64,000 nucleotides of DNA from Hyphococcus sp. Its GTDB lineage: Bacteria; Pseudomonadota; Alphaproteobacteria; Caulobacterales; Parvularculaceae. This document shows, piece after piece, positions 1-64,000 of this stretch. The DNA lies in the NCBI RefSeq assembly GCF_965228385.1, contig NZ_OZ245810.1, positions 1,075,565 through 1,139,564 of the forward strand, in the 5' to 3' direction. Below the pieces are notes generated by a model. That model was given only the letters and a program-made list of their open reading frames with translations, was not told the origin of the DNA and did no database searches. The position numbers were made by a program, and so were the translations under genes. Numbering within the stretch: the first letter of the stretch is position 1; every line of letters begins with the position of its first letter.

Positions 1-666
1 AATCACAATATCTGACGCTTCCGCTTCATAAAAAAACGGATACAGAACTGGATTACCCATATATCCGCCGTCCCAGAAATAATCACCGTCTATCTCTACG
101 GCCTTGAAAAGAAACGGCAGGCAGGCGGAGGCGCAAATCACGTCTGAGGTCACTTCATCTGTGTCAAACACTTTTACCTTTCCCGTGCGCACATTCGTTG
201 CGGCAATAAAAAGTTTTGTGTGTTTGCAATCCTTGAGACTGTCGAAATCAATGCACGCCGCCAGAATTTCGCGTAGAGGGTTTATATCGAATGGATTGAA
301 TTGGTAGGGAGAGAGGGCGCGCGTAACTGTTTCAAACATCTGATAGGAAAATGCATTCACCAGATCATTGGCGCCAAAGTTCAGTGGAAAAGGATTTGCG
401 CGCACGGGACTATAGTACTCACCTGCGTTGCTCACCTCGCGCCAAAGGTTATCCAGCGTTTCGCGTGCGCCCTCACACCCGTTCTTGTGCAGTCCGTATG
501 CGACCGCCACGGCATTTACAGCGCCTGCGCTTGAGCCGGAAATGGCGTCTATTTCTATCCTGGGATCTTCCAAAAAACGGTCTGCGACGCCCCAGGTGAC
601 GGCGCCGTGAGAGCCGCCCCCCTGTAGTGCAAGGTTAATATGCTTCGTAACTGCTGCGCCGGCCAT
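1..666 (-). CDS. Patatin-like phospholipase/esterase, runs off the window edge (possible PHB-related depolymerase)
   Basis: My translation from ATG at 666 gives MAGAAVTKHINLALQGGGSHGAVTWG...ISGSSAGAVNA...FWDGGYMGNP, i.e. the GGGxxG, GxSxG and DGG patatin motifs. The start overlaps the bdhA stop (TAATG). Not in the ORF track. Confidence 0.9.
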   Translation of the reverse strand, partial: MAGAAVTKHINLALQGGGSHGAVTWGVADRFLEDPRIEIDAISGSSAGAVNAVAVAYGLHKNGCEGARETLDNLWREVSNAGEYYSPVRANPFPLNFGANDLVNAFSYQMFETVTRALSPYQFNPFDINPLREILAACIDFDSLKDCKHTKLFIAATNVRTGKVKVFDTDEVTSDVICASACLPFLFKAVEIDGDYFWDGGYMGNPVLYPFFYEAEASDIVI

Positions 667-1448
667 TATTTGGCGACCCAGCCGCCATCGATCTGATGGG
701 CCGCGCCGGTGATTTGCGATGCGGATGAGGAACACAGAAAGACAGCGAGCGCGCCGACTTGTTCTACAGTGACAAACTGTTTGGTCGGCTGCGCTTCAAG
801 AATAACCTTTTGCACCACTTCTTCTTCGCTCATGCCTCGAGCGTTGGCTGTATCGGGTATTTGCGCTTCCACAAGCGGCGTTTTTACATACCCTGGACAG
901 ATTGCATTGCATGTGACGCCAAATTCCGCACCTTCCAAAGCAATCGTTTTGGTAAATCCGACAATACCGTGTTTGGCGGCTACATAGGCGGATTTAAACG
1001 GAGACGCGACGAGGCCATGTGCTGAGGCAACATTGATAATTCTTCCAAAGCCTCGCTCTTTCATCTGCGCGAAAACCGCTTTCGTTGTATGAAAGGCGGA
1101 AGATAAATTGATAGCGATAATGGCGTCCCATTTTCCGGCTGGAAAATCCTCAATCGGCGAGACATGTTGAATGCCCGCGTTGTTGACAAGAACATCGACC
1201 TGACCAAACGCCTCCTGCGCGTCATTGATCAGAGTCTGGATTTCGTCAGGCTTTGTCATATCAGCGTTATTGTATTTCACGTTGACGTCGTATTTCTCCG
1301 CCAGCCGGGAGCGTTCGCTTTCAATTTCGTTCTCGTCGCCGAAACCGTTCAGCATCACATTCCAGCCTTCGGCGGCGAAAGCCGTCGCAATGCCAAGTCC
1401 GATGCCGGAGGTGGAGCCGGTCACAACAGCATTCAGAGGTTTGCTCAT
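666..1448 (-). CDS. bdhA: 3-hydroxybutyrate dehydrogenase (SDR family)
   Basis: VTGSTSGIG, NNAGIQH, YVAAKHG and CPGYVKTPLVEAQI motifs. Start set at MSKPL (1448), inside the longer ORF. Confidence 0.9.
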   Translation of the reverse strand: MSKPLNAVVTGSTSGIGLGIATAFAAEGWNVMLNGFGDENEIESERSRLAEKYDVNVKYNNADMTKPDEIQTLINDAQEAFGQVDVLVNNAGIQHVSPIEDFPAGKWDAIIAINLSSAFHTTKAVFAQMKERGFGRIINVASAHGLVASPFKSAYVAAKHGIVGFTKTIALEGAEFGVTCNAICPGYVKTPLVEAQIPDTANARGMSEEEVVQKVILEAQPTKQFVTVEQVGALAVFLCSSSASQITGAAHQIDGGWVAK

Positions 1449-1589
1449 GGGGTCCGTTCCTTTTTTGTAGAATGATACGCGTAGCACACTTGTTGCGACG
1501 CACAAAAGAGCGCAATATAAAGCTGCGATTGGCGTTGCAAATAGTGCAAGCGCATGGCTAGGCCGTGGTTTGCGAAGGAGAGGCCAACC

Positions 1590-2123
1590 ATGCGCATGAT
1601 GTTGATGATTTTTATGTTCGGCGCGGCGGCGTTTCCGGCGGCGGCGCAAATGTCCGTAACGACTATCGGGGCGACTGACGCCGGGGCGTGCTATCAAAAC
1701 GCGGCGACAGAAGCTTCAAACGATACAGCGCCATGCGACCGTGCGTTAAACGACCAGTCTATCACACGGCTGGATCGGAAAAAAACGTTCGTCAATCGCG
1801 GTGTCATACACAATCGCAATGGCGACCTGATGGCCGCACGGAATGATTTTGATGAGGCGCTGGCTATCGATGATATGTTGCCGGAGGCGTACCTTAACCG
1901 CGGGAACAGTTATTTTCTGGCGGCGCGCTATTTTGAGGCGCTTGCTGATTATGAACGCGCCCTTAGCGCGGGCGTATCAAAGCCTTGGGTGGCGTGGTAC
2001 AATATTGGACTTGTGTACGATTCACAAAAGAATACCGATAAAGCGCGCGGCGCATACGAAAAGGCGCTTGAGGAGAATCCAGATTTTACGCTCGCTGAAC
2101 AAAAGCTAGAGAGCCTTTCTTGA
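1590..2123 (+). CDS. Secreted TPR-repeat protein
   Basis: AAGGAG RBS before ATG 1590, signal peptide, TPR helices (AYLNRGNSYF, AWYNIGLVY). Confidence 0.85.
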   Translation: MRMMLMIFMFGAAAFPAAAQMSVTTIGATDAGACYQNAATEASNDTAPCDRALNDQSITRLDRKKTFVNRGVIHNRNGDLMAARNDFDEALAIDDMLPEAYLNRGNSYFLAARYFEALADYERALSAGVSKPWVAWYNIGLVYDSQKNTDKARGAYEKALEENPDFTLAEQKLESLS

Positions 2124-3334
2124 CTTTTGTAACTCATCTGGAATGCACTGGAACAGGTAAGCATTATAAAGCCGGCCGTCCGCATAACCTTTCGGAAGCG
2201 GGCAAGCCGCTATTTGTGCGTTATGATCTGGAAGGCGTCAAAAACGCACTGAGTAAGGATGAATTGGCCGCGCGCACAAACGGTTTGTGGCGTTATCGTG
2301 AGTTCTTACCTGTGACCAATCCGGAAAATGAGGTTTCTCTGGGTGAGGTGATCTCACCGCTTTTCCGGCTGCGCAAGAGTGAAAAAAAGCTCGGTGTAAC
2401 AGGCGAGGTCTTGATCAAGGATGAAAGCCGCCAGCCTTCAGGTTCGTTCAAGGCGCGCGGTCTCGGCATGGCGGTTTCCATGGCCAAAGAATTTGGCTTG
2501 ACCCATCTGGCGATGCCAACGAATGGAAACGCGGGTTCGGCGCTGGCGGCGTATGCAACGCGCGCGGGCATTTGCTCTACCGTGTTGTGTCCTGACGACA
2601 CGCCGGAATGCCACATCAATGAAACGATATATCAGGGTGCTGACGTTTATCTTGTCAATGGGTATATAAACCATTGCGGCAGGATTGTCGCCGAAGGAAG
2701 AGAAAAAACCGGATGGTTCGACGTCTCTACGATGAAAGAGCCATATCGCGTCGAGGGTAAAAAAACACTCGGCATCGAAGTGCTTGAACAGCTCGGCTGG
2801 GAAATGCCTGACGCCATATTTTTTCCCACTGGCGGAGGGACCATGCCGATTGGGGTATGGAAGGCGTTTGACGAACTGGAAAAGATCGGCTGGATCGGTC
2901 CCGAACGGCCAAAAATGATTGTTGTGCAGGCTGCAGGTTGTGCGCCGATCGTTGAAGCCTGGGAAAGAAATGAAGCGCACGCGCGCGTCTGGGAAGAGGC
3001 GCATACAGCGGCCGCCGGCATTCGCGTGCCTGCCGCCGTCGGTGATTTCTTGATCCTCAACGCCGTTCGCAAGTCGAACGGTTTCGCCGCTGCTGTAGAC
3101 GAGGACGTCATTTTTGACGTCTGGCGCGACATTGGCCGCGAGGAAGGGTATATGCTCTGCCCTGAAGGCGCGGCAACTTTCGCAGCTTACCGTCAGGCGC
3201 TGCAAGAAGGACGAATAGATAAAACCGAACGCGTCGTGTTATTCAGCTGTGCGTCAGGTCTTAAATATCCATCGACAAGTGCTGTGAAAAATATAGATCG
3301 TCATCAGCCCGTTGATTTTAGCCGTTTCAAATAA
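2120..3334 (+). CDS. Threonine synthase-like PLP enzyme (fold type II), paralogue 1
   Basis: PSGSFKARG PLP-lysine motif, TNGNAG, EGKKT, PTGGGT, PEGAA. TTG start overlaps the TPR stop. Confidence 0.85.
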   Translation: MTFVTHLECTGTGKHYKAGRPHNLSEAGKPLFVRYDLEGVKNALSKDELAARTNGLWRYREFLPVTNPENEVSLGEVISPLFRLRKSEKKLGVTGEVLIKDESRQPSGSFKARGLGMAVSMAKEFGLTHLAMPTNGNAGSALAAYATRAGICSTVLCPDDTPECHINETIYQGADVYLVNGYINHCGRIVAEGREKTGWFDVSTMKEPYRVEGKKTLGIEVLEQLGWEMPDAIFFPTGGGTMPIGVWKAFDELEKIGWIGPERPKMIVVQAAGCAPIVEAWERNEAHARVWEEAHTAAAGIRVPAAVGDFLILNAVRKSNGFAAAVDEDVIFDVWRDIGREEGYMLCPEGAATFAAYRQALQEGRIDKTERVVLFSCASGLKYPSTSAVKNIDRHQPVDFSRFK

Positions 3335-3366
3335 ATTATACCGTAGCATGATTATATGAGGCCCCG

Positions 3367-4581
3367 TTGACTTTCATATCGCATCTTGAATGCTCCTATA
3401 CCGGAAAGAAGTATACTGCAGATATTCCTCATAACCTTTCAGAAGCGGGAAAGCCGCTTTTGGCGCGGTACGACCTTGACGCGGTTTCGTCGGCTTTAAC
3501 CAAGGAAATGCTGGGTGGGAGAAGCGAGGGTTTCTGGCGATACCGCGAGTTACTGCCGGTCTCCAAAGCGGAGAACCGGATTTCTCTTGGAGAAATCGTT
3601 ACGCCGCTTGTGAAATTGCCGCGCCTGGCGCAACGTTTGAATTTCTCAGGCGATTTAACCGTCAAGGATGAGGGGCGTTTGCCAACGGGCTCGTTCAAGG
3701 CCCGCGGCCTGGGGCTTGCCGTTTCAATGGCGAAAGAATTTGGTCTTGAGCATCTCGCCATGCCGACTAACGGCAACGCCGGGTCTGCGCTTGCCGCTTA
3801 CGCAAAGGCCGCTGGCATGCGCGCTACGGTTTTCTGTCCGGATGATACGCCGCGCGTGAATATTGATGAAATCGCTTTTCAGGGAGCAGATGTTTACTGC
3901 GTAAACGGGCTTATCGGAGATTGCGGCAAAATTGTCGGGGAGGGACAACGCGATGCCGGTTGGTTCGATGTTTCAACTTTGAAGGAGCCCTACCGGGTTG
4001 AAGGCAAAAAAACCATGGGGCTTGAACTCGCAGAACAATTTGGCTGGGAACTCCCCGATGCAATTTTTTATCCGACCGGCGGCGGCACAGGTCTTATTGG
4101 TATGGCGAAAGCGTTTGACGAACTGGAGGCTATGGGCTGGATCGGCTCAAAACGGCCGAAGCTCATCGTTGTTCAGGCTGCGGGGTGCGCGCCTATCGTG
4201 AAAGCCTGGCAAACCGGCGCGGAACATGCCGAGCCTTGGGAAAACGCACACACGGCGGCGGCCGGTATACGCGTTCCCGCCGCAATTGGCGATTTCCTGA
4301 TTTTGCGCGCTGTCCGCGACAGCAATGGATTTGCCATCGCCGTTGAAGAAGATGACATATTCGCTGCGCGTACGGAAGTTTCACAGTCTGAAGGCTTGCT
4401 CTTGTGCCCTGAAGGCGCAGCAACCTATGCCGCATTCAAGCAGGCGCTCGCAAAGCAATGGATATCGCCTGGGGACAAGGTCGTCCTGTTTAATTGCGCG
4501 ACCGGGTTGAAATATCCGATGACAGCGGCGCCCGCGACAATCGATAAGGATGGCGCTATTGATTTCAGCCGGTTTCGCTAA
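3367..4581 (+). CDS. Threonine synthase-like PLP enzyme, paralogue 2
   Basis: PTGSFKARG, TNGNAG, EGKKTMG, YPTGGGTG, PEGAA. Collinear with paralogue 1; GAGG RBS before a TTG start. Confidence 0.85.
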   Translation: MTFISHLECSYTGKKYTADIPHNLSEAGKPLLARYDLDAVSSALTKEMLGGRSEGFWRYRELLPVSKAENRISLGEIVTPLVKLPRLAQRLNFSGDLTVKDEGRLPTGSFKARGLGLAVSMAKEFGLEHLAMPTNGNAGSALAAYAKAAGMRATVFCPDDTPRVNIDEIAFQGADVYCVNGLIGDCGKIVGEGQRDAGWFDVSTLKEPYRVEGKKTMGLELAEQFGWELPDAIFYPTGGGTGLIGMAKAFDELEAMGWIGSKRPKLIVVQAAGCAPIVKAWQTGAEHAEPWENAHTAAAGIRVPAAIGDFLILRAVRDSNGFAIAVEEDDIFAARTEVSQSEGLLLCPEGAATYAAFKQALAKQWISPGDKVVLFNCATGLKYPMTAAPATIDKDGAIDFSRFR

Positions 4582-4608
4582 ATCCATTAAATGTTTCCGG
4601 AGAAATGA

Positions 4609-5262
4609 ATGTCTGTTCAAAACAAAGGACCGGACCCTTCCGCTGCCTATCCCATGCCCGGCGTCAAGCAGGTCGGATTTTTAAAGCCGCTGGTCGATCA
4701 TCCAATGATCGAAATAGGTGAATACACCTATTATGACGACCCGGCGGGGCCGGCGCATTTTGTTGAGCGCTGCGTTCGCTATCACTTTGAACATATGGGC
4801 GACCGTTTAAGAATAGGCCGTTTCTGCGCGATCGCGTCCGGTGTGCAATTCATCATGAATGGCGCCAATCATGCGCTGGAGGGTTTTTCAACCTACCCAT
4901 TCGCAATCTTCGGCAGCGGTTGGGAAGACGAAACCGCCGATTGGGCCAAAGGTTCGCGCGGCGACACCAACATCGGCAACGATGTCTGGATCGGAACTGA
5001 CGCGCTGATAATGCCGGGCGTTCGCATTGGCGACGGTGCTGTTGTTGGCGCAAGGGCGGTGGTCGCTGCGGATGTGCCGGCATATGGGATAGCTGTTGGG
5101 CATCCGGCGCGGACCAGAAAAAAACGGTTTGATGACAAGACTATTCGCAAGCTGCTGGAGTTGAAATGGTGGGATTGGCCGCCCGAAACGATCACCTCCA
5201 ATCTGTCCACCATCCGCGGCGGCAATCTTCAGGCGCTTTATAGCCTTGAAATCAAAGACTAA
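4609..5262 (+). CDS. Vat/CatB-family xenobiotic O-acetyltransferase (hexapeptide repeat)
   Basis: [21 protein letters not shown]...[13 protein letters not shown] and WWDWP motifs. Confidence 0.88.
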
Positions 5263-5425
5263 TTAAAGATCCGAATTGTTGGCTTCGACGTCGGTTGAAA
5301 AAATTTACTCCCCTATATCCCCTTACGACAAGTAGGTGAGTAATGGCACTATCCAGGAAAAGTGACGTTTCCCGAATCGCGCGCGGTCGAGTACCGTCTG
5401 CAACCGCGCAAATAAAGGTTCAGGT

Positions 5426-6082
5426 ATGGCCGAGGTTAAATGGCGGGCGGCTTGGCGATGGTTTGTGGACATCGCTATTGGCGAAGCCGTTTCGCGCCTT
5501 GTCAATTTCGGCGTCACAAACTGGCAATCCTTGGCCGGGGCATTCGCGGCGTTTGGTCTATCTTCAATGATAGACGGCGCTACTCTTTTTTGGATGTTCA
5601 TGGCGTTCCTTGGGGGCGGAACCTTGGTCGCCATTTGGCGAAACCAAGCGGTGCAGCGACAAATTTTGTACTCTCCGGAGCACAAGCTGCAAATTGGTCG
5701 GGCCGTTTTGGTCGCCGTTGAGCACAAACCTAACACATATCAACTAGGTATTGAGCTTTATAATGCTGGCAATTTCCCAGTATCAACAAAGGTTGATCGA
5801 ACATATGCGCAATTAGGCAAATCGACCGGCAATCCCGGTAAGCGCCTAAATGACGGCGCTGAAATTGCACCCAGACAAACCTCTGTTCTCTGGATGAGTG
5901 AGTATGAACTCGAAGAAAGAAAAAAGCCCTATAAAGGGAAAATTCACTTGGATATTAAGTATGGAAAAAAGGATAAAGAGCGGTATCCGCGCATTGTTTG
6001 GAGTCAGGTGGGTTTCCGCATCGACGGCTCGCCAGTTGTTCCCGTGAATGGAAGCCAAGTAGAACCTTTTGCGTTATCGTAA
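5426..6082 (+). CDS. Hypothetical membrane-anchored protein, IS passenger
   Basis: 218-aa ORF inside the IS, with an N-terminal hydrophobic segment and a beta-rich C-terminal part. AT-richer than the core genes. Confidence 0.7.
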   Translation: MAEVKWRAAWRWFVDIAIGEAVSRLVNFGVTNWQSLAGAFAAFGLSSMIDGATLFWMFMAFLGGGTLVAIWRNQAVQRQILYSPEHKLQIGRAVLVAVEHKPNTYQLGIELYNAGNFPVSTKVDRTYAQLGKSTGNPGKRLNDGAEIAPRQTSVLWMSEYELEERKKPYKGKIHLDIKYGKKDKERYPRIVWSQVGFRIDGSPVVPVNGSQVEPFALS

Positions 6083-6285
6083 TGACTAACACCATCAAGC
6101 AACGCTTTGACCGGCTTTTAAAGAAGATGGCGCACGGCGAACCGGCCTCGAAAACGCTTGCAAAAGGATCGGCAACATCAAGTGCGGCTGCTTCCGAAGA
6201 TTCCAGCGATACTCAAACTCACCGAGATAAACCGGCAGGTACTTCGGTGACATATGAACGTAAGTCCCGCGATAAGCGCCCTTAA
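6082..6285 (+). CDS. Small ORF (67 aa) antisense to the transposase 3' end
   Basis: ATG overlaps the passenger stop (TAATG). Begins MTNTIKQRFDRLLKKMAHGEP. Confidence 0.4.
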   Translation: MTNTIKQRFDRLLKKMAHGEPASKTLAKGSATSSAAASEDSSDTQTHRDKPAGTSVTYERKSRDKRP

Positions 6286-7021
6286 ACAGGTTCCAGAAGC
6301 CTTCGATGGTGTTCGTGTGCGTATCGCCGCGCGCGTATTCTTTTTTCGCGTGATTAATTGTTGAGTGACGGAAACCAAAATCATCAAGATTGTAGAATGC
6401 TTTTGCTTCGTCAGTGTTGATGTGCGTTCCCGGCTTAACGAAATGCTTGATGACCGGGCGAATGGCCTTGCGTCCCCGATGAGGAATGATCCACGTCATG
6501 ACGTTGCCGCCGCGCTCCGCCATGCCGAGAACGATAGACTTGTCGCCAACCGGGTCTTTTGCTCCCTTATCGACGCCGCCAATGAAAGCCTTATCGGCCT
6601 CGACAATCGGACCGCCTTTGCCGCCAAGGGGATCGGAGCCGTCAATCTCGCCCATATATTCGCGGATAAGCCGCGCCATGCGCCACGCCGTTTTGTACGT
6701 TACGCCTAGCTGGCGTTCCAATTCCTTCGCAGCGACGCCGTTGCGGCTGGCGCAGAACAGGAACATCGCGAAGAACCAAGAGTGGAGAGACGTGCGGGAC
6801 TTCTCGAAAGGCGTCCCGGCCTTGGGCGCAACCTGAAAGCCGCAATGCTCACAGGCGTACTGCTGGCGCTTTTTGATCCGGTAGTAGTGCGCCAGCTTGC
6901 CGCACCCTTGGCAGTCATGGCGCTCGCCGTACCGGGTGCGCATCAAATGCTCTAGGCAGGCGTCATCGTCCGGGAACTCATCGAGGAAGTCTTTGAAAGT
7001 AGGCAGTTTTTGCTTGGGCAT
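6095..7021 (-). CDS. IS1595-family DDE transposase
   Basis: Zn ribbon (CQGC...YACEHC), FEKSRTSL, VEAD, NTDE, HTNTIEGFW and YLGEFEYRWN motifs. Confidence 0.92.
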   Translation of the reverse strand: MPKQKLPTFKDFLDEFPDDDACLEHLMRTRYGERHDCQGCGKLAHYYRIKKRQQYACEHCGFQVAPKAGTPFEKSRTSLHSWFFAMFLFCASRNGVAAKELERQLGVTYKTAWRMARLIREYMGEIDGSDPLGGKGGPIVEADKAFIGGVDKGAKDPVGDKSIVLGMAERGGNVMTWIIPHRGRKAIRPVIKHFVKPGTHINTDEAKAFYNLDDFGFRHSTINHAKKEYARGDTHTNTIEGFWNLFKGAYRGTYVHMSPKYLPVYLGEFEYRWNLRKQPHLMLPILLQAFSRPVRRAPSSLKAGQSVA

Positions 7022-7104
7022 GGGATCGTCTCTCTCCGATGCCCTTTATGTAGGTATCCCGGCTACTTGTTTCAAGGGGATAATCTCGAATTTACTCGAC
7101 AAAA

Positions 7105-7137
7105 GAACAAAAGGAGAATAAGGAACATAAAGGGAAC
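7105..7137 (+). promoter_or_regulatory. Two tandem alphaproteobacterial LexA (SOS) boxes
   Basis: GAAC-AAAAGGA-GAAT at 7105-7119 (one mismatch) and GAAC-ATAAAGG-GAAC at 7123-7137 (perfect GAAC-N7-GAAC). Confidence 0.8.
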
Positions 7138-7156
7138 ACAATAAGGAGCACGACCT

Positions 7157-7252
7157 ATGGAAAACGAAAGCTTGCGTGACATCGTCGGACTCGGCGTACT
7201 CATCACCGTCATCGGCGCGGCGCAGTTCTGGGGCGTGCTACTGGGCGCTTGA
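7157..7252 (+). CDS. 31-aa hydrophobic peptide, SidA-like SOS division inhibitor candidate
   Basis: AAGGAG RBS at 7143-7148. Translation MENESLRDIVGLGVLITVIGAAQFWGVLLGA. Follows the LexA boxes and ends 44 nt before dnaE. Confidence 0.7.
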   Translation: MENESLRDIVGLGVLITVIGAAQFWGVLLGA

Positions 7253-7296
7253 CCGCCTGTTGAAAACCATATTTCCGGGAGGTCTTGTAGCTGGTT

Positions 7297-10200
7297 GTGA
7301 CGGCGCAGTTTGTACATCTTCATCTTCACTCAGCCTATTCCCTGGCGGAAGGCGCTATCCCGATCACGCGGCTCAAGGACCTTTGTCTGAGCGACGGAAT
7401 GCCGGCCGTCGCCGTTACGGACACGAATAATTTTTTCGGCGCGCTTGAGGCGTCTACGGTACTGGCCGGAGCCGGTATTCAGCCGATTACAGGATTGCAG
7501 CAAGCCTTTAACGCGGCGGATTTTAGTCTTCCCTTGTCGCGGGGCGGCCGCCAACCGTCACTTGTGCTGCTGGCGCAATCAGAACTGGGCTATCGAAACC
7601 TGTTGAAGATTTCGAGCCGCGCTTTTCTGGATTCCCAATCGGATGACGGTGCGTGTGCGTCGCTGGGTTGGCTGGAGGGGGCTGGCGACGGCGTGATCTG
7701 TCTGACCGGCGGTTTCGACGGCCCGGTTGACCGGCTGCTGCGCGAGAACCGTGAGGCTGAGGCCCGCGCGGCGCTGGAACGATTGAAGGCGATTTTTCCG
7801 GATCGGCTTTATGTGGAAATTCAGCGTCACGACAAGCGGGAGGAAGAAAACATAGAGGCGGGACTTCTAGATCTGGCGTATGATTTGGACCTGCCGCTTG
7901 TCGCCGCAAACGAGCCGTTTTTTCCGCGTCCGGATGACTATGAAGCGCACGACGCCCTGCTTTGTATCGCGCAGGGCGCCTATGTGCATCAGGATGACCG
8001 GCGAAAGGTGACGCCTGACCATTACTTTAAAACGGCCGATGAAATGACGGCGTTGTTTGCAGATCTTCCCGAGGCAATCGAAAATACAATCGAAATTGCA
8101 CAACGATGTGCGTACCGGCCGCGCTTTCACGATCCCATCCTGCCGCGTTTCGCCGCGCAATCGAGCGATGATCTCGAGGCTGAGGCAATGGAGCTCGAGC
8201 GTCAGGTTCGCGAAGGGTTGAAACAGCGTTTGCGCTCTGTCGAACTTGCAGAACCTGAAGACGCATATTGGGACCGGTTGAAAACAGAGCTTGAGATTAT
8301 CAACCGGATGGGATTCCCGGGCTACTTTCTCATTGTCGCCGATTTTATCAAATGGGCGAAGAAGAACGGCGTACCTGTCGGGCCGGGCCGTGGATCGGGC
8401 GCCGGCTCGCTGGTCGCCTGGTCATTGACGATCACCGATCTGGATCCCTTGCGTTTTGGCCTCCTGTTTGAGCGTTTCTTGAATCCGGAACGGATCTCCA
8501 TGCCGGACTTTGACGTCGACTTTTGTCAGTACCGGCGGGATGAAGTTATCCGTTATGTGCAGGAGAAATACGGCCGCGACCGCGTGGCGCAAATTATCAC
8601 CTTCGGAAAACTGCAGGCGCGCGCAGTCCTGCGAGATGTAGGACGCGTTTTAAACATGCCGTTCGGGCAGGTGGACCGGATATGCAAACTGGTTCCGAAT
8701 AATCCGGCTAATCCCGTCACGCTCGCCGAAGCGCTTGAGACAGAGCCGCGTCTTAAAGAACAAAGAGATGATGACGAATCAGTAGCGGCTCTCATTGAGA
8801 AAGCGCTGAAGCTTGAAGGTCTTTATCGTCATGCCTCTACCCATGCCGCCGGCGTGGTGATCGGTGACCGTCCGCTCGATGAGTTGGTGCCGCTCTATCG
8901 CGATCCCCGTTCGGACATGCCCGCGACGCAATTCAACATGAAATGGGTTGAACCCGCGGGTCTCGTAAAGTTCGATTTTCTGGGTTTGAAAACCCTTACC
9001 GTGATTGATCGCGCAGTTTCCCTCGCTGCGCAGCGAGGCGTAACGCTCGACATAAGCAAAATTCCGTTTGACGACGAAGCAACATTTAAAATGCTGGGCG
9101 AGGGCGCAGCTACAGGCGTGTTTCAGCTTGAAAGCACGGGCATGCGTTCGACTTTGCGCTCCATGAAGCCGGATACGCTCGAGGACATCATCGCGCTGGT
9201 CTCGCTTTATCGTCCCGGTCCCATGGAAAATATTCCAACCTATATCGAGCGTAAACAGGGCAAACAGGAGCCTGATTATCTCCACCCCATGCTGGAAGAG
9301 GTTTTGAAAGAAACCTACGGGGTAATCATTTATCAGGAGCAGGTGATGCAGATCGCGCAGATCCTGTCTGGTTATTCTCTTGGCGAAGCGGATTTGTTGC
9401 GCCGCGCCATGGGCAAGAAAAAGAAAGAGGAGATGGACCGGCAGCGTATCCGGTTTGTCGACGGCGCCAAGGAAAAAGGCGTAAATGCAGCAAAAGCGTC
9501 TTCAATTTTTGATCTTGTTCAGAAATTCGCCGGTTACGGGTTTAACAAGTCACACGCTGCGGCTTACGCCTACATCGCGTATCAGACCGCCTGGCTGAAA
9601 GCCAATTATCCGGCGGAGTTTCTCGCCGCTTCGATGTCGCTTGACCGGGCCAATACTGACAAGCTTGCGATCTTTTTGAAAGAGGCGCGCCGAACAGAAG
9701 TTGCAGTGTTGCCGCCGCATATTAACCATTCGCAACCTGACTTCTCGGTAAAGGACGGCGCTATTGTTTATGCGCTTTCCGCGGTGAAAAATGTCGGGGA
9801 AGGCGCTATGGCGCTCATCGCGCAGGAGCGTGAAACAAACGGGCCCTATCGCGATTTAATGGATTTCGCCGAGCGCCTTGACTTAAAACAGGTCGGCAAG
9901 AGATCGCTGGAAAATCTCGCGCGCGCGGGCGCCTTTGACGGGCTTTGCGCCTCGCGCGCCCAAAGCTTCGCCGCCGCGGATTTGTTGATCCGCACCTCCG
10001 CCGCCATGGCTGAAGAACGTAACAGCGACCAGGCGGGTCTTTTTGCGCTCGATACTGCGCCAGCCCTCGCCAAACCGAAGCTGCCAATTGTTGAACCATG
10101 GACGCCGCAAGTGCAACTCGATGAAGAACGTGCGGCGGTCGGCTTTTACTTCAGCGGCCATCCCCTTGACGATTACGAAACAGAATTGAAACGGTTAAAT

Positions 10201-10743
10201 GTCGTTGCGTATACGGAGGCGGTGCAGCGCGCGAAATCAGGCAGATCCGCCATGCAGATGGCTGGCGTTATCCGCACGGTGCGCATGCGCCGTTCGAAAA
10301 CGGGCAAGCCGTTCGCCTGGGTGGAACTCTCCGATCCAAGCGGCGAGTATGAAGTGACAATGTTCTCAGAAAGCTTGAACGCGTCACGTGAGTTGCTCGA
10401 GGCAGGCGCTACTGTGCTTGCAGTCGTTACAGTTGAGCACAGGGACGGCGATGCACGCTTTACCTGCGAATCCATGCGCAGTCTGGACGCCGCCGCCGCC
10501 GCGTCGGTTTCTCAGTTGCGCGTTTCGGTTTCGTCGTCTTCTGCGCTCGCAGGTCTGAAACGGCGTCTAGCTTCTGTAAAACCCGCCACCTCCCGGGAAA
10601 CCGGTTCTGTCGTCGTTGTCATGCGTCTGCCGGATACGGGTCGTGAAGTGGATATTGCCCTGCCGGAAGAAGCCGCGTGCACGCCGGCGATGCGCGGCGC
10701 TTTGAAAAGCCTTGAAGGCGTAACCGACGTTGAACTGATTTGA
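7297..10743 (+). CDS. dnaE: DNA polymerase III alpha subunit (replicative DnaE)
   Basis: PHP domain HLHLHSAYS, GRGSGAGS, RISMPDFDVDF, KFDFLGL, GYGFNKSHAAAY and a C-terminal OB fold; 1148 aa. Confidence 0.97.
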   Translation: MTAQFVHLHLHSAYSLAEGAIPITRLKDLCLSDGMPAVAVTDTNNFFGALEASTVLAGAGIQPITGLQQAFNAADFSLPLSRGGRQPSLVLLAQSELGYRNLLKISSRAFLDSQSDDGACASLGWLEGAGDGVICLTGGFDGPVDRLLRENREAEARAALERLKAIFPDRLYVEIQRHDKREEENIEAGLLDLAYDLDLPLVAANEPFFPRPDDYEAHDALLCIAQGAYVHQDDRRKVTPDHYFKTADEMTALFADLPEAIENTIEIAQRCAYRPRFHDPILPRFAAQSSDDLEAEAMELERQVREGLKQRLRSVELAEPEDAYWDRLKTELEIINRMGFPGYFLIVADFIKWAKKNGVPVGPGRGSGAGSLVAWSLTITDLDPLRFGLLFERFLNPERISMPDFDVDFCQYRRDEVIRYVQEKYGRDRVAQIITFGKLQARAVLRDVGRVLNMPFGQVDRICKLVPNNPANPVTLAEALETEPRLKEQRDDDESVAALIEKALKLEGLYRHASTHAAGVVIGDRPLDELVPLYRDPRSDMPATQFNMKWVEPAGLVKFDFLGLKTLTVIDRAVSLAAQRGVTLDISKIPFDDEATFKMLGEGAATGVFQLESTGMRSTLRSMKPDTLEDIIALVSLYRPGPMENIPTYIERKQGKQEPDYLHPMLEEVLKETYGVIIYQEQVMQIAQILSGYSLGEADLLRRAMGKKKKEEMDRQRIRFVDGAKEKGVNAAKASSIFDLVQKFAGYGFNKSHAAAYAYIAYQTAWLKANYPAEFLAASMSLDRANTDKLAIFLKEARRTEVAVLPPHINHSQPDFSVKDGAIVYALSAVKNVGEGAMALIAQERETNGPYRDLMDFAERLDLKQVGKRSLENLARAGAFDGLCASRAQSFAAADLLIRTSAAMAEERNSDQAGLFALDTAPALAKPKLPIVEPWTPQVQLDEERAAVGFYFSGHPLDDYETELKRLNVVAYTEAVQRAKSGRSAMQMAGVIRTVRMRRSKTGKPFAWVELSDPSGEYEVTMFSESLNASRELLEAGATVLAVVTVEHRDGDARFTCESMRSLDAAAAASVSQLRVSVSSSSALAGLKRRLASVKPATSRETGSVVVVMRLPDTGREVDIALPEEAACTPAMRGALKSLEGVTDVELI

Positions 10744-10784
10744 GCCTTCGCGTACGCTGAAGACTCGCATTGCATAAGCTGCAT

Positions 10785-11654
10785 TCAGCTTATGTCGTCC
10801 AGAAAATCTTTCAATTTTGAAGCGAACTCGGGCCTTTTCAGACCCAGTGCGATATTCGCTTTGAGCCATCCAAGTTTGTCTCCGCAATCATGGCTGACGC
10901 CTTCATATATAAACGCATAAAATGACTGTTCTTTCATCAGCGCGTCCATGGCGTCGGTCAATTGAATTTCGCCGCCCGCGCCGCGGGGTGTTTTTTCAAG
11001 CAAATCAAAAATTTCGGGCTGCAGTATATAGCGCCCTGTGATCGCCAGGTTTGACGGCGCCTGTCCCGGCGCCGGTTTTTCGATCATACCGGACATCTCA
11101 AACAATGCGCCGACAGCTTCGCCCTTCGGCGCGACGATGCCGTATTTATTTGTCTCTTCAGGCGCAACTCTTTCAACGGCGATAATGTTGCCGCCCGTTT
11201 TTTTATAATGCTCGACCATCTGCGCCAGGCAGCCAGTGTTTCCGTCCATGACAACATCCGGGAGCGACACTGCAAATGGTTCCGCGCCGACAATCTGGCG
11301 TGCGCACCAGATCGCATGGCCAAGCCCCAGCGGCGCCTGCTGGCGCGTATAGGAGAGTGCGCCGGCTTTCGGTATAGTGTTTCTCACATCATTAAGGATG
11401 TCGGTTTTCTTTTTTCCCTCCAGACCGGCTTCCAGTTCAAAAGCGTGGTCAAAATAGTCTTCAATCGCCCCCTTGTTGCGGCCTGTTACCAGCACGGCAT
11501 GATCGATACCGGCGTCAAAAGCCTCATTCACGACGTAATCGATCAGGGGACGATCGACGAGCGGAAGAAGCTCCTTCGGAATTGATTTTGTTGCCGGTAA
11601 TACGCGGGTGCCGTGGCCGGCGACAGGAATAACGACTTTGCGTACTGATTTCAT
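10785..11654 (-). CDS. galU: UTP-glucose-1-phosphate uridylyltransferase
   Basis: VIPVAGHGTRVLPATKSIPKELLP, LGLGHA and GEIQLTDA motifs. Confidence 0.95.
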   Translation of the reverse strand: MKSVRKVVIPVAGHGTRVLPATKSIPKELLPLVDRPLIDYVVNEAFDAGIDHAVLVTGRNKGAIEDYFDHAFELEAGLEGKKKTDILNDVRNTIPKAGALSYTRQQAPLGLGHAIWCARQIVGAEPFAVSLPDVVMDGNTGCLAQMVEHYKKTGGNIIAVERVAPEETNKYGIVAPKGEAVGALFEMSGMIEKPAPGQAPSNLAITGRYILQPEIFDLLEKTPRGAGGEIQLTDAMDALMKEQSFYAFIYEGVSHDCGDKLGWLKANIALGLKRPEFASKLKDFLDDIS

Positions 11655-11937
11655 GGGGCGTCCGTTTAATTTCTGCTGTAGATGAATGAGTGTTTACGAA
11701 TTGGCGCGAGCGGAAACGATTTGGATACGTTTGGCCCCTTATCCTTAGTCTGGCAGGCAAGATCAACCGGTTGCAAGGTCTGCCTTCATTTTCCCGGCGG
11801 CGCCGCCATAAATTAACCGGACCCGCGCCGCGCGAGGGCCGTAACTGTGATATAACTTGCGCTTGTAGGCGGAGGTCGTACATAAAATCTGCTGCCGGCG
11901 GCAACAATCGCCCGGAAAAAATGTTTATGAGCTATCG

Positions 11938-12762
11938 ATGAGCAAAAACGGCGAAAACAAAGATCAAGATTCCGGCGAACGTCGTTCCGGCCTTGGCGGC
12001 GACGGCCCGTTGATTCAACCTAAAAAGCAGGGCGTTTTTTCCGGCCTGTGGTCAAATTTTCTTGCCGGCGTGGTGGTTGTCGCGCCGATCGGCATCACGA
12101 TCTGGCTATTTTATCTGCTGATAACGGGCCCCATGGCGCGGCTGGACTCGTTTGTAAAGCGAACATTGCCTGTCAGCGAGAGTATGCGCGAGCAAGTCTT
12201 GCAGGTTCTGCCGGGAGTCGGGGTGCTGGTCGCGATTATTATTCTCGTGTTGCTCGGCGCGCTGGCGAAAAACATTGTGGGCCGGTCCTTTATTCGCGTC
12301 GGCGAACGGCTTTTTGAGTCTATTCCGATTATTCGCAACGTATTCGGCTTTTTTAAAAATGTTTTTGAAACAGCGCTGCAGCAGTCCGACCGGTCATTCA
12401 AGGAGGTCGCACTCGTAGAGTATCCGCGTAAAGACGCCTGGGTCATGGCGTTTGTGGTCGGATACACTAAAGGTGAAGTCTTATCGAGACTGGATGATAT
12501 GGGCGATGAGTTGACGTCTATTTTTATTCCAACGGTGCCAAACCCGACTTCCGGTTTTCTGCTTTTCGTACCGCGCAGCGATCTGCGAGTTCTGAAAATG
12601 AGCGTAGAGGAAGCAGCGAAAGTCGTATTTTCGCTGGGACTGGTTGTTCCCGAACACGCCGACGGGGCGGAAGCAGTCAGAAAGCTCGAATCCTTAGCCG
12701 ATGAGGCGGCGTCAAAACGTCCGCCCTTGAAAGAACGCATATTCAAATCCTGGAAAAATTAG
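11938..12762 (+). CDS. DUF502-family membrane protein
   Basis: FLAGVVVVAPIGIT, VALVEYPR and IFIPTVPNPTSGF motifs. Confidence 0.85.
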   Translation: MSKNGENKDQDSGERRSGLGGDGPLIQPKKQGVFSGLWSNFLAGVVVVAPIGITIWLFYLLITGPMARLDSFVKRTLPVSESMREQVLQVLPGVGVLVAIIILVLLGALAKNIVGRSFIRVGERLFESIPIIRNVFGFFKNVFETALQQSDRSFKEVALVEYPRKDAWVMAFVVGYTKGEVLSRLDDMGDELTSIFIPTVPNPTSGFLLFVPRSDLRVLKMSVEEAAKVVFSLGLVVPEHADGAEAVRKLESLADEAASKRPPLKERIFKSWKN

Positions 12763-14846
12763 CCGGCGCTTAAAAGCTTCACGGCGTCGTCACGGCTGAA
12801 CAGGTAAAGCAGACAACGCAGCGCTGCGCCGCGTTCGGTTTCAAGTCCTGCATCGCGCTCCAGTATCAGTTTGGCGTCATCGCGCGCTGTAGCAAGTAAT
12901 TCTGCGTGCACGCTGATATCAGCCAGGCGGAATTGCGGAAAACCGGATTGGGCGGCGCCCAAGACATCGCCTGCGCCGCGCAGGCGCAAATCTTCTTCTG
13001 CGATGACAAAGCCGTCTTCTGTATCGCGCAGGACTTTCAGTCGCGCTTTCGCGGTTTCACCAAGCGGGGGCTTGTATAAAAGAATACAACTCGATGACTT
13101 GTCGCCCCTGCCAACGCGGCCGCGCAACTGATGTAGTTGCGCAAGGCCAAATCTTTCGGCGTGTTCGATAATCATAATGGTTGCATTCGGGGCGTTTACG
13201 CCGACTTCAATAACCGTCGTTGCGATCAATACAGCCAGATCCCCGCGGTAAAACCGTTCCATGACGCTGTCTTTTTCAGGACCGGACATGCGCCCATGTA
13301 CAAGTCCCACCTTTTCAGCGCCTATCGCGGTTTTAAGGGTTTCAAAACGTTCCTCCGCGGCCGTCAGGTCCAGCAGCGAGGATTCTTCAACGAGCGGACA
13401 CACCCAATAAGCTTGCTCTCCCTTGTCAGCTGCACGGCGCAAACCCTCGATAACGTCGTTCAAACGGGTTATGGGCAAAGTGCGCGTATCCACCGGTTTG
13501 CGTCCGGGAGGTTTCTCCATGATCCGGCTGTGATCCATATCCCCGTAGGCTGTGAGGGAGAGGGTCCGGGGGATTGGCGTCGCGGTCATTACGAGAAGGT
13601 CGGGCTTCGGGCCTTTCTGCGTGAGGGCGATGCGTTGGCGGACGCCAAACCGATGTTGCTCATCAATGACAACCAGCGCCAGATCCTGAAACAGGACATC
13701 GTCCTGGAACAACGCATGGGTGCCGATCAGAATTTTTATTTGCCCTGAACGAAGCTGTTCCAGTTTTTTTGCGCGCACGCCTGATTTATCCCGGCCCGTT
13801 AGAATCTCCAGTTGCACGCCAAGCGCTTGTGCAAACGGTCCCAGTGTTTCCATGTGCTGGCGCGCCAAAATTTCCGTGGGCGCCATGAGCGCCGCTTGTG
13901 CGCCGCTCTGTACTGCGCTCAGCATGGCGAAGAAAGCAACGATGGTTTTGCCGGAACCAACGTCGCCTTGCAGCAGGCGGACCATGCGTTCATTGGAGCG
14001 CAGATCGGCAAAAATATCATTTAACGCCTGTTTTTGCGCATGCGTCAGGGCGAATGGCAGGGCCTTTTTCATGCGCGCCAGCAACTCTCCGTCGCCCTTT
14101 ATGGCGCGCCCCCGGGACTTTTTTCTCGCCTTGCGGATCAGCAACAGGGCCAATTGATTGGCGAGCAACTCATCATACGCCAGTCGCTGACGCGCCGGCG
14201 CCAAAGGGGATAAGTCTTCCTGTTGTCCCGGCGCGTGCAAGAGTTCGACGGATGTCTTCCAGCCGCGCCACTTACGCGCACTTAGCCAACTTTCATCCTG
14301 CCACTCCGCGAGCACCGGCGCACGGTCTAAGGACTGTGCAACGGCTTTTCGTAACACGTTGGAAGACAATCCGGCCGTTAGCGGGTAAACAGGCTCAAAA
14401 ACAGGCATATCGCCCGGGTTTTCCGGATCAGCTATATAATCCGGGTGCGCCATTTGTCTTTGCCCGTTGAAATCCTCGATCTTGCCGGAGACTAGCCTTT
14501 GCGATCCTTCCGGCGCCTGCTTTTTCAGGTAATCAGCGCGAGCGTGAAAAAACACGAGCGTGACAAACCCGGTTTCGTCGGAGCAAATTATCTTATAGGG
14601 AAGTCGGCGCCCCTTCGGCGCAGGGTCGTGCTTGTCGATCTGAACCTTTAAAGTGACAATGCGGCCGCTTGGCGCTTCTGCGATCGCAGGCCTGAAAGAG
14701 CGGTCTATCAGTCCGGCGGGAGGCGTCAGTACAAGATCGACGATGCGCGGCCCCGCCGCCCTGGAGATTAGCGCAGCTATCTTTGGGCCAACGCCGTTGA
14801 GCGTGGTAATGTCGGCGAACATTGAATTCAGAATTTCAGGACGCAT
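12759..14846 (-). CDS. recG: ATP-dependent DNA helicase RecG
   Basis: LLQGDVGSGKT, DEQHRFGVRQR, MTATPIPRTL and LHQLRGRVGRG motifs. Confidence 0.97.
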   Translation of the reverse strand: MRPEILNSMFADITTLNGVGPKIAALISRAAGPRIVDLVLTPPAGLIDRSFRPAIAEAPSGRIVTLKVQIDKHDPAPKGRRLPYKIICSDETGFVTLVFFHARADYLKKQAPEGSQRLVSGKIEDFNGQRQMAHPDYIADPENPGDMPVFEPVYPLTAGLSSNVLRKAVAQSLDRAPVLAEWQDESWLSARKWRGWKTSVELLHAPGQQEDLSPLAPARQRLAYDELLANQLALLLIRKARKKSRGRAIKGDGELLARMKKALPFALTHAQKQALNDIFADLRSNERMVRLLQGDVGSGKTIVAFFAMLSAVQSGAQAALMAPTEILARQHMETLGPFAQALGVQLEILTGRDKSGVRAKKLEQLRSGQIKILIGTHALFQDDVLFQDLALVVIDEQHRFGVRQRIALTQKGPKPDLLVMTATPIPRTLSLTAYGDMDHSRIMEKPPGRKPVDTRTLPITRLNDVIEGLRRAADKGEQAYWVCPLVEESSLLDLTAAEERFETLKTAIGAEKVGLVHGRMSGPEKDSVMERFYRGDLAVLIATTVIEVGVNAPNATIMIIEHAERFGLAQLHQLRGRVGRGDKSSSCILLYKPPLGETAKARLKVLRDTEDGFVIAEEDLRLRGAGDVLGAAQSGFPQFRLADISVHAELLATARDDAKLILERDAGLETERGAALRCLLYLFSRDDAVKLLSAG

Positions 14847-14921
14847 AAAAATCTATTAGCCGGGTTTTCAGAAGTTTTCCATTTCTGCAATAACCGCCAT
14901 AAACTGTGTAGAGGGATTTGG

Positions 14922-15311
14922 ATGTTGAGATCGTTTATTGCGGTGATCGTCGCGGTCGTTGCAGGGCTGACAACGGCGAAATTCGCCGAAGGCGCGGGCG
15001 CTGGATTATTGAATTCGGCTCCTCCATCGGGCGCATATCAAATCATTCTATTGATAAGCTGGTTTGCCGGCGCCTTTATCGCAGGGTGCGTGGCCCTGAT
15101 CATCGCCCGGCGATGGGCGCCTGTGGGTATAATCGCGTCAGCATCCATTTTTATATCGGCGGTTGCAGCCATGCTTGCATCGCCAATGAACTGGTTAGTG
15201 TGGTGCGGCGCTGTTGCTGTGACGTTTGCGGGATCGTATATTTCAATATTAATTACGCACGCCAGATTTTCTTTTCCTGATAAGCCTGCGAAAACCGGAT
15301 TGTTCGAATGA
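14922..15311 (+). CDS. Hypothetical membrane protein (about 4 TM)
   Basis: 129-aa hydrophobic ORF; its stop overlaps the NUDIX start. Confidence 0.7.
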   Translation: MLRSFIAVIVAVVAGLTTAKFAEGAGAGLLNSAPPSGAYQIILLISWFAGAFIAGCVALIIARRWAPVGIIASASIFISAVAAMLASPMNWLVWCGAVAVTFAGSYISILITHARFSFPDKPAKTGLFE

Positions 15312-16087
15312 ACAGGACATATATACCAGCGGCTACAATCATCTTTTTGCGGGACAAGCCGGAATTTGAAGTGCTGATGGTAGAGCGCCATGCAGAGATC
15401 GCATTCGCCGGCGGCGCGATGGTGTTTCCCGGTGGAAGGATTGAAGAGTCTGACAGCGCACAGGAATGGCGTGCGCTATGCAATGGCGCAGATGATTGCC
15501 CCGAAGAGCAGTTTGGACCGCGCATTGCGGCCATCCGTGAAGCATACGAAGAAACGGGTCTGTTACTTGCCACGCGAAATGGAGAGCCAATTGGCGCCGA
15601 GGCTGAACAATACAATGAGCAGCGCTTGACGATTGAAAATGATGATGCACAGTTTTTGAAATTGATCGGTGACAATAACCTGAAACTGGAACTTGACGGT
15701 CTGCATCTTTTTGCAAGGTGGCGCCCGCCGGTAGAAGCCAAGCATAAGCGTTTTGACACCTGGTTTTTTGTTGCAAAAGCCCCGGAGCGTCAACATGCGA
15801 CGGCTGACGGCGGCGAGGCAGTGAAACTGATCTGGAGCCCGCCGGCTAAGCTGCTTGCAGACCGTGAAGCGGGGCGGCGGAAAATGATTTTTCCAACAGT
15901 CCGTAATGTAGAACTTCTGAATGTCAGCCATTCGGCGGAGGACGTACTCAGTTTCGCAAAAGAGCGCGATATCCGGCCGGTAACGCCTGCGCGCATGCGC
16001 AGGGACGGGATCGACTATTTAACGATTCCGGCTGATATGGGCTATCCGGTTACGGAAGAGCTGCTTGAAAAGGCGCTTCGCTTCTAG
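15308..16087 (+). CDS. NUDIX hydrolase (Nudt19-like)
   Basis: VFPGGRIE...AAIREAYEETG Nudix box and RFDTWFF. Confidence 0.88.
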   Translation: MNRTYIPAATIIFLRDKPEFEVLMVERHAEIAFAGGAMVFPGGRIEESDSAQEWRALCNGADDCPEEQFGPRIAAIREAYEETGLLLATRNGEPIGAEAEQYNEQRLTIENDDAQFLKLIGDNNLKLELDGLHLFARWRPPVEAKHKRFDTWFFVAKAPERQHATADGGEAVKLIWSPPAKLLADREAGRRKMIFPTVRNVELLNVSHSAEDVLSFAKERDIRPVTPARMRRDGIDYLTIPADMGYPVTEELLEKALRF

Positions 16088-17628
16088 GGCGATGTAGGCT
16101 CAATGACAAAGATCGATCCTGTGATGGTCAAAATATAGAGATTTCCGGCAGTATCTTCTCCAAATCCGACGATATCGGACAATGAACCGGCGTCTGGCGC
16201 GAAAGCGCTATTTTGTATCAGAAATGACTCCGATGAGAGCGTTGCATCCTGCATCACCGCATCGAGAGGAAAAGACCAAATGTTGTCGGATATAAAGTCA
16301 GCGAAAATATAGTGGCCCTGCAATGCGGTAGCGGGCCCGCGATAGACAAACCCACCCGTTATGGAACCGCCCTCCCGCTCGCCTGAACCATGGCTGTACT
16401 CCGCTATCGGGGGCGTAAATGCCGGATCATCGGGTCCGGTGTAATTTTGCGTGCCTTCTCTTACAGGCCAGCCGAAATTAAGCCCGCCATCGCCCGCCTC
16501 AATCCGGTCTATTTCTTCACGCGCGTTCTGACCGACATCGCCGATATAGAGATCGCCGGTATCGCGATCAAAACTGGCGCGAAAGGGATTTCGCAATCCA
16601 TACGCCCATATTTCCGGCGCGCCGCCCCCGCCGGCGAAAGGGTTGTCCGCCGGGATTGAATAGTCGCGTTCGGCATCGCCGGGAAAATCATCTGACGCAG
16701 GATCAATCCGTAAAATTGTCCCGAGCAACGTGTTTTGATCTTGTCCGTTGCCGAACGGGTCGCCAGCGCCGCCGCCGTCGCCCAGTGAAATGTACAATAA
16801 ACCGTCCTGGCCAAAATCAATCCAGCCGCCATTATGATTTGTGTCTGGTTGCGCGACGGTGAGGATCACATCCCCGCTCGCGGCGTCAGCCCTGTCGGGA
16901 TCGCCCGCCGAACGGGTATACCGGCGGATTTCCGTATCGCCGACAGCGTTGGTGAAATGCACATAAAAAATACCGCTAGCGTCATAATCAGGCGCGAGCG
17001 CAAGGCCTAACAATCCGCCTTCGCCCGCGGCGCCGACGCTGGCTGAAATATCGAGAAACGCTGTTGTATTGAACACGCCGGTTGCAGGATCAAGGATGCG
17101 AATGACGCCATTGCGTTCGCCGACAAGCACGTCGCCGCCAGTCCGGCCGACAAGAGAAAGCGGCGCGGAGGCGGCGGCGGTGACCCGGCGTACCGCGAAG
17201 TTTTCTGCAACATCAGTAACAGTCACATTGAGGCCGAGATCCGCCGCTGCGGATCCATCGCTGACCTCAATGGAAATTTCATAAACGTTATCTGTGTTTG
17301 CGTCTGCCGGTATCTCAAAATCCGCAGGGGATATGAACGACAAATCGCCGGTTGACGAAAGTGAAAACAGAGCGGCGTCTGCGCCGCCGCCGATTGAATA
17401 AGTCAACGTATCGCCGTCCGCATCACTTGCGGTTGCGGTGTAGAAAACGCCAATCGTATTTTCCTGAACATTCGCCGATGCGGGGGACGTAAAACTTGGC
17501 GCCGCGTTCGCTGTTCCGCCGCCGCCCCCGCCGGGCATGGGCGGCGGCGTATTATTGTCGCCATCGCCGCCGCAGGCGAGCGTTAAGAGCGAAACCGTAA
17601 TTGCAGACAATTTTAATGAGTTGCGCAC
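16084..17628 (-). CDS. PQQ-dependent sugar dehydrogenase (GSDH) lipoprotein with a cadherin-like domain
   Basis: Lipobox LLTLAC, cadherin-like repeat (DADGDTLTYS, DFEIPADANTDNVYE), and NHNGG, GLRNPFR motifs. GTG start at 17628 follows GGAGG. Confidence 0.85.
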   Translation of the reverse strand: MRNSLKLSAITVSLLTLACGGDGDNNTPPPMPGGGGGGTANAAPSFTSPASANVQENTIGVFYTATASDADGDTLTYSIGGGADAALFSLSSTGDLSFISPADFEIPADANTDNVYEISIEVSDGSAAADLGLNVTVTDVAENFAVRRVTAAASAPLSLVGRTGGDVLVGERNGVIRILDPATGVFNTTAFLDISASVGAAGEGGLLGLALAPDYDASGIFYVHFTNAVGDTEIRRYTRSAGDPDRADAASGDVILTVAQPDTNHNGGWIDFGQDGLLYISLGDGGGAGDPFGNGQDQNTLLGTILRIDPASDDFPGDAERDYSIPADNPFAGGGGAPEIWAYGLRNPFRASFDRDTGDLYIGDVGQNAREEIDRIEAGDGGLNFGWPVREGTQNYTGPDDPAFTPPIAEYSHGSGEREGGSITGGFVYRGPATALQGHYIFADFISDNIWSFPLDAVMQDATLSSESFLIQNSAFAPDAGSLSDIVGFGEDTAGNLYILTITGSIFVIEPTSP

Positions 17629-17709
17629 AGCCGCCTCCAGACATTCATTTCGGCGAAATTCCATGATCATTCTCGCCGCGGTAAATTAACACGAAATGGG
17701 CGGATTGGT

Positions 17710-18318
17710 TCAGATGCGATGCGTTCTCCAGCTTTGCACGGCCCGGCGCGTGTATTCCAGCGCCACGGCGTCGTATAAGGCGTGCGTTACCATGGGTGTT
17801 ATTAAATTCTCGGTGAGTGTGAATATGACGCCAAGATAGACGCCCACCAGGCCGGCGATGAATGCGTAAAGAACTGTCCGCATGTGTAGAACGCCGAATA
17901 GTAAATTCGACGCAATAATCGCGACGGCCACAGGGAAAAATCCTGCGAGCCAGGTTTGCAAAACGCCGCGAAACAAAAGTTCTTCAGCGACGCCTGCGGC
18001 AATTGCCATCAAGGCAATTCGCATAGGCGTAATAGTAAATCCGATTTCAGCGAAAAACTTTATCTGCGAATTTCGAAAGGCCGCAAGATTTTTCAGCGTC
18101 GTATTTGAAAACCACCAGAGAAAAACGGCCAGCGGTAATGTTGCGATCACGCCGATAAAAAAGTCATTGAAGGACAATGCGAATTGCGCGTGCAACGGCG
18201 TTTTTAAGATAAAGCTCAACGCGACAGCGATGACGGCCAGCAGCATCGTGCCCGCCAGTACGGCGATGAAGGTGCGCGATTCCGAAGGCGATTGATCGGG
18301 CTGGGGGGCGTCCGCCAT
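17710..18318 (-). CDS. CPBP/CAAX-family intramembrane metalloprotease
   Basis: EELLFRG, FGVLH and HALYD motifs. Confidence 0.88.
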   Translation of the reverse strand: MADAPQPDQSPSESRTFIAVLAGTMLLAVIAVALSFILKTPLHAQFALSFNDFFIGVIATLPLAVFLWWFSNTTLKNLAAFRNSQIKFFAEIGFTITPMRIALMAIAAGVAEELLFRGVLQTWLAGFFPVAVAIIASNLLFGVLHMRTVLYAFIAGLVGVYLGVIFTLTENLITPMVTHALYDAVALEYTRRAVQSWRTHRI

Positions 18319-18327
18319 AGGTTTTGT

Positions 18328-19788
18328 TTACCGTCTTTTCAGGCTGCCGAGCAAACCGCGCACAAGTTCGCGGGCCAGCGTTCGCGCCGCCGTCTTGAAT
18401 GCGGCCTCGCTCACGGTTTGACGACTTGACCGGCGTGACTTCGCGGGCTTTTTCGATCGTCGGGATTTTGTTTCTTTCGCGCGGGCCTTTTCTTCCGCTT
18501 CAGCTCTTTTCGCCGCGCGTTCTTGCAGTTCCTCGTATGCGGACTCACGATCTACGGCGTCATCGTATTTATCCGTCATATCGGAATATCGCAGAATATC
18601 GTTTCGCTCCCGTTTGGTGATTGGGCCCATGCGCGAGGAGGGCGGCCGGATCAGCGTGCGTTCAACCACGCCGGGCGCGCCTTTGCTCTGCAACGTGGAA
18701 ACCAGCGCTTCTCCAATTCCAAGCTCGGTGATGACGTCGAGCGTTTTAAAGGCGGGGTTTGGTCGAAAGGTTTCCGCCGCAGCCTTGACGACGCGTTGCT
18801 CGCGCGGCGTGAATGCGCGAAGCGCATGTTGCACGCGATTTCCAAGCTGACTTGAAACGGAGTCAGGAACATCAAGCGGATTTTGCGTGACAAAAAATAC
18901 GCCAACCCCTTTTGAACGAATCAATCGAACAACTTGCTCGATTTTCTGAATGAGCGCCTTGGGTGCATCGTCAAAAAGCAAATGCGCTTCATCAAAGAAA
19001 AAAACCAGTTCCGGCTTTTCCGGATCGCCGATTTCCGGCATTTCCTCGAAAAGCTCCGACAACAGCCACAGCAGAAATGTCGCATACAGCTTTGGCGTTT
19101 GCATTAACCTGTCTGCAGCAAGAATATTGACGACGCCGGCGCCGTCTTCCGTGGTGCGCAGAAAGTCTTTCAGGTCGAGAGCGGGTTCGCCGAAAAACAG
19201 CTCGGCGCCCTGTTCTTCAAGCGCAAGCAGCCGGCGCTGGATTGCGCCAACGGATGCGCGAGACACATGGCCGTATTCAGCCGATAATTCCTTCGCGCGT
19301 TCAGCGACTTCCACGAGCAAAGCGCGAAGATCTTTCAGATCGAGTAGCAACAGACCTTCATCGTCGGCAAGGCGGAAAGCCAATGTGAGAACGCCTTCCT
19401 GGGTGTCGTTCAGGTCAAGCAGCCGCGATAGCAAAAGCGGGCCCATTTCAGAGACGGTCGCCCTGATCGGGTGTCCCTGTTCACCGTAAAGATCCCAGAA
19501 GCACACCGGAAAGGATTGCGGCGTATAGTGATCAAGGCCGATTTTGTCCGCCCGTTCCTGTAAAAAATCTTTCATCTCCACAGGCTGCGAAAGGCCTGCA
19601 AGATCGCCCTTCACATCCGCCACGAATACGGGAACGCCGGCCTGCGAGAGACCCTCGGTAATGATCTGCAATGTGACGGTTTTACCGGTGCCGGTTGCGC
19701 CGGAAATCAATCCGTGCCGGTTGGCGTATTTCAGTTTCAGCGCCTGGGGCGCGCCGCTTTTTCCCAGAAAAACGGATGGGTCAGACAT
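18328..19788 (-). CDS. HerA-like P-loop ATPase (DUF853/YjgR)
   Basis: [25 protein letters not shown] and [14 protein letters not shown] motifs. Confidence 0.9.
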
Positions 19789-20032
19789 GTTCGCCCCGCA
19801 TTATCGGTGATCGTGGAAAGGCTGGACTTCGCGGTTTAGAAGGCGTCAGGCGGCTTCGCAACCGCCAAAAGCCGCTATCTGTCCGGTAAATGAAGGTATT
19901 ATTTACCCCGCTGGAAAATGGGGATAAAATACAAGCAGTTGCACAGAAGGTCGTTGCGCCGGACTACACGGTGAAACGGGGGTGTGTGACGGCGACGACA
20001 TTGGGCGGAAAGCAACACAGGAAGGGGTTGTT

Positions 20033-20512
20033 ATGTTAAGAATACTTCTCGTCATCGCGGTAGCGCTGGCGGTTATTATCGGGCTGATGAAGCTCACCGA
20101 CAATGAAGCGACATTGGACGAAGCGGTTGATGCGGTTGAAGAGGCCGCGGACGACGCCGGCGATGCGATCGAGGAAGCGGCGGACGATGTTGGCGACGCC
20201 ATGTCTTCCGACGATGACCTAGACGGCGACAACGCCATGGAAGAGTCGATGGAAGATGCTGGCGAAGCCATGGATGACGCCATGCAGTCCATGGATGAAG
20301 CGGCTGAAAACGCCATGGAAGAAGCCCGGGAAATGGCTGACGACGCCGGCGACGCCATGGAAGAGGCTGCGCAAGACGCCGGCGATGCTGCTGACGAAAT
20401 GATGGACGACGCAGAAGACGCCGCAGAGGAAGCTGGCGATGAGATGGAAGAGGCTGGCGACGAGATGGAAGAAGCCGCCGATGAGGCGACGGAAGACGAT
20501 CCCAATAACTGA
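20033..20512 (+). CDS. Membrane-anchored, extremely acidic Asp/Glu/Ala/Met repeat protein
   Basis: N-terminal TM segment, then EEAADDAGDA-type repeats with a single basic residue after the anchor. GGAAGGGG before ATG 20033. Confidence 0.75.
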   Translation: MLRILLVIAVALAVIIGLMKLTDNEATLDEAVDAVEEAADDAGDAIEEAADDVGDAMSSDDDLDGDNAMEESMEDAGEAMDDAMQSMDEAAENAMEEAREMADDAGDAMEEAAQDAGDAADEMMDDAEDAAEEAGDEMEEAGDEMEEAADEATEDDPNN

Positions 20513-20540
20513 TCTGTTCCATTTTGAACGATAACGATCA

Positions 20541-20572
20541 ACGCCGCATTGTCTTGACCGGGAATGCGGCGT
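20541..20572 (+). terminator. Inverted-repeat hairpin after the acidic protein gene
   Basis: ACGCCGCATT ... AATGCGGCGT followed by a T-rich tract. Confidence 0.6.
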
Positions 20573-20579
20573 TTATATT

Positions 20580-20595
20580 TTAACTTTGCGTTAAC
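20580..20595 (+). promoter_or_regulatory. CtrA binding site
   Basis: TTAA-CTTTGCG-TTAAC, a perfect TTAA-N7-TTAAC, about 90 nt upstream of the Hpt gene. Confidence 0.7.
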
Positions 20596-20681
20596 CAGAG
20601 CGAATAAAATTTTAACGAGTTTGAAGCGGCCTTCACCTAGAGTTCTGTCAGACGGAAGAACAAAACAGGGATGGGTGCGCC

Positions 20682-21032
20682 ATGTCAGTATCCAGTGCAA
20701 TCGATTTCAAACACCTGGACAAATATGTCATGGGCGATGATGATCTGCGCGACGAGGTGCTGGAGATTTTCATCGACCAGTTACATCTTCAATTACGCAA
20801 CCTCGATCCGTCCAAAGACGATATATCCTGGAAACATACGGCGCATACGCTGAAGGGCGCGGCGCGGGGCGTTGGCGCCTGGGATGTGGGCGATCTTTGT
20901 CAGGAAGCGGAATTGCTTGTGGGCGATATCAACAACAAGCAAAAAGCCCGCGAGGCCCTTCTGGCGGCGCTAAGAGATAAAGCGGAAAGCGCTGAGCATG
21001 CGGCGCGGAATATCACCGGCGTATCGGCTTAA
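20682..21032 (+). CDS. Single-domain histidine phosphotransferase (ShpA-like)
   Basis: IDFKHL...WKHTAHTLKGAARGVGAW resembles Caulobacter ShpA as I recall it. Confidence 0.8.
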   Translation: MSVSSAIDFKHLDKYVMGDDDLRDEVLEIFIDQLHLQLRNLDPSKDDISWKHTAHTLKGAARGVGAWDVGDLCQEAELLVGDINNKQKAREALLAALRDKAESAEHAARNITGVSA

Positions 21033-21107
21033 ATATTGAAATAGCGCCGTTGCGCCGCGCTGACATCGCCCGGTGAAAACACAGCCGCCCATGCGAACAT
21101 TTCCCGA

Positions 21108-22283
21108 TTATCGCTTCAGCTCCCGCATAGCGTACTCAATGCCGCTGAGAGTCAGCGGATACATTCTGTCTCCAATCAGTTCACGGATGAGTTGCGTAGA
21201 CGGGACATAGTCCCAGCTATTGTCTTTCACCGGGTTCAGCCAGACCACGCGTTCATAAATATCCGTGAGGCGCCTCATCCAGATCGCGCCCGCTTCTTCG
21301 TTGAAATATTCCACCGATCCGCCGGGCACGGTGATTTCATAAGGCGACATGGAGGCGTCTCCGACAAAGATCACTTTGTAGTCATGCGGGTATTTGTGAA
21401 GCACGTCCCATGTCGGGGTTTTCTCCGACCAGCGGCGCCGGTTGTCTTTCCACACAAAGTCGTACAGAAAATTGTGGAAGTAGAAATACTCCATATGTTT
21501 GAATTCCGCCCGCGCGGCGGAGAATAATTCCTCGGTAATTTTGACATACGGATCCATCGATCCGCCGACGTCGAAAAAGATCAGCACCTTGATGGTGTTC
21601 CGGCGCTCTGGCCGCATTTTAATGTCGAGATAGCCGGCGCGCGCCGTCGCCTCGATTGTATTGTCCAGATCGAATTCGTCCGGCGCGCCTTCGCGTGCGA
21701 ACCGGCGTAATTTGCGCAAGGCCATCTTGATATTGCGCGTGCCCAGCTCGACGCTGTCATCAAGGTTTTTATAGTCGCGCTTTTCCCAGACCTTGACGGC
21801 GCGGCCCTGCCGCTTGCCTTCATTGCCGATGCGCACGCCTTCCGGGTTATAGCCGCCGGAACCGAAGGGCGATGTCCCGCCCGTGCCGATCCACTTATTG
21901 CCGCCCTGATGGCGTTTCTTTTGTTCTTCCAGCCGCTGTTTCAAGGTTTCCATCAGCTTGTCCCAGCCTCCGAGCGCCTCAATTTCCTTCATCTCTTCTT
22001 CACTGAAATAACGCTCGGTCATGAGGCGCAGCCAGTCTTCGGGAATTTCGGCGCTCACGCCTTCCGCCACAGATTCAAGGCCCTTGAAGACATGGGCGAA
22101 GACCCGGTCGAACTTGTCCAGATTGCGCTCGTCCTTCACCAGCGCAGAACGCGAGAGGTAATAAAAATCCTCCACCTTGCGCCCGGCCAGATCGGCGTCC
22201 ATCGCCTCAATCAGAGTCAGATATTCGCGCAGGGAAACCGGCAGTCCGGCGGATTTCAGCTCATGGAAAAATTTTGTAAACAT
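21108..22283 (-). CDS. VWA-domain CoxE-like protein
   Basis: WIGTGGTSPFG, DVGGSMDP and FVGDASMSPYEI motifs. Confidence 0.88.
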   Translation of the reverse strand: MFTKFFHELKSAGLPVSLREYLTLIEAMDADLAGRKVEDFYYLSRSALVKDERNLDKFDRVFAHVFKGLESVAEGVSAEIPEDWLRLMTERYFSEEEMKEIEALGGWDKLMETLKQRLEEQKKRHQGGNKWIGTGGTSPFGSGGYNPEGVRIGNEGKRQGRAVKVWEKRDYKNLDDSVELGTRNIKMALRKLRRFAREGAPDEFDLDNTIEATARAGYLDIKMRPERRNTIKVLIFFDVGGSMDPYVKITEELFSAARAEFKHMEYFYFHNFLYDFVWKDNRRRWSEKTPTWDVLHKYPHDYKVIFVGDASMSPYEITVPGGSVEYFNEEAGAIWMRRLTDIYERVVWLNPVKDNSWDYVPSTQLIRELIGDRMYPLTLSGIEYAMRELKR

Positions 22284-22489
22284 GGGGCCATCCTAACAAG
22301 GCGCGCGCTTGAGGAAAGGGGCGGGCGCAGCGCCGCGAAACGCATCCGTCGCCGTCGCCGAAAATGTTGTGCAACCCTGAACGTCCCGGCGCGTCTTGTT
22401 GGCTTCATTGCTGGCTTTGCGCCGGATGTTGCACAACTTCGCCAAAATATTTGTACAACTTTTTCATTTCGACATGCTTTCCTGTTTTT

Positions 22490-22660
22490 CCCGGCGCGAC
22501 GCATGACGCTATCGGGCGATCTTCAACCTGAGGCGCATGATACGGCGCCCGGCCAGGGGGGTGGATATCTATCCACCAACACTGGGAAATATTGAAGACT
22601 TTACGGTCTGGGTTGTGCGGCTGCCGTCGGACGCAACTGGCCAACACCTCTCATTCGGGG
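22490..22660 (-). ncRNA. Structured ncRNA, probable 6S RNA-like (boundaries approximate)
   Basis: About 170 nt, intergenic. The 5' GUGUUGGCCAGUUG can pair with the 3' CGAUAGCGUCAUGC; apical hairpin GUGGAUA-GA-UAUCCAC. These segments resemble proteobacterial 6S ends as I recall them; not verified with a model. Confidence 0.45.
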
Positions 22661-22729
22661 CCCCCTTCACTTTATTTTTTAACGTGCTAGAGCGGCTTAA
22701 AACCCAACGCATATGCGGGAGCCGCCCTT

Positions 22730-24040
22730 ATGGATCACGGAAAGAACGAATTCGCCAGTAATGAGAGCCTGAAAGCGCGCCGCGACGAGGCGTGTCCTGT
22801 AGGGTTGCCGTCAAAATCGGGAATATACGCAGCGCGCGCCAAGGGCGCCGAGCTGTGGGACGTCGAGGGCAAGCGCTATATCGATTTCATCGGCGGCATC
22901 GGCGTTTTGAATGTGGGGCACGCGCACCCGAAAGTCGTCGAAGCGATTAAAAAGCAGACCGAAAACTTCATCCATACGGCGTTCGGCATCGCGCAATATG
23001 AAAGCTACATTGAAGTTGCGGAAAAACTGAACCGCTTGACGCCCGGCGATACGCCGAAAAAGACCGCGCTGTTCAATTCCGGCGCCGAGGCGGTGGAGAA
23101 CTCCATCAAATTCGCCCGGCAGATCACAGGCCGGCCCGGCGTCATCGCCTTTTCCGGCGCGTTTCACGGACGGACATTGCTGGCGACGACGCTTACCGGC
23201 AAATCCAAACCCTACAAGGTCGGTTTCGGCCCTTATGTGCCGGCCGTCTTTCATGCTGAGTACCCTGACGAGTATCACGGCGTTTCGGTTGCCGATGCGA
23301 TCGCCAGCATCGATCATATCTTCAAGTCCGCGATCAACGCGAATGAAGTTGCAGCCATGATCGTTGAACCGGTGCAGGGCGAGGGCGGCTTCAACCCGGC
23401 GCCGAAGGAATTCCTCGAAGCCTTGCGCAAGAAATGCGACGAGCACGGTATTATGCTGGTGGCGGATGAAATCCAGTCGGGCATGGGCCGGACAGGCCAT
23501 TATTTCGCGTTTGAGCGGTCCGGCGTAGAGCCGGATTTTGTCTGCGTCGCCAAATCCATCGCCGCAGGGCTTCCGCTCTCGGCTCTCACCGGCAAGGCGG
23601 AATTGATGGACAAGGTGGTCGCCGGCTCCATGGGTTCGACTTATGGCGGCAACCCCGTCGCCTGCGCCGCGGCGCTGGCCGTATTCCAGATCATCGAGGA
23701 AGAGGGGTTGCTGGCGCGCGCAGAAGAGATTGGCGCGCAGACGGAAAAACGCTGGAAGGAACTGCAGTCCGGCGTTGGCAAGGGCGTTATTGGCGACGTG
23801 CGCCGCGTCGGCGGCATGATGGCGCTGGAATTTGTAAAAGACGGCGACCCGGCGCAGCCGAACGGCGATGCGGCGGCGGCGATCATGCTCGAAGCGCGCA
23901 AGCGCGGCCTTATCATGACGACCGCCGGCGCCTACGCCCAGTGTCTGCGCTCGCTCGCGCCGCTGGTGATTTCCGATGAATTGCTGAACGAAGGGCTCGA
24001 CATTTTCGCCGATGCGACGGAGGCTGCGCTGAAAGGCTGA
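22730..24040 (+). CDS. gabT: 4-aminobutyrate aminotransferase (class III)
   Basis: YIDFIGGIG, NSGAEAVEN, EPVQGEGG, DEIQSGMGRTG, AKSIAAG and STYGGNP motifs. Confidence 0.85.
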   Translation: MDHGKNEFASNESLKARRDEACPVGLPSKSGIYAARAKGAELWDVEGKRYIDFIGGIGVLNVGHAHPKVVEAIKKQTENFIHTAFGIAQYESYIEVAEKLNRLTPGDTPKKTALFNSGAEAVENSIKFARQITGRPGVIAFSGAFHGRTLLATTLTGKSKPYKVGFGPYVPAVFHAEYPDEYHGVSVADAIASIDHIFKSAINANEVAAMIVEPVQGEGGFNPAPKEFLEALRKKCDEHGIMLVADEIQSGMGRTGHYFAFERSGVEPDFVCVAKSIAAGLPLSALTGKAELMDKVVAGSMGSTYGGNPVACAAALAVFQIIEEEGLLARAEEIGAQTEKRWKELQSGVGKGVIGDVRRVGGMMALEFVKDGDPAQPNGDAAAAIMLEARKRGLIMTTAGAYAQCLRSLAPLVISDELLNEGLDIFADATEAALKG

Positions 24041-24066
24041 CAAGTCAAGCACAGAGGAATTTAATC

Positions 24067-24150
24067 CTTCATCCTGAGGGCAAAATTTCTTTGCCCTTCG
24101 AGACGGTCTTTCGGCCTCCTCAGGATGAAGAAATTTTGCGTCTCGAAGGA
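24067..24150. repeat. REP-like palindromic element
   Basis: 13-bp inverted repeat CTTCATCCTGAGG/CCTCAGGATGAAG plus a CCTTCGAGAC/GTCTCGAAGG pair. Confidence 0.7.
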
Positions 24151-24185
24151 TCGAAGGATTTAAGACTGCCGGGGGAGAGAGCTTC

Positions 24186-25217
24186 ATGCGTTTTATTAAA
24201 TTATTGTCGGCCGGCATTGCAGCGCTTTGTGCGCCGCTGGCGCCGGCGTTCGCGCAAAAATGCGAACCGGCGGAAGGCCGCAGCGCCTATTTTGTCGAGC
24301 GCGAAGTCGCCGGGAACCGCGATTTCAACGAATATCTCGAAGGGCCCGGCTGGACGTTTCAGCTAAAGCGCGCCCCCCATGGCTGGGACATTCGCCTCAA
24401 CGATGAAAACGGTCTCGACCTGACGCAGATGACGCCGCCATTGCGCGGCGCGCCGAACCCGCGCGAGATTTATGGCTGGCATTTCAGGAACGCCGGCAAT
24501 ACCGGGCCGAACACGGGCGACGTCAACGCGCCGCAACATCTGCGCCTCTTCGGGTTCGATCCGGCGCTTTCCGGCACGGGCGGGTACCGCCCCAATGCGG
24601 CGGGCGGGGTCGCGCCTGAGAACCAGCCCGGGCGCGGCGCGCTGACCATCAAGGATATGGGGCTCGCCGACCTCGACGAGGGTGAAAAAGCCCGGCTCAA
24701 CTATCTGAAATTCAACGTCTGTATGACATGGCCCAAGACGCAACGTGAACATCAGATGGAAGCGGCGGATGCCGCCGAGATGACCGAGCTGCGAAAGGTG
24801 ACGCCGGAACTGATCGAGATGATGGACTCCTGCGGGCTCGATTATGAAATGTATCAGATCACGCCTTACCTCACGCCGGTGGAGCTGGGCGGCGATTTCG
24901 ACGCCGACGACGCCCACGATCAGGTTGTGCCCATCATCCGCAAGGCCGACGGCAAGCGCGGTTTGTTTTTCTGCCGGGCGCTGACATACGGCGATGTGGT
25001 CGGCATGACGGGACGCATGGGCGCGCATTTGACGCCCGCCTATTTCGACTCGATTGACTGGTGGGCCTTACATACCGGCCCGGCGCGTCAGGGCGCGGGC
25101 GGGACGCCGCCGCCGGCGCTGAAGGGCGACGCCGTCACCATCGGCAAGGAAGGCGCGTCATCGGTCCTGATCTATTGGACGGGTTCGGAATATTCGTCTT
25201 ACTGGCAGGGGGACTAG
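24186..25217 (+). CDS. Secreted hypothetical protein
   Basis: Signal peptide, 343 aa, GC3-rich coding pattern, GDFDADD motif. No family recognised. Confidence 0.75.
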   Translation: MRFIKLLSAGIAALCAPLAPAFAQKCEPAEGRSAYFVEREVAGNRDFNEYLEGPGWTFQLKRAPHGWDIRLNDENGLDLTQMTPPLRGAPNPREIYGWHFRNAGNTGPNTGDVNAPQHLRLFGFDPALSGTGGYRPNAAGGVAPENQPGRGALTIKDMGLADLDEGEKARLNYLKFNVCMTWPKTQREHQMEAADAAEMTELRKVTPELIEMMDSCGLDYEMYQITPYLTPVELGGDFDADDAHDQVVPIIRKADGKRGLFFCRALTYGDVVGMTGRMGAHLTPAYFDSIDWWALHTGPARQGAGGTPPPALKGDAVTIGKEGASSVLIYWTGSEYSSYWQGD

Positions 25218-25221
25218 GCCC

Positions 25222-25548
25222 ATGCGCATGGTCGCCGGTGTGCTGGTCTGGGCGTTGTTCATCGCGTGGGCGGCGTGCGTCGCGCTCGGCTTTAACGCCT
25301 ATATGACGCTGGAAGCGGACGGGAGCGGCTTTACCCGCGGCTGGAACCGCGTTTCGGCGTTCCTGCAATGGCAGGGCTACGCGCTGATCGCGGCGATCGC
25401 CGGCTCCATCGCAGGCCGCGTCGCCAGCGCCACGGGCGTCATGCGCTTCGCCTCGCGCATACCGCTGTGGCTCTCCGGCGGGTTCTTCATTGTACTGACG
25501 GTGCTGTTTGTCGGCGCGATTGTTTATACGCGGGTGGTGGGGCAGTAA
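25222..25548 (+). CDS. Small membrane protein (about 3 TM)
   Basis: 108-aa hydrophobic ORF starting 4 nt after the preceding gene. Confidence 0.7.
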   Translation: MRMVAGVLVWALFIAWAACVALGFNAYMTLEADGSGFTRGWNRVSAFLQWQGYALIAAIAGSIAGRVASATGVMRFASRIPLWLSGGFFIVLTVLFVGAIVYTRVVGQ

Positions 25549-25557
25549 TGCATCCGC

Positions 25558-25583
25558 TCATCCCGGCGAAAGCCGGGATCCAG
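25558..25583. repeat. REP-like palindrome
   Basis: TCATCCCGGCGAAAGCCGGGATCCAG, a stem with a GAAA tetraloop. Confidence 0.7.
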
Positions 25584-25606
25584 CCTTTCTAGAAACTACT
25601 TTGCGT

Positions 25607-26365
25607 TTAAATATTCTTTTCAATATCGGCGTCTTCTGGAAAATCGCTAGGACAAACCATCCGCAGCCCCCACCAACAAGCCAACGGAGCTTTATATCGC
25701 GGTTCGATTTTCGAGCTAGCAATCCTTGTCAAATTCTTATCATAAAACACTAACTCTCCATTCTCGGCGCGTAAATATCCGTTTTCTAGGATTAGGACTA
25801 GCGCGCCCGTTGCTGAAGGAGCGTTTCCATATTTTTCCCTTATGGAGTTGCTCGAGATTATGCCATGAATTGTCGCAATGCTTACCAAAAACCACACTGT
25901 AAGGCATGATTGCAAAAATTTGCGCGAGTTTTCGGTTTCCGGCAGCAAACTATTGCAGGATTGAATTATGCAACCAGCAAAGAATAAGAACGCAAAGCCT
26001 GCAAAAAGGATGGGCTGACCGTAATCGATGAAAAATATCAGCAGGAGAACAATTGCTGAAAAAAACAAACTTACTTTTACTTCTGCGGAGATTTTAGTCG
26101 GGCCACTTTTTTCCGATTTAGTCTTTATTGAATCGTGATTGCGAAAAGTTGATGTATAACATGCTGTGGCCAATATTATCCAAATCGCCAGGGTGAGTAT
26201 AACGGCTGCGAAAAGCGAAACAGACTTGTCGAAGTAATCCGAAATTGTGAGAAGCGATGGGTTTAGGCCATCAAACTTTAGAAAAAAAGACGTGTAAAAG
26301 ACTGAAGAATATATAAGCGCTATTCCAGGAATTAGTATTAAAGCATCTCTTATAATTTTAGTCAT
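25607..26365 (-). CDS. AT-rich hypothetical membrane protein
   Basis: 252-aa multi-TM ORF, visibly more AT-rich than its flanks. Confidence 0.7.
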   Translation of the reverse strand: MTKIIRDALILIPGIALIYSSVFYTSFFLKFDGLNPSLLTISDYFDKSVSLFAAVILTLAIWIILATACYTSTFRNHDSIKTKSEKSGPTKISAEVKVSLFFSAIVLLLIFFIDYGQPILFAGFAFLFFAGCIIQSCNSLLPETENSRKFLQSCLTVWFLVSIATIHGIISSNSIREKYGNAPSATGALVLILENGYLRAENGELVFYDKNLTRIASSKIEPRYKAPLACWWGLRMVCPSDFPEDADIEKNI

Positions 26366-26379
26366 GAGACTTGCTTCGC

Positions 26380-27381
26380 CTAACCCTTCTTCCAGACGCT
26401 CCCCTTGCGCAGCGCATCTGCGACTTTGCCCGTGCGTTTGCGCTGGGTTGGGTGGTGATGGGTGAAGGCGTCGTCGAAGCTGGTTGCGGGCGCGCGATAG
26501 ATAACGCCGAGCGGCATCGGGAACGATCCCATGGGCAGGGTCAAGAGCATCTGCGCCATGACGCGGTTGGTTTCGTCATGCACGAGGACGTCTTCAACCG
26601 GCGCGGCGTTCTCGCCCACATCGATGATTTCCAGCGTCAGCGTGGACGTATTGAGCTTCAGGCCCTTTTCGCCCTTCGCGAAGAGGAGCGGCTTGCCATG
26701 CTCGCAATGGATCTGCGTTTCCGGAGCGGTTTTCTTGGCGACAAAACCGTCGAACACATCCTTGTTGTAGACGATGCAGTTCTGGAAGATCTCCACAAAC
26801 GCCGCGCCCTTGAACTCGCGTGCGGCCTTGAGGACCGGCGACAGGTTCTTCGCATCCGTGTCGATGCCGCGGGCGATGAAGCGCGCATTGGCGCCGAGCG
26901 CGAACGCGCCGGGCGACACCGGCGCATCGATGGAGCCCGACGGCGTTGAGGGCGAGCGCGTGCCGACGCGGGATGTGGGCGAATACTGGCCTTTCGTCAG
27001 CCCGTAAATCTCGTTGTTGAACAGCAAAACAGCCATATCGACATTGCGCCTGAGGACATGCAGCAGATTATTGCCGCCGATGGAAAGCCCGTCGCCGTCG
27101 CCGGTGACGAGCCACACGTCAAGTTCAGGGTTCGCGAGTTTGAGGCCGGTCGCAAAGGCCGGCGCGCGCCCGTGGATCGTGTGAAAGCCATAGGCGTTCA
27201 TGTAATAGGGAAAGCGCGACGAACAGCCGATGCCGGAAACGAAGACGGTCTTGTCCGGGTCGGCTTCGACATCGGCGAGCGTCTTCTGCACGCATTTCAG
27301 GATCGCATAGTCGCCGCAGCCGGGGCACCAGCGCACTTCCTGATCGGTGGCGAAATCTTTGGCGGTGAGGGGTTTGTTCAT
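26380..27381 (-). CDS. korB: 2-oxoacid:ferredoxin oxidoreductase beta subunit
   Basis: WCPGCGD, SGIGCSSR, HTIHGRA, GDGDGLSIGGN and YGLTKGQYSPT motifs. Confidence 0.92.
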   Translation of the reverse strand: MNKPLTAKDFATDQEVRWCPGCGDYAILKCVQKTLADVEADPDKTVFVSGIGCSSRFPYYMNAYGFHTIHGRAPAFATGLKLANPELDVWLVTGDGDGLSIGGNNLLHVLRRNVDMAVLLFNNEIYGLTKGQYSPTSRVGTRSPSTPSGSIDAPVSPGAFALGANARFIARGIDTDAKNLSPVLKAAREFKGAAFVEIFQNCIVYNKDVFDGFVAKKTAPETQIHCEHGKPLLFAKGEKGLKLNTSTLTLEIIDVGENAAPVEDVLVHDETNRVMAQMLLTLPMGSFPMPLGVIYRAPATSFDDAFTHHHPTQRKRTGKVADALRKGSVWKKG

Positions 27382-27406
27382 GACGTTATGCCTTGTACGG
27401 AATTCT

Positions 27407-27514
27407 CACCCCCTCCGTCCGCTTCGCGGACACCTCCCCCGTAAACGGGGGAGGAAGGGTGCTCTTTTCTTCCCCCGCTTGCGGGGGAAGTGGCCCGAAG
27501 GGCCGATGGGGGTG
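27407..27514. repeat. Inverted doublet of a REP/RIME-like element inside the korAB operon
   Basis: Unit A is CACCCCCTCCGTCCGCTTCGCGGACACCTCCCCCGTAAACGGGGGAGG; unit B (reverse complement) is CACCCCCATCGGCCCTTCGGGCCACTTCCCCCGCAAGCGGGGGAAG. Confidence 0.8.
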
Positions 27515-27529
27515 TAAAACGAAAATGCA

Positions 27530-29446
27530 TCACTCCGCCGCCTGTTTTGCGCCGGGATAGTTCTCGCGGATCGCGCTTAAGATCTCCGCAATCTTGAAAG
27601 GCTGGCCGGACGTCTTGTTGAGCTGCACGACTTCCAGGCCCAGCTTGTCGCGTAAGAGCGTCGCACACTGGCCCATATTCATTTCCGGCAGCAATACGCG
27701 GTCATAATCGGCGAGGAGCCGGCCGAGGTTCTTTGGTAAGGGCGACAGCCAGCGCAGATGGATTTGCGCCACATCCAGACCCTGCTCGCGCGCTTCATGG
27801 ACTGCGCGCCAGATGGCGCCATGGGTCGAGCCCCAGCCGACAACCGCGAGCGGACCTTTGGTATTGCCTTGCTCGACGATCTGATCGGGGATGAATTCAG
27901 CGACAGCGGCGACTTTTTTGGCGCGCAGGTCCGACATCGCCTGATGGTTCGCGGCGTCATAGGAGATGTCGCCGGTCTCGATGTCTTTTTCCAGCCCGCC
28001 GATGCGATGGGCGTATCCCCGCGTACCCGGTTTGATCCACGGTCGCCCGAATGTGGTTTCGTCGCGCCGCCAGATGGCTTTTTTGAGCGCTGACGGATCA
28101 TCGCCGCCCGCCGCGTCGCCGCCCGCCGCGTCGCCGCCCGCATCGCCGTTTACGGCGTTCGACAGGATCGGTTCATAATCGTCCATGTTCGGCAATTCCC
28201 ACGGGCCCGCCGCATTGGCGATATAACCGTCGGTCAGGAGAAACACCGGCGTCATGTGGCGGATGGCGGCGCGCGTCGCCTCGATCGCCGCATCGAAACA
28301 GTCGCCGGGGCCGGCGGCTGCGATGACGGGCAGGGGCGCATCGGCGTTTCGTCCGTAGACGGCCTGATAAAGGTCCGACTGTTCGGTCTTGGTGGGCAGG
28401 CCGGTGGAGGGGCCGCCGCGCTGCGAGTTGACGATGATCAGCGGCAGTTCCACCGCCATGCCGAGGCCGATGGCCTCGCCCTTCAGCGCGATGCCGGGAC
28501 CGGAGGAGGAGGTGACGCCGATAGCGCCGCCGAAAGACGCGCCGATAGCGGCGCAGCAGGCGGCGATTTCGTCTTCCGCCTGAAACGTCGAAACGCCGAG
28601 CTCGCCCATTTTCGACAGATGGTGAAGGATCGACGAAGCCGGCGTGATGGGATAGCCGCAGAACATGATCTCGCGGCCGGCCAGTTCGCCTGCGGCGGCG
28701 AGGCCCAGCGCGATCGCTTCCGCGCCGGTGATGGAGCGGTATTCGCCCGCTTCCATGGGCGCTTCGCCGATGACGAATTGCGGGATCTCGGCGGAAAGTT
28801 CCGCCGTTTCGGCGAAGGCGTGGCCGGCGTCGAGGGCTGCGAGGTTGCCGGCGAGAATTTCCGGCGCCTTTTTCGCAAACTTCTTGTTCGCCCATTCGAC
28901 AATCGGTTTCCGGTCGCGACCGAACATCCATAAAACGGCGCCCAGCGCCCAGAAGTTCTTGCACTGTTCAGCGTCGGATTTGGAAAGGCCGAGGGGCTTT
29001 ACCGCCTCGAGCGTCTGCGTCGAAATCCCGATTTCGATCACCTGAAAATCGTCCAGCTCGCCGGTCTGGCGCGGGTCGGCGGCGATATTGGCTTTCGAAA
29101 AGTTCCGGTCGTTAAAAGCGTCCGTATTCAGAACAATCAGCGCGCCTTTCTGCAAAAGCGGCAGGTTCACTTTCAGCGCCGCCGGATTAAGCGCGACGAG
29201 AACATCCGGCTGGTCGCCGGCGGTGGAGATGCGCCGCGCGCCGAGATTGATCTGGAACGCGGAAACGCCAAAGGTTGTACCCACCGGCGCGCGGATTTCC
29301 GCAGGGAAGTCCGGAAATGTCGAAAAGTCAGAGCCGGCGAGCGCCGTCGATTCCGCGAACTGCGAGCCCAGAAGCTGAACGCCGTCGCCGCTGTCGCCCG
29401 CAAAACGTACAACGACCGATTGATTTTCGGGGGTTATTTTACCCAT
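27530..29446 (-). CDS. korA: 2-oxoacid:acceptor oxidoreductase alpha subunit
   Basis: RFAGDSGDG, YPITPAS, QAEDEIA, SSGPG, QRGGPSTG and PEMNMGQ motifs. Confidence 0.92.
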   Translation of the reverse strand: MGKITPENQSVVVRFAGDSGDGVQLLGSQFAESTALAGSDFSTFPDFPAEIRAPVGTTFGVSAFQINLGARRISTAGDQPDVLVALNPAALKVNLPLLQKGALIVLNTDAFNDRNFSKANIAADPRQTGELDDFQVIEIGISTQTLEAVKPLGLSKSDAEQCKNFWALGAVLWMFGRDRKPIVEWANKKFAKKAPEILAGNLAALDAGHAFAETAELSAEIPQFVIGEAPMEAGEYRSITGAEAIALGLAAAGELAGREIMFCGYPITPASSILHHLSKMGELGVSTFQAEDEIAACCAAIGASFGGAIGVTSSSGPGIALKGEAIGLGMAVELPLIIVNSQRGGPSTGLPTKTEQSDLYQAVYGRNADAPLPVIAAAGPGDCFDAAIEATRAAIRHMTPVFLLTDGYIANAAGPWELPNMDDYEPILSNAVNGDAGGDAAGGDAAGGDDPSALKKAIWRRDETTFGRPWIKPGTRGYAHRIGGLEKDIETGDISYDAANHQAMSDLRAKKVAAVAEFIPDQIVEQGNTKGPLAVVGWGSTHGAIWRAVHEAREQGLDVAQIHLRWLSPLPKNLGRLLADYDRVLLPEMNMGQCATLLRDKLGLEVVQLNKTSGQPFKIAEILSAIRENYPGAKQAAE

Positions 29447-29839
29447 TGATTTGGCCCACCCGTATGCTGGCCGGTTAGCATGTCAAAACCGTCAATAAAA
29501 ACAAGCGCGTTTCCGGGCTGCGGCGCCGGGTCCCGCGCATTCTCGATTGTCGCATATCTCAAGCCTCATACAAGAAAACAAGACTTTTCCGGTGCGGCCT
29601 CTCAGCCTGTTGAACGGCGGCTGCGCCCCCGCAAGAAAAGCTAAAGTTTACAATAGGAAACATTACAAATCGGGATATACCGGCGGTAAGCCGCCATAAG
29701 GCGCAAACAGGGACGGCGCGTCAGCATGAACCGGGCCGGACATCGCCGCCGTCAGCCTGTCAGAAAGACCGGCGTTGCTGCTGACAAGGAAATCGCACTC
29801 TAGTAGACCTCGTCGGCGAATCTGAAGGAACGTCCTGTT

Positions 29840-30493
29840 ATGAAATTCTTTGTCGACACCGCCGAAATTAGTGAAATCAAGGCGCTCTTGCCAACAGGCC
29901 TCGTGGACGGGGTGACGACCAATCCCAGTCTCGTCATGAAATCCGGCCGGGATTTCCGGGAGGTGGTTGCCGAGATCTGCGATCTCGTGGACGGGCCGGT
30001 GAGCGCCGAGGTGACCGCGACACAAGCTGACGCCATGATCGCCGAGGGCGAATCGCTCGCGAAGATTGCGAACAATGTCACCGTCAAGCTGCCATTGACG
30101 CTTGATGGTTTAATCGCCTGCAAGACGCTGACGGGAAAGGGGATCGACACCAATGTGACGCTGTGCTTTTCCGCCAATCAGGCGTTGCTGGCGGCGAAGG
30201 CGGGCGCAACGTTTATCTCGCCATTTATCGGCAGGCTCGATGACGTCAATATCGATGGTATGGAGCTTATTCGCGATATTCGCCTGATTTACGACAATTA
30301 CGATTTCGAGACGGAAATTCTGGCGGCGTCAATTCGTAGCGCCAATCATGTTAAGGACGCGGCGCTGTTCGGCGCTGATGTTGCAACCGTACCGCCCGGC
30401 GTCATCAAGTCGCTGGTAAAACATCCGCTTACGGATAAAGGGCTTGAAGCCTTTCTGAGCGACTGGGCGAAGACAGGCCAGAAAATAATCTAG
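29840..30493 (+). CDS. fsa: Transaldolase / fructose-6-phosphate aldolase
   Basis: [21 protein letters not shown] and [10 protein letters not shown] motifs. Confidence 0.92.
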
Positions 30494-30501
30494 GAGCGGC
30501 G

Positions 30502-31512
30502 ATGCAGGACGCAAGCGCAGCCGGGCCGGCGGGCGATTTCGACACCGGCCCTCCATTCGTTTTCGGATTTGGATTTAACAACGGCGCCGCTGAAGAAATG
30601 CGCTGGGAAGACGCCGCCGCGGCGAAATCTTCCTATGACTGGATCTGGCTGCACCTGAACATGAATAATGACGAGGCGCGTTCATGGATTCACGCACAGG
30701 AAGATATTCCATACGCTGCGCGCAGCGCGCTTCTGGCGGGTGAAACGCGGCCCAGAGTCAGCAGTTTTGAAAACGGACTGGTCGTCAATTTGCGGGGCGT
30801 CAACCTGAATGAAGGCGCTGAGCCGGAAGATATGGTGTCGATCCGCATCTGGTTCAGCAAAAACCAGGTAATCACTACCCGCCGCAGGCGCCTGAAAGCG
30901 GCGCAGGACATCCGCAGTGAAATCATAGAAAACGGTCTGCAGCTTTCAGCGCCGGGCGTGCTGGTGGCGCGCATCGCATCGCGCCTGACTGAGCGCATGA
31001 CGCCGTTTGTTGAACAGATCGAGGATCGCGTCGATGAAATCGAGGATGAGGTTTTGTCCGCCTCAGGCGACGGCGTCAGGCCGCGCCTTGCAGAAGCGCG
31101 CCATGATGCGGTGATGGTCCGCCGGTTTATTGCGCCTCAACGCGACGCCCTGACGCGGCTCGCGCAGGATGAATCAACGCTCTTCGATGCGACGACGCGC
31201 ATCGATTTGCGAGAGACGGCCGATCAGGTGACCCGCCTGACGGAGGAAATCGATGCGGCGCGCGAGCGGGCCATGGTCCTTCAGGATCAATTGACGGATC
31301 AGCGTGCGGAGGAAATGAATCGCAACATGATGGTGTTGTCCATTGTTGCGGCGATTTTTCTGCCCTTGGGCTTTTTGACCGGCTTGTTCGGCATCAATGT
31401 CGGCGGTATGCCCGGCGTTGAAGACCCGGCGGCGTTCTGGCTGGTTGTGTTCGCCTGCGGCGTTATCGGGGCCCTGCTTCTCGTGATTTTCAGGATGATG
31501 AAATGGCTTTGA
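30502..31512 (+). CDS. zntB: ZntB/CorA-family metal transporter
   Basis: NLRGVNLN, MVSIR and the GINVGG signature loop. Confidence 0.88.
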   Translation: MQDASAAGPAGDFDTGPPFVFGFGFNNGAAEEMRWEDAAAAKSSYDWIWLHLNMNNDEARSWIHAQEDIPYAARSALLAGETRPRVSSFENGLVVNLRGVNLNEGAEPEDMVSIRIWFSKNQVITTRRRRLKAAQDIRSEIIENGLQLSAPGVLVARIASRLTERMTPFVEQIEDRVDEIEDEVLSASGDGVRPRLAEARHDAVMVRRFIAPQRDALTRLAQDESTLFDATTRIDLRETADQVTRLTEEIDAARERAMVLQDQLTDQRAEEMNRNMMVLSIVAAIFLPLGFLTGLFGINVGGMPGVEDPAAFWLVVFACGVIGALLLVIFRMMKWL

Positions 31513-33914
31513 AGCGAACGCTTCTCTGGCTTCTTTTTTCGCTGACGGTTTTTGCGGCGTTAATCGCGGGCGCGCATGCGCAGTCAGGCCGCTCTGCGGC
31601 GATCGAAACGGCGAGCCGTGAAATTGCGGATGTGCGGCGCGCGGTGGATGATGATTCCATCGAAGAACCCGAGGCGCTGGAAAACCGATTGCGGGAAATT
31701 CGCGACGGCAGCCGCCAGCGGCTTGGCGCGATTGAGCGCGAACTTGAAGCCAACCGGGCGCAGATCGAATTGCTGGGCCCGGCGCCCGGCGAAAATGATC
31801 CGCCTGAAAGCGATTTTCTCGCGGAAGAACGCGCTGCGCTGAACGAGACCCGCGCGCGCCTGTCAGGCCAGCGCACGCGCGTTTTGGCGAACATCTATGA
31901 AACCGGCGATTTACTGGCGCGTTTATCCAGCGCCCAGCTCGGAGCGCTTTACCGGTCTCTGACGGAACGCGGCGTTTCGCCATTGTCGCCTGAAATCTGG
32001 AGCGGTGCGGCGCAATCGGCGCTGGACGTCGGCGACAGGTTCAGCCGTTATTTTTCAGGCTGGTCGGACCGGAAAAAAGAAAATGGCGTACTCACGCCCA
32101 CCTTGTTCGCGGTGTTCGCCGCAATCATCATTTCATTGATGTTGTTCGGGCCGGTGCGCGGCTGGGTGATTTCCACATTCACGCATCAGGTGCAGCGTCG
32201 CACGCCGACCGCTTCGCGCAGGATTTTTGTCGCCGCCATGACAATGATCGCGCGAACCGCGCCCGGCGTGATCGGCGGTCTTGTCATCATAGAAACATTG
32301 CGCGCTACAGGCGTTTTAACCGATGAAGGCGAAAACGCCGCCAGAGCATTCTGGATCGGCGTGCTCGCCGTGCTCACGGTTTCGGGGTTTACTTCCGGGT
32401 ACTTTTCGCCGCGGGCGCCGTCGTGGCGCATCGCGAAAGTGGACGTGGCGCGCGGAAAGATCATCAGCCGTCTGGCGATGGTCATCGTCGTTGTATTCTC
32501 GGTCAAGATACTTTTCACGGCCATCGCCGTCGCCGCCCGCGCCGATGAATCGCTCATTTTGCTGATTAAAGCCGTCTCAAGCATCACCGTGGGCGCATTC
32601 TTGTTTTTGATATGCCGAACGCGTTTGTGGCGTGCGGAAGCGCCGGCGAATGAGGACGAACCGCTCGCGGCGGCGGACAATGGGGGCGCCTGGCGCCTGA
32701 TCCGCCGTCTTGGCCGCGTGCTGGCCGGGGCGATCATTATTGCGACGCTGGCGGGATATATCGTTCTGGCGGACTTCGTCGTGACCAGACTTTGCCTTCT
32801 GGCGCTGATCGTCGGCGTTGCATGGTTGTTGCGGGCCATGCTGGCGGAGCTTGCATTGCGCATGCGCGCGCAACTCGCCGTCGCGCCGGAAGAAGCGGCG
32901 GCCGCCGAAGAAACCTCTGCGAATTTCCGCTTCTGGTCGCGGCTCATCATCAATATCGTTCTGTTCGCCGCGCTGGCGCCGGTGATACTGGTGCTTTTCG
33001 GCGTGCCGGCGGAATCGGTGCGCGATCTTGGCGGTCAGGCGCTGTTCGGTTTCAATATTGGCGGCTTTCACGTTCCGTCCATCGCCAAGCTGTTCTACGC
33101 AATTCTTGTTTTCATCATTCTGATGGCGGTGACGCGGCTTGTGCAAAGCGGACTGAAGCGCGGGCCGCTGGCGCATTCACGAGCCGATATCGGCGTGCAG
33201 AATTCGCTGACGACGCTGGTGGGTTACGCCGGTCTGGTCATCGCCATGTTTTTCGGCATTTCCGCGCTTGGGTTCGATCTGTCGAACCTGGCTTTGATTG
33301 CGGGGGCGCTTTCGGTCGGGATTGGCTTCGGTCTGCAATCCATCGTCAACAATTTCGTTTCCGGCCTGATCCTGCTGTTTGAACGGCCTATAAAAGTCGG
33401 GGACTGGATCATCACCAATTCCGGTGAAGGGACAGTCAAAAAAATCAGCGTCCGCTCCACAGAGATTGAAACGTTTGACCGCTCCTCGATTATTATCCCG
33501 AATTCCGAATTGATCTCTTCCGCCGTTACCAACTGGACTCACAAGAACAAGCTCGGGCGCATTACGGTGCCGGTTGGGGTTTCCTACAACGCCGATCCTG
33601 AACTTGTGCGCGATATTCTGATGAAATGCGCAAAGGAAGAGGAATTGATCGTCTCCTATCCGGAGCCGTTCGTCACCTGGATGGATTTCGGGGCGTCGTC
33701 GCTTGATTTTGAACTGCGCGCCTATCTTCGCGATATCTCCGAAGGGTTGCGCGTGCGTACTGCGCTCCGGTTCGCTATTTTCAAGGCGTTGGCCGAAGCC
33801 GGCGTTGAAATTCCGTTCCCGCAGCGCGATGTACATATTAAATCGTTACCGGAAGACTATGAGATCGCGCATCGCGATAAAATGAGTGGCGGCCATGCTG
33901 AAGCTGAAGGCTGA
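31503..33914 (+). CDS. Large mechanosensitive channel (MscS/MscK-like)
   Basis: ALSVGIGFGLQSIVNNFVSG, ERPIKVGDW, IPNS and EIPFPQRDVH motifs; long N-terminal helical and TM region. Confidence 0.9.
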   Translation: MALKRTLLWLLFSLTVFAALIAGAHAQSGRSAAIETASREIADVRRAVDDDSIEEPEALENRLREIRDGSRQRLGAIERELEANRAQIELLGPAPGENDPPESDFLAEERAALNETRARLSGQRTRVLANIYETGDLLARLSSAQLGALYRSLTERGVSPLSPEIWSGAAQSALDVGDRFSRYFSGWSDRKKENGVLTPTLFAVFAAIIISLMLFGPVRGWVISTFTHQVQRRTPTASRRIFVAAMTMIARTAPGVIGGLVIIETLRATGVLTDEGENAARAFWIGVLAVLTVSGFTSGYFSPRAPSWRIAKVDVARGKIISRLAMVIVVVFSVKILFTAIAVAARADESLILLIKAVSSITVGAFLFLICRTRLWRAEAPANEDEPLAAADNGGAWRLIRRLGRVLAGAIIIATLAGYIVLADFVVTRLCLLALIVGVAWLLRAMLAELALRMRAQLAVAPEEAAAAEETSANFRFWSRLIINIVLFAALAPVILVLFGVPAESVRDLGGQALFGFNIGGFHVPSIAKLFYAILVFIILMAVTRLVQSGLKRGPLAHSRADIGVQNSLTTLVGYAGLVIAMFFGISALGFDLSNLALIAGALSVGIGFGLQSIVNNFVSGLILLFERPIKVGDWIITNSGEGTVKKISVRSTEIETFDRSSIIIPNSELISSAVTNWTHKNKLGRITVPVGVSYNADPELVRDILMKCAKEEELIVSYPEPFVTWMDFGASSLDFELRAYLRDISEGLRVRTALRFAIFKALAEAGVEIPFPQRDVHIKSLPEDYEIAHRDKMSGGHAEAEG

Positions 33915-34116
33915 GTGCGAAAAATGCGGCGCGCCGCTGCCGCCAGACGCCGACGCGCGCATTTGCACTTTCGAGTGCACATTTTGTCCGGATTGCGCGG
34001 AAAGAAAACTTGAAGGCGAATGCCCGAATTGCGGCGGGAATTTTGAAAAGCGGCCCATACGGCCGGCGAATTTGTTGCAGAAATATCCCCCGGCGCCAGC
34101 CATAACTGAAAATTGA
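33895..34116 (+). CDS. DUF1272-family Cys-rich small protein
   Basis: CEKC...ICTFECTFCPDC...CPNCGG...RP pattern. Confidence 0.85.
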   Translation: MLKLKAECEKCGAPLPPDADARICTFECTFCPDCAERKLEGECPNCGGNFEKRPIRPANLLQKYPPAPAITEN

Positions 34117-34150
34117 GCCTGTAGCGGCGGAAAGAAGCAGGTTTTTGAAT

Positions 34151-34579
34151 ATGGTGTTCGCCAAATGGATTATCGCCGTTGGCGGTCTTGTTTTCCTGCT
34201 GCTCGGCGCGATGCATTTTCGCATGACAGTGGCGGATATGAAAAATCCGCGAAAATTCGCGCCGGCAAAGGATGGACTGCTGGAAGAGCTGCAATCGACG
34301 CGCATGCGTTTTCGCAAAGATCTTAAAAGTTTTTGGGATTCGTATATCGGCTTTCACTTCAGCCACAGCATCGGGGTCATATTTTACGCGTGTATTGTGT
34401 TGTACTTTGCGCTGATACGGCCAGATATTTTGTCCGATTACATTATCAGGGTCGGTATAGTTGTTTTCGGCGCGGCCTATGTGCTGCTGGCGAGATGGTT
34501 CTGGTTTATTATCCCTTTTCTTGGCGCGCTCATCGGCGTGTCGGTGATCGCCATTGGTATGGCGATGCTCTATCCTTGA
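34151..34579 (+). CDS. Hypothetical membrane protein
   Basis: Hydrophobic ORF with FHFSHS and WFIIPF segments. Confidence 0.75.
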   Translation: MVFAKWIIAVGGLVFLLLGAMHFRMTVADMKNPRKFAPAKDGLLEELQSTRMRFRKDLKSFWDSYIGFHFSHSIGVIFYACIVLYFALIRPDILSDYIIRVGIVVFGAAYVLLARWFWFIIPFLGALIGVSVIAIGMAMLYP

Positions 34580-34591
34580 GGGTCCGAGTTT

Positions 34592-35275
34592 ATGAGTTTT
34601 GTTTTTGAGCCGCCATCCCGCCCGGGCGTCGCCGTTGACGGCGGCGGTGTATTTCCGGTCCGGCGCGTATTCTGTATTGGCCGCAATTATGCGGACCATG
34701 TTCGTGAAATGGGCGGGGATCCGAAATCGTCCGCGCCCGTATTTTTTACAAAACCTGCGGACGCCGTCGTTGGGGAAGGTGAAACTATCCCCTACGCGCA
34801 GGCGACGACGAACCTGCATTTCGAGGGCGAACTGGTTGTCGCGCTTGGCGGCGGCGGCAAGGATTTAGCAAGCGAAGACGCCGCCGCCGCGCTGATTTAC
34901 GGCTACGCCGCAGGATGCGACCTCACAAGACGAGACCATCAGGCGCGCGCGAAAGAGGCCGGCGGCCCCTGGGATACGGCAAAAGCCTTCGATCATTCCG
35001 CGCCTATCGGCGCTATCGTCAAAGCGGACGAAATTGATCTTTCATCGGCCCGGTTGAAATCCAGCGTCAATGATGAAACGCGCCAGGATGTGATGCTCGA
35101 TCAGATGATCTGGCCGGTTCCGGAAATCATTATCGCGCTTTCCGAACAGTTCGAATTAAAACCGGGCGATCTTGTTTTCACCGGCACGCCGGAGGGCGTA
35201 GGGCCGCTGGCGCCGGGCGACCGGATTGAAATTGCAATCGGCGACCGGCTTGGTTTGAACTTCAAGATTGGTTAG
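34592..35275 (+). CDS. Fumarylacetoacetate hydrolase family protein
   Basis: RVFCIGRNYADH, FFTKP, HFEGEL and GDLVFTGTPEGVG motifs. Confidence 0.9.
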   Translation: MSFVFEPPSRPGVAVDGGGVFPVRRVFCIGRNYADHVREMGGDPKSSAPVFFTKPADAVVGEGETIPYAQATTNLHFEGELVVALGGGGKDLASEDAAAALIYGYAAGCDLTRRDHQARAKEAGGPWDTAKAFDHSAPIGAIVKADEIDLSSARLKSSVNDETRQDVMLDQMIWPVPEIIIALSEQFELKPGDLVFTGTPEGVGPLAPGDRIEIAIGDRLGLNFKIG

Positions 35276-35283
35276 GAGCCGCG

Positions 35284-35760
35284 ATGACGCCGTCCGAAAA
35301 AGCCGCACGATACGAAGACGTCGCCAAGGAAATTGCCGCCGTCATTGACGGCGAACGAAATCTTGTGGCGCGCATGGCGAGCGTCTCCAATATTCTGCAT
35401 CACGCCTTCGACCACTATTTCTGGACCGGGTTTTATGTGGTCGATCCTGAAAAGCCAGACGAACTTGTGATCGGCCCGTATCAGGGCTCCCTTGGATGTT
35501 TGCGCATTCCGTTCGGCAAGGGCGTTTGCGGCGCGGCGGCGAAGACCCGCCAGACGCAACTCGTCGCCGATGTTCACGCGTTTCCGGGTCACATCGCCTG
35601 TGACGCACGATCGAAATCTGAAATTGTCGTACCCGTTCTGGATTCAGGCGGACAGCTTATCGCTGTGTTCGATGTCGACAGTGATAAAATGGATATGTTT
35701 AGCGACGTTGACCGCACCGGACTGGAATCTATTCTGAAAGCGTCTTTCAGTTCGGAGTAG
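35284..35760 (+). CDS. GAF protein, free methionine-(R)-sulfoxide reductase-like
   Basis: WTGFY, GPYQGSLGC, GVCG, HIACDARSKSEIVVP and DVDS motifs. Confidence 0.85.
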   Translation: MTPSEKAARYEDVAKEIAAVIDGERNLVARMASVSNILHHAFDHYFWTGFYVVDPEKPDELVIGPYQGSLGCLRIPFGKGVCGAAAKTRQTQLVADVHAFPGHIACDARSKSEIVVPVLDSGGQLIAVFDVDSDKMDMFSDVDRTGLESILKASFSSE

Positions 35761-35773
35761 GGCGGGTTTTTTC

Positions 35774-37072
35774 ATGGCGCTATCCAGCCGGTTACTGCGT
35801 GCGTGCCTTATTGCCGGGGCGCTGCTGTGTTCAGCGTGCAGCGTCATCGCTGCGCCGAACGAGACGGTCAGCGCATCCGGCCATGATCTTTCCATCGATC
35901 ATTTGCAGCGAATTGAACCAGCGCTGCAGGAAGAGGTGGACAACGGCGTGCGCGCCGGTTTTGTGGCTGTAGTCGTCGACAAGAACGGCGCCGTTTACGA
36001 AACCGCGGTCGGCATGGCCGATCTCTATAACGCCGTTCCCGCAACGGCGCAGACGCGGTTTCGCATCGCCAGCATGACAAAGCCTGTTGTAACGGCGGCG
36101 GTGATGCAACTGGTTGATCGCGGCGACGTCCGTTTGAACGATCCTGTATCCCGGTTCATTCCGGCGTTTGCCGATTTGCGCGTCGCCACATCGCCTGAGC
36201 GCAACGGCGACGGTGAATTCGAAACGCGCGCGCCGGCGCGCCAGATGACGATTCACGATTTGCTGACGCACATGTCAGGGCTGGGCTACGTATTCGATTA
36301 CGAAACCGATCTCGGCAAAGCGTATCTTGCTGCGGATCTTTATGGAAAAACCGGATCGCTGGCCGAACGTATGAATATTCTGGCGGCGCTGCCGCTCTAT
36401 GAAGATCCGGGCCGCAAATGGCGGTACAGTTACGCAACGGATGTCGCCGGGCGCGTCATAGAAGTCGCCTCCGGCCGGACGCTCGAAGATTTTCTGAAGC
36501 AGAACATGTTCGAACCGCTCGGGATGAACGATACGGAATTTTTTCTTGACGAGACTGATTTTGAACGTCTGGCGGTGGTGAATGAATTCGATGAATCCGG
36601 CGACCTTGTAAGGCTGGAGGCGGCGAGTCCGGACCGCGCGGGCGTCAATGACGAAGCTTTCGGCGTCATGTCCGGAGGCGCGGGGCTTGTCTCGACGGGG
36701 CGCGATTTCTCACGGTTCATGCTGATGTTGCTGAATGAAGGAGAGCTTGACGGTGCGCGCTTACTCTCCCCGGCGACGGTGCGGCTGATGTTGCGCGATC
36801 ATGTGCCATACGACGCCAGACCGGAAGACTGGCGCGAGAAGGGGCTGACTTTCGGCCTGGGCGGGGCGATTATTGTCGAGCCCGGCTATTTCGGCGCCGT
36901 CGCGGCGAAAGGCGAATGGGGTTGGTCCGGCTTTTGGGATACGTGGTTTTTCATCACGCCGGAACTTGGCGTCGGCGCCGTGCTGCTGGCGCAAACCCAA
37001 TCCAATGCATTCACGCCAACCTCGCGCGCGCGCGACCGGCTGAAGGCGATCGTCTATGGCGCGCTTGAATGA
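35774..37072 (+). CDS. Serine hydrolase (beta-lactamase class C fold)
   Basis: RIASMTK (SxxK), LLTHMSG and YSY motifs; signal peptide. Confidence 0.9.
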   Translation: MALSSRLLRACLIAGALLCSACSVIAAPNETVSASGHDLSIDHLQRIEPALQEEVDNGVRAGFVAVVVDKNGAVYETAVGMADLYNAVPATAQTRFRIASMTKPVVTAAVMQLVDRGDVRLNDPVSRFIPAFADLRVATSPERNGDGEFETRAPARQMTIHDLLTHMSGLGYVFDYETDLGKAYLAADLYGKTGSLAERMNILAALPLYEDPGRKWRYSYATDVAGRVIEVASGRTLEDFLKQNMFEPLGMNDTEFFLDETDFERLAVVNEFDESGDLVRLEAASPDRAGVNDEAFGVMSGGAGLVSTGRDFSRFMLMLLNEGELDGARLLSPATVRLMLRDHVPYDARPEDWREKGLTFGLGGAIIVEPGYFGAVAAKGEWGWSGFWDTWFFITPELGVGAVLLAQTQSNAFTPTSRARDRLKAIVYGALE

Positions 37073-37083
37073 GCAGTTGATGT

Positions 37084-37626
37084 TTAATCGTCGTCGTCGT
37101 GGTTGATGCGGCGGCGTTCGCGCTGGTCGGATCGCAGCGCGGATTTCGCATTCTCGATAATCTTCCGCAATGTGATCGGGTTATCAAGATCGGGCAGCGT
37201 AATGACGCCGACGCCCGTGCCGCGCAGGATCAGCTTGCCATAGCCCAGAAAGCGCCCCCAGATCGACTGGTGCAGCGTGATTTCCTCAATCTTGTTGAGA
37301 CTGACTTCCTGCGTGTCGCGCGAAATCAGGCCTTTTTTGTAAACGAAGCGATAGGTGGTCACGACGATTTCGGTCGTAATCAGAATGATCATGTGATTGA
37401 GCAAAATGATCGCGCCGCAAGCCGTCGCGACGCCTGCGGACCACCAGCCGACCTTGAGCTCTTCAAAAGGCACGCCGGCGGCGTATTGCACGAAAAATAT
37501 CAGCGCAAGGGACGCTGCGCCCAGTGAAAACCAGAAAACCGGAAAAAAACTGTAGGTCCAGTTGAAATTGGCGCGGTGGATAATGTCCTCACCGCCTGCA
37601 AGCGTTTTCTCGACGTAACCTGACAT
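37084..37626 (-). CDS. Bacterial PH-domain membrane protein
   Basis: Two TM segments, then VVTTYRFVYKKGLISR...KIEEI...QSIWGR.LGYG. Confidence 0.8.
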   Translation of the reverse strand: MSGYVEKTLAGGEDIIHRANFNWTYSFFPVFWFSLGAASLALIFFVQYAAGVPFEELKVGWWSAGVATACGAIILLNHMIILITTEIVVTTYRFVYKKGLISRDTQEVSLNKIEEITLHQSIWGRFLGYGKLILRGTGVGVITLPDLDNPITLRKIIENAKSALRSDQRERRRINHDDDD

Positions 37627-37786
37627 CTCGCCCTCATCCCCGCTATTTTGCGCCCACCACCCTATAAGCGATCAGCGCGTGAACGGAAACGTTCTATTGC
37701 GTTGAAATGCACAGGCAAGCGCGATAAGACGCCGCGCTGTTCCCCGCTTGCAACGCAAAATCCGCATCAGGAGGCCGAAAGGCGCT

Positions 37787-39454
<1,668 letters not shown>

Positions 39455-39459
39455 AAGCG

Positions 39460-40047
39460 TTATGTGGTGCAGTTATTGGCGTCATCGCAAAGCTGCACGC
39501 GGTTCGTCAGGCGCGGCCAGCGGATCGACTGCCGATTGAAGACAATTGGCGAGCTGATGAAATGGCCTGTGAGGCTGGGCGTGTAGGTATACGTCATTTC
39601 AACGACGATGATGGAGCCGATATCGCTGACAACGTCATCGTCGCTTAAATTCGTATAGCTGGCGCCCTGGGCATAAGGGGTCGCGCCTGTATGGTCTCTG
39701 CTCCAGTGAACAATCGGATCGTCGTCATCGTCCAGAATGACGCTCACCAGTGTGAGCTGCAAACCGGTCGGGTCGTTGGGTTCGACAATCGTCATCACCC
39801 CTTCAAACAGATCATCCATTTCCGATATGCGAAGCTCGTCGGACTGCGCCGCAAGATCGGCAAGCGTGTTCGATGAAATCGCGACCTTCCGGTTGACCGT
39901 CATGGCGTTCGACGCCTCGACCAGGCCGAAGAACAAGATCACGAGGACCGGTAACAGCAGCGCGAATTCGGTCGCTGCAAGACCGCTCGTGCAGCTTTGC
40001 AGGTCTTTCCAGCCGTTCAGGAAACGATTGCGCATTTCAGTGCTCAT
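39460..40047 (-). CDS. TadE/TadG-family pseudopilin
   Basis: GLAATEFALLLPVL N-terminal motif. Confidence 0.85.
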   Translation of the reverse strand: MSTEMRNRFLNGWKDLQSCTSGLAATEFALLLPVLVILFFGLVEASNAMTVNRKVAISSNTLADLAAQSDELRISEMDDLFEGVMTIVEPNDPTGLQLTLVSVILDDDDDPIVHWSRDHTGATPYAQGASYTNLSDDDVVSDIGSIIVVEMTYTYTPSLTGHFISSPIVFNRQSIRWPRLTNRVQLCDDANNCTT

Positions 40048-40638
40048 TTAATCTTCATCTTGCTGGTTGAGTTCGTAGGGTTCGTTGCGGAAAATCATGG
40101 TCGATACGAGCCGACGCATATTCGTTCCCTCTTCGGCCATGCTGATGCCGATTGCCGGGTTCAGCGTCGTATAGAGATAACAAACACGCACACGGATGAT
40201 CTGCAATTCCTCGCCGGGATCGAATGGCAAAGCCGCCAGGTCTTCCGGCGGCGCGTCCGCGCAAACCGGCGGGGTGTTGTCGGCGGCCAGCTCGTTGAAA
40301 GTGTCAAACGTATCGACTTCCAGCGTCAGGCGGTTGTCGCACCCGCCGAATGAAGAGACAATCCGGCATACGTCGTCGTAAAGACGGTCATATTTTTCTT
40401 CATCGTCGCCGTCCCAGCCTTGCACCTGGCCGGTTTTCACGAGCCGCGCCATGTCCGTAATGGAGGCGTCAACCGCCGAGTTGGCGAAATAAAACCAGCC
40501 GACCTCGAAAATCGAGAACATCATCACCAGGAAGAGCGGCGCGACAATCGCAAACTCGACCGCCGCCGATCCGTCGGTGTTGCTGCGAAAGCCGCAGCGC
40601 CGTCTTTTCAATCGTCGATTTGCCGAACAGCGTAACAT
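40048..40638 (-). CDS. TadE-family pseudopilin
   Basis: GSAAVEFAIVAP motif. Start set at MLRCS (40638). Confidence 0.85.
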   Translation of the reverse strand: MLRCSANRRLKRRRCGFRSNTDGSAAVEFAIVAPLFLVMMFSIFEVGWFYFANSAVDASITDMARLVKTGQVQGWDGDDEEKYDRLYDDVCRIVSSFGGCDNRLTLEVDTFDTFNELAADNTPPVCADAPPEDLAALPFDPGEELQIIRVRVCYLYTTLNPAIGISMAEEGTNMRRLVSTMIFRNEPYELNQQDED

Positions 40639-40651
40639 GGGCCAGCGCCGC

Positions 40652-42760
40652 CTATTTACTGATATGAAGATCGACGAGGTCCGCAGCAATATCGCCGAAT
40701 GCGTCCTCAAGGTCGTTGCCGTCAACCGCGTCATGGAAGTACGGCGCCGTCGGCTTGGTGGCGCAGGCCTTGAACATTTTCCGGACGCTGTTGGAATCGA
40801 GGCCGAACATGATGGTGTAGACGAGATAGCCTTCCGCCTTCATGCGGTGACAAACGCGCAGCAGTTTGTCGTCCAGTTCATTTTTCATTTTCGAATGACT
40901 GTTTCTGCCGACACCCATGCGTTCTTCAATCGCAAAGCCGTACTGGCCCTGGGTGGAGCCATAATGCGTATTGTTGTCGCTGCCGACGACGTTTTCACCA
41001 TCGGTCATGATGACAACGGCCTTTTGCCATTTTTCATAATCGGCGTCGCCGGGGCCGATGCCTTCGGTGAAGGGGGCCTGTTTGGAGAGGACGCGCCATC
41101 CCCAGGCGGCGCCGTGAGCGATGTCGGTATTGCCGTTAGGATAGAGGGAGTCGACATGGTCTTCCACCTCGTCGCGAACATTTGTCAGCGGCAGAATGGG
41201 TCTCGGGCAATCCACCTCCGCCGAAATATAGCTGGAGTTCGGCGTATCGTATTTGCCCTTGTAGGTCATGGTGACGGGGTCCCACCAGCCGACATAGGCC
41301 ATGCGCAGCAAATATTCCTGCCACCCTCTGCCATGGTTGCTATCGTTCAGCGGCGTTGTGGTGATGCTCAGTTCATCAAGGAAGTCGACAAAGTCGGAAT
41401 CGGCAATATCGCCTGACAAAACTTCGCGAAAATAGTGCACAACCTTGGCGTACTTATCGAATTGTGCGTTTCCCGCATGCGTATAATTATTGTCGTTGAC
41501 GAAATAGTAGTGGTTTTGTCCGTACGCGCTTTCGCTGATATTTCTGTTCGATTTGTGGTTGTTATCATCATCCGGGTCATCGAAATAATAGCCATACCAT
41601 GGCGTGCCATAAATAGTGGTTCCAGAAGCATTGTTATAATCGCTGTCAGATTGGCAATCGGCTGAATTATTGCAGTCTGCAGCGTCAGGCAGGAACACGG
41701 GCACCCAGTTGAAGTTTACCGAGCTTGTCAGTTCCGATGAATCGACGGAATATGCGGGCGCGTTATTGAACGCGTCGTACATTTCCTCTTCTTCATCGTT
41801 TTCTTCATCCTGATATTCCTCAGGCGTGGCCATATAGACCGCCAGATCCGTGGATGACATCGAGCCGCCGGGCGGAATATCAAGTTCGTCCAGCGGGTAG
41901 GGGCGCGCCTCGACGCATCCCTGCCAGTCGGCGCCGGGCGTTGTATTGTAAAGCGTGAAATGATTGACCTTCGTGTCCATATCGACGTTACCGTCTTTAT
42001 CGACATGGAAAAACCGGCGGCCGTGATAATAGGCGGCGGCGCCGGTGTCCGCCCAGGCGTTATTCCAGCCTGTCGAACCGCCCGGGTTGATGTTGGCGTT
42101 GAACGGCACAACGCCGATCTTGATGTTTTCACTCGTCTCGTCGCCGCCGTAAAGCACGTCCATCAGCGTATCGACGGCGTCCTTCAGGCTGTCGATTTTC
42201 TTCTCTCCGTCGATTTTGTCGTCCATTGAACCGGTGACGTCGAGAACAAGCGCCAGTTCAACGCGGCCTGAACCTTTTTTGGTAATCTCGACGCATTTAT
42301 CGATATTCAGATTTTTGATACCGGCGGCGCCGAGCAGATAGGTGTCTATTCTTCCTGTAATGCAGGTTCCGACGACCGCGTCATTATCGAGCGCAAATAC
42401 AATGTTCCATCCCGCTTCAAGGTTTTGCTCATAGTTGAAGTTCGCTTCGAAAAATTTCCGGCCGTAATCTTTCAGTTCTGCTTCCGTCAGGTCAGGGTTG
42501 TTAGCGGCGAGCTGCGCCAGCGCAAGACTGGCGGCGTCCATGGACTCCACCATGTCGGCGCGCACGGCGTTCCAGCGCGAATAATCCACCGCGCCGCCGG
42601 CGAACAGAAACAGGAGCGTCGCCATGAACGCAAAAAGAAAGACGATATTGCCGTCGCGATTGGCGCCAAATCGTTTGACGAGATGCGTCAGGCGGCGCCG
42701 CGTGCGGGCGCCTGAACGATTTTCAGCATCAACTTTTCTACCGGCATTCTGGACCAGCAT
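40652..42760 (-). CDS. TadG-like pilin with split VWA domain (CpaL-like)
   Basis: GNIVFLFA Tad N-terminus, LVLDVTGSM, GNTDIAHG and IMTDGEN; GGGGAG RBS. Confidence 0.85.
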   Translation of the reverse strand: MLVQNAGRKVDAENRSGARTRRRLTHLVKRFGANRDGNIVFLFAFMATLLFLFAGGAVDYSRWNAVRADMVESMDAASLALAQLAANNPDLTEAELKDYGRKFFEANFNYEQNLEAGWNIVFALDNDAVVGTCITGRIDTYLLGAAGIKNLNIDKCVEITKKGSGRVELALVLDVTGSMDDKIDGEKKIDSLKDAVDTLMDVLYGGDETSENIKIGVVPFNANINPGGSTGWNNAWADTGAAAYYHGRRFFHVDKDGNVDMDTKVNHFTLYNTTPGADWQGCVEARPYPLDELDIPPGGSMSSTDLAVYMATPEEYQDEENDEEEEMYDAFNNAPAYSVDSSELTSSVNFNWVPVFLPDAADCNNSADCQSDSDYNNASGTTIYGTPWYGYYFDDPDDDNNHKSNRNISESAYGQNHYYFVNDNNYTHAGNAQFDKYAKVVHYFREVLSGDIADSDFVDFLDELSITTTPLNDSNHGRGWQEYLLRMAYVGWWDPVTMTYKGKYDTPNSSYISAEVDCPRPILPLTNVRDEVEDHVDSLYPNGNTDIAHGAAWGWRVLSKQAPFTEGIGPGDADYEKWQKAVVIMTDGENVVGSDNNTHYGSTQGQYGFAIEERMGVGRNSHSKMKNELDDKLLRVCHRMKAEGYLVYTIMFGLDSNSVRKMFKACATKPTAPYFHDAVDGNDLEDAFGDIAADLVDLHISK

Positions 42761-43362
42761 CGGAAACTCCCCGCAACTATTTGCGCGAAGGACAGAATGC
42801 AGCCGCTATCATTAAAGCGCCGTAAGCAAACGTAGTTAATAAAAAAAGAAAAGCTGCAATTTGAAGAAAAAGTGAAAGCCGCGCGAAACGGGCGCCTTTG
42901 CAGATAAAGGATGCACATGGAGTTCTTAAACGGCGTTAACAGGCGCGCTACATTTGCGTTGAAGCGGAAATAATCGCGATCAAAAAAACAAACGCCCGCG
43001 CGGCGCCCTATGGCGCCTTCCGGCAGTCTTTTACGAAAGAGGGCGCGGGAAGGACCGGCAATCCTTCCCCGCCGCATGGCTGCGCCGGCGCCCTCGACTG
43101 CGGCCCTGAAGCATCACAACTGACATAGCGCGCTGTGGAAAGGCCTTTGGCTGGAAGCGGCCGATTCCGGCGCGCGCCGCAAGAGGCAGGCGCTTATTTC
43201 CTAAAGATATCAATTGTATAGGAACATCGCCTGTGTCGTCGCCTATCGCCGCCTGGCGCTCGTTTTCACGCCCCGGCGCTCTCAAAAATTTCACGCAAAT
43301 CTCGCTGTTTTTCCCAGAATCCGTGTTATTAACCATATTACTGGTCTTTATGGAGGGGAGTC

Positions 43363-44454
43363 ATGGGTTCCAAACTGGCGTATCGCCGCGTCGCCGCAGG
43401 CGCAGTCATCACCGCCGCTATGTTGTCGGCGTCGCCCGCAATTGCCGGGCGTTGCGGCTATTCCTATGCGGTGGATTCCCCGACAACGCTCTCCAAGGTT
43501 GCGCGCGCCTGTAATGTATCTTTTGCAGCGCTGGTGGAAGCCAATCGCGGCGTCGACCCGGGTTACGTTCGCCCGGGCGAGCATCTGGCTGTGCCCGACG
43601 AGGTGGACAATCCCCAAGACGCCGTGGCGCCCGATCCTGATGCGCCTTCCGTCGATACGAGCCCGGCCGCGCCGGTGGTGCGTCATCCCTATATCGCGAC
43701 GCGCCCGCTGAACACGCAACGCCGCTACGACGCGAGCTATGAAACGAGTTATGAGACTCAGCGGCGCTACGAATATTATGACGGGTACTACAATGATGAT
43801 GGGCGCCATTATGACGATTATTATCATGATGATGGGCGCAGCGACTTTCGCCCGATCAACGCCAGCGCCCGCGCGCCCGCGACCTATTTCGGGATAAGCG
43901 CCGCGCCGGTTGAGACACGCCGGGATTCGCGCCTGAGCTATCAAAAACTGTCCGCGTCGCGAATCCGCAACGCCGGTTATGCGGCGCAACCGCAGATTAC
44001 GCCCCGGTCTGTCTATTGGGATAACCCCGCGCAGATACGCACCGTCAGCGCCTATCCAACGCCGATTATGGAATGTTCCGTCCTGCGGCGTCAGCCAAAC
44101 GGAAAAATCCAGCAGGTGCGGGAATTGAGACCGGCGCCGGAGCTGGAACATCAGGAAACGCCGGCGCATTGCGCGTCCGTTAAGCTAGGCAAGCCCGCCA
44201 GCGCGATCATGACGCGCAGCGCATTCGCGCAAAACCTGCCGCAAGAGTTTGCGGTGCTGCGCGGCCGCGTCGTCTCGGTGGATTTCGGCTGCATGACGTT
44301 ACAGGGCGATGATGGATTGCATTGGCGTATCAATGCGCCGCAATCCGCCAGCGATATGTTCGGCAAGGAAGCCACGGTCTGGGCTGCGCCCACGCGCGAT
44401 CAGTCCTGCGGCGGCCTTATGCTGGATCATGCGGTGTACGCTGAGAAACTATAA
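43363..44454 (+). CDS. Secreted LysM-domain protein with a Tyr/Asp-rich region
   Basis: Signal peptide and LysM (TLSKVAR...LVEANRGVDPGYVRPGEHLAVP); C-terminal Cys-containing domain. Confidence 0.8.
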   Translation: MGSKLAYRRVAAGAVITAAMLSASPAIAGRCGYSYAVDSPTTLSKVARACNVSFAALVEANRGVDPGYVRPGEHLAVPDEVDNPQDAVAPDPDAPSVDTSPAAPVVRHPYIATRPLNTQRRYDASYETSYETQRRYEYYDGYYNDDGRHYDDYYHDDGRSDFRPINASARAPATYFGISAAPVETRRDSRLSYQKLSASRIRNAGYAAQPQITPRSVYWDNPAQIRTVSAYPTPIMECSVLRRQPNGKIQQVRELRPAPELEHQETPAHCASVKLGKPASAIMTRSAFAQNLPQEFAVLRGRVVSVDFGCMTLQGDDGLHWRINAPQSASDMFGKEATVWAAPTRDQSCGGLMLDHAVYAEKL

Positions 44455-44679
44455 TTCGTGAGTTGCATCAACGGATAGAGGAACGCGTCGCATTCTGTTG
44501 CATTTGCGTGATTGCGAAGGTTTTTCGCATCGGTCTTTCTGCAAATGGCATCACAGCTGCGTCTCTGTCATCCGGCGAACGTTGTGTTGGCGGCCACGAT
44601 ATAATTTTTTGCCGGCGAATGCGGCAGAGTTGACGACCGTTCGCCGCGAAAACGCAAGTGATCTAAAACGGGGGGATTT

Positions 44680-45717
44680 ATGGCCTATTCAAAGACGTGC
44701 GGCGCGGCGGTTTTCGCCGCTTTTTTATTGATCGCTTCTTGCGGCTCGCCGGAGGCGAAAACCGAAACCGCCAATGATGCGGCGGCAATGCAGACGCAAA
44801 GCGCCGCTGCGGCGTCCGGCGCGCAAACATCACCGGGCGCGGCGGCGCAGACTGCAGCGCAAACGCAACCCGTTTTCGGCTTTGAATCGATCCTGAAAAC
44901 GCCGATCTACGACGATGGAACCATTGCGCTGACAGAGTATGATCTGATTTTTGCGCCGCAAGGCGAAGTGGACGCCAGCGCCGTCATCAAATCGGGAAAC
45001 GATACCGCTGCAACATTCGGGTTTTTTCCCACTTACAAGTTCGGGCAGGGCGTCTTTGGCCGTCTGCGTGCGGAAAATCATTCCACCGCCACTTTGACGC
45101 CAGGAAATTATAAATTGGACCTCTACGTATCAGGCGCGCTGGCGACGAGCGTACCGTTCAATGTGGTCGCCGGCGCATCGAGCGATGATCCGTTCAATCC
45201 GCAGAGCACGGTGAAATTTGTCGGACCGTGGCAGGAATTTGCATATTTCATTTTCACGCCGTTTCAGGACAGCGAAGCGGTGAACGTCAATTTCTGGGCG
45301 GGCGCGAGCGATCTGGCGCCGGGCGTGACGCGCGCGCCGGTGCAAATCAAACTGAGCCGCAATGGCAAGCTTGTGGCGCATAGTAAACAGACGCAAGGCA
45401 TGCTGGACCATGAATTGCTCCGTAAACACACTTTGACGCTTTACCAGCCGCACGACAGGAACGGGGCGGCCAATGCAACCCTGTTCAGCAAGAACGACAT
45501 TCAACAAAACGGCGACTACACGCTGACAGTGGAGCTGACTGAAACCGGTGAGACAATCCGCGAATACGCCTTCCAGTCGAAAGGCGGCGAACTTGTGCCC
45601 CATGCCCGCACGGCGTTGGGCTATCAGCCGCGGGAGGATTACATCGCGCCACGGGTGTTGAAGCCGGGAACGACGTCATATGAATTCGTGGAAGCGTACT
45701 GGATAGAGGCGCCCTGA
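44680..45717 (+). CDS. Hypothetical lipoprotein
   Basis: Lipobox LIASC, Ala/Gln linker, beta-rich body. Confidence 0.75.
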   Translation: MAYSKTCGAAVFAAFLLIASCGSPEAKTETANDAAAMQTQSAAAASGAQTSPGAAAQTAAQTQPVFGFESILKTPIYDDGTIALTEYDLIFAPQGEVDASAVIKSGNDTAATFGFFPTYKFGQGVFGRLRAENHSTATLTPGNYKLDLYVSGALATSVPFNVVAGASSDDPFNPQSTVKFVGPWQEFAYFIFTPFQDSEAVNVNFWAGASDLAPGVTRAPVQIKLSRNGKLVAHSKQTQGMLDHELLRKHTLTLYQPHDRNGAANATLFSKNDIQQNGDYTLTVELTETGETIREYAFQSKGGELVPHARTALGYQPREDYIAPRVLKPGTTSYEFVEAYWIEAP

Positions 45718-45726
45718 ATTGTCAGA

Positions 45727-45748
45727 CGCGGCGCTTGAAAACGCCGCG
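45727..45748. terminator. Hairpin after the lipoprotein gene
   Basis: CGCGGCG-CTTGAAAA-CGCCGCG. Confidence 0.45.
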
Positions 45749-45817
45749 AAATCGACACGATCACTGACTACCGGAAAGCCCGTCACCCAATAGTCGAGAG
45801 GCCGCTTGACGAAGTTC

Positions 45818-46753
45818 ATGCAGATAGACAGTTTGCGCGCCCATTTGCGCAGCCGGGTGGAAGACCGCCTCGACAGGGCCGCCAAGATTTATCTTGGCGA
45901 TCCCATGCTGGCGAAAGTCAATTTCGCCGAGCCGGCGGGAGAGCCGGCGCTTGTGGGGCCGGATTCAGTTTCCTGGCGGATTTTCAAAAATCCGGTGACG
46001 CTGTTTATCGGCGGCGTCGCCGCGGTCATTCTTGAATTCGCCGAACCGCGCGTGCGGTCAGGCGTGTGGGACAACACAAGTTTCCGGACGGACCCGGTGC
46101 GCCGGCTGAAGCGCACGGGGCTGGCGGCCATGGTCACTGTTTACGGCGCTCGAAGCGTTGCTGAAACGATGATCGCCGGGGTCAATCGCATGCATGCGCG
46201 CATCGCAGGCGAAACCCCGGAGGGAACGCCTTATACAGCGAGCGATCCTGAATTGCTGCGCTGGGTGCAGGCCACCGCCGCTTTTGGTTTCATGGAAAGC
46301 TATTCCGCCTACGCATCACCTTTAAGCGACGCCGACCGCGACCGGTACTACGCCGAAGGCCGGCCGGCCGCGCTGTTATACGGCGCGGCTGACGCGCCGC
46401 GCTCGCTGGCTGAGGAACGCGCGCTGTTTAAAGACATGCTGCCCGCCCTGGAAGCGTCTGGGATTATTTTTGAATTCCTATCGATCATGAAAAAGGCGGA
46501 AGCGTTTCCGCAGCCGGCGCAACTGGCGCAGCATTCGCTGGTGCGCGCGGCTGTCGACATCGTGCCTGAGGAAATCCGCCAAATTCTCGGTCTCACCGAG
46601 CGCCATGGGTTGCGACCGTTTGAGGGGCGCGTGGTGAAGCGCATGGCGCGCCGGGCCGACCGTCTGGTGTTGCGATCGAGCCCGGCGGCGCAGGCCTGCA
46701 AGCGTCTGGGGCTTGCAGCGGATTATCTGTATAGACCGCGTTATTCCGGCTGA
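45818..46753 (+). CDS. Oxygenase MpaB / DUF2236 family protein (start uncertain)
   Basis: SVSWRIF, GGVAAVILE, RRLKRTG, VNRMHARI and LRWVQATA motifs. Confidence 0.85.
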   Translation: MQIDSLRAHLRSRVEDRLDRAAKIYLGDPMLAKVNFAEPAGEPALVGPDSVSWRIFKNPVTLFIGGVAAVILEFAEPRVRSGVWDNTSFRTDPVRRLKRTGLAAMVTVYGARSVAETMIAGVNRMHARIAGETPEGTPYTASDPELLRWVQATAAFGFMESYSAYASPLSDADRDRYYAEGRPAALLYGAADAPRSLAEERALFKDMLPALEASGIIFEFLSIMKKAEAFPQPAQLAQHSLVRAAVDIVPEEIRQILGLTERHGLRPFEGRVVKRMARRADRLVLRSSPAAQACKRLGLAADYLYRPRYSG

Positions 46754-47889
46754 TCGCGCGGCGCCTTCCGCATCATTTTCACCCCGAACAGTTCTTCAGT
46801 GACGATCATTGCAGCAATATCGGCGTTCACCTCAGGATTGTTCGATGCGGTGAAAATGATCAGGCCGTGATCGGCGTAGTCGGTCCAGTTGGCGAAGAAA
46901 TTACCATTGCCGCCATTGTGCCAGTAGGACCGTCCAAAAAACGGATCTTCCATCACGACTAATCCATAGCCGTAATGGCCGGGCGCGTTTTCGCCTTCGC
47001 GCTGCATGGGGGCCTGCGCCAGTTCAACCGCTGCGGGAGAAACAATATCGCCGCCGGCGAATGCGCGCCGGAATTTTATCATGTCTTCAGCCGTGGCGAT
47101 CAATCCGCCGTTGCCGATCAGCGCCCAATGGGATTTACCGCCCCAGCTGCCTTCGGCGATGGCTTTTCCATCCTGCATGAGAAGAGATTTTCGGGCGTCA
47201 AAAGCCTTCTCATAGCCGACCGCGTCGACGCCCGCGCCTTTCAGTAACTCCTCGCGCAGAAACGCCTCATACGACTTGCCCGAAACCTGCTCGATAATGG
47301 CGGCGGCGAGGGAAAATCCTACATTGGAATATTCATACCCGCTTCCCGGTTCAAACAGGAGATCCGACGCCATGGCGCGGTTCAGGAATTCATCCCTGGA
47401 AAGAAATTCCAGATCTTCGCCGAGCGCGGGCGCAAAACCGGCTGAATGCGTCAGCAATTGATGGACCGAAATGTTGGCCTTGTCCGCCGGGGCGTCCGGG
47501 AAATATTTCGACAATCGATCCGCCATGGAAAGCTTGCCCTGATCCACAAGTTTGACCGCCGCCGCGCCGGTGAAGGTTTTTGTGATCGAACCGACGTCAA
47601 GAAGGGTGTCTTTATCAGGCAGCCCGTCTGCGGCGGCGTTCTCGCCAAAGCCGGCGTAAACCGGTGCGGCGCCGTCTTTTGCGAGTGCAATGACGCCGGT
47701 AAAGCCCATGTCTCTGAGCCTTTCCCCGGCGCTGTCAAATCCATCGCTGATCTGGACGGCTGTCGGGGTGGAAAGCGGCTGCGCATGGGCGGGCGCGCAC
47801 AGCGTCAGCAGCGCCACAGCGCAGCATGAGATTTGGCGAATGCGGCGCGCGGTGAAGCGAATAGTGTTTGTGTTGTAGATGAACGTCAT
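46741..47889 (-). CDS. Serine hydrolase (beta-lactamase fold)
   Basis: GSITK, LLTHSAG, YSN and HNGG motifs. Confidence 0.88.
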   Translation of the reverse strand: MTFIYNTNTIRFTARRIRQISCCAVALLTLCAPAHAQPLSTPTAVQISDGFDSAGERLRDMGFTGVIALAKDGAAPVYAGFGENAAADGLPDKDTLLDVGSITKTFTGAAAVKLVDQGKLSMADRLSKYFPDAPADKANISVHQLLTHSAGFAPALGEDLEFLSRDEFLNRAMASDLLFEPGSGYEYSNVGFSLAAAIIEQVSGKSYEAFLREELLKGAGVDAVGYEKAFDARKSLLMQDGKAIAEGSWGGKSHWALIGNGGLIATAEDMIKFRRAFAGGDIVSPAAVELAQAPMQREGENAPGHYGYGLVVMEDPFFGRSYWHNGGNGNFFANWTDYADHGLIIFTASNNPEVNADIAAMIVTEELFGVKMMRKAPRDQPE

Positions 47890-47978
47890 TTGGATAAAGT
47901 CCTTCGATTAGTTACACTTGTCGCGTTTTGCACCGATGCGGACGTGGAAAGCCTGAAGAAAACATTTCGAGATATGTC

Positions 47979-48590
47979 ATGTCCCTCACGCAAACGACGA
48001 AGCATCCTTCTGATCCCGCTGAAAACTGCCACATCCGGCTTGGCGCGGCGACCTACGATCCGAAATTGCGCATTGTGACGGCGAATGGCGGCGCGCAGCC
48101 GCTGGAGCCAAAATTGGGCGAGTTACTTGTGCTCCTGGCGACATCAGACGGTCCCGTTTCCAGGGACGCGTTACTGGACCGTATCTGGGGCGATGAAGGC
48201 TCGGACGAGGCGCTGACGCAGGCGGTTTCGAAATTGCGCCGCGCATTGGGGGATGTGAACAGGCCCTACGCCATCATCCAGACTGTTCCGCGTTATGGAT
48301 ATCAAATCGGCAATGGCATTGCTGTTCCTGTCCACTCAGTCGAAGCGGCGGATGATTCGCGCAGTATCACATCGGGTTTGCGTGCGCATGTGAACAGGCG
48401 CCGCGAGTTTTACTTTGGCGCGCTTTGCGGCGCCGGGCTAGTTATCGTCGCGGTTGCGATTTTGGTGCTGCTCAATCCGCCAAGGCTCCTTGAAAAGGAA
48501 GTTATCTGCGGGGAGGGCGTATCGGCGGCGGATTGCGTGACGACCATACGAAGCGGGTCGGACAGCCCTGGCGGCAATCGCATCGATTAA
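47979..48590 (+). CDS. Membrane-anchored winged-helix regulator (CadC/ToxR-like)
   Basis: LEPKLGELL...SRDALLDRIWG...LTQAVSKLRRAL...TVPRYGY, then one TM helix and a short tail. Confidence 0.85.
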   Translation: MSLTQTTKHPSDPAENCHIRLGAATYDPKLRIVTANGGAQPLEPKLGELLVLLATSDGPVSRDALLDRIWGDEGSDEALTQAVSKLRRALGDVNRPYAIIQTVPRYGYQIGNGIAVPVHSVEAADDSRSITSGLRAHVNRRREFYFGALCGAGLVIVAVAILVLLNPPRLLEKEVICGEGVSAADCVTTIRSGSDSPGGNRID

Positions 48591-49138
48591 GTCACGCCGT
48601 CCCGGCAAGCGCGAATAACGCGCCGGTATTTGGCGTCGGGCGGCAGCTCCATGCTTTTGCCCTGCATGCGAACCGTAAAGGCGCTTTCAGTTTGCATGAG
48701 CGCGTCCACAAACAGCCCGTTCGGCGCTGCGGCCCCTTCAACCATGGGAAGGCCCTGGCCTCTGTCGACCACCTCGATATTCGTTGGCGATCCATCGATT
48801 TCCATGGTCATTTCACCATTGTCGCCGTTTAAAGGCCCGGCGTGGGTAAAGATGATCTGGCCGTTCTGACAACTGATCGCAAACACCGCTTCACTGGCCG
48901 GAGGGCCGAACCCCGCCCAGGGATAGCCGTCCGTTTCTTTATAATGCCACTCGCCGGGAACCGTGGCCACGGATCTGGCGACATTGCGTTCTGAGGCAGT
49001 TGCATTCGTGTTTGCGCGCTCCGGCGCCTCGTCAGCGCGGCCGGCGGCGGTTCGATCGTCCGCCGTCACGTCGCTATCGGAATCTCCACAAGCAGCGGCG
49101 AGGGCGGCCAGTCCGGCGATGGCAATGATTTTTTTCAC
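48587..49138 (-). CDS. Hypothetical lipoprotein
   Basis: Lipobox LAAAC; 183 aa. Confidence 0.75.
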   Translation of the reverse strand: MKKIIAIAGLAALAAACGDSDSDVTADDRTAAGRADEAPERANTNATASERNVARSVATVPGEWHYKETDGYPWAGFGPPASEAVFAISCQNGQIIFTHAGPLNGDNGEMTMEIDGSPTNIEVVDRGQGLPMVEGAAAPNGLFVDALMQTESAFTVRMQGKSMELPPDAKYRRVIRACRDGVT

Positions 49139-49264
49139 AGCGAATTCCTTTGATCCCGCCTTCTACTAACCCGGCCCATTTAAAGCGGTTCCGAACATCG
49201 CTATTTGCGCCCCGCGCCCAAGCGGATTAAGGATGCGGCGCATTCAAAGCCTTCACGGATTTCC

Positions 49265-52009
49265 ATGACCGCCATTACCCCTGAAATTGTCGCCGAGCAT
49301 GGCCTCAAGCCCGAAGAATACGAGCGTATCAAGACACATATGGGCCGCGAGCCCAATCTGGTCGAGCTTGGCGTCTTTTCGGTCATGTGGTCGGAGCATT
49401 GCTCGTATAAATCATCGCGCCGCCACCTGAAGAAACTGCCGACCTCCGCGCCATGGGTTGTGCAAGGTCCGGGCGAGAACGCAGGCGTCATCGATATCGG
49501 GACGGATAATGACGGCGTCCCGCTGGTGGCGGTCTTCAAGATGGAGAGCCACAACCATCCAAGTTTCATCGAACCCTATCAGGGCGCGGCGACGGGCGTC
49601 GGCGGCATCATGCGCGATGTCTTCACCATGGGCGCGCGGCCCGTGGCCAATATGAACGCGCTGCGCTTCGGCGAGTGGGCGCACCCCAAAACCCGCCATC
49701 TCGTGGCTGGCGTTGTCGGCGGCATCGGCGGTTACGGCAATTGCATGGGCGTGCCGACCGTCGGCGGCGAGACCAATTTCGACGCCGGCTATAACGGCAA
49801 TATTCTCGTCAACGCCATGACCGTGGGCGTTGCAGAAAAAGCGAAGATTTTCTATTCCGCCGCGCGCGGCGCCGGCAATCCTGTCGTCTATGTCGGATCG
49901 AAAACCGGGCGCGACGGCATTCACGGCGCCACCATGGCGAGCGCTGAATTCGACGACGCTTCGGAAGAAAAGCGTCCCACCGTGCAGGTCGGCGATCCGT
50001 TTACGGAGAAATTGCTGCTCGAAGCGTGTCTGGAGCTCATGGCGTCCGACGCGATTATCGCCATTCAGGACATGGGGGCGGCGGGCCTCACATCCTCTTC
50101 GGTTGAAATGGCGGCGAAAGGCGGGGGCGGTTTTGAGCTTGACCTCGACCACGTGCCCCAGCGCGAAGACAACATGACAGCCTATGAGATGATGCTGTCG
50201 GAAAGCCAGGAGCGCATGCTCATGGTGTTAAAGCCGGGCCGCGAAGACGACGCGCGCGCCATCTTTGAAAAATGGGGCGTCGATTTCGCGGTGATCGGCG
50301 TGACCACGGATACGGGGCGGCTGGTCATCATGCATGAGGGCGAGACCGTCGCCGACATGCCGGTGCCGCCGCTGGCGGACGACGCGCCGAACTATGACCG
50401 CCCGCATGAGCCGGCCCCGAAGCCCGCGCCGCTGGACGATCCGAAAGTCTCCTATCGAGAGGCCGAAGCGATTTTGAAATCGCCCGGCAAGTCGGAAGAG
50501 GAAATGCGCAATGTGGCGCGAACCCTCATCGATGACCGTCTCGCCGATCCTGATCTTGTCGATGCGGTGGGCATGACGGCGCAGGCCGGCGAGGCGCGGG
50601 TCTATGTGCGATCCGGGCCCGAGGGCGTCAGCTTCTCCGGATTTGAAGAAGCCGTGCGCAACCTATCGTCGGGCGGTGTCGTTGAAACGACCGAAGTCGA
50701 ACAGCGCGAGGAAACCTTGTCGCTGGCGGAGGCGCCGGGCGGCGACACCATGCTGACGGCGCTTGCGAAACTTGTCGCGTCGCCCGATCTGTGCTCGCGC
50801 CGGTGGATATGGGATCAGTATGATCACACGGTGATGGGCGACACGGTGATCCACCCCGGAGGCGACGCTGCTATTGTGCGCGTGCACGGAACAAACCGCG
50901 CGCTCGCCATAACAACCGATGTGACGCCGCGTTATGTGAAAGCTGATCCGCATGAGGGCGGCAAACAGGCGGTGGCGGAAACATACCGCAATATCTGCGC
51001 AACCGGCGCCGCGCCGCTGGCGATCACAAACTGTCTTAATTTCGGCAATCCGGAACGCCCGGAAATCATGGCCCAGTTTGTCGGCGCCATTGAGGGCATG
51101 GCGGAAGCCTGCGAGGCGCTGAATTATCCGGTGATTTCCGGCAATGTCTCGCTCTATAACGAAACCAACGGCGCCGCGATTCCGCCAACCCCGGCCATTG
51201 GCGGCGTCGGCGTTCTGGAAGACGCCACGAAAGCCTGCCGGGTCGGCGGCGCGGAAGCCGGCGAGGAACTGCTCGCCATCGGCGTGACGCGCGGATGGCT
51301 CGGACAGTCAATTTACATGCGTGATCTTTTCGCAATTACGGACGGCGCGCCGCCGCCGGTTGACCTGGAGAGCGAACGCAAGACCGGTGAACTTGTCCGT
51401 AAGCTGATCAGCGAAGGGCTGGTCACCGCATGTCATGACGTATCGGACGGCGGATTGCTGATCGCGGCGGCGGAAATGGCGCTGGCTGCAGGCAGGGGCT
51501 TAAACCTGACGACGCCGGTGAAGCAGCGCAAGGCCGCCTTCTGGTTCGGCGAGGATCAGGGGCGCTATCTTGTGGCCGCCGCGCCCGCCGCCGCCGACAC
51601 GCTTTTGTTGAAAGCCGCCATGGCGGGCGTTCAGGCGTCGAAGATCGGCCGTTTCGGCGGTCCCGACCTGACGCTGGACAGCAATGATTCGCTCTCATTG
51701 CTTGATTTATCTGATATTTTTGAAGCCGCCCTGCCAGATTACATGAACGCCCAGACGAAAAAGGAGCCCGCCCCCATGCCTATGGCCGGAGACGACATCA
51801 AGAAACTCATTCTCGACGCGCTGCCCGACGCGGAAATTGAACTGGAGGACCTTGCCGGCGACAATGACCACTGGCGCGCGCGCATAATCTCATCGGCGTT
51901 CAACGGAAAGTCCCGCGTTCAGCAGCATCAGTTGGTCTACAGAGCATTGAAAGGCCGCATGGGCGGCGAGCTTCACGCCCTCGCGCTGGAGACGGAGGCG
52001 CGGGAGTAG
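49265..52009 (+). CDS. purL: Phosphoribosylformylglycinamidine synthase subunit PurL, in frame with BolA
   Basis: [37 protein letters not shown] and HDVSDGG motifs. PurL homology ends near 51751 and the frame continues into BolA. Confidence 0.92.
51776..52009 (+). CDS. bolA: BolA/IbaG-family protein, nested in frame at the end of the purL ORF
   Basis: Own AAGGAG RBS at 51761-51766. MPMAGDDI...DLAGDNDHW...[14 protein letters not shown]...LHALAL. Confidence 0.88.
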
Positions 52010-52033
52010 GTTCAAGCGGCAAAGGGGAGACTA

Positions 52034-52585
52034 ATGTTCAAACTTAAACGGCTAGCGATAAAAACAGCATTTGTATTGCTCGGCGTGCTTTGCACATTGG
52101 GTTGCGCAAGGAGCGCGGCAGAGAACGATATTCACGATGACATCGATGCGGTCATCATCAATCTTGAAAGCGCCTGGGCGGCCGCCGACGGCGAGGCGTG
52201 GTCTGATCAGTTCACCGACGACGCTGACTTCATAGTCTGGTTCGGGCTGCGCCTGCACGGCGCAAAGGAGATCGGCGATGGCCATCAAGGCATCTGGGAC
52301 GATTTTTACGCCGGAACGGTTTTCGACCTTGAAATAGAATCTGCGCGCCTGATCGCTGACGGCGTTGCAATTGCGCATCTGGATGGCTGGATTTATCGTG
52401 CAGGTGAATCTCGTCCGCAAACGCCTGCCGTTTCGAAGCCGATAGTCGTTTTGGCGCAAACCGAACGGGGCTGGAAAATTGAAGCCTTCCAGAACACGCC
52501 GGGCTTTGGCCCTCAATGTTTCGGCAACGAACTCGCTGATGTCGTTGCGCGCGGCGGCTGCGTTGCGCCCGGCGGCGGGGAGTGA
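52034..52585 (+). CDS. SgcJ/EcaC (SnoaL-like) family exported protein
   Basis: WAAADGEAWSDQFTDDADFIVWFG and GWKIEAFQNT; signal peptide. Confidence 0.8.
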   Translation: MFKLKRLAIKTAFVLLGVLCTLGCARSAAENDIHDDIDAVIINLESAWAAADGEAWSDQFTDDADFIVWFGLRLHGAKEIGDGHQGIWDDFYAGTVFDLEIESARLIADGVAIAHLDGWIYRAGESRPQTPAVSKPIVVLAQTERGWKIEAFQNTPGFGPQCFGNELADVVARGGCVAPGGGE

Positions 52586-52598
52586 CACGCCCAGCGGG

Positions 52599-52688
52599 CA
52601 GCAGCTTCAGTTGGTCTACAGAGCATTAAAGGGCCGCATGGGCGGCGAGCTTCAAGCCCTGGCGCTAGAGATGGCGGCGCGGGAGTAG
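52599..52688 (+). pseudogene. Duplicated 3' 90 bp of bolA
   Basis: 82/90 nt identical to 51920-52009, including the stop codon. No 5' part or start. Confidence 0.9.
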
Positions 52689-52793
52689 TGGGCTTTGGGT
52701 CCGGTTAAGGGGCCACTTTCGTTCTTCAGGCCTTTGCTAGCGGATGGCCGAAAATCGCCCTCGAAGTGGACGGTCGAGGCCGACGTGCATCTG

Positions 52794-53153
52794 TCAAATC
52801 GCGGCGCCCTCAAATTCTCCGAGCTTCATTACATGATTTTCCAGGAATTTGTCACGAAGGTTTTGCCGCAAAACGCGAAATTTGCCGCCAACTAAAGTGA
52901 CCGAACTATTTGGGAGACGCGCAAATGCATAGGACGCGTTCGGAGGGATAATTACATCGCGCCCGTTCACGAGAGACTGAAACGCATCCGTATCATCGTT
53001 CGCGCCGTTTCCCCACAGCACAGGGACATGTGCTTTTGCCCCGGCTGGAATTGTCACAGATGAGGCGATTGCGGTCGCGAGAAATGCCCGTCTCGAAAAT
53101 GCAATCAACTCCGAATCTCCGTCCGCAACACCTACTGAGAATTGCTGCATCAA
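52794..53153 (-). CDS. Hypothetical or fragmentary ORF with a Tat-like signal and a GxxDDT motif
   Basis: SRRAFLATA and LWGNGANDDTDAFQ. Confidence 0.4.
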   Translation of the reverse strand: MMQQFSVGVADGDSELIAFSRRAFLATAIASSVTIPAGAKAHVPVLWGNGANDDTDAFQSLVNGRDVIIPPNASYAFARLPNSSVTLVGGKFRVLRQNLRDKFLENHVMKLGEFEGAAI

Positions 53154-53243
53154 TTTATTCCCTAGTTTGCAGGAGAATGATAGAGCGGGATGCAGTTGAA
53201 TTCCGGCCGAACAGCAGCCTAGGCCGTTGGATGGAGAATTGTA

Positions 53244-54044
53244 ATGAACCGCCTAAGAAATGATCACCTCTATATGATGCCTGCCCATTTTGGGGGAAAA
53301 CCGGGAGGTATGACGGCGACAACCTATCATGACACGGTGAGCGCCACCATCCGATACGAAACCGATCAAGACGCACTCGAAGCGCTGATACCAGAAGGTT
53401 TTGAACTTCGTTCTGCGGAGATTATGGTTGCCGCAATGATGAATAGAGGCGTGGAATGGATGGCGGGTGAGCCCTATAACATCGTCGCAGTGAATGCGCC
53501 GGTGCGATACCGAAAAGCATCACCAAATATCGATGGCTGGTATTCATTGGTTGTATGGGAAAACAAAACCACGCCGATTCTTCCCGGCCGGGAACAAACC
53601 GGTATTCCCAAGATTTATTCGGAAATTGAAGAATTTCGGTTCCTCGGCGATGAGATGCGCACTTGGGCGCATTACGGCGGCCATAGTTTTTGCGACCTAC
53701 ATTTTTCGAATATCCGCGAAGCCAGCGCTGATGAGCGGCGCCAAGTTGATGATGAGTTTCGCACAATGAACTGGATGGCATGGCGCCATATTCCCAAACC
53801 GGGCGAAGGCGGCGGTGCATCGTTGTCCGAAGCGACCCTGTTTCCGCAAGAATTTGAAAGCAGTCGGGTAAGGCTAGCAGATGCAAGCTGCGTCTGGTCA
53901 ACGCCGCCCTTTTGGAAAAACCCAATTCAGGCCCATATCATTGCGCGCCTTGAATCTTTGCCAATCGTTTCGCCTGTTGGGCCAGCAATAATCATGAATG
54001 CAAAGAATATATTGCGCGGCGATCTAGCGAAGCTGCTCGATTAG
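53244..54044 (+). CDS. Acetoacetate decarboxylase family protein
   Basis: YMMPAHFG, YETDQDALEALIPEGF and PILPGREQTGIPKIY motifs; GGAG RBS. Confidence 0.8.
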   Translation: MNRLRNDHLYMMPAHFGGKPGGMTATTYHDTVSATIRYETDQDALEALIPEGFELRSAEIMVAAMMNRGVEWMAGEPYNIVAVNAPVRYRKASPNIDGWYSLVVWENKTTPILPGREQTGIPKIYSEIEEFRFLGDEMRTWAHYGGHSFCDLHFSNIREASADERRQVDDEFRTMNWMAWRHIPKPGEGGGASLSEATLFPQEFESSRVRLADASCVWSTPPFWKNPIQAHIIARLESLPIVSPVGPAIIMNAKNILRGDLAKLLD

Positions 54045-54083
54045 CATTTCTGACCCGAATGTCCGAGTAGGGCCCCAAAGCAG

Positions 54084-54158
54084 TCATGACCACAAAATCA
54101 AAATGATGAACATGGCAATCGGCGCGGCGTAACGGATGAAGAACCGCCATTCGCGGAA
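54084..54158 (-). pseudogene. Diverged duplicate of the NSS transporter 3' coding segment
   Basis: Translates FREWRFFIRYAAPIAMFIILILWS* against FRYWRFFIRYAAPIAVFLILILG in the intact gene. 54115-54149 matches 55460-55494 at 33/35 nt. Confidence 0.85.
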
Positions 54159-54322
54159 GCGGCCGCAACGCGTATACACATTTTTTCCACCGATGACCTG
54201 CATAAACGCGCGCATCGCGGGCTGAGGTTCCATAGTCGGTGATCCGTTGCTTTATTGCGGCGATCCGGCTTGCTTGCACGGCGTTCCATAGGTCAAAAAG
54301 TTCACGTAAAGAGGGGATAGAT

Positions 54323-55387
54323 ATGAGACACGGCGCAATTGCGTGTGCAGGCCTGGTCCTGCTGGGCTGCGGCGCAGAAAACGCCGCGCCGCCGGCGCGG
54401 CGGCCCGCGCCAGACATACCGGCGCTTATGGCGGCTGCGAATGCGCCCGGCCTGTCGATCGCAACGATTGACGACTGTGAATTGTCGGATGTCTCCCATT
54501 ATGGCGTTGCGGATATCGAAACCGGCGAGCCGGTTGACGACACCACCCGATTTGAGGCCGCATCCTTGACCAAGACGATCTTCTCGCTGATTGTTAATCA
54601 GCTTGCGGATGAAGGCGTGATTGATCTCGATCATCCGATCGCCGACAATTTTGATTACCCGCGTGTGACCGACAAGGACGCCTATGCGGTTTTGACCCCC
54701 CGCATGATTTTAGCGCACAGGTCCGGTTTGCCGAACTGGGCGGGCGATCCGCTCGACGCGGAAACCTGGGGCGACATTCCCTTCAACAACCCGCCCGATA
54801 CGCAGTTCGGCTATTCCGGCGAAGCCTATCAGCTGCTTCAGGCCTATGTTGAGAACGTCACAGGAAAGTCTCTCGATGTTCTGTTCGCAGAACGCCTCGG
54901 CGATTTAATGCCGCTTTCTTCCTTGTCGGTGGCGAGAGAGGACGCAAGCCCGAGTTTTGGCCATGACAAAGACGGCGGCAAGGAAAAAGGCCGCGCCATT
55001 GGCGAACTGACCAGCGCGGGCGCCGCATATTCGGGGCAGAGCAACGCGCGCGACTATGCGCGGTTTCTCAGTCATCTGTGTGAGGGCGCTGGCATGAGCG
55101 CCGATGCGCGCGATGCGATGCTGGAGCCGCAATCCCCGACTGACGCGCCTGAAATCGCGTGGGCGCTTGGCTGGGGCGTGCAGACGGGCGAAAATCCTGT
55201 TTATTTCCATTGGGGCGACAATGGACCGTTCAAGGCGTTTACGGCGTTCAACCGGGAAACCGGCGACGGCGTCGTTTATTTTGCCAACGCCATGAACGGG
55301 CTGATGCTGATCGAACCCATCGCCGCTCCGGTGGTGGGCGATGTCGGCCCGATCGTTGACTGGCTTGATTACGGACGGGTCGACTAG
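54323..55387 (+). CDS. Serine hydrolase lipoprotein (beta-lactamase fold)
   Basis: Lipobox LLGC; ASLTK, HRSGLPNW, YSGE and HWGDNG motifs. Confidence 0.88.
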   Translation: MRHGAIACAGLVLLGCGAENAAPPARRPAPDIPALMAAANAPGLSIATIDDCELSDVSHYGVADIETGEPVDDTTRFEAASLTKTIFSLIVNQLADEGVIDLDHPIADNFDYPRVTDKDAYAVLTPRMILAHRSGLPNWAGDPLDAETWGDIPFNNPPDTQFGYSGEAYQLLQAYVENVTGKSLDVLFAERLGDLMPLSSLSVAREDASPSFGHDKDGGKEKGRAIGELTSAGAAYSGQSNARDYARFLSHLCEGAGMSADARDAMLEPQSPTDAPEIAWALGWGVQTGENPVYFHWGDNGPFKAFTAFNRETGDGVVYFANAMNGLMLIEPIAAPVVGDVGPIVDWLDYGRVD

Positions 55388-56745
55388 CCGCCCGACAACA
55401 TTGCGTTCAACCCAAGCTGAAACTTTGCGTCGATTCCCAGAATTAAAATCAGAAACACCGCAATCGGCGCGGCGTAGCGGATGAAAAACCGCCAGTATCG
55501 GAAAACGCCGTCGCTCGTATTGTGCAGTTCCCCGCGCATGATCGCGCGCGGCACGATCCAGCCGGCGAAAATGGCGACGAGCAATCCGCCGAGCGGCAGG
55601 AAAACGCTCCCTGAAAAAAAGTCGAGCCAGTTCCCGAGACCGCCGATATAGATCGTCATGGCGCCGATGACCCACGCGATAAGTCCGAAAATTATCGCGG
55701 ACGATGTACGCCCGAGGCCGAGCTGATCTTCGCCGACCGAAGACGTCACCAGCAATAGCGATATGGACGATGTCAGCGCCGCGATAAAAGCGAGAAAGAA
55801 GAACAGCCCGCCGATAAGCGCGCCGGCCGGCATGCCGGAAAAAACTGCGGGCAGGGCGTTGAAAATCAGCCCCATGCCCGCGGCGGGATCCAGCGCATAA
55901 GCAAATACGACCGGAAATATCATCAGCCCGGCGACGATGGCGACGAGTGTATCGGCCCCGGCGATGACAGCGGCGTTGTCGCCGATATTTTCGGTTTTGG
56001 GCAGGAATGAACCATAGGTCATCATGATCGCGCCGCCGACGCCGATGGAAAAGAACGCCTGTCCCAGCGCGGATAAAACGATGCCCGGCGTGATTTCCGA
56101 AAAGCGCGGCGAGAAGAGGTAATCGAATGCCTGGCCCGCAGCCCCTGTCATCAAGGCGTAAAGGCTGAGGCCGATCAGCATCAGGAAAAAGATCGGCATC
56201 AGGATTGTCACCACGCGCTCGATCCCGCCTTTCAGGCCGCGCGTAACGATAAAAATGGTGAGCCCCATGAACAGCGTGTGCCAGAACAGCGCCATGCCGG
56301 GGCCGTTATAAAGGGAAGTTGCAACGGCCGCGTCCGCCGCCGAGCGCCCGGCGAATTCACCCATGAAAGACATCAGCGAATAGGCCATCACCTGCCCGGC
56401 GATCACGCTGTAAGTTGTCAGAACGAGAAAAGCTGCGAGCACGCCTGCCAGCCCGACGACAAGCCAGCCGGGAGATTTCCCGATATCGACGGCAAGCTGT
56501 TTCGTGCTGCCGACCGCCGACAAACCCTTGTGGCGGCCGATGGCGAGCTCGCCCATGAGGATCGGGTAGGCGATAAAGGCGACGCAGATGAGATAGACGA
56601 AAACAAATGCGGAACCGCCGTTTTGTCCGGTTTGAAACGGAAACCGCCAGAGATTGCCAAGACCGACGGCGGAACCGATCGCCGCCATCAAAAATGCAAA
56701 ACGTGACGACCATTGTGGCGTGACGCCGCCGGTTGGACCTGCCAT
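55384..56745 (-). CDS. Sodium-dependent transporter, NSS family
   Basis: WSSRFAFLMAAIGSAVGLGNLWRFP, GQAFFS and FLAFIAALTSSIS motifs. Confidence 0.93.
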   Translation of the reverse strand: MAGPTGGVTPQWSSRFAFLMAAIGSAVGLGNLWRFPFQTGQNGGSAFVFVYLICVAFIAYPILMGELAIGRHKGLSAVGSTKQLAVDIGKSPGWLVVGLAGVLAAFLVLTTYSVIAGQVMAYSLMSFMGEFAGRSAADAAVATSLYNGPGMALFWHTLFMGLTIFIVTRGLKGGIERVVTILMPIFFLMLIGLSLYALMTGAAGQAFDYLFSPRFSEITPGIVLSALGQAFFSIGVGGAIMMTYGSFLPKTENIGDNAAVIAGADTLVAIVAGLMIFPVVFAYALDPAAGMGLIFNALPAVFSGMPAGALIGGLFFFLAFIAALTSSISLLLVTSSVGEDQLGLGRTSSAIIFGLIAWVIGAMTIYIGGLGNWLDFFSGSVFLPLGGLLVAIFAGWIVPRAIMRGELHNTSDGVFRYWRFFIRYAAPIAVFLILILGIDAKFQLGLNAMLSGG

Positions 56746-56906
56746 GAGACCTCTCAAAAATAGCGCTGCGCGGTTTGCGCGTTTTTTCGAATTATACGTG
56801 TTTGCAACCGGCGCGAATAGCCGCGCCGCCGCCTGATTTCGCCCGCGTCTTGCTACGCGCATGCGGGGCGCCTAATGTGCGCGAAAATCCAATATGAGGT
56901 ATTCCC

Positions 56907-58832
56907 ATGAGTTTACGCGCCGCTGCCCTGGTTTTTTCGCTTTCCGCCCTTGCCGCCGGTTGTTCCCGCGATGGCGGCGACGCGGAGAGGGAGCCGGTAA
57001 GCGATGAGCCTGGCGTGGAGACGGAGGCTCACTGGTCGCCGGTCCCGGCGGATGAGGTGCGTGATCCGTTTACCTACTCGAACTATCACGAAGCGCGGGT
57101 CACCCATGTGGAGCTCGATCTCGATGTGGATTTTGAGACGAAAACCCTGTCCGGTTCGGCGCAACTGGATTTTGAAAAATTAAGCGACGATGTTTCCACG
57201 CTTGTTCTCGATGCGAATGATCTCGATATCGAACTCATTGAGGCGGAAACTGACGACGGCTGGGTAACGGTCAGCTATGAAATCGGCGCCGACGACGCTG
57301 TTATGGGGTCGCGTCTCGCCATAGAATTGCCGGACGGCGCTGAATCGGTTCGTGTCAATTATTCAACAAGTCCGGATGCGGAAGGCATACAATGGCTTTC
57401 GCCGGAACAGACAGCCAGCGGCGAACATCCATTCCTGTTTACGCAGTTCCAGCCGCTGCTGGCGCGCACCATGGTTCCCTTGCAGGACACGCCCGCCGTG
57501 CGCATCACCTACGACGCCCGTATCACGACGCCGCCGGCGCTGCTCGCCGTGATGAGCGCGCGCCAGGATGAAAGCGGCGAACGCGACGGCGATTATTCAT
57601 TCAGGATGTCGCAGCCGATTCCGTCTTATCTTCTGGCGCTGGCGGTCGGCGATATTCAGTTCGAAGCGATCAGCGCCGATGTCGGGGTTTATGCGGAAGA
57701 TTATATCGTCAGCGAGTCCGCGGCGGAGTTCGAGGATACGCCGCAAATGGTCGATACGGTGGAGGCGCTTTATGGCCCCTATCGCTGGGGCCGCTACGAT
57801 CTGATTGTGCTGCCGCCGAGCTTTCCGTTTGGCGGCATGGAAAACCCGCGGCTGTCTTTCATGACGCCGACGCTGATAGCGGGCGATAAAAGCCTCACCA
57901 ATGTTGTTGCGCATGAACTGGCGCATTCATGGTCCGGGAATCTGGTGACCAATTCCACATGGCGCGATGCATGGTTGAACGAAGGGTTCACCAGCTATGT
58001 TGAAAACCGGATCATGGAGGGCCTTTACGGCCCGGAGCGCGCCGTGATGGAGCGCTCGCTTGATAAGCAGAGCCTGATGCGCGACGTCAACGAGGCCGCG
58101 CGTCCGGAACTGACGGCGCTGAAAATGCCGGAAGACATCTCCCATCCGGATGAGGCGTTCAGCCAGGTCTCCTACGCCGGCGGCATGTTCTTCCTGAAAT
58201 TTATGGAGGAGCGTTTCGGGCGCGAAGCCTTTGATGCGTTCCTGCGCGATTATTTCGACAGATTCGCGTTTCAGAGCATCACGACGGAAGATTTCCTCGC
58301 CTATTTTGAAGATCATCTCTGGGCGGATCAGCCCGATGCGGTGACCAAGGCGGAGATTGACGCCTGGGTTTATGAACCGGGTTTTCCGGACACGATTGAA
58401 AATCCGCAGTCCGACGCCTTCAACCGCGTGGAAAGCCAGCTCAACGCCTGGCTTGGCGGCGGCGATGTGGCCGGTCTGGAAACCGGCGCATGGACGACCC
58501 ATGAATGGCTGCACTTCATCAGCGTATTGCCTGCGGAGATTTCGTCCGAGCAGATGGCGGCGCTGGATGCGCGGTTTAATCTTTCAACGTCGCAAAATGC
58601 GGAGATCGCAAGCGCCTGGTATCTGAAAGCCATTCCCGCCGGCTATGAACCCGCGTTCGAGCCGCTTGATGCTTTCCTGATGCGGGTCGGGCGGGGCAAA
58701 TTTATCTATCGCCTGTATCAAAGCCTTGCTGATAACGGCCGTCGCGAATGGGCCGAAGCCGTCTATGAACGGGCGCGCCCCGGTTACCATCCGATCGCGC
58801 AGCGCCGTATCGACGAGATTTTCGGCGAATAA
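56907..58832 (+). CDS. M1-family aminopeptidase (LTA4 hydrolase-like) lipoprotein
   Basis: GGMENP, HELAH...WLNEG and VGRGKF motifs. Confidence 0.93.
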   Translation: MSLRAAALVFSLSALAAGCSRDGGDAEREPVSDEPGVETEAHWSPVPADEVRDPFTYSNYHEARVTHVELDLDVDFETKTLSGSAQLDFEKLSDDVSTLVLDANDLDIELIEAETDDGWVTVSYEIGADDAVMGSRLAIELPDGAESVRVNYSTSPDAEGIQWLSPEQTASGEHPFLFTQFQPLLARTMVPLQDTPAVRITYDARITTPPALLAVMSARQDESGERDGDYSFRMSQPIPSYLLALAVGDIQFEAISADVGVYAEDYIVSESAAEFEDTPQMVDTVEALYGPYRWGRYDLIVLPPSFPFGGMENPRLSFMTPTLIAGDKSLTNVVAHELAHSWSGNLVTNSTWRDAWLNEGFTSYVENRIMEGLYGPERAVMERSLDKQSLMRDVNEAARPELTALKMPEDISHPDEAFSQVSYAGGMFFLKFMEERFGREAFDAFLRDYFDRFAFQSITTEDFLAYFEDHLWADQPDAVTKAEIDAWVYEPGFPDTIENPQSDAFNRVESQLNAWLGGGDVAGLETGAWTTHEWLHFISVLPAEISSEQMAALDARFNLSTSQNAEIASAWYLKAIPAGYEPAFEPLDAFLMRVGRGKFIYRLYQSLADNGRREWAEAVYERARPGYHPIAQRRIDEIFGE

Positions 58833-58836
58833 ACCG

Positions 58837-59943
58837 TTATTGCTGCGTCGCCGCCGGGCCGCGCAGCAATATTTCCAGCATTGGACAGACCATCACGTGT
58901 CCGTCAAACACGGCGCCCACAATCAGCGTGTTCGCCCAGACGGCGCCCACCGACGACGCGTTGATTTCGCCGTTGACGGAGATCAAAACGTCCGACGCGA
59001 GCCCGTTGCGCGGATTGAGGCGAATAACATGCGACGGCGCCTTTGCATTTTCATCCTTGGCGTGTTCGAGAAATTCAAAAATCCTTGAATGGCCCGCCAC
59101 CCACAATGCGCCGTCCCGCGAGACCTCTATGTTGTCCGGCGCCGTATTTATTTTCAACGCCTTCACGCGCGAGAGTTCTCCGGTCTCAATATCGCGGTCG
59201 AAAACCAGAATACGGCGTTTTAACAGCTCGGCGACATATATTGTTTTTCCGTCAGCCGACTGATTAATACCGTTTGCGTAAGCGATGCCGCCTTTGGCGA
59301 TCCGGCCGTTTTCACCGTCGTAATAGGCGACGTTCGACAGCGGCAACGCCAGATAGGCTTCCATTGCAGCGAGAAACCCGCGGTCAAATTTCTGATCGTT
59401 GGTGACGTAAAACTGCCTTGGCCCGACGGCGACCAGATCGTTGGGCGATTTCATTTGCGGAAAGGAAATCGTTTCCAGATGCGTCAGCGCGCCGTCCGCC
59501 GCGATATCGAAAAGTTCGACCAGCTCCTCGCCCGTCGGCGGATGTGAAATCACAAAGAGGCGTTTTTCGCCGTTTGGTCCGCGCCAGAGACTGACGCCGT
59601 GCGGCAGGAAATTCTCCATCGGCGGCGACACTTTGCGCACGTCCGATCCGTCCATCGACATGGCGTAAATGCCGTTCCTCGGGTTAACCGATTGCTCTGC
59701 GTCCTTGGCGTACCAGCCGCGCCGGTCGGCGGCGGATATGAACGCAAGACCCAGATCCGGGTCGATCGTGACGTCTTCAGCGCCCGGCGCAACATCGACC
59801 CTCGCACACTGATTAACGAGCTTGTTGGAAAGTTCTACGCCCGCGCCGGAAGCGGGAATCGCATGCAGCAGCGACCATGCCGCCGCCGCCGCGATAATCG
59901 CAGCCGCCCCGCCTAACAGATACTGCATACGTATTCTCACCAC
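58837..59943 (-). CDS. Arylesterase/paraoxonase-like beta-propeller (SMP-30 family)
   Basis: GAEDV, PHGVS, PNDLVAVG, YANGI and PDNI motifs. Confidence 0.85.
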   Translation of the reverse strand: MVRIRMQYLLGGAAAIIAAAAAWSLLHAIPASGAGVELSNKLVNQCARVDVAPGAEDVTIDPDLGLAFISAADRRGWYAKDAEQSVNPRNGIYAMSMDGSDVRKVSPPMENFLPHGVSLWRGPNGEKRLFVISHPPTGEELVELFDIAADGALTHLETISFPQMKSPNDLVAVGPRQFYVTNDQKFDRGFLAAMEAYLALPLSNVAYYDGENGRIAKGGIAYANGINQSADGKTIYVAELLKRRILVFDRDIETGELSRVKALKINTAPDNIEVSRDGALWVAGHSRIFEFLEHAKDENAKAPSHVIRLNPRNGLASDVLISVNGEINASSVGAVWANTLIVGAVFDGHVMVCPMLEILLRGPAATQQ

Positions 59944-60072
59944 ACCGGCGCTTCCTCGGCCGAACTCGCCGCAGAAAACTTTACATCACTCGGGAAAAAT
60001 CCGCTACCCGTGTGGAATTCAACGATTTTTCCGCCATCATGGAAATATTGAGCCTGAATTTGGAGCGAAATT

Positions 60073-61035
60073 ATGACCAGACCCGTCATCGCAACGCCGC
60101 GCCGCCTGCCGGAAGCGCTTTCCGGCATGTTTCGCATGAAGTTCGATGTCCGCGAGCCTGATGCGCCGGTCGCGGACCCGGCGGCTTTCGCAGAACTGGC
60201 CGGGGATGCGCAGGCGGTCATCGCCACGGCGTTTGACGACATGGACGCTGCGTTTTTCGAACGTCTGCCGGCGGGCGTAAAGTTGATCGCGTCCATCGGG
60301 GTTGGCGTCGATCACATCGATCTGGCGGCCGCGAAAGCGCGCAATGTCGCCGTCTCCAACACGCCCGAAGTCACAACCCCCTGTCTCGCCGACACGACCA
60401 TGGGGCTGATTATTGCGGCTTGCAGACGTTTCCGGGAAGGGCTTGATATAGCGCGCACCGGCGAGGGGCGCGGCATGCTCACCCCCGAAAGCTGGGGCCA
60501 GCGTGTGACGGGCAGAACGCTTGGCGTGGTCGGGATGGGAAATGTCGGCCGTGAAGTTGCGAAACGCGCGCGCGCATTCGACATGAACATCATCTATACG
60601 ACGCCCCGGCCGTCGGCGGATATCGACAAGACTTTCAACGCCCGCGCCATATCCCTTGATGAACTCCTGCGCGAGGCGGACGTCATCACATTGCATTGTC
60701 CGTTAAAGGAAGAAACGCACCGGCTGATCGACGCCAAAGCCATCGCGAAAATGAAACCGGGCGCGGTCATCATCAATATTTCCCGCGGGCCTGTAATTGA
60801 TGAGACGGCGCTGATCGTGGCGCTGAAAGAAAACCGGATATTTGCAGCCGGCCTTGATGTCTATGACACTGAGCCGGGTCCAATCCGCGAAGCCTTGCGC
60901 GCCTTGCCGAATGTTTATTGCCTGCCGCACATTGCGTCTGCGACCACCGAAAGTCGTTCCGCCATGGCGGTGCGCGTCCTCGCCAATCTTGACGCGTTTT
61001 TCGACACCGGCGCGCCGCTCGACCGGGTTGTGTAG
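60073..61035 (+). CDS. D-2-hydroxyacid dehydrogenase (glyoxylate reductase-like)
   Basis: GVGVDHID, GMGNVG, LHCPL, INISRG, GLDVY and LPHIAS motifs. Confidence 0.9.
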   Translation: MTRPVIATPRRLPEALSGMFRMKFDVREPDAPVADPAAFAELAGDAQAVIATAFDDMDAAFFERLPAGVKLIASIGVGVDHIDLAAAKARNVAVSNTPEVTTPCLADTTMGLIIAACRRFREGLDIARTGEGRGMLTPESWGQRVTGRTLGVVGMGNVGREVAKRARAFDMNIIYTTPRPSADIDKTFNARAISLDELLREADVITLHCPLKEETHRLIDAKAIAKMKPGAVIINISRGPVIDETALIVALKENRIFAAGLDVYDTEPGPIREALRALPNVYCLPHIASATTESRSAMAVRVLANLDAFFDTGAPLDRVV

Positions 61036-61040
61036 TCTTC

Positions 61041-61892
61041 ATGACGGTTTCGAGCGTGTTGATCTTCGGCGCAGGCGGCGCGGTTGGACTTGAAGCGGCG
61101 CGCAATGCGGCGGCGCGCGGGCTATCGGTTGTCGCCGCCTATCGCACAGAGCGCAGCGGCGTCTCTGAAAAAATTCAAAATTGCGGGGCGCGCGCGGTTA
61201 AAGCGGATCTTGAAGACACGGATCATATAAAAACGCTGCTGGCGCAGTCAGACGCCGTCATCTTTACGCCGATATTATCGGTCTCGGCGCAGGCCGCGCC
61301 GCTGCTCGGAAGAACCCAGCGCGCGATATTTTTCTCCAGCAACAATGTGGCCATCGATCCGCAAGCGGATGATTACGCGAGAATTCTCGAAGCGGAGGCG
61401 ATGGTGCAGCGCGCCGCGCCCGCGGCGGCGATCCTGCGGCCCACCATGATTTACGGCTATCCGGGCGACGGAAATATATCGCGATTAATGACGCTGATGC
61501 GGCGCGCGCCGCTGGTTCCCATGATCGGGCGCGCCAGCGCATTGCAGCAGCCGGTTTATTTCAAGGATCTGGCCCGTGCAGCGCTTGATGAACTGTTCAA
61601 TGACGCGAAGCCGGCGGGCGTCTGCGCGGTGGCTGGGCCGACAGCCATAACAAAAAAAGAACTCTACCAGGCTGTTGCAGCCGCCTCGGGCGCCAGAACC
61701 CATATCTTGCCCGCGCCTGTGGGGCCGGCGGCGGCCATGGCGCAATTCCTCGAGAGGGCCGGCCAGAAAACAGGGTTGAAAAGGGCGCAATTACAACGCG
61801 CAGATCTGGACAAGACGCCGAGAGGCGGGCGCCTCATTCTTGGCGAAACCCGCCTGGAAGACGGATTGCGGGCGCTCGCCGCCGAACTCTGA
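61041..61892 (+). CDS. NAD(P)-binding atypical SDR/epimerase-like protein
   Basis: IFGAGGAVG, LRPTMIYG and QPVYFKDLA motifs. Confidence 0.8.
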   Translation: MTVSSVLIFGAGGAVGLEAARNAAARGLSVVAAYRTERSGVSEKIQNCGARAVKADLEDTDHIKTLLAQSDAVIFTPILSVSAQAAPLLGRTQRAIFFSSNNVAIDPQADDYARILEAEAMVQRAAPAAAILRPTMIYGYPGDGNISRLMTLMRRAPLVPMIGRASALQQPVYFKDLARAALDELFNDAKPAGVCAVAGPTAITKKELYQAVAAASGARTHILPAPVGPAAAMAQFLERAGQKTGLKRAQLQRADLDKTPRGGRLILGETRLEDGLRALAAEL

Positions 61893-61915
61893 CCCATACC
61901 GCCGGCGCAACCGGC

Positions 61916-61945
61916 CTTGACGATGCGCCGGGCGGCGCCTAGCTA
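61916..61945 (+). promoter_or_regulatory. Possible RpoH-type promoter for grxD
   Basis: CTTGAC-N16-CCTAGCTA, about 30 nt upstream of the ATG. Confidence 0.35.
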
Positions 61946-61973
61946 ACGGTGATCTGTCAGGAGTTTTAATATT

Positions 61974-62306
61974 ATGACCGACGCCGCACATGCCGATATC
62001 AAGTCGAAAATCGACGCCAACCCGGTAATGGTTTTCATGAAAGGCACGCCGCAATTTCCGCAGTGCGGATTTTCCTCGGTCGTCGTCCAGATTCTCGACC
62101 ATCTCGGCGTGGATTATGGTTCCGCGAATGTGCTTGAATCCGACGACTTGCGTCAGGGCGTCAAAACCTTTTCTGACTGGCCGACAATTCCCCAGCTTTA
62201 TGTGAAGGGCGAATTTGTGGGCGGCTGCGATATTGTCCGCGAAATGTTCGAGCAGGGTGAATTGCGCGGATTCCTGCAGGAAAAAGGCGTTCCGGTCGCA
62301 GCCTGA
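61974..62306 (+). CDS. grxD: Monothiol glutaredoxin (CGFS)
   Basis: [22 protein letters not shown] and GGCDI motifs. Confidence 0.96.
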
Positions 62307-62461
62307 CGCGGTTTAAAAAAGATCTTCGCAATATTTGCGGACGCCTCCTCGCCAGGGAGCGCGCAGGCGAATTTGCGCATTGCGCCAGCGCTTTTGCATT
62401 TGACCCAATAATGCTAGACATTCCGCTTTCGAGATGAAATTTACGGCGAGGCGGGCGCATC

Positions 62462-63775
62462 ATGAAAGCACGATCCTTTTTGACCGTCATTATCCTGACG
62501 GCGTTTGCCGGCGCGTGTTCCGGCGGCGGTGATTCGGAAGCGGAATACGCTGATCGCGACGGCGACGCAGCCGCTTACCAGACCGGCGCGGAGCAGAACG
62601 AACCCTATGCGCAATCACAGCAGGGCATGGCGCAACAAGGTATGTCGCAACAAGGTATGGGGCAGTCCGCGCCGGCGCAGCGTTCGATGGCCTCTCAGCA
62701 AATGTCCTCGTCGGGAACAGGCACGGGAACAATCGCGGCGGCAAAAGATCTGCCGCCGGGCGCGTACCGCCTGAAGCGGGTTGAGATTATCGACCGGCAA
62801 GGCTTTGAAAAACCCATGACGGCGATGACGATGATGGTCCCGGTCGACTGGACGGGACAGGGCGGCGTTGTCTGGGGCGCGAATTCGGGTTGCGGCGCCG
62901 GTTCGGGTTATACGACGGACTACACTGTCAGCTCTCCGGACGGGCGTTCGAGGGCGCATCTTTTCCCGTCATATAACTGGGTCTGGAACAGTTTTTCCGG
63001 CGGCGCCGGACAGGGCAATTGTCCGTTTCTGCAAATCCGAACCGTCGAGCAATATCTGAATTATCTCGTTTCGCAGACGCGTCAGGGCGCGCGCATCCTT
63101 GATTATCGCCCGCGCGCGGATATCGCGGAGGGTTATAAATTCATGAATTCCCGCTCGCCGATGGCGGGCGGTGAAATGCGCAGCTGGGTCGAGGCGGGCG
63201 AAGTCCTGATCGGCTATAATCAAAACGGCGCCGAATTAAGAGAAAGCCTCGCCGCGGTGGTCTATTTCAACCAGACGCTGACGCAGCCCTCCATGGGGAT
63301 GGCGGGTTCTGAAATTATCGCCGGATCGGCCATGCCCGGTTTCGCCATGCGCGCGCCCGACGGCGCCCTTGATTTCAACTTCGCCGAGCTGGTGCGCAAA
63401 TCCATTAAACCATCGCCTGAATGGTCGCAGCGCATCGCAAGGCATAATTCAAAGATCGCCCAGACCAATCTTCAGGGCGCGCGCGACCGGTCAAAGATCA
63501 TCGCGCAGACAGGCGAGGAAATTCGCCAGATTCAGTCGGACACATGGCGCACCCAGAGCGAGAGTTTCGACCGCACGTCCAGAGAAACGTCTGAAGCGAT
63601 CCGCGGCGTCGAAACCTTTAATGACCCTTATTACGGCGGCACCGTTGAACTCGATCATAGCTACGACAATGCGTGGCAACTGAATGACGGGACCTATGTC
63701 CTCACCGACGATACGATGTTTGAGCCATACCGCGATCTCGGCGTTGACGGGCAGCGGCTAGAGCCTTCGCAATAA
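62462..63775 (+). CDS. Hypothetical lipoprotein with QQGM repeats
   Basis: Lipobox FAGAC, low-complexity linker, globular domain, coiled-coil C-terminus. Confidence 0.8.
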   Translation: MKARSFLTVIILTAFAGACSGGGDSEAEYADRDGDAAAYQTGAEQNEPYAQSQQGMAQQGMSQQGMGQSAPAQRSMASQQMSSSGTGTGTIAAAKDLPPGAYRLKRVEIIDRQGFEKPMTAMTMMVPVDWTGQGGVVWGANSGCGAGSGYTTDYTVSSPDGRSRAHLFPSYNWVWNSFSGGAGQGNCPFLQIRTVEQYLNYLVSQTRQGARILDYRPRADIAEGYKFMNSRSPMAGGEMRSWVEAGEVLIGYNQNGAELRESLAAVVYFNQTLTQPSMGMAGSEIIAGSAMPGFAMRAPDGALDFNFAELVRKSIKPSPEWSQRIARHNSKIAQTNLQGARDRSKIIAQTGEEIRQIQSDTWRTQSESFDRTSRETSEAIRGVETFNDPYYGGTVELDHSYDNAWQLNDGTYVLTDDTMFEPYRDLGVDGQRLEPSQ

Positions 63776-63785
63776 GGGGAATTCA

Positions 63786-64000
63786 ATGAAGCGTTTCGCA
63801 TATCTGTCGGCCATGTTGTGTCTATGGCCCGGCGCCGCCCTGTCGCAGGACAGTTTTGGCGGCTCCCAGTCGTCCCGCCCACAGCAACAGCAGGAACAGC
63901 AACAACAGCAGCAGCAACAATCTCAGAGCCGCGAACAGATGGACCGTCAGTCTGTCCCGCAACAACAGCCGCAGCAGCGTCCTTCGAACGCCGATCCGCA
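63786..64000 (+). CDS. Secreted poly-Gln protein, runs off the window edge
   Basis: My translation: MKRFAYLSAMLCLWPGAALSQDSFGGSQSSRPQQQQEQQQQQQQQSQ...; GGGA RBS. Not in the ORF track. Confidence 0.75.
   Translation, partial: MKRFAYLSAMLCLWPGAALSQDSFGGSQSSRPQQQQEQQQQQQQQSQSREQMDRQSVPQQQPQQRPSNADP

Follow-up and report, generated by a model that had tools for sequence, protein, structure and literature searches.

Two adjacent genes of a marine Hyphococcus sp. encode PLP enzymes of the NF006050 type. The reading that we prefer, and to which we give a probability of roughly 0.55, is that both are accessory enzymes, copy 2 having the standard form and copy 1 a form that was inherited and then rebuilt, with a probable shift in specificity. 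Positions below are those of the window, by which we mean the whole stretch of 64,000 nucleotides that was analysed.

Copy 1 (2120-3334, + strand) and copy 2 (3367-4581, + strand) are collinear open reading frames of 404 amino acids each, and they share the start TTGACTTT. They had been described in the first-pass annotation as having TTG starts and many substitutions, and this is borne out: BLASTP aligns them without gaps at 262 of 404 identities (65%, E = 0), far above chance. The motifs quoted there are also present, namely GGGTMPIG, VNGYINHCG and LFSCASG in copy 1, and GGGTGLIG, VNGLIGDCG and LFNCATG in copy 2. Both of the flanking genes that it named were located. On the 5′ side, a gene for a TPR-repeat protein with a signal-peptide-like N-terminus (1554-2123, + strand; Pfam TPR_1/TPR_2 and related models) opens the same-strand cluster. 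Its TGA stop overlaps the TTG start of copy 1 by 4 nt (TTGA, read from the sequence), and the same 4-nt overlap with a ThrC-like gene is seen again in L013, L015, L017, L118, L119 and L120. The two copies are separated by a 32-nt spacer (3335-3366, + strand) that has GAGG 5 nt ahead of the copy 2 TTG and contains no terminator-like site. On the 3′ side, 27 nt beyond copy 2, is the gene for a hexapeptide-repeat acetyltransferase (Vat/XAT-like; 4609-5262, + strand; NF000311 and Pfam Hexapep), which scores 255 bits on NF000311 against a cut-off of 300. This gene is syntenic inside the genus, and in relatives it is parted from the ThrC-like gene by variable inserts. It is probably co-transcribed with the pair, and the TPR gene, the two copies and the acetyltransferase gene appear to form one transcription unit. 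Promoter and terminator scans of the locus gave counts at or below shuffle expectation, with no internal terminator, and an Rfam search of positions 1-8000 at E values up to 0.1 returned nothing, riboswitches included; control of the pair by a riboswitch or leader was rejected on these grounds.

That the two proteins are paralogues with the threonine synthase fold, as first proposed, is supported by both their family and their structural neighbours. Against the NF006050 model (PRK08197, "threonine synthase"; cut-off 303), copy 1 scores 605.5 bits and copy 2 635.1 bits, with matches that span model positions 3-404 of 406. True members of the family score 436-635 bits and archaeal canonical ThrCs 245-315. 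Both copies also match Pfam PF00291 (PALP, the fold-type II PLP enzymes; 215.9 and 235.7 bits), and the SFKARG lysine motif and GGGT phosphate loop found in each place them in fold-type II. The motif set of the NF006050 type is FKARG, PTxGNAG, GLIxD, GGGTG and STLKEPYR. Both copies have FKARG, PT(N/A)GNAG and STLKEPYRxEG, together with the 55-residue N-terminal extension bearing a CxxC knuckle remnant; copy 2 in addition has the family's GLIxDCG and YPTGGGTGLIG, whereas in copy 1 the family pattern is broken at G242M, L243P, D185H, L105Q and other positions. The AlphaFold2 model of copy 1 is confident (pLDDT 95), with class I ThrCs as the closest solved structures, and a search of the ESM Atlas returned solely "threonine synthase family" clusters. 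Our literature searches found no match for the NF006050/PRK08197 family, nothing relevant on second or paralogous ThrCs, no assay of an enzyme of exactly this type, and no experimental support for its name.

Copy 2 has active-site loops identical, apart from W247A, to those of homologues from six phyla (Alpha- and Gammaproteobacteria, Verrucomicrobiota, Planctomycetota, Actinomycetota and marine group II archaea), including the family-standard PLP-phosphate loop, GGGTGLIGM (residues 238-246; 4078-4104, + strand, read from the sequence). It is the standard form of a strongly conserved and horizontally spread subfamily. The genes around this subfamily vary. Only two genera show synteny of the ThrC-like gene with the TPR and acetyltransferase genes, and homologues outside them have different neighbours, so that the small uncharacterised pathway which had been suggested from these flanking genes is unsupported. 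No neighbour was common to the contexts of distant representatives and of other Parvularculaceae genera. The synteny in Bradyrhizobium with genes for pyruvate dehydrogenase, TctC and IlvD is lineage-bound and supplies no universal neighbour.

The contexts in other phyla raise the rather improbable alternative that the enzymes of this subfamily desulfonate their substrate or catalyse a phosphoserine-type beta-elimination or replacement, with copy 1 acting on a related anionic amino acid. For example, the enzyme could be cysteate sulfo-lyase-like and complete a route in which 3-sulfolactate is converted to cysteate by way of sulfopyruvate, with a logic akin to that of cysteate synthase. Among 80 loci, 7 from four phyla have a gene for a short PGDH-like 2-hydroxyacid dehydrogenase directly beside the NF006050-type gene, which calls for 2-4 independent placements on the gene tree, and such a dehydrogenase is also found close to the NF006050-type gene in Azospirillum. 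One locus (L079) also has MFS transporters and a TauE/SafE sulfite exporter; genes for TauD, an ABC permease, a binding protein like TauA and a dehydrogenase of the Ldh_2 (ComC) family surround the NF006050-type gene of an Azospirillum locus (L049); and isomerase-like genes are nearby in four others (L038, L073, L076 and L113), accompanied in L038 by a PfkB kinase. The loops of copy 2 are identical to those of homologues in these sugar or sulfonate clusters. Cysteate synthase itself (Methanosarcina MA3297; CapA2 of Alistipes, PDB 9K3C) is a structural neighbour of the pair (TM 0.71-0.76), being a ThrC-derived fold-type II enzyme for an anionic C3 amino acid that converts O-phosphoserine and sulfite to cysteate. 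However, the identity in the structural alignment is 18% only, and on TIGR03844 the two copies score 55.6 and 72.7 bits against a cut-off of 324.9, so that neither belongs to the cysteate synthase family. Contexts of this kind also account for only about 10% of loci. There are no sulfonate genes near the pair, and its own genome has neither Ldh_2 nor Xsc and only generic TauE-family genes. A co-occurrence of the PGDH-like gene with the ThrC-like gene was rejected for the Parvularculaceae, where the short PGDH-like orthologue occurs in 10 genomes only, all of which lack the ThrC-like gene, so that the two are mutually exclusive in the sample.

A second and still less probable alternative is that both copies are ordinary, redundant threonine synthase isozymes, and that the differences of copy 1 are neutral or compensatory. 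NF006050 is curated by NCBI as a threonine synthase equivalog, both copies lie far above its cut-off, and the scores that archaeal canonical ThrCs reach on it imply that the families are close. The closest solved structures are all ThrCs; the canonical enzymes of class I and archaeal type (TIGR00260; PDB 1UIM/1V7C, 6CGQ, 2ZSJ, 2D1F) superpose with TM 0.85-0.91 over the target at 28-34% identity, and archaeal ThrC likewise has an N-terminal extension with CxxC. In both copies Lys111 and Arg210 align with Lys61, the PLP lysine, and Arg160 of T. thermophilus ThrC, and the retained arginine could still bind O-phosphohomoserine. There is also a possible precedent for a divergent second enzyme: the cyanobacterium Microcystis aeruginosa has, beside its canonical ThrC2, a longer ThrC-like protein with an extra N-terminal region, which is placed between ThrC and IlvA in trees and has weak ThrC and threonine deaminase activity in vitro (PMC12172450). 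That protein differs in being about 433 amino acids long.

Set against the isozyme alternative are the scores on the thrC equivalog model TIGR00260, where copy 1 (152.9 bits) and copy 2 (137.5 bits) both fall below the cut-off of 167.1, and the active-site loops, which are unlike those of every solved ThrC and of archaeal canonical ThrCs. Where ThrC has S-T-G-N-T, both copies have PTNGNAG; where it has G-N-A-G-N, copy 2 has GGGTG and copy 1 GGGTM; and where it has G-N-F-D-D, copy 2 has GLIGD and copy 1 GYINH. FKDRG is replaced by FKARG in the pair, and the NS-xNP loop is one residue longer. The three ThrC motifs are kept, with small variations, in all four solved bacterial and 11 archaeal canonical ThrCs, and plant ThrC shows single-position variation in them; archaeal canonical ThrCs adjoining thrB retain FKDRG, STGNTS, GNFDD and GNAGN. 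The segment of residues 179-187 in copy 1 aligns with GNFDD, whose Phe (Phe134 in T. thermophilus) stacks on PLP. This role and those of Thr88, Asn188 and Arg160 are presumed here from structural work on the T. thermophilus enzyme; the reviews that we searched for ThrC residue roles stated none.

Distribution also argues against isozymes. Whether the genome carries a canonical thrC elsewhere had been raised as a question, and it does: a separate class II ThrC, scoring 275 bits on TIGR00260, is encoded away from the pair. Of 61 Parvularculaceae genomes, 57 encode a class II ThrC, whereas the NF006050 type is patchy and found in just 31. Every bacterial genome checked that has the NF006050 type, including G061, G062 and G213-G217, also has a canonical ThrC. 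Among the six archaeal genomes with an NF006050-type gene, four have a canonical ThrC as well, and the other two (G235 and G249) lack both ThrB (homoserine kinase) and canonical ThrC. In the loci examined, an NF006050-type gene was never seen beside thrB or hom, and this applies to the pair as well; in archaea it is the canonical thrC that adjoins thrB. The NF006050-type gene is accessory to a true ThrC in this genome and, judged by its motifs and its distribution, is probably not the cell's threonine synthase.

We turn to copy 1, whose divergence from the standard form is concentrated in the active-site loops. This pattern fits the changed substrate specificity that had been suggested for the pair. 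At least 12 loop positions differ from the cross-phylum loop consensus, G242M/L243P, D185H, G103S/L105Q and N376S among them, and the copy 1 clade is marked by 16 diagnostic substitutions, with intermediate forms in existence. In a comparison of changes at otherwise conserved sites, the copy 1 lineage ranks first with 7 per nested level, against 1-4 for clades of similar stem length. Two of the altered segments are VNGYINHCG (residues 179-187; 2654-2680, + strand), which carries L182Y and D185H and aligns with canonical GNFDD, and GGGTMPIGV (residues 238-246; 2831-2857, + strand), which carries G242M, L243P and M246V in a stretch made up of the PLP-phosphate loop and the initial turn of the next helix. 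The "altered PLP-phosphate loop" of the first-pass annotation is correct in part: G242M/L243P is real, but the GGGT core and Lys111 (SFKARG) are intact in both copies, and the altered site is the first turn of helix 241-255 of the AlphaFold2 model, just past the loop. Of 86 distant family representatives, 74 have Gly242; Met242 and Pro243 are both absent from the five commonest residues at their positions in that set. Canonical ThrCs have Asn-Ile there.

Two further explanations of copy 1 are very improbable. One is that constraint on copy 1 is relaxed, the gene being a duplicate in decay or encoding a non-catalytic pseudo-enzyme. It does have substitutions at positions that are invariant in 127 close relatives, the PLP-phosphate region included, but its derived residues are fixed in 12 sequences, dN/dS inside both clades is 0.03-0.11 (a rough value, since dS is saturated), Lys111, Arg210 and the GGGT core have all been kept, and the structural model is confident. 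The other, proposed at first as a heteromeric enzyme, is that copies 1 and 2 are obligate partners. Enzymes of the ThrC fold are dimers, the two genes lie side by side and are probably transcribed together, and L015 and L016 keep the same tandem; nevertheless, the catalytic apparatus is complete in both copies, and in many relatives one type occupies this site without the other. Four lineages (L013, L017, L118 and L119) have just the copy 1 type at the syntenic site, L120 has an intermediate form there, and the genome G061 as a whole contains no type but that of copy 1; the copy 2 type occurs without it in 29 other family genomes. Purifying selection on copy 1, together with its occurrence as a single gene in four lineages, makes it very improbable that copy 1 is decaying or an obligate partner.

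As for the origin of the pair, the copy 1 tree follows the flanking-gene tree, and copy 1 is therefore the resident orthologue in the Hyphococcus sublineage. For copy 2 there is a weak grouping with another Hyphococcus lineage. A tree that forces the two copies into one clade is rejected marginally by the AU test (p 0.041), which counts against the old tandem duplication first envisaged, in its simple local form; a careful tree gives a polytomy. Gene conversion between the copies was rejected, as the best 60-nt window reaches 78% nucleotide identity and no identical run exceeds 17 nt. Composition gives no sign that either copy is foreign, the GC and GC3 of both being those of their neighbours.

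If copy 1 is a rebuilt, inherited enzyme and copy 2 the standard one, as we prefer, a common mechanism can be proposed for the two. The predicted Schiff-base lysine, Lys111 (SGSFKARG; codon at 2450-2452 in copy 1, + strand, aligned to T. thermophilus Lys61), would hold PLP, and its phosphate would be held by the GGGT loop together with the N-terminal end of helix 241-255. The substrate would be an amino acid that carries a phosphate or sulfonate, and this anionic group may be bound by Ser203, Thr204 and Arg210, the last of which is invariant; the bound group would then be eliminated or replaced at the beta or gamma carbon. In copy 1, inherited vertically in the Hyphococcus sublineage, the active-site loops would have been rebuilt stepwise to a new state that is now conserved. 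The changes that line its substrate pocket, judged by alignment to solved ThrCs, are G103S and L105Q (ahead of the lysine), L182Y, D185H, L205M, G242M, L243P and N376S. They most likely shift the substrate or reaction specificity, although they could be compensatory and leave the function unchanged. A shift of specificity in copy 1 would therefore imply two related activities in the cell.

Finally, we note that these properties bear on the family as a whole. The NF006050 model gives the name "threonine synthase" to thousands of genes in many phyla, and that name looks doubtful here. If it is wrong, pathway reconstructions that count NF006050 genes as ThrC are in error, and the maps lack an enzyme activity. 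It is possible, if still tentative, that NF006050 represents an undescribed PLP enzyme that removes or exchanges the anionic group of a C3 or C4 amino acid, and that copy 1 is its natural, stepwise re-specialisation. The reaction could then be, for example, the release of sulfite from cysteate, the last step of sulfolactate or sulfosugar breakdown; the ancestral and derived activities would stand side by side in the window, with intermediates persisting in marine metagenomes. The contexts in other phyla are a lead towards marine organosulfonate turnover. We suggest that this 65%-identical pair, one member with a standard pocket and the other with about a dozen pocket changes, together with its natural intermediates, provides a ready-made comparison of specificity, which could reveal the specificity determinants of ThrC-fold enzymes.

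The two threonine synthase (ThrC)-like genes lie in tandem on the forward strand, at 2120-3334 (copy 1) and 3367-4581 (copy 2). They are collinear 404-aa ORFs sharing the start TTGACTTT, and contain all the motif strings quoted in the first-pass annotation; in BLASTP the products are identical at 262 of 404 positions (65%; 80% positives, no gaps, E = 0). The TGA stop of the upstream gene (1554-2123), which encodes a TPR protein with a signal-peptide-like N-terminus, overlaps the TTG start of copy 1 by 4 nt. A 32-nt spacer containing GAGG separates the two copies, and a hexapeptide acetyltransferase gene (4609-5262, forward strand) starts 27 nt 3′ of copy 2. Because no terminator-like site was found between these four genes, they look like a single transcription unit; no Rfam element was found in window positions 1-8000. 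The acetyltransferase reaches 255 bits against the streptogramin A acetyltransferase (Vat) model, whose cut-off is 300, and 168 against CatB; by these scores it is a relative of xenobiotic acetyltransferases, and it is syntenic throughout the genus. A patatin-like gene and a gene for a short-chain dehydrogenase (SDR) occupy the reverse strand at 1-1448, transcribed away from the TPR gene, and every related locus keeps the two together; SDR identity across the genus is 76-89%, and the protein probably resembles 3-hydroxybutyrate dehydrogenase. An insertion at 5302-7096, absent at that point from relatives, separates the acetyltransferase gene from dnaE and carries an IS1595-family transposase (6095-7021, reverse strand) and a 218-aa ORF without a Pfam match (5426-6082, forward strand).

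Both proteins are fold-type II PLP enzymes (Pfam PALP, 216 bits for copy 1 and 236 for copy 2). They score 605.5 and 635.1 bits, respectively, on NF006050 (PRK08197), a model named "threonine synthase" (cut-off 303), but fall below the cut-offs for canonical ThrC (TIGR00260; 152.9 and 137.5 bits, cut-off 167.1) and cysteate synthase (TIGR03844; 55.6 and 72.7 bits, cut-off 324.9). A confident AlphaFold2 model of copy 1 (pLDDT 95.1, pTM 0.92) is closest to the class I ThrC structures of B. subtilis, A. aeolicus, M. tuberculosis and T. thermophilus (TM over target 0.85-0.91, identity 28-34%). Arabidopsis ThrC, whose alignment also includes the N-terminal extension, is the next neighbour; the cysteate synthase CapA2 ranks lower, and deaminases and racemases lower still.

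Neither copy is likely to be the housekeeping threonine synthase. The source genome, from a Hyphococcus-like bacterium in the Parvularculaceae, is a complete chromosome of 3.76 Mb. It has 12 PALP genes, and the canonical thrC whose presence elsewhere the first-pass annotation had proposed to check was found among them: a class II ThrC at C1:1618814-1619896 (473-aa frame, 275 bits on TIGR00260). Class II ThrC is present in 57 of 61 Parvularculaceae genomes (52 of 53 high-quality ones), the NF006050 type in 31 of 61, and two copies of the latter only in the source genome. The NF006050 type also occurs together with canonical ThrC in a relative with the copy 1 type only (G061), in an unrelated genome with glycyl-radical enzyme genes at the locus (G062), in one Bradyrhizobium, one Opitutaceae genome and one Pirellula, and in two archaeal MAGs, one of them Candidatus Thalassarchaeum. 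Another of the 12, a third and more distant ThrC-like gene, lies outside the window at C1:2654768-2655967 (L148:4769-5968, forward strand), with a TonB-dependent receptor gene on one side and genes for an APC amino-acid transporter and a cystathionine beta-lyase on the other. Its 399-aa product has N-terminal CxxC pairs and the lysine motif GSHKDRM, lacks the Gly-rich phosphate loop (VPTSRADLIWG), and is below every NCBIfam cut-off (best NF004170, 193 bits).

The NF006050 type has its own motif set. The canonical ThrCs of one archaeal phylum (278-339 bits on TIGR00260) were compared with the NF006050-type proteins there and in the window: they differ before and at the PLP lysine (canonical NPTGSFKDRG versus NPTGSFKARG), in the substrate carboxylate loop (ASTGNTSA versus P(S/T)AGNA(G/A)), in the PLP-stacking segment (DGNFDDA versus DGLI(T/S)DAG), in the substrate anion loop (LNSI-NPYRxEG versus STLKEPYRxEG, longer by one residue) and in the PLP-phosphate loop (PVGNA(G/A)N versus PTGGGTG(L/I)(I/V)G). 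On NF006050, true members score 436-635 bits and canonical archaeal ThrCs 245-315, which accounts for the matches to this model in control genomes such as M. jannaschii. In an alignment with T. thermophilus ThrC, Lys61 and Arg160 are retained in copy 1 as Lys111 and Arg210, Thr88 is replaced by Ala and Asn188 by Gly, and Asn154-Ser155 becomes Ser-Thr followed by one inserted residue; the aligned T. thermophilus residues presumably contact the substrate phosphate. In three archaeal genomes checked, thrB directly adjoins canonical thrC. Two others (G235 and G249) have the NF006050 type only and lack both ThrB and canonical ThrC, so that the protein there is without the standard source of O-phosphohomoserine, although alternative homoserine kinases exist. 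A literature search found no paper assaying an NF006050-type enzyme. A divergent Microcystis ThrC, which may or may not be of this type, has weak ThrC activity together with threonine deaminase activity (PMC12172450). Both copies belong to the ThrC-fold PLP enzymes, a known kind, and the family name "threonine synthase" is probably wrong.

Within this type, sequence comparison indicates that copy 2 has the standard form, from which copy 1 is a derived variant. Homologues at 61-70% identity turned up across species-representative genomes, in Bradyrhizobium, Azospirillum, Sphingomonas, Ferrovibrio, Halioglobus, Pseudohongiella, Opitutaceae, Pirellula and other Planctomycetota, Actinomycetota and marine group II archaea. 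Horizontal transfer is implied by this wide distribution; a tandem pair was seen at none of the 80 loci. Copy 2 shares the active-site loops of these homologues save for W247A, and those of copy 1 differ by G103S, L105Q, T107S, L182Y, D185H, L205M, M217L, L219I, Y235F, G242M, L243P, M246V, N376S and T379S. Of the 120 database proteins nearest in sequence, GGGTGLIG is found in 105 and GGGTMPIG in eight, and 16 positions are fixed differently between the GGGTMPIG clade (n = 12) and 127 others. Three intermediates (P0008, P0013 and P0020) have S103, Q105 and H185 but Leu at 242. As a control, clade-diagnostic changes at sites at least 95% conserved elsewhere were counted for every clade with 4-25 members; the five highest counts (7, 7, 7, 7 and 5) belonged to the copy 1 lineage and the subclades nested in it, against 1-4 in other clades of similar stem length. 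Gly242 occurs in 74 of 86 distant full-length representatives, and Met242 and Pro243 are outside the five commonest residues at their positions. Loss of PLP binding is not expected, because the GGGT core is intact, residues 242-243 begin a helix (241-255) in the model, and canonical ThrCs have Asn-Ile at the equivalent positions. Pairwise dN/dS within each clade is 0.03-0.11, a rough figure since dS is saturated, but dN is much below dS. The first-pass interpretation holds in part: its changed specificity is probable for copy 1, with good support at the sequence level.

There are two possible histories of the pair: (i) copy 2 may have come from a related Hyphococcus and been inserted next to a resident copy 1; or (ii) an older duplication may have been followed by several independent losses. 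A block of patatin, SDR, TPR, ThrC-like, hexapeptide acetyltransferase and dnaE genes is kept in the genus and one other genus, and the occupant of the ThrC-like position differs between relatives. Two metagenome assemblies (L015 and L016) have the same tandem; the sole gene is the copy 1 type in L013, L017, L118 and L119, an intermediate form in L120, and the copy 2 type in the remaining genus members. An obligate heteromer is unlikely, given that each type occurs alone; no second NF006050-type gene is encoded anywhere in the genome from which L013 comes. The copy 1 gene tree agrees with that of the flanking proteins, where L015, L013 and L118 group with the window, followed by L017 and L119; copy 1 is therefore a vertically inherited resident. 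The best-scoring ML tree places the copy 2 pair, weakly (support 79/59), with the G055/G034 Hyphococcus lineage, and the two share the rare substitutions W247A and M266L. A tree constrained to unite copy 2 with the copy 1 clade is worse by 12.6 log-likelihood units and marginally rejected (AU p = 0.041), and a simple tandem duplication is not borne out. There was no sign of gene conversion between the copies or of a compositional anomaly. Elsewhere in the gene tree, Parvularcula genes (L020 and L023; genomes G004 and G056) nest within the Hyphococcus clade, indicative of transfer from one Parvularculaceae genus to another. Two archaeal MAG contigs (L093, Candidatus Thalassarchaeum, and L098) carry genes 63% identical to copy 2 that group in the tree with sequences from SAR116 and other marine alphaproteobacteria; if the contigs are binned correctly, this suggests transfer between domains.

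Gene context in Parvularculaceae is uninformative on function and leaves a pathway with neighbouring genes unsupported. In one genus of the family (L029 of G020), the ThrC-like gene lies between genes for a MocR-type regulator (GntR plus aminotransferase-fold) and an aldehyde dehydrogenase on the same strand, a neighbourhood with coordinates L029:5207-6610 and L029:8415-9830. In the wider subfamily, several loci are suggestive. A short PGDH-like 2-hydroxyacid dehydrogenase gene (312-336 aa) directly follows the ThrC-like gene in 7 of 80 loci from four phyla (L038, L039, L073, L076, L079, L108 and L113, at about 6200-7200 in each; Inquilinus, an alphaproteobacterium, two Opitutaceae, Planctomycetaceae, Pirellula and Actinomycetota), and lies nearby in Azospirillum (L049:7290-8300); the pairing requires 2-4 separate placements on the ThrC-like gene tree. 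The Planctomycetaceae locus (L079) also has MFS transporters and a TauE/SafE sulfite exporter, and the Azospirillum locus TauD, a TauA-like binding protein, an ABC permease and an Ldh_2 (ComC-family) dehydrogenase; isomerase-like genes occur at four of the dehydrogenase-context loci and a PfkB kinase at one. Against extending this context to the window, it is found in only about one-tenth of loci, Ldh_2 and Xsc are absent from the source genome, and the PGDH-like orthologue and the ThrC-like gene are mutually exclusive in the 61 sampled Parvularculaceae genomes, all 10 with the orthologue lacking the ThrC-like gene.

Together with the natural intermediates, the pair would provide a good system for finding which reaction the NF006050 type carries out.

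Follow-up and report, generated by a model that had tools for sequence, protein, structure and literature searches.

The closest described system is that of SidA in Caulobacter, a 29-aa inner-membrane protein that interacts with FtsW and FtsN by two-hybrid assay without disassembling the Z ring, and whose action is suppressed by mutations in ftsW and ftsI (PMC4211646). In published Caulobacter data (PMC12700426), sidA (ccna_02004) and dnaE (ccna_02003) are adjacent SOS genes, the sidA promoter carries two LexA boxes, and 40 min of mitomycin C produced log2 fold changes of 3.4 for sidA and 1.2 for dnaE. A second small membrane inhibitor of Caulobacter, DidA, acts on the FtsW/FtsI/FtsN subcomplex independently of the SOS response (PMC4211646). 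SidA is usually taken as a peculiarity of Caulobacter, and the curated NCBI model names SidA in that genus only. The locus that we analyzed here, in a 64,000-nt stretch of DNA from a marine Hyphococcus sp. (the whole of which we call the window), has a 31-codon ORF, P0001, in the corresponding place. Its features, in window coordinates, are as follows:

5302-5309 and 7089-7096, perfect 8-bp target duplication AATTTACT, flanking the IS1595 element
5310-7088, IS1595-family element with a 308-aa transposase and a 218-aa ORF without family match
6095-7021, opposite strand, IS1595-family transposase gene upstream of P0001, identified by family match
7096-7101, plus strand, candidate -35 hexamer TCGACA of the SOS promoter, a putative assignment within the conserved block TTtaCT.GacA
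7105-7119, plus strand, LexA box 1, GAACAAAAGGAGAAT, of the form GAAC-N7-GAAT, its GAAC and GAAT columns at least 90% conserved in 32 species
7123-7137, plus strand, LexA box 2, GAACATAAAGGGAAC, of the form GAAC-N7-GAAC and, more closely, GAACA-N6-GAACA, as at other SOS genes of this genome
7143-7148, plus strand, ribosome-binding site AAGGAG, 8 nt 5′ of the ATG at 7157
7157-7252, plus strand, 31-codon ORF P0001 with an ATG start, product MENESLRDIVGLGVLITVIGAAQFWGVLLGA as translated from the window
7253-7296, plus strand, spacer of 44 nt between the P0001 stop and dnaE, without a terminator-like hairpin
7297-10743, plus strand, dnaE, 1148 aa, GTG start, replicative DnaE equivalog NF004226

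The earlier note on this DNA had described two GAAC-N7-GAAY boxes, an AAGGAG site, a 31-aa ORF and dnaE 44 nt further on, and every one of these elements was found in place. It had also called the ORF unannotated, which is correct for the ORF list from which it was made but not for public collections: the exact 31-aa sequence is present in NCBI- and ENA-derived protein collections, where its cluster-mates are named "hypothetical protein". The product of the downstream gene scored 1483 bits against NF004226 (cut-off 1002) and 595 bits against the error-prone polymerase model, below the cut-off of 939, and by these scores the ORF at 7297-10743 is dnaE, encoding the replicative DNA polymerase III alpha subunit. 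P0001 thus stands immediately 5′ of the replicative dnaE on the same strand, which is the position of SidA. A scan of positions 6950-7450 returned no terminator-like site. Because there is no terminator-like hairpin between the ORF and dnaE, partial read-through into dnaE would fit this layout, and some dnaE transcription probably starts at the SOS promoter, on the same mRNA as the peptide gene.

We examined whether P0001 is a gene by following it through the genus. A six-frame search recovered a clear orthologue in 34 of the 36 other species genomes, the two exceptions being a genome that is 76% complete, with a weak match only, and a 280-contig assembly. Throughout the 32 Hyphococcus/Marinicaulis loci that were extracted, the ORF has a constant length of 31 codons, dnaE begins within 41-137 nt 3′ of the peptide gene in 31 of them, and GGAG-like ribosome sites occur at equal distance in the loci of relatives. 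When the 26 distinct genus sequences were aligned, 15 residues were invariant. Third codon positions vary most, with minor-allele fractions of 0.11, 0.04, and 0.24 at positions 1, 2, and 3, respectively, and selection on the amino acids is reflected in a pooled pN/pS of 0.26 and a median pairwise dN/dS of 0.19 (32 loci each). The other reading frames gave no such selection pattern and mostly contain stops. Given this fixed length and purifying selection, together with the conserved operator footprint described below, P0001 is, as judged from comparative sequence patterns, genuinely protein-coding and has an operator that is conserved as well.

The peptide has an acidic 8-residue head, MENESLRD (net charge -2), followed by one continuous hydrophobic helix, with a mean hydropathy of +2.0 over residues 9-31. 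AlphaFold2, run on the alignment, predicted a single helix over residues 2-29 with a pLDDT of 95.9. At 31 aa with one predicted helix, P0001 has the size and architecture of SidA (approximately 30 residues, one TM helix). The reading of the product as a membrane peptide with one TM helix, already made in the earlier note, is borne out by the predicted helix and its conservation, and the model supports P0001 as a conserved single-helix membrane peptide with predicted membrane insertion.

The two boxes were taken in the earlier note as LexA boxes of the alphaproteobacterial GAAC-N7-GAAC type, and the genome itself agrees with that assignment. Single GAAC-N7-GAAC boxes outside long ORFs precede lexA, the divergent uvrA/ssb pair, a dinB-like Y-family polymerase gene, and uvrD, as well as an MmcB-like repair gene (mmcB) and an SRAP peptidase gene; the form shared before the SOS genes is GAACA-N6-GAACAT. 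The bare GAAC-N7-GAAY pattern was not enriched in the window (3 found vs. 5.2 expected). The tandem pair occurs once in the whole 3.76-Mb single-contig complete genome, at this locus, and a reversed control pattern does not occur at all. In all 32 Hyphococcus/Marinicaulis species examined the tandem operator is kept in position and sequence: the footprint AGAACAAAAaGgGAATAtAGAACAAAagacGAAC is conserved with variable flanks, a conserved upstream block, TTtaCT.GacA.gAGAACAAAAaGgGAATAtAGAACAAAagacGAAC, stands between sequences that vary on either side, and the stretch of 15-39 nt from the operator block down to the ATG is variable among the 32 loci. The boxes at SOS genes, the uniqueness of the tandem within the genome, and the conserved footprint indicate that the site is more than a chance occurrence. 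The P0001 promoter thus carries predicted LexA operators, as expected of a member of the SOS regulon. A simple sigma-70 promoter scan of positions 6950-7450 called no promoter, and for this reason the promoter hexamers were assigned from the conserved footprint.

Several other sites of this type were seen in the genome. Upstream of recA (G000:C1:2093777-2094200) there are degenerate boxes only, GAAC-N7-GAAA and GAAC-N7-GTAC, whereas the boxes of lexA, uvrA/ssb, dinB, and mmcB are perfect; due to this degeneracy recA was not used as a trusted LexA site. A perfect LexA-type box precedes a C-5 cytosine DNA methyltransferase gene, and a further one is flanked by a radical-SAM gene and a 153-aa ORF without family match (G000:C1:618330-619778 and 3663266-3665040); from their boxes, these two loci are possible further members of the SOS regulon.

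The native sequence upstream of the operator has been displaced in this genome. The IS1595-family element lies 8 bp upstream of LexA box 1 and leaves both operators and the candidate -35 intact. When its flanks were joined, the reconstructed empty site was equivalent to the uninterrupted promoter region of relatives, which shows the insertion to be specific to this strain. The insertion could alter the expression of P0001. We also considered whether the boxes might belong to the IS1595 transposase, and discarded this possibility because they are conserved in IS-free relatives and the empty site matches those relatives. A second IS1595-family transposase gene (320 aa; G000:C1:552961-553957) has a perfect GAACATATCATGAAC box 34 nt 5′ of its start, which suggests possible LexA control of that gene.

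The earlier note had proposed P0001 as a positional equivalent of Caulobacter sidA, which it placed just upstream of dnaE, and had recommended a synteny check upstream of dnaE in relatives. In addition to the genus loci described above, we used the DnaE N-terminus as a query throughout the order and inspected the DNA preceding each match. This gave 56 loci outside the genus, and 37 of them have one or more LexA boxes together with a 25-31-aa membrane ORF before dnaE. The arrangement was found at 4/4 loci from the remaining genera of the Hyphococcus family (f1), at 14/14 loci of family f3, at 15/16 of f6, and at 4/12 of f4, but at 0/9 loci of f2 and at 0/1 of f5. The Caulobacter peptides of f3 were identical in an exact-sequence look-up to NCBI entries named "cell division inhibitor SidA [Caulobacter]", and they are encoded 47-65 nt 5′ of dnaE, behind two LexA boxes. 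These named loci, together with the adjacency of ccna_02004 and ccna_02003, confirm the placement of Caulobacter sidA, and the proposal of positional equivalence stands, as the SidA-named peptides occupy the same slot as P0001. Beyond the order, a class-level sample of 60 further alphaproteobacterial families included 8 with a box-linked membrane ORF before dnaE.

Loci that lack the peptide ORF were of more than one kind. At f4 loci L145 and L148-L152 (genera g21, g24, g25, and g29), a LexA box lies 43-134 nt 5′ of the replicative dnaE with no small membrane ORF between them; this layout suggests that dnaE is still under LexA control at loci without the peptide gene. In f2, dnaE lies directly 3′ of a lolD-like ABC ATPase gene without a peptide ORF (L124-L130, L159, and L163), and in three f2 genomes of one genus the short spacer before dnaE contains one box that points the other way (GTTC-N7-GTTC).

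We also compared the peptides by profile. A scan of P0001 against NCBIfam returned nothing at E ≤ 0.01. P0001 gave no match to the NCBIfam SidA equivalog NF033228 (cut-off 35 bits), even at E ≤ 10, and is not a member by that model. The model gave 59.7 and 74 bits to Caulobacter peptides and 20.5 bits, below its cut-off, to a Brevundimonas peptide; it is narrow and covers effectively the genus Caulobacter only. We built profiles from the genus only (A1), from the Hyphococcus type together with its f1/f4 relatives (A4), from family f6 (A3), from SidA (A2), and from peptides of 8 other alphaproteobacterial families picked by genomic context alone (A5). Direct comparison of the Hyphococcus type (A1 or A4) with Caulobacteraceae SidA was not significant (hhalign probability 1-2.5%). 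Comparison through intermediates gave a different outcome: A4 matched A3 with a probability of 87% (E = 3.7e-6) with all 31 columns in register, and A3 matched A2 with a probability of 96% (E = 4.5e-9). A5 matched A3 at 95%, A4 at 89%, A1 at 69%, and A2 at 51%. The A4-A3 and A3-A2 scores were reached by 0 of 150 column permutations and by 0 of 60 stricter permutations in which the Met was fixed and the polar head and the helix were shuffled separately. The linked families have in common a basic residue paired with an acidic one where the head joins the helix, a W 17 residues after the acidic residue, and a small-residue tail. Within these alignments, Caulobacteraceae SidA is the more derived branch, with its GFVW motif and a shifted tryptophan. 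As the profile links through intermediates are significant and exceed the permutation controls, we read P0001 as a diverged member of the SidA family, by links that are transitive and that join very short, compositionally biased hydrophobic peptides. The statement of the earlier note that the peptide cannot be aligned to SidA thus holds for direct alignment, while its suggestion of a new peptide family is not supported, in view of the links through intermediate families of the order and the class.

Taken together, P0001 is probably the Hyphococcus version of sidA, an SOS-induced inner-membrane division inhibitor in a conserved sidA-dnaE transcription unit. We infer the division-inhibitor function from family and context. 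In undamaged cells, LexA dimers would occupy both direct-repeat operators and so cover the promoter spacer, its -10 region, and its probable start site, keeping the unit shut. DNA damage leads to RecA-stimulated self-cleavage of LexA, which is established SOS biology, and at this locus such cleavage would free the promoter. The short unstructured leader and the strong ribosome site would then allow quick synthesis of the 31-residue peptide, which, by extension from SidA, would enter the inner membrane and hold the late divisome (FtsW/FtsI/FtsN) inactive, delaying constriction until repair. With no terminator in the way, part of the transcription would continue into dnaE and give it a modest SOS boost, as measured in Caulobacter. 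The genome of this strain has two SEDS (FtsW/RodA) genes.

The binding partner could differ from that of SidA, because the polar head and the motifs differ. It is conceivable, if rather unlikely, that the Hyphococcus branch, with its acidic head, GLGVL, invariant Q23 and W25, and no GFVW, has shifted to a target other than FtsW (FtsN, FtsI, or another SEDS/bPBP pair), or that its action extends beyond division to replication or to the supply of polymerase. This last option was considered because the linkage to dnaE is persistent and the link between LexA and dnaE is kept even without the peptide.

We consider it unlikely that P0001 is an unrelated, lineage-specific micro-gene that came to replace, or to stand beside, what lay at the LexA-dnaE promoter, without SidA ancestry and perhaps with a function unlike that of SidA. 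Such convergence would be in keeping with the failure of NF033228 and of the direct A1 and A4 comparisons, and with a profile search of 1.8 billion protein representatives, which returned close relatives only: 16 clusters (at 50% identity), each with the pattern ME[NK]xxL[RKQ]D..GLGV. It is harder to reconcile with intermediates that are linked over their full length, in register, at 87-96%, and whose scores no permutation control reached, or with what f1, f3, f4, and f6 have in common, namely the length, the acidic residue at the boundary, the helix, the strand, the distance to dnaE, and the tandem operator.

Another reading, to which we give slightly less weight and which we regard as improbable, is that of an SOS-induced toxin of the TisB/DinQ type that would depolarize the inner membrane, with growth arrest or persistence as the outcome, and would not target the divisome. 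TisB and DinQ are LexA-controlled type I toxins that depolarize the membrane; antisense RNAs serve as their antitoxins, and their leaders are structured and processed. P0001 is of the same size class, with single-helix architecture and LexA control, and its acidic head and missing GFVW would be compatible with a target other than that of SidA. Its RNA features are of a different kind. The mRNA at 7131-7310 is not unusually structured in predicted folding (z = +1.05), the ribosome site is unpaired in the predicted fold, and an Rfam scan, which covers known RNA families only, gave no antisense, sRNA, or other match at the locus. The short leader, unpaired ribosome site, unremarkable fold, and empty Rfam scan argue against both a gated toxin like tisB and an attenuator. 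In addition, position and profile links tie P0001 to SidA, which acts within the assembled divisome (PMC4211646). It is very improbable that P0001 serves as a leader ORF, with dnaE output from the SOS promoter tuned by the act of translation and not by the peptide: although dnaE follows after 44 nt that contain no terminator, and although the several f4 genera with a LexA box but no peptide ORF indicate that LexA control of dnaE exists alone, purifying selection on the amino acids, with its 15 invariant residues in 26 distinct sequences, would be unexpected if translation alone mattered, and the predicted fold has no attenuator-like structure.

This locus and its relatives indicate that a LexA operator, a membrane helix of approximately 30 residues, and dnaE together form an old and widespread, if patchy, module of the Alphaproteobacteria, with a peptide that changes quickly in evolution. 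A wider family model would therefore be warranted in annotation, lest such micro-genes be missed or named "hypothetical". Natural variants of an FtsW-directed inhibitor could also help to map the requirements for divisome binding.

Among the known systems, DidA is, likewise, a small membrane division inhibitor of Caulobacter. It is under the control of DriD and not of LexA, binds FtsN, and is encoded away from dnaE. TisB and DinQ of Escherichia coli resemble P0001 in small size, LexA regulation, and a single inner-membrane helix, which is predicted in the case of P0001; they have no sequence or positional relation to it, and neither an antisense RNA family match nor a structured leader was found at P0001 in the Rfam and folding analyses. 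The LexA-boxed micro-ORFs before dnaE in f6 and in 8 of the 60 sampled class families are nearer, with the same layout, the D8...W25 spacing of 17 positions, a similar small-residue tail (LGG or LGA), and hhalign probabilities of 87-89% against the Hyphococcus-type profile. Most of those peptides are 30-35 aa long with other heads, whereas the Hyphococcus type (MENExLRD, GLGVL) has a narrow distribution. In comparison with SidA of Caulobacter crescentus/vibrioides (CC1927, ccna_02004), both are tiny single-helix peptides (29 aa in SidA, 31 aa in P0001) encoded on the same strand, tens of nucleotides 5′ of the replicative dnaE, with two tandem alphaproteobacterial LexA boxes over the promoter (presumed for P0001) and an [R/K]-[D/E] pair where head and helix meet. 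They differ in that the head of P0001 (MENESLRD) is acidic (-2) while that of SidA (MIRVARES) is basic (+1), in that GFVW is absent from P0001, with GLGVL...AAQ.WG there instead, and in the offset between the boxes, which is 18 nt in Hyphococcus and 16-17 nt in Caulobacter. P0001 is an extension of the known SidA system and not a new kind of system.

Follow-up and report, generated by a model that had tools for sequence, protein, structure and literature searches.

In this study, we found that the 3' end of bolA is present twice in the genome of a Hyphococcus sp. (G000; other G-labels denote the genomes of relatives, and L067 a MAG), once as the end of the intact gene and once as a remnant, with a single gene between the two copies. 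The window, that is, the whole stretch of DNA that was analysed, is 64,000 nt long. With a probability of about 0.62, the duplicate was left as a scar by a gene capture that was anchored by homology and needed no recombinase, and it lies at the left border of a hypervariable interval. A capture footprint of this kind had been proposed in the initial annotation, and it fits the evidence from a pair of relatives with and without an insert (G008 and G011), from the single bolA ends of most relatives, and from donor-type gene arrangements. The scar is most likely a natural example of a known process and not a new kind of element.

The bolA 3' end and its copy

The purL gene (49,205 to 51,775, forward strand) was identified from the ORF list and its Pfam AIRS, AIRS_C and FGAR-AT linker domains, and is the conserved left flank and presumably the homology anchor. 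It is followed by intact bolA (51,776 to 52,009, forward strand), which has 77 codons plus a TAG stop and a Pfam BolA match of 48.9 bits. A single open frame spans both genes without a stop between them. A repeat search and register alignment showed that the functional 3' end of bolA (copy 1, 51,912 to 52,009) recurs as a remnant that includes the TAG stop (copy 2, 52,591 to 52,688). Both copies are on the forward strand and form a 98-nt direct repeat, with 87 of 98 positions identical and 11 different. The count of 8 substitutions reported earlier for a 90-nt repeat (51,920 to 52,009 and 52,599 to 52,688) was exact, and four of them are synonymous and four non-synonymous. In both copies the homology is cut off sharply at the TAG stop, and on the left side it fades over about 8 nt. 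The repeat is not due to chance, because the pair had E = 5.8e-26 in a self-BLAST of the whole genome. It also seems unlikely to be an assembly artefact, since there are 11 differences between the copies and the assemblies of other species contain scars of the same type.

We then compared the coding content of the two copies. The C-terminal 29 residues of BolA are near-invariant in an alignment of 20 species, and this genus-invariant C-terminus is encoded by intact bolA and not by the remnant, as when an incoming 3' end restores the reading frame. The remnant carries five private changes, four of which are non-synonymous at genus-invariant residues (H to L, H to Q, T to M and E to A). It is a decaying pseudogene. 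At three synonymous sites the remnant has the allele of the closest relative, G042, and the intact copy differs; the alleles of the remnant read TTA-AAG...CTG. One of the two routes offered in the initial annotation made the remnant an old 3' end left behind, and these alleles point weakly in the same direction; the informative sites between the copies (n = 3) are too few for placing the crossover point.

Exactly one gene lies between the two copies, as had been described. This gene (52,034 to 52,585, forward strand) encodes a predicted exported protein of 183 aa that belongs to the SgcJ/EcaC (SnoaL/NTF2-like) family, with a TIGR02246 score of 73.3 bits against a cut-off of 33.95 bits. Its DUF4440 and SnoaL_2 matches were weak, and its hydrophobic N-terminus ends in ...LGC. 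By direct reading, only 5 nt (52,586 to 52,590) separate its stop from the start of the remnant, and this joint, J1, appears to be a novel, illegitimate junction. Orthologues of the SgcJ-like gene with 73-77% nucleotide identity immediately follow bolA in G053 and G001, and in G020 one gene lies between bolA and the orthologue; the DNA 3' of the stop is unrelated in these three genomes. In G053 and G001, no bolA remnant accompanies bolA and the SgcJ-like gene, and this arrangement is plausibly of the donor type.

The interval after bolA across the genus

When about 50 species of the genus were compared, the sequence after bolA proved hypervariable, with different genes in nearly every species. 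Synteny maps of more than 25 species showed different whole genes between conserved flanks without mobility genes, which is the pattern of minimal mobile elements. The hypervariable interval starts at the bolA stop and ends at a variable right neighbour (SNF, pepN or towards grxD). The purL gene is 78-83% identical at the nucleotide level to that of all genus relatives. The purL-bolA segment is 75-95% identical genus-wide, and beyond the stop the species carry unrelated sequences, a combination that gives the one-sided anchor of one-ended homologous plus illegitimate recombination (HFIR). The locus is star-like, and no recombination tract was detectable in purL/bolA, SNF or pepN because all relatives are 75-83% identical. 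Neither a conspecific strain lacking the cargo nor a donor was found.

Most relatives have a single bolA end, in agreement with what the capture proposal had anticipated, and of about 41 genomes of the genus in which bolA was matched, only 3 contained a second copy. A full tandem bolA duplication in relatives had been named as the case that would speak against capture; none of the relatives' genomes carries a full second bolA. The left edges of the three remnants lie at -98 (G000), -57 (G008) and -45 (G017) relative to the gene end. In G008, an insert of 476 bp with 43% GC is flanked by a 54-57-nt duplicate of the bolA end, and the remnant is collinear with a downstream gene that is resident in G011. 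In G011 the site is empty, with bolA contiguous with the next gene. G008 and G011 form a direct before-and-after pair.

The same scar was observed at a second core gene, which encodes a dehalogenase-like hydrolase, in G000, G006 and G043. The cargo was different each time, no recombinase was present in any of these three scars, and the remnants start at -75 to -88. The cargo stop lies at most 5 nt from the remnant in three cases (G000, G006 and G043). This fit is tighter than random joints predict and is explained only by later deletion or selection. In a census of the 3320 called genes of G000, only a handful of such scars were found, and the capture process is therefore not pervasive. An integron was also considered for a 125-nt repeat array at 3.728-3.740 Mb, and it was rejected; the repeats are not attC sites but belong to about 15 paralogous genes in tandem, whose 5' ends are conserved.

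The reported lack of a recombinase nearby held in Pfam scans of the called genes between 43.3 and 62.3 kb except pepN, in which none was found. A search of the 3.76-Mb genome for PF00589 (tyrosine recombinases) and rve transposases gave 12 and 3 matches, respectively, all more than 260 kb away. Pfam and NCBIfam searches of the cargo proteins gave no tyrosine or serine recombinase, and none of the seven inserts examined contained a recombinase.

The inner block and the right flank

A low-GC inner block follows the bolA remnant. Its first gene, orf119 (52,794 to 53,153, reverse strand), was predicted from its ORF and codon score and has no assigned function; it has a GC content of 50-52%, a weak sub-threshold Pfam match to DUF4232, no NCBIfam match, and no nucleotide match in 49 genus genomes. 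The second is an acetoacetate-decarboxylase-family (ADC) gene (53,244 to 54,044, forward strand; Pfam ADC, 103 bits). The closest genes in 150 genomes of the family are paralogues at only 26-31% identity. Near-full-length matches in metagenomes reached at most 41%, and two partial matches on cut contigs reached 45-55%. The ADC-family gene is thus foreign to the family. Exact-protein look-ups of the SgcJ-like and ADC-family proteins matched no other assembly, and the predicted donor order bolA-orf119-ADC-SNF was not found via ADC in the 150 family genomes and the metagenomes. No RNA family was found by Rfam between 51.5 and 55.6 kb.

The block ends with a remnant of the 3' region of a transporter gene of the sodium:neurotransmitter symporter family (SNF; 54,093 to 54,213, reverse strand), which was identified by the repeat search and by alignment with eight SNF 3' ends. 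The remnant lacks the canonical last 17 codons; the canonical C-terminus is common to the SNF proteins of G000, G006 and G007. Positions 54,093-54,175 are 77% identical to 55,438-55,520, and the alignment can be extended to 54,213 with a 9-nt indel. The remnant matches the SNF gene of G000 itself at 64 of 84 positions and that of G006 at 69 of 84. Since it is as distant from its own SNF as from that of G006, the two copies are from different lineages. The SNF remnant probably arrived as the truncated end of a block that had been imported earlier (orf119-ADC).

Joint J2 (54,214 to 54,243), which would separate the imported block from the resident spacer, reaches from the end of the SNF homology to the start of homology with a spacer of G042. 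This resident spacer (54,244 to 54,322, forward strand) lies 5' of a beta-lactamase-fold gene and is homologous, over positions 54,244-54,316, to the bolA-to-beta-lactamase spacer of G042, with a local alignment score of 17.5 that was reached by 0 of 300 shuffles. The G042-type spacer lacks no more than about 25 nt at J2. A third, older bolA remnant beside this spacer was considered and rejected as not significant, because 21 of 300 shuffles reached its score.

The beta-lactamase-fold serine hydrolase gene (54,323 to 55,387, forward strand; Pfam Beta-lactamase, 142.9 bits) converges on the intact SNF transporter gene (55,384 to 56,862, reverse strand; Pfam SNF), which together with pepN (56,907-58,832) forms the right-hand flank. 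The beta-lactamase-fold gene is found after bolA in G042, L067, L068 and G001. The convergent pair is collinear in L067 and G042, and the order in G042 is bolA-spacer-beta-lactamase-SNF. Because this pair is collinear in L067 and G042 and the G042 spacer has been kept in G000, the beta-lactamase-fold gene is ancestral and not cargo. The initial annotation had placed the same footprint again about 1.5 kb downstream. A second remnant does exist there, but the evidence does not support a mirror-image capture in which the beta-lactamase-fold gene was taken up. With an SgcJ-like protein, an ADC-family enzyme and a serine hydrolase, the cargo belongs to ordinary accessory metabolism.

Proposed capture and alternative explanations

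In the proposed capture, DNA from a related lineage would bring a bolA end together with the SgcJ-like gene. Homologous exchange would occur within purL/bolA, and illegitimate joining would connect the other end to a point 98 nt inside the resident bolA. The cell would be left with an intact bolA of partly imported sequence, and after it the new gene and then the old, decaying 3' end. A linear fragment could enter by HFIR-type recombination with the joint just inside the homology, or a recircularised fragment carrying the last 98 nt of bolA could enter by a Campbell-type single crossover; the two options give the same anatomy. Classical HFIR gives a deletion and not a duplication; with its joint 98 nt within the homologous stretch, the bolA scar would be a special case. 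Joints made by HFIR are also expected to show microhomology of 3-10 bp, and a Campbell-type crossover is expected to involve a circular intermediate and reciprocal hybrid copies. At J1, a 98-nt duplication is present in place of a recipient deletion, and the whole insert is bracketed by a direct duplication of the homologous segment, as in Campbell-type integration. A single crossover on just 45-98 nt with roughly 90% identity would be inefficient.

The interval would grow in layers next to the bolA stop codon. The older layer, consisting of orf119, the ADC-family gene and the truncated SNF end, would be a textbook HFIR product with its small spacer loss at J2, and the SgcJ-like gene would be the newer layer. 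As the G042 bolA-to-beta-lactamase spacer is kept in G000, every inserted layer would have been placed at the bolA stop. The inner block was also considered as a single circular import, and this was rejected because the topology would put the SNF remnant before the bolA remnant, which is the opposite of what is seen. Only short, diverged remnants presumably survive; RecA would collapse long repeats and delete the cargo. We infer in which direction the DNA moved, which layer came first and how the DNA entered the cell; as no donor or cargo-less conspecific was found, direction and layer order rest on the three synonymous sites and on parsimony.

HFIR has been described for Acinetobacter baylyi, Pseudomonas stutzeri and Streptococcus pneumoniae and tested in E. 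coli (PMC3240628). In E. coli, DNA with one-sided homology can integrate by HFIR, with insertion and deletion; the more frequent route is recircularisation followed by a single crossover, after which 109-950 bp of the homologous gene end are present on both sides of the insert (PMC3240628). The scars described here are similar to both in that there is one homologous exchange in a conserved gene and one illegitimate joint without a dedicated recombinase, and the inserts are about 0.5-2.3 kb. The gene-end duplicate around the insert at bolA resembles the E. coli single-crossover products, and J2, with its small deletion, resembles classical HFIR. Unlike laboratory HFIR, this would be a natural, fixed event in a marine alphaproteobacterium, and it recurs at two core genes in several species. 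Unlike the E. coli duplicates, those found here are only 45-121 nt long and are diverged.

Minimal mobile elements of Neisseria (Saunders & Snyder 2002; Snyder et al. 2007, as cited in PMC3787668) offer a second comparison. They too consist of different whole-gene cassettes between specific conserved genes without mobility genes, and their exchange is attributed to recombination in the flanks (PMC3787668). Minimal mobile elements are exchanged by double homologous crossover and leave no scar. In contrast, at least one end is illegitimate here and leaves a partial copy of the flank, the content is added in layers and not swapped, and the comparison is between species and not between strains.

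The opposite direction of transfer is an unlikely explanation of the scar. The SgcJ-like gene would then be resident. An imported block (bolA' end-orf119-ADC-...) would have had its homologous anchor on the SNF/pepN side, and its truncated left end, the present remnant, would have been joined illegitimately just past the resident SgcJ-like stop. The adjacency of bolA and SgcJ in four species could be vertical, the order bolA-SgcJ-...-beta-lactamase in G001 is the order in G000, and the remnant is contiguous with the low-GC foreign block. In G053 the stop of the gene is only about 80 nt from pepN, which would explain a joint 5 nt past the stop. However, the G042 spacer is kept 5' of the beta-lactamase gene and the SNF remnant sits between the block and this spacer, and therefore an anchor in SNF/pepN must also carry the spacer, the beta-lactamase gene and SNF. 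In addition, the alleles of the remnant are G042-like, that is, resident-like, and the SNF remnant still requires a second event.

Integration of an att-type element, which the initial annotation had offered as the alternative, is disfavoured, and we consider it improbable. The element would be a small mobilisable cassette that uses its own bolA 3' end as attP, with an integrase acting in trans or since lost. Its anatomy would be like that of icd and icdC around e14, with an intact gene and a 3' pseudogene on the far side; e14 and phage 21 integrate into E. coli icd, and icdC is the 3' pseudogene (Hill et al. 1989, as cited in PMC13626634). There, too, the incoming DNA supplies the 3' end of the intact gene, and the old 3' end is the diverged far-side pseudogene. 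The e14 element measures 15 kb, carries its own site-specific integrase and crosses over at a fixed site, whereas the inserts here are 0.5-2.3 kb and lack a recombinase, and their edges are variable. Repeated hits on two core genes in different species would suit such an element, as would the similar starts of the three dehalogenase-gene remnants and the cargo genes that finish tightly against the remnant. Against this, a recombinase is absent from the seven inserts and no PF00589 or rve match lies within 260 kb in G000, and the three bolA remnants have three left edges and thus no common crossover core. The cargo changes every time, the inserts have no common sequence, and G053 and G001 carry cargo after bolA without an attR-like remnant. 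The tRNA-linked islands of the same genome have 36-56-nt repeats that are 92-100% identical and have kept their integrases, in contrast to the 77-89% identity of the scar repeats.

It is similarly doubtful that units made of the 3' end of a core gene plus one or more genes are self-perpetuating, integrase-free cassettes. RecA recombination between the intact 3' end and the remnant would release a circle with one repeat and the cargo; the circle would be transferred, for example by a gene transfer agent or transformation, and on reaching another species it would re-insert by a single crossover into the same core gene, at its conserved 3' end. If true, a conserved gene end would be a portable, homology-based attachment site, and the recurrence at two genes, the close fit of the cargo stop and the short repeats would be accounted for.

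An in-situ event unrelated to capture (a tandem duplication of the bolA end with deletion and decay, or an assembly artefact) is highly improbable: neutral decay could reach the 11% difference between the copies for bolA alone, less so for SNF, but the homology stops exactly at the stop codon, where a deletion would have to begin precisely in several species, the SNF copies have diverged like those of different species, no relative has a full second bolA, the G008/G011 comparison ties the insert to the duplicate, and 11 differences in 98 nt cannot come from collapsing or mis-joining one locus.

Little literature on natural HFIR scars was found. HFIR and single-crossover capture have been much studied in the laboratory and are seldom documented as fixed events in natural genomes. 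For recombinase-free capture at a conserved gene end, the bolA locus provides layered, datable scars, an empty site in a sister species, and recurrence at two core genes in several species. These results suggest that hypervariable islets between core genes can grow without the machinery of mobile elements, and they provide a search rule, in which a short, diverged intergenic copy of a core-gene 3' end marks the boundary of an acquisition and its relative age.

The duplicated end of bolA and the gene between its copies

The final 98 nt of bolA (51912-52009) recurred as a direct repeat at 52591-52688. The copies, found by repeat search and aligned within the window, were identical at 87 of 98 positions (E = 5.8e-26 in self-BLAST of the whole 3,756,164-bp genome, G000). 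In the 90-nt frame used by the initial annotation, the alignment confirmed eight substitutions, four synonymous and four non-synonymous. Both copies ended at a TAG, with no relatedness past the stop, and on the left similarity was lost over about 8 nt. A single gene was bracketed by the copies, as had been claimed. It lies at 52034-52585 and encodes an SgcJ/EcaC-family (NTF2/SnoaL-like) protein with a hydrophobic N-terminus (TIGR02246, 73.3 bits against an NCBIfam cut-off of 33.95), and its stop is 5 nt from the bolA remnant. Upstream, purL and bolA form one uninterrupted 934-codon ORF (49205-52009) with no stop codon between them; the ATG of bolA itself is preserved at 51776. An Rfam search found no RNA families in the region. 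A weak terminator-like hairpin (52698-52714; GGTCCGG...GGGGCC, then a T-rich tail) begins 10 nt past the remnant stop and may be the original bolA terminator.

The 29-residue BolA C-terminus was nearly invariant among 20 species of the genus, and at conserved positions the remnant carries H->L, H->Q, T->M and E->A. The second bolA copy is a pseudogene. The intact end and the remnant were then compared with G042, the closest relative at the locus. Five changes were private to the remnant and probably represent decay. At three sites, all synonymous (TTA, AAG, CTG), the remnant agreed with G042 and the intact copy deviated; at three others both G000 copies deviated from G042. With decay set aside, the copies resemble two slightly different alleles, the resident-like one in the remnant, although three sites make this a thin reading.

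The absence of a nearby recombinase was borne out by Pfam, in which every gene called between 43.3 and 62.3 kb, pepN (56907-58832) excluded, encoded an ordinary metabolic, transport or regulatory protein. A genome-wide search limited to PF00589 and rve gave 12 and 3 matches, respectively, and each was over 260 kb away from the window. G000 does carry classical islands bounded by tRNA 3'-end repeats, at tRNA-Tyr (genome 807,162-816,275), tRNA-Thr (3,408,946-3,422,433) and tRNA-Gly (3,504,967-3,510,816). They span 5.8-13.4 kb, are low in GC3, still carry their integrases and are flanked by repeats of 36-56 nt that are 92-100% identical. In repeat length, repeat identity, insert length and integrase alike, the bolA scar is different.

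The variable interval after bolA in relatives

Among about 50 species genomes of the genus, the bolA 3' end was matched in about 41. A second copy was found only in G000, G008 and G017, with left edges at -98, -57 and -45 across the three remnants, and a full second bolA was found in none of the genomes examined. Synteny showed that gene content 3' of bolA varies between nearly all species; the glutaredoxin gene, the usual follower of bolA, is 10 kb off in G000 (61974-62306). In G011, purL-bolA runs uninterrupted into the next gene. G008 has a 476-bp insert there (43% GC, one small membrane-protein ORF) flanked by a 54-57-nt bolA-end duplicate, whose distal copy is collinear into the resident gene. 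G011 and G008 thus make up a before/after pair.

A second remnant, from the sodium:neurotransmitter symporter family (SNF) gene, lies at 54093-54175 and extends to 54213 across a 9-nt indel, without the canonical last 17 codons. It matched the SNF gene of G000 itself at 64 of 84 positions and that of G006 at 69 of 84, and the two intact genes matched each other at 68 of 84. Because the remnant is equally far from both, the two G000 copies derive from different lineages. SNF is missing from the bolA-pepN interval in five genomes (G001, G002, G012, G020, G024) and therefore itself belongs to the flexible content. In G014 (locus L024, oriented 2722-6395), this interval holds two SNF genes, one with a short C-terminus (...GLTSH*).

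The initial annotation placed the same footprint again about 1.5 kb downstream, which would make the beta-lactamase-fold gene (54323-55387) the cargo of a mirror-image second capture, bracketed by SNF and its remnant. The comparison with relatives argues against this. G042 has the compact order bolA, 113-nt spacer, beta-lactamase gene converging on SNF, then pepN; the metagenome-assembled locus L067 is collinear with G000 over the beta-lactamase and SNF genes; and L068 and G001 also carry the beta-lactamase gene 3' of bolA. The most telling result is that G000 54244-54316 has significant homology to the G042 bolA-to-beta-lactamase spacer (score 17.5, equalled by 0 of 300 shuffles), almost to the expected position of the bolA stop. 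The beta-lactamase gene is thus ancestral. Of the interpretation in the same annotation, recombinase-free capture is supported and a mirror-image second capture is not. Another beta-lactamase-fold serine hydrolase gene (46741-47889, minus strand; Pfam, 167 bits) is located 1.3 kb upstream of purL and adjoins a winged-helix regulator gene (47928-48590).

Since the G042-type spacer is kept in G000, 52010 to about 54243 is, relative to G042, an insertion at the bolA stop. It comprises the SgcJ-like gene, the bolA remnant, orf119 (52794-53153, minus strand), an acetoacetate decarboxylase (ADC)-family gene (53244-54044, plus strand) and the SNF remnant. The GC content of the orf119-ADC block is 50-52%, against 57-65% in the flanks. 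No nucleotide match to orf119 was found in 49 genus genomes, and ADC had only 26-31% identical paralogues in 150 family genomes. Neither a donor nor a conspecific strain turned up in exact-protein look-ups with the SgcJ-like and ADC proteins, in the 150 family genomes or in metagenomes. Identity at the locus is 75-83% for every relative, which obscures recombination tracts and transfer direction.

Proposed history of the insertion

In E. coli, 56 of 60 integrations of DNA with one-sided homology occurred via one crossover of a recircularised molecule, a route that duplicated 109-950 bp of gene end, and true homology-facilitated illegitimate recombination (HFIR) gave an insertion plus a deletion (PMC3240628). 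The mechanism class at bolA is HFIR or Campbell-type integration. The simplest history we propose has two left-anchored events. In the older, a fragment purL'-bolA'-orf119-ADC-SNF' (3' part) from an unsampled genus member would have undergone homologous exchange in purL/bolA. Its truncated far end, now the SNF remnant, would have joined the resident spacer at 54214-54243, where no more than about 25 nt would have been lost; within this history, the event is textbook HFIR. In the newer, a fragment of bolA'' and the SgcJ-like gene would have come from a lineage with that adjacency, which G053 and G001 show without any remnant. Exchange in purL/bolA and joining at 52586-52590, 98 nt inside the resident bolA, would have left the old bolA 3' end in place. 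The bolA remnant retains 89% identity and an open frame; in the SNF remnant identity has dropped to 76% and an indel is present. The former is thus the less decayed, in keeping with the order proposed here.

A recircularised fragment bearing the last 98 nt of bolA and integrated by one crossover would explain the newer event equally well. Neisseria minimal mobile elements (PMC3787668) similarly place variable whole genes between fixed conserved flanks without mobility genes, whereas the bolA locus has scars and layered content. Its anatomy mimics icd/icdC around prophage e14 (PMC13626634), but the integrase and fixed crossover site that define such integration were looked for and neither was found at bolA. 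Topology rules out acquisition of the entire inner block as one circle, which would put the SNF remnant ahead of the bolA remnant.

Similar scars in the genome and genus

A codon-usage model yielded 3320 gene calls, and the last 150 nt of each was compared with the surrounding 10 kb. Same-strand matches were for the most part tandem paralogues, and the opposite-strand control gave nothing above 40 bits. The search for further sets of core gene, cargo and 3' remnant, suggested by the initial annotation, returned clean cases at bolA, the SNF gene and a dehalogenase-like alpha/beta hydrolase gene (genome 1,165,388-1,166,314; locus L048, 1,163,647-1,166,314) with a 59-nt, 85% remnant. This hydrolase gene belongs to the genus core and likewise adjoins a variable region. 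The cargo is a TetR regulator and two small genes in G000, 2.3 kb with an amidohydrolase and two NTF2-like proteins in G006 (L062), and 0.56 kb with a membrane ORF in G043 (L063); the remnants lie 0.6-2.4 kb downstream and begin between -75 and -88. Pfam and NCBIfam searches found no recombinase in the seven inserts examined. Two small scars were also found: a 27-nt end copy of a 155-aa gene, 921 nt downstream across one gene (genome 1,569,586-1,570,995), and a 113-nt, 96% copy of the end of a 129-aa gene fused to a different 83-aa ORF (1,471,667-1,473,298). An integron-like array (3,727,511-3,739,900) was rejected: its repeats are coding 5' ends, the first ~125 nt (80-93% identical, remainder divergent) of about 15 tandem minus-strand genes of ~250 aa at ~750-bp spacing.

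Of the five same-orientation cases, three had a cargo stop no more than 5 nt from the remnant. This tight fit may reflect either subsequent trimming of useless spacer up to the edge of the selected gene or a narrow intergenic window for a viable joint. All remnants were short (27-121 nt), which may be an effect of survivorship, since recombination between longer repeats would remove the cargo. Both features are also compatible with homology-based cassettes that excise and re-insert, a reading we consider improbable. The scar phenomenon extends beyond bolA.

Follow-up and report, generated by a model that had tools for sequence, protein, structure and literature searches.

BolA proteins are widespread, poorly understood partners of monothiol glutaredoxins, and in Alphaproteobacteria a bolA of the yrbA type adjoins purL for no reason that we know of. 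In the 64,000-nucleotide stretch of Hyphococcus sp. DNA analysed here (assembly GCF_965228385.1, contig NZ_OZ245810.1, forward-strand positions 1,075,565 to 1,139,564; hereafter the window, in whose numbering all positions are given), the two genes are joined without a stop codon between them. This raises the question of whether the locus encodes a genuine PurL-BolA fusion protein, whether such a fusion has been kept by selection, and whether BolA would still be made in free form as well. A first-pass annotation of the same DNA had pointed to a CAG codon where a TAG stop was expected, had proposed that loss of this stop creates a fusion while free BolA can still be made, and had named a single-base sequencing error as a plausible alternative. 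We followed up these proposals by analysing the locus itself, its counterparts in the same family, and its unfused relatives in neighbouring families.

One reading frame for PurL, a linker and BolA

The fused purL-bolA gene occupies 49265..52009 on the plus strand (914 codons plus TAG), and its translation is a single open frame made up of PurL, a linker and BolA. The longest frame opens at a TTG at 49205 and runs uninterrupted to the TAG at 52007-52009, in full agreement with the earlier claim that no stop lies between purL and bolA. In alignments, the N-termini of related proteins fall on the ATG at 49265, which we take as the probable true start. From there to 52006 neither a stop nor a change of frame occurs, the TAG at 52007..52009 (+) being the sole stop of the gene, so that ordinary decoding yields the fusion; programmed stop-codon readthrough or recoding was considered and rejected, as the frame holds no bypassed stop and no frameshift site. 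The predicted product, which follows directly from the sequence, is a 914-residue (100-kDa) FGAM-synthetase subunit to whose C-terminus a BolA_H domain is attached by a short flexible tether. No other match to the C-terminus of PurL and no other YrbA-type BolA was found in the host genome (G000), and both functions hence depend on the fused gene. A scan for promoters and terminators around the purL-bolA junction returned nothing above shuffle expectation.

Complete PurL and BolA domains are recognized in this one polypeptide by Pfam and NCBIfam, which substantiates the proposal that a fusion is encoded. The PurL part (residues 1-827; 49265..51745, +) is of the small type and ends in the conserved ...LPDYM motif. 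It reaches 1004.8 bits against NF002290 (NCBIfam; cut-off 648) and 921.8 bits against TIGR01736 (cut-off 525.75), each of which matches in two stretches because of an insert in PurL. The AIRS (PF00586) and AIRS_C (PF02769) domains are each found twice by Pfam, and the FGAR-AT linker domain PF18072 is present. The features in common with the small-type PurL of the PurL-PurQ-PurS complex are the match along the entire model, the twofold AIRS/AIRS_C arrangement and an N-terminal linker domain, and a separate purS is located elsewhere in the host genome.

Compared with the PurL of neighbouring families, which has ~740 residues, the fused protein adds the C-terminal BolA domain and, internally, the insert of ~93 residues (50444..50722, +), which is specific to the family and divides the two halves of PurL. 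Lying apart from the fusion junction, the insert represents a further addition to this protein, besides BolA. It has zero matches in Pfam and is predicted by modelling to form a beta-alpha-beta-beta-alpha-beta, ferredoxin-like domain; its model matches only generic folds of that kind, with a TM of about 0.5. That the insert might be a captured PurS was rejected, given the separate purS, the absence of any Pfam match and the generic nature of the fold matches.

Between the PurL and BolA parts lies a linker of ten codons (51746..51775, +; its 10 protein letters are not shown), and the junction peptide, as translated, comprises 19 residues (letters likewise not shown). The first-pass annotation had located every element of this region exactly: the LPDYMNA end of PurL, the CAG codon at 51752..51754 (+), the Shine-Dalgarno-like AAGGAG at 51761..51766 (+), which is separated by a 9-nt spacer from the internal ATG, and the triplets ATG CCT ATG at 51776..51784 (+). 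It was also right that the ribosome-binding site and ATG of bolA itself survive in frame inside the linker region. It is with ATG CCT ATG that the separate bolA of unfused relatives begins. Among the aligned fused proteins M838 is invariant, while P839 and M840 are conserved in at least 90%. The linker is the old intergenic spacer, now translated.

Modelled in full length with AlphaFold2 (mean pLDDT 75, pTM 0.73), the protein presents, in order, the C-terminal helix of PurL, a low-confidence segment at residues 832-838 with pLDDT <50, and the BolA fold, which is modelled with moderate confidence (pLDDT 60-87). The tether is thereby predicted to be flexible and roughly a dozen residues long. 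In large PurL enzymes the glutaminase domain comes after the synthetase domain, at the C-terminus; by analogy, and as speculation only, the C-terminal tether on small PurL may sit near the side at which PurQ docks.

The BolA domain (77 residues; 51776..52006, +) is of the YrbA/IbaG type (BolA_H), Escherichia coli IbaG being of the same type as Sinorhizobium meliloti YrbA. It matches PF01722 with 48.9 bits (cut-off 25.7; profile positions 26-73), and among solved structures it is closest to S. meliloti YrbA (PDB 5NFK, E 4.4e-24), whose 75-residue chain is matched end to end. In the S. meliloti protein, His32 and His67 bind metals and act as Fe-S ligands in BolA-glutaredoxin heterodimers (PMC7538681). 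The fused domain shares both ligands, His32 corresponding to H869 of the fusion (51869-51871, +) and His67 to H904 (51974-51976, +), and both are invariant in 27 fused proteins. What differs is the context: S. meliloti YrbA is a free protein of 77 residues, whereas here the same domain forms the C-terminus of PurL.

A second difference concerns the glutaredoxin partner. In unfused relatives the yrbA-type bolA is placed between purL and grxD, whereas here grxD is not adjacent to bolA. The gene for the expected partner, a monothiol CGFS glutaredoxin (grxD; 61974..62306, +; TIGR00365 with 146.3 bits, PF00462), lies ~10 kb downstream of purL-bolA and encodes the one CGFS glutaredoxin of the host genome; a second BolA, of the classical type, is encoded elsewhere. 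As both histidine ligands, which serve to bind metal or a Grx-bridged [2Fe-2S] cluster, are kept, the BolA domain is presumably still a partner of GrxD.

Occurrence of the open junction in the family and beyond

Whole genomes of the genus and of the order were searched with a 219-residue query that extends from the C-terminus of PurL across linker and BolA. In the genus, all 47 genomes with an assembled junction are stop-free at 80-92% identity, and in the order sample the same holds for 28/28 informative genomes of the same family, down to 59% identity. The one family genome without a match in the order sample has its purL cut by a contig end. The order sample also included an unpublished genome, G086, as an outgroup with separate genes; no claim made here rests on it.

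For a family-wide census, a BolA query was run against 150 species genomes from 13 genera of the same GTDB family, of which 138 hold a YrbA-type BolA and 137 are informative. In 136 of these 137, representing 11 genera, bolA stands in an open frame that runs up into purL, far beyond what chance would produce, and the genomes concerned stem from independent assemblies, some of them complete and in a single contig. Where frames in the census are short, they are cut by contig ends or by frameshifts in more upstream parts of purL that leave the junction itself open, as in G647 and G711. In one genus (g18) the assembly of both genomes lacks the 3' end of purL, and a second contig of G652, with outgroup-like sequence, is probably a contamination. 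The single exception, G629, is the only genome of its genus, a 58%-complete MAG in which purL, on a 6-kb contig, ends in TAA and is followed by bolA in a different frame; it belongs to a basal lineage, or else the contig is mis-binned.

The loci and proteins with the fusion carry the names Hyphococcus, Marinicaulis and Amphiplicatus, or are from Parvularculaceae or Caulobacterales MAGs. About 190 fused proteins are found in a collection of 5.8 billion proteins, where they are labelled as plain PurL. A JGI label on one fused protein reads 'FGAM synthase-like enzyme/stress-induced morphogen'. Public records also list 77-residue 'BolA family transcriptional regulator' proteins for these organisms, at 74-96% identity. 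A reversion to separate genes within the family was considered as their source and rejected for the records that were traced (all but P0122 and P0127), which reflect choices of annotation: P0149 matches, at 100% identity, part of an open frame of 1234 codons in G645, the genome that holds P0160 has an intact frame of 938 codons, and P0123 and P0133 are 129-residue calls that read across the junction.

The purL genes of neighbouring families terminate a few codons past the conserved [YFL]M motif, outgroup stops falling 1-10 codons after the YM motif. The stop is followed by a spacer of 3-20 codons and by an ATG-initiated bolA that starts with M-P/A-M, often in the same frame; in one case the two genes overlap as TAATG. 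Of 400 other alphaproteobacterial genomes, 66 place purL and bolA side by side in one frame, and all but one of these (65) have at least one stop between them. A scan of named genomes gave the same picture, with 19 family-type loci free of stops and a stop in all 60 of the other in-frame neighbours. The sole stop-free outsider is the complete genome G456, from another family, whose eight congeners all have separate genes that are out of frame. It follows that such fusions arise sporadically, and it is only in the family of Hyphococcus, Marinicaulis and Amphiplicatus that one has become fixed and has persisted.

The unfused relatives thus have bolA next to purL, co-oriented and in frame with it but behind a stop, as expected of a fusion that arose by stop loss. 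With regard to the first-pass proposal, stop loss is the right kind of event, same-frame relatives with a stop being at hand; what did not hold is that it was a recent single-base change in this genome. In congeners, the codon at the site of 51752 reads GAG, CAA, CTC, GCC, GGA, GAA, GCA, ACC, GAC, CTA or CCA. The suggested comparison of TAG with CAG in related genomes accordingly turns up a variable site that is never a stop in congeners, and, as the outgroup stops lie at varied positions too, the lost stop cannot be pinned to this CAG.

Constraint on the frame and on the internal start

The linkers of 30 measured sequences have 6, 7, 8, 9, 10, 11 or 18 codons, and longer ones are visible in loci scanned later. 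They are almost unconserved in sequence, and all are in frame and stop-free; the in-frame variation in length implies several insertions or deletions, all of them multiples of three. Stops occur in 0/30 linkers in frame 0 and in 7/30 and 12/30 in the other two frames, these counts not being independent since the species are related. Four-fold sites have reached saturation, the tree of 26 sequences amounting to ~30 substitutions per site, a rough value in view of the saturation and of the 116 columns used, and the linker holds several codons that are one step away from a stop. Given such divergence and such codons, a stop should have reappeared often if the frame were neutral. Regaining one would only recreate the ancestral layout, which works in hundreds of other Alphaproteobacteria; that none has been regained argues for purifying selection on the fusion itself, and from these comparative data we infer that it is maintained by selection. 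Part of the frame conservation could, however, reflect the cost of a junk C-terminal tail on PurL instead of a benefit of the fusion.

To the strongest competing explanation we assign a small but appreciable probability. It holds that the stop was lost by chance and that the tether has no function, free BolA doing the work while the fusion is retained as baggage because frameshifts would be harmful. Such an accident would fit an unstructured and poorly conserved linker, a Shine-Dalgarno core and ATG conserved as in unfused relatives, the fact that a comparable stop-free junction (in G456) arose elsewhere without spreading, and also that no mechanism connecting PurL with BolA came to light. It does not readily explain why a stop upstream of the Shine-Dalgarno sequence, which would then be harmless and is expected to be common, is seen in 0/136 fused genomes, nor why frame 0 is free of stops when the other frames are not.

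Beyond the frame, the start signals of bolA also appear to be under constraint. A GGAG core is found 6-9 nt 5' of the invariant ATG in 27/30 family sequences, compared with a background of 3.4% in equally sized windows from other parts of these ORFs, and a four-base Shine-Dalgarno variant is present in 30/30. The residues that GGAG encodes differ by species (K-E, T-E, P-E, M-E or E-G-E), with two codon phases in use, so that the conservation points to a constraint at the nucleotide level. Furthermore, the GGAG and ATG of the fused genes are the very signals used by free-standing bolA in unfused relatives. The fused genes hence retain a conserved start codon preceded, at a spacing suited to function, by a Shine-Dalgarno sequence, as expected of a nested start, and this conservation across codon phases suggests that free BolA of 77 residues is probably still made by internal initiation, alongside the tethered form.

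We regard it as very improbable that all BolA is instead made within PurL, with GGAG and ATG kept by amino-acid or RNA constraints. Ribosomes that pass through an internal start can occlude it, and the MPM motif could be structural at the start of the BolA fold; yet amino-acid constraints sit poorly with a GGAG that persists in two codon phases while the residues change, with a spacing to the ATG that stays at 6-9 nt, and with the service of the same signals to free-standing bolA in outgroups. Finally, although CAG is one base from TAG and most Alphaproteobacteria have separate purL and bolA genes, the single-base error raised in the first-pass annotation, or any other assembly error or private recent mutation that conceals a true TAG at 51752 and two separate genes, can be discarded for practical purposes, as the stop-free junction recurs in 136/137 informative family genomes from independent assemblies, complete ones included, and the codon at 51752 differs among congeners without ever being a stop.

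Altogether, we favour, with a probability of roughly 80%, the explanation that the purL stop was lost in an ancestor of the family and that the fusion has since been kept by selection, most likely giving tethered BolA together with some free BolA. The ancestor would have had purL, a spacer of about ten codons and, in the same frame and translationally coupled, a yrbA-type bolA. Upon loss of the purL stop codon, ribosomes finishing PurL would have read on through the old spacer into BolA. Selection would then have kept the frame open while the former start signals of bolA, its Shine-Dalgarno core and ATG, were conserved at the nucleotide level, and two products would result, the tethered PurL-BolA protein and, by internal initiation, a smaller amount of free 77-residue BolA. 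In the same-frame neighbours and short spacer of its relatives, and in its own lost stop and retained Shine-Dalgarno sequence and ATG, the locus resembles Rosetta-stone fusions that arose by stop loss with retention of an internal start. It is of the same kind as other stop-loss fusions, and what sets it apart is how long and how completely it has been retained, as well as the unexpected pair of partners.

Possible meaning of a PurL-BolA link

Natural chimeras of BolA are known, with Grx-BolA in Methylococcales and SufE-BolA in plants (PMC7538681), and the structure of plant SUFE1 (PDB 4PUI) is among the structure matches of our BolA query. In these proteins, too, BolA is joined to another protein via a short linker. 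Their partner, however, is an Fe-S trafficking protein, whereas here it is an enzyme of purine biosynthesis without a known Fe-S role. No account of a PurL-BolA fusion turned up in full-text literature searches. PurL is as such a new fusion partner of BolA, and the domain architecture is new, yet it already sits unremarked in databases.

What could BolA contribute to PurL? The synteny of purL, yrbA and grxD is widespread in Alphaproteobacteria, and by Rosetta-stone logic YrbA-type BolA and its glutaredoxin might physically work on or with FGAM synthetase across this class, the family having hard-wired the contact while keeping a pool of free BolA for other partners. We consider this extended reading doubtful. 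If it were true, the link might consist in an iron- or redox-dependent gating of the assembly or activity of PurL/PurQ. The first-pass annotation had proposed that a real fusion would tether Fe-S trafficking to purine synthesis, a coupling that is hypothetical; an Fe-S cluster in PurF was considered as the concrete candidate for it. Bacillus subtilis PurF has a ligand set of four cysteines; the host PurF is closest to Fe-S-type enzymes (6LBP, 1AO0) but has Asp and Thr at two of the four shared-Cys columns, and this candidate was set aside as unsupported.

In summary, the retention of the fusion in 11 genera is the strongest kind of genomic hint that purL and bolA adjoin because they are truly connected, in function or physically. 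The locus also offers a clean natural case of a gene that probably yields tethered and free forms of one small protein, an architecture that is hidden by both kinds of inconsistent database record, the 914-residue 'PurL' and the nested 77-residue 'BolA family transcriptional regulator'. While the finding is of modest interest in itself, cultured, non-pathogenic marine strains of the family would allow the PurL-BolA link to be tested, and its value lies mainly in providing a testable clue as to why a yrbA-type bolA accompanies purL.

An insert in PurL, and the cysteine columns of PurF

Between the two halves of PurL lies an insert of ~93 residues (window 50444-50722, spanning residues ~394-486 of the PurL-BolA fusion), which was found in every family member examined; the PurL proteins of neighbouring families, at roughly 740 residues, lack it. 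Modelled by itself, the insert is predicted with confidence (pLDDT 82) to fold as a beta-alpha-beta-beta-alpha-beta domain. It has no match in Pfam, and the matches that Foldseek returned for the model were all generic: ferredoxin-like, PII-like or dimeric alpha-beta-barrel, the best of them with an E-value of 4.6e-4 and a TM-score of about 0.5. As a separate purS is present, we can exclude that the insert serves as a PurS substitute.

We also inspected PurF of the Hyphococcus sp. genome (L046:1426-2991, minus strand). It is closest to the Fe-S-type amidotransferases (6LBP, 1AO0), and in two of the four columns that are Cys in both of these references it carries Asp and Thr; an extra Cys lies seven residues upstream of one of these two columns.

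A separate junction and the public records

A second, independent stop-free PurL-BolA junction, with the linker DRDGGSGGAG, is encoded on the minus strand at L045:1049-3664 in G456, a complete genome from an alphaproteobacterial family other than that of Hyphococcus. Since purL and bolA are separate and out of frame in all eight of its congeners (8/8), the G456 junction either arose recently as a singleton or is an error.

Public annotation of the fused locus within the Hyphococcus family is inconsistent: some records give the locus as one PurL of ~914 residues, others list a 77-residue 'BolA family transcriptional regulator' nested in it, and at the loci with such a nested record (proteins P0149 and P0160, genomes G645 and G619) the frame is open throughout. 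A fused purL-bolA of the family type is also borne by L061, a contig of a metagenome-assembled genome labelled Glaciecola sp., a gammaproteobacterial name. Its junction sequence is identical to that of L040, from the family genome G101, and the label looks wrong. Neither genome of genus g18 (G166 and G636) has an assembled purL 3' part or YrbA-type bolA despite 98-99% completeness by marker genes, which suggests that this region is difficult to assemble in g18.

The interval between bolA and grxD

In several outgroups (L026, L028, L045), bolA is followed at once by grxD. Family loci have no grxD within 1.5-3 kb of bolA, with the sole exception of L038 (1.7 kb), and in the Hyphococcus sp. genome itself the distance is ~10 kb. 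The DNA directly 3' of the bolA stop differs in each species of the genus (window 52010-61973; loci L002-L020 and L031-L042). In the window, it includes a 183-codon gene (52034-52585) for a weakly DUF4440-like protein, the Pfam match being below the gathering score. Directly past this gene sits a partial duplicate of bolA (52590-52688), comprising 32 codons of the bolA 3' end, stop included, at 78% identity; the gene is thus flanked by the genuine bolA end and a dead duplicate. A comparable bolA 3'-end remnant occurs in another species (L006). The bolA-grxD interval looks like a hotspot of gene gain.
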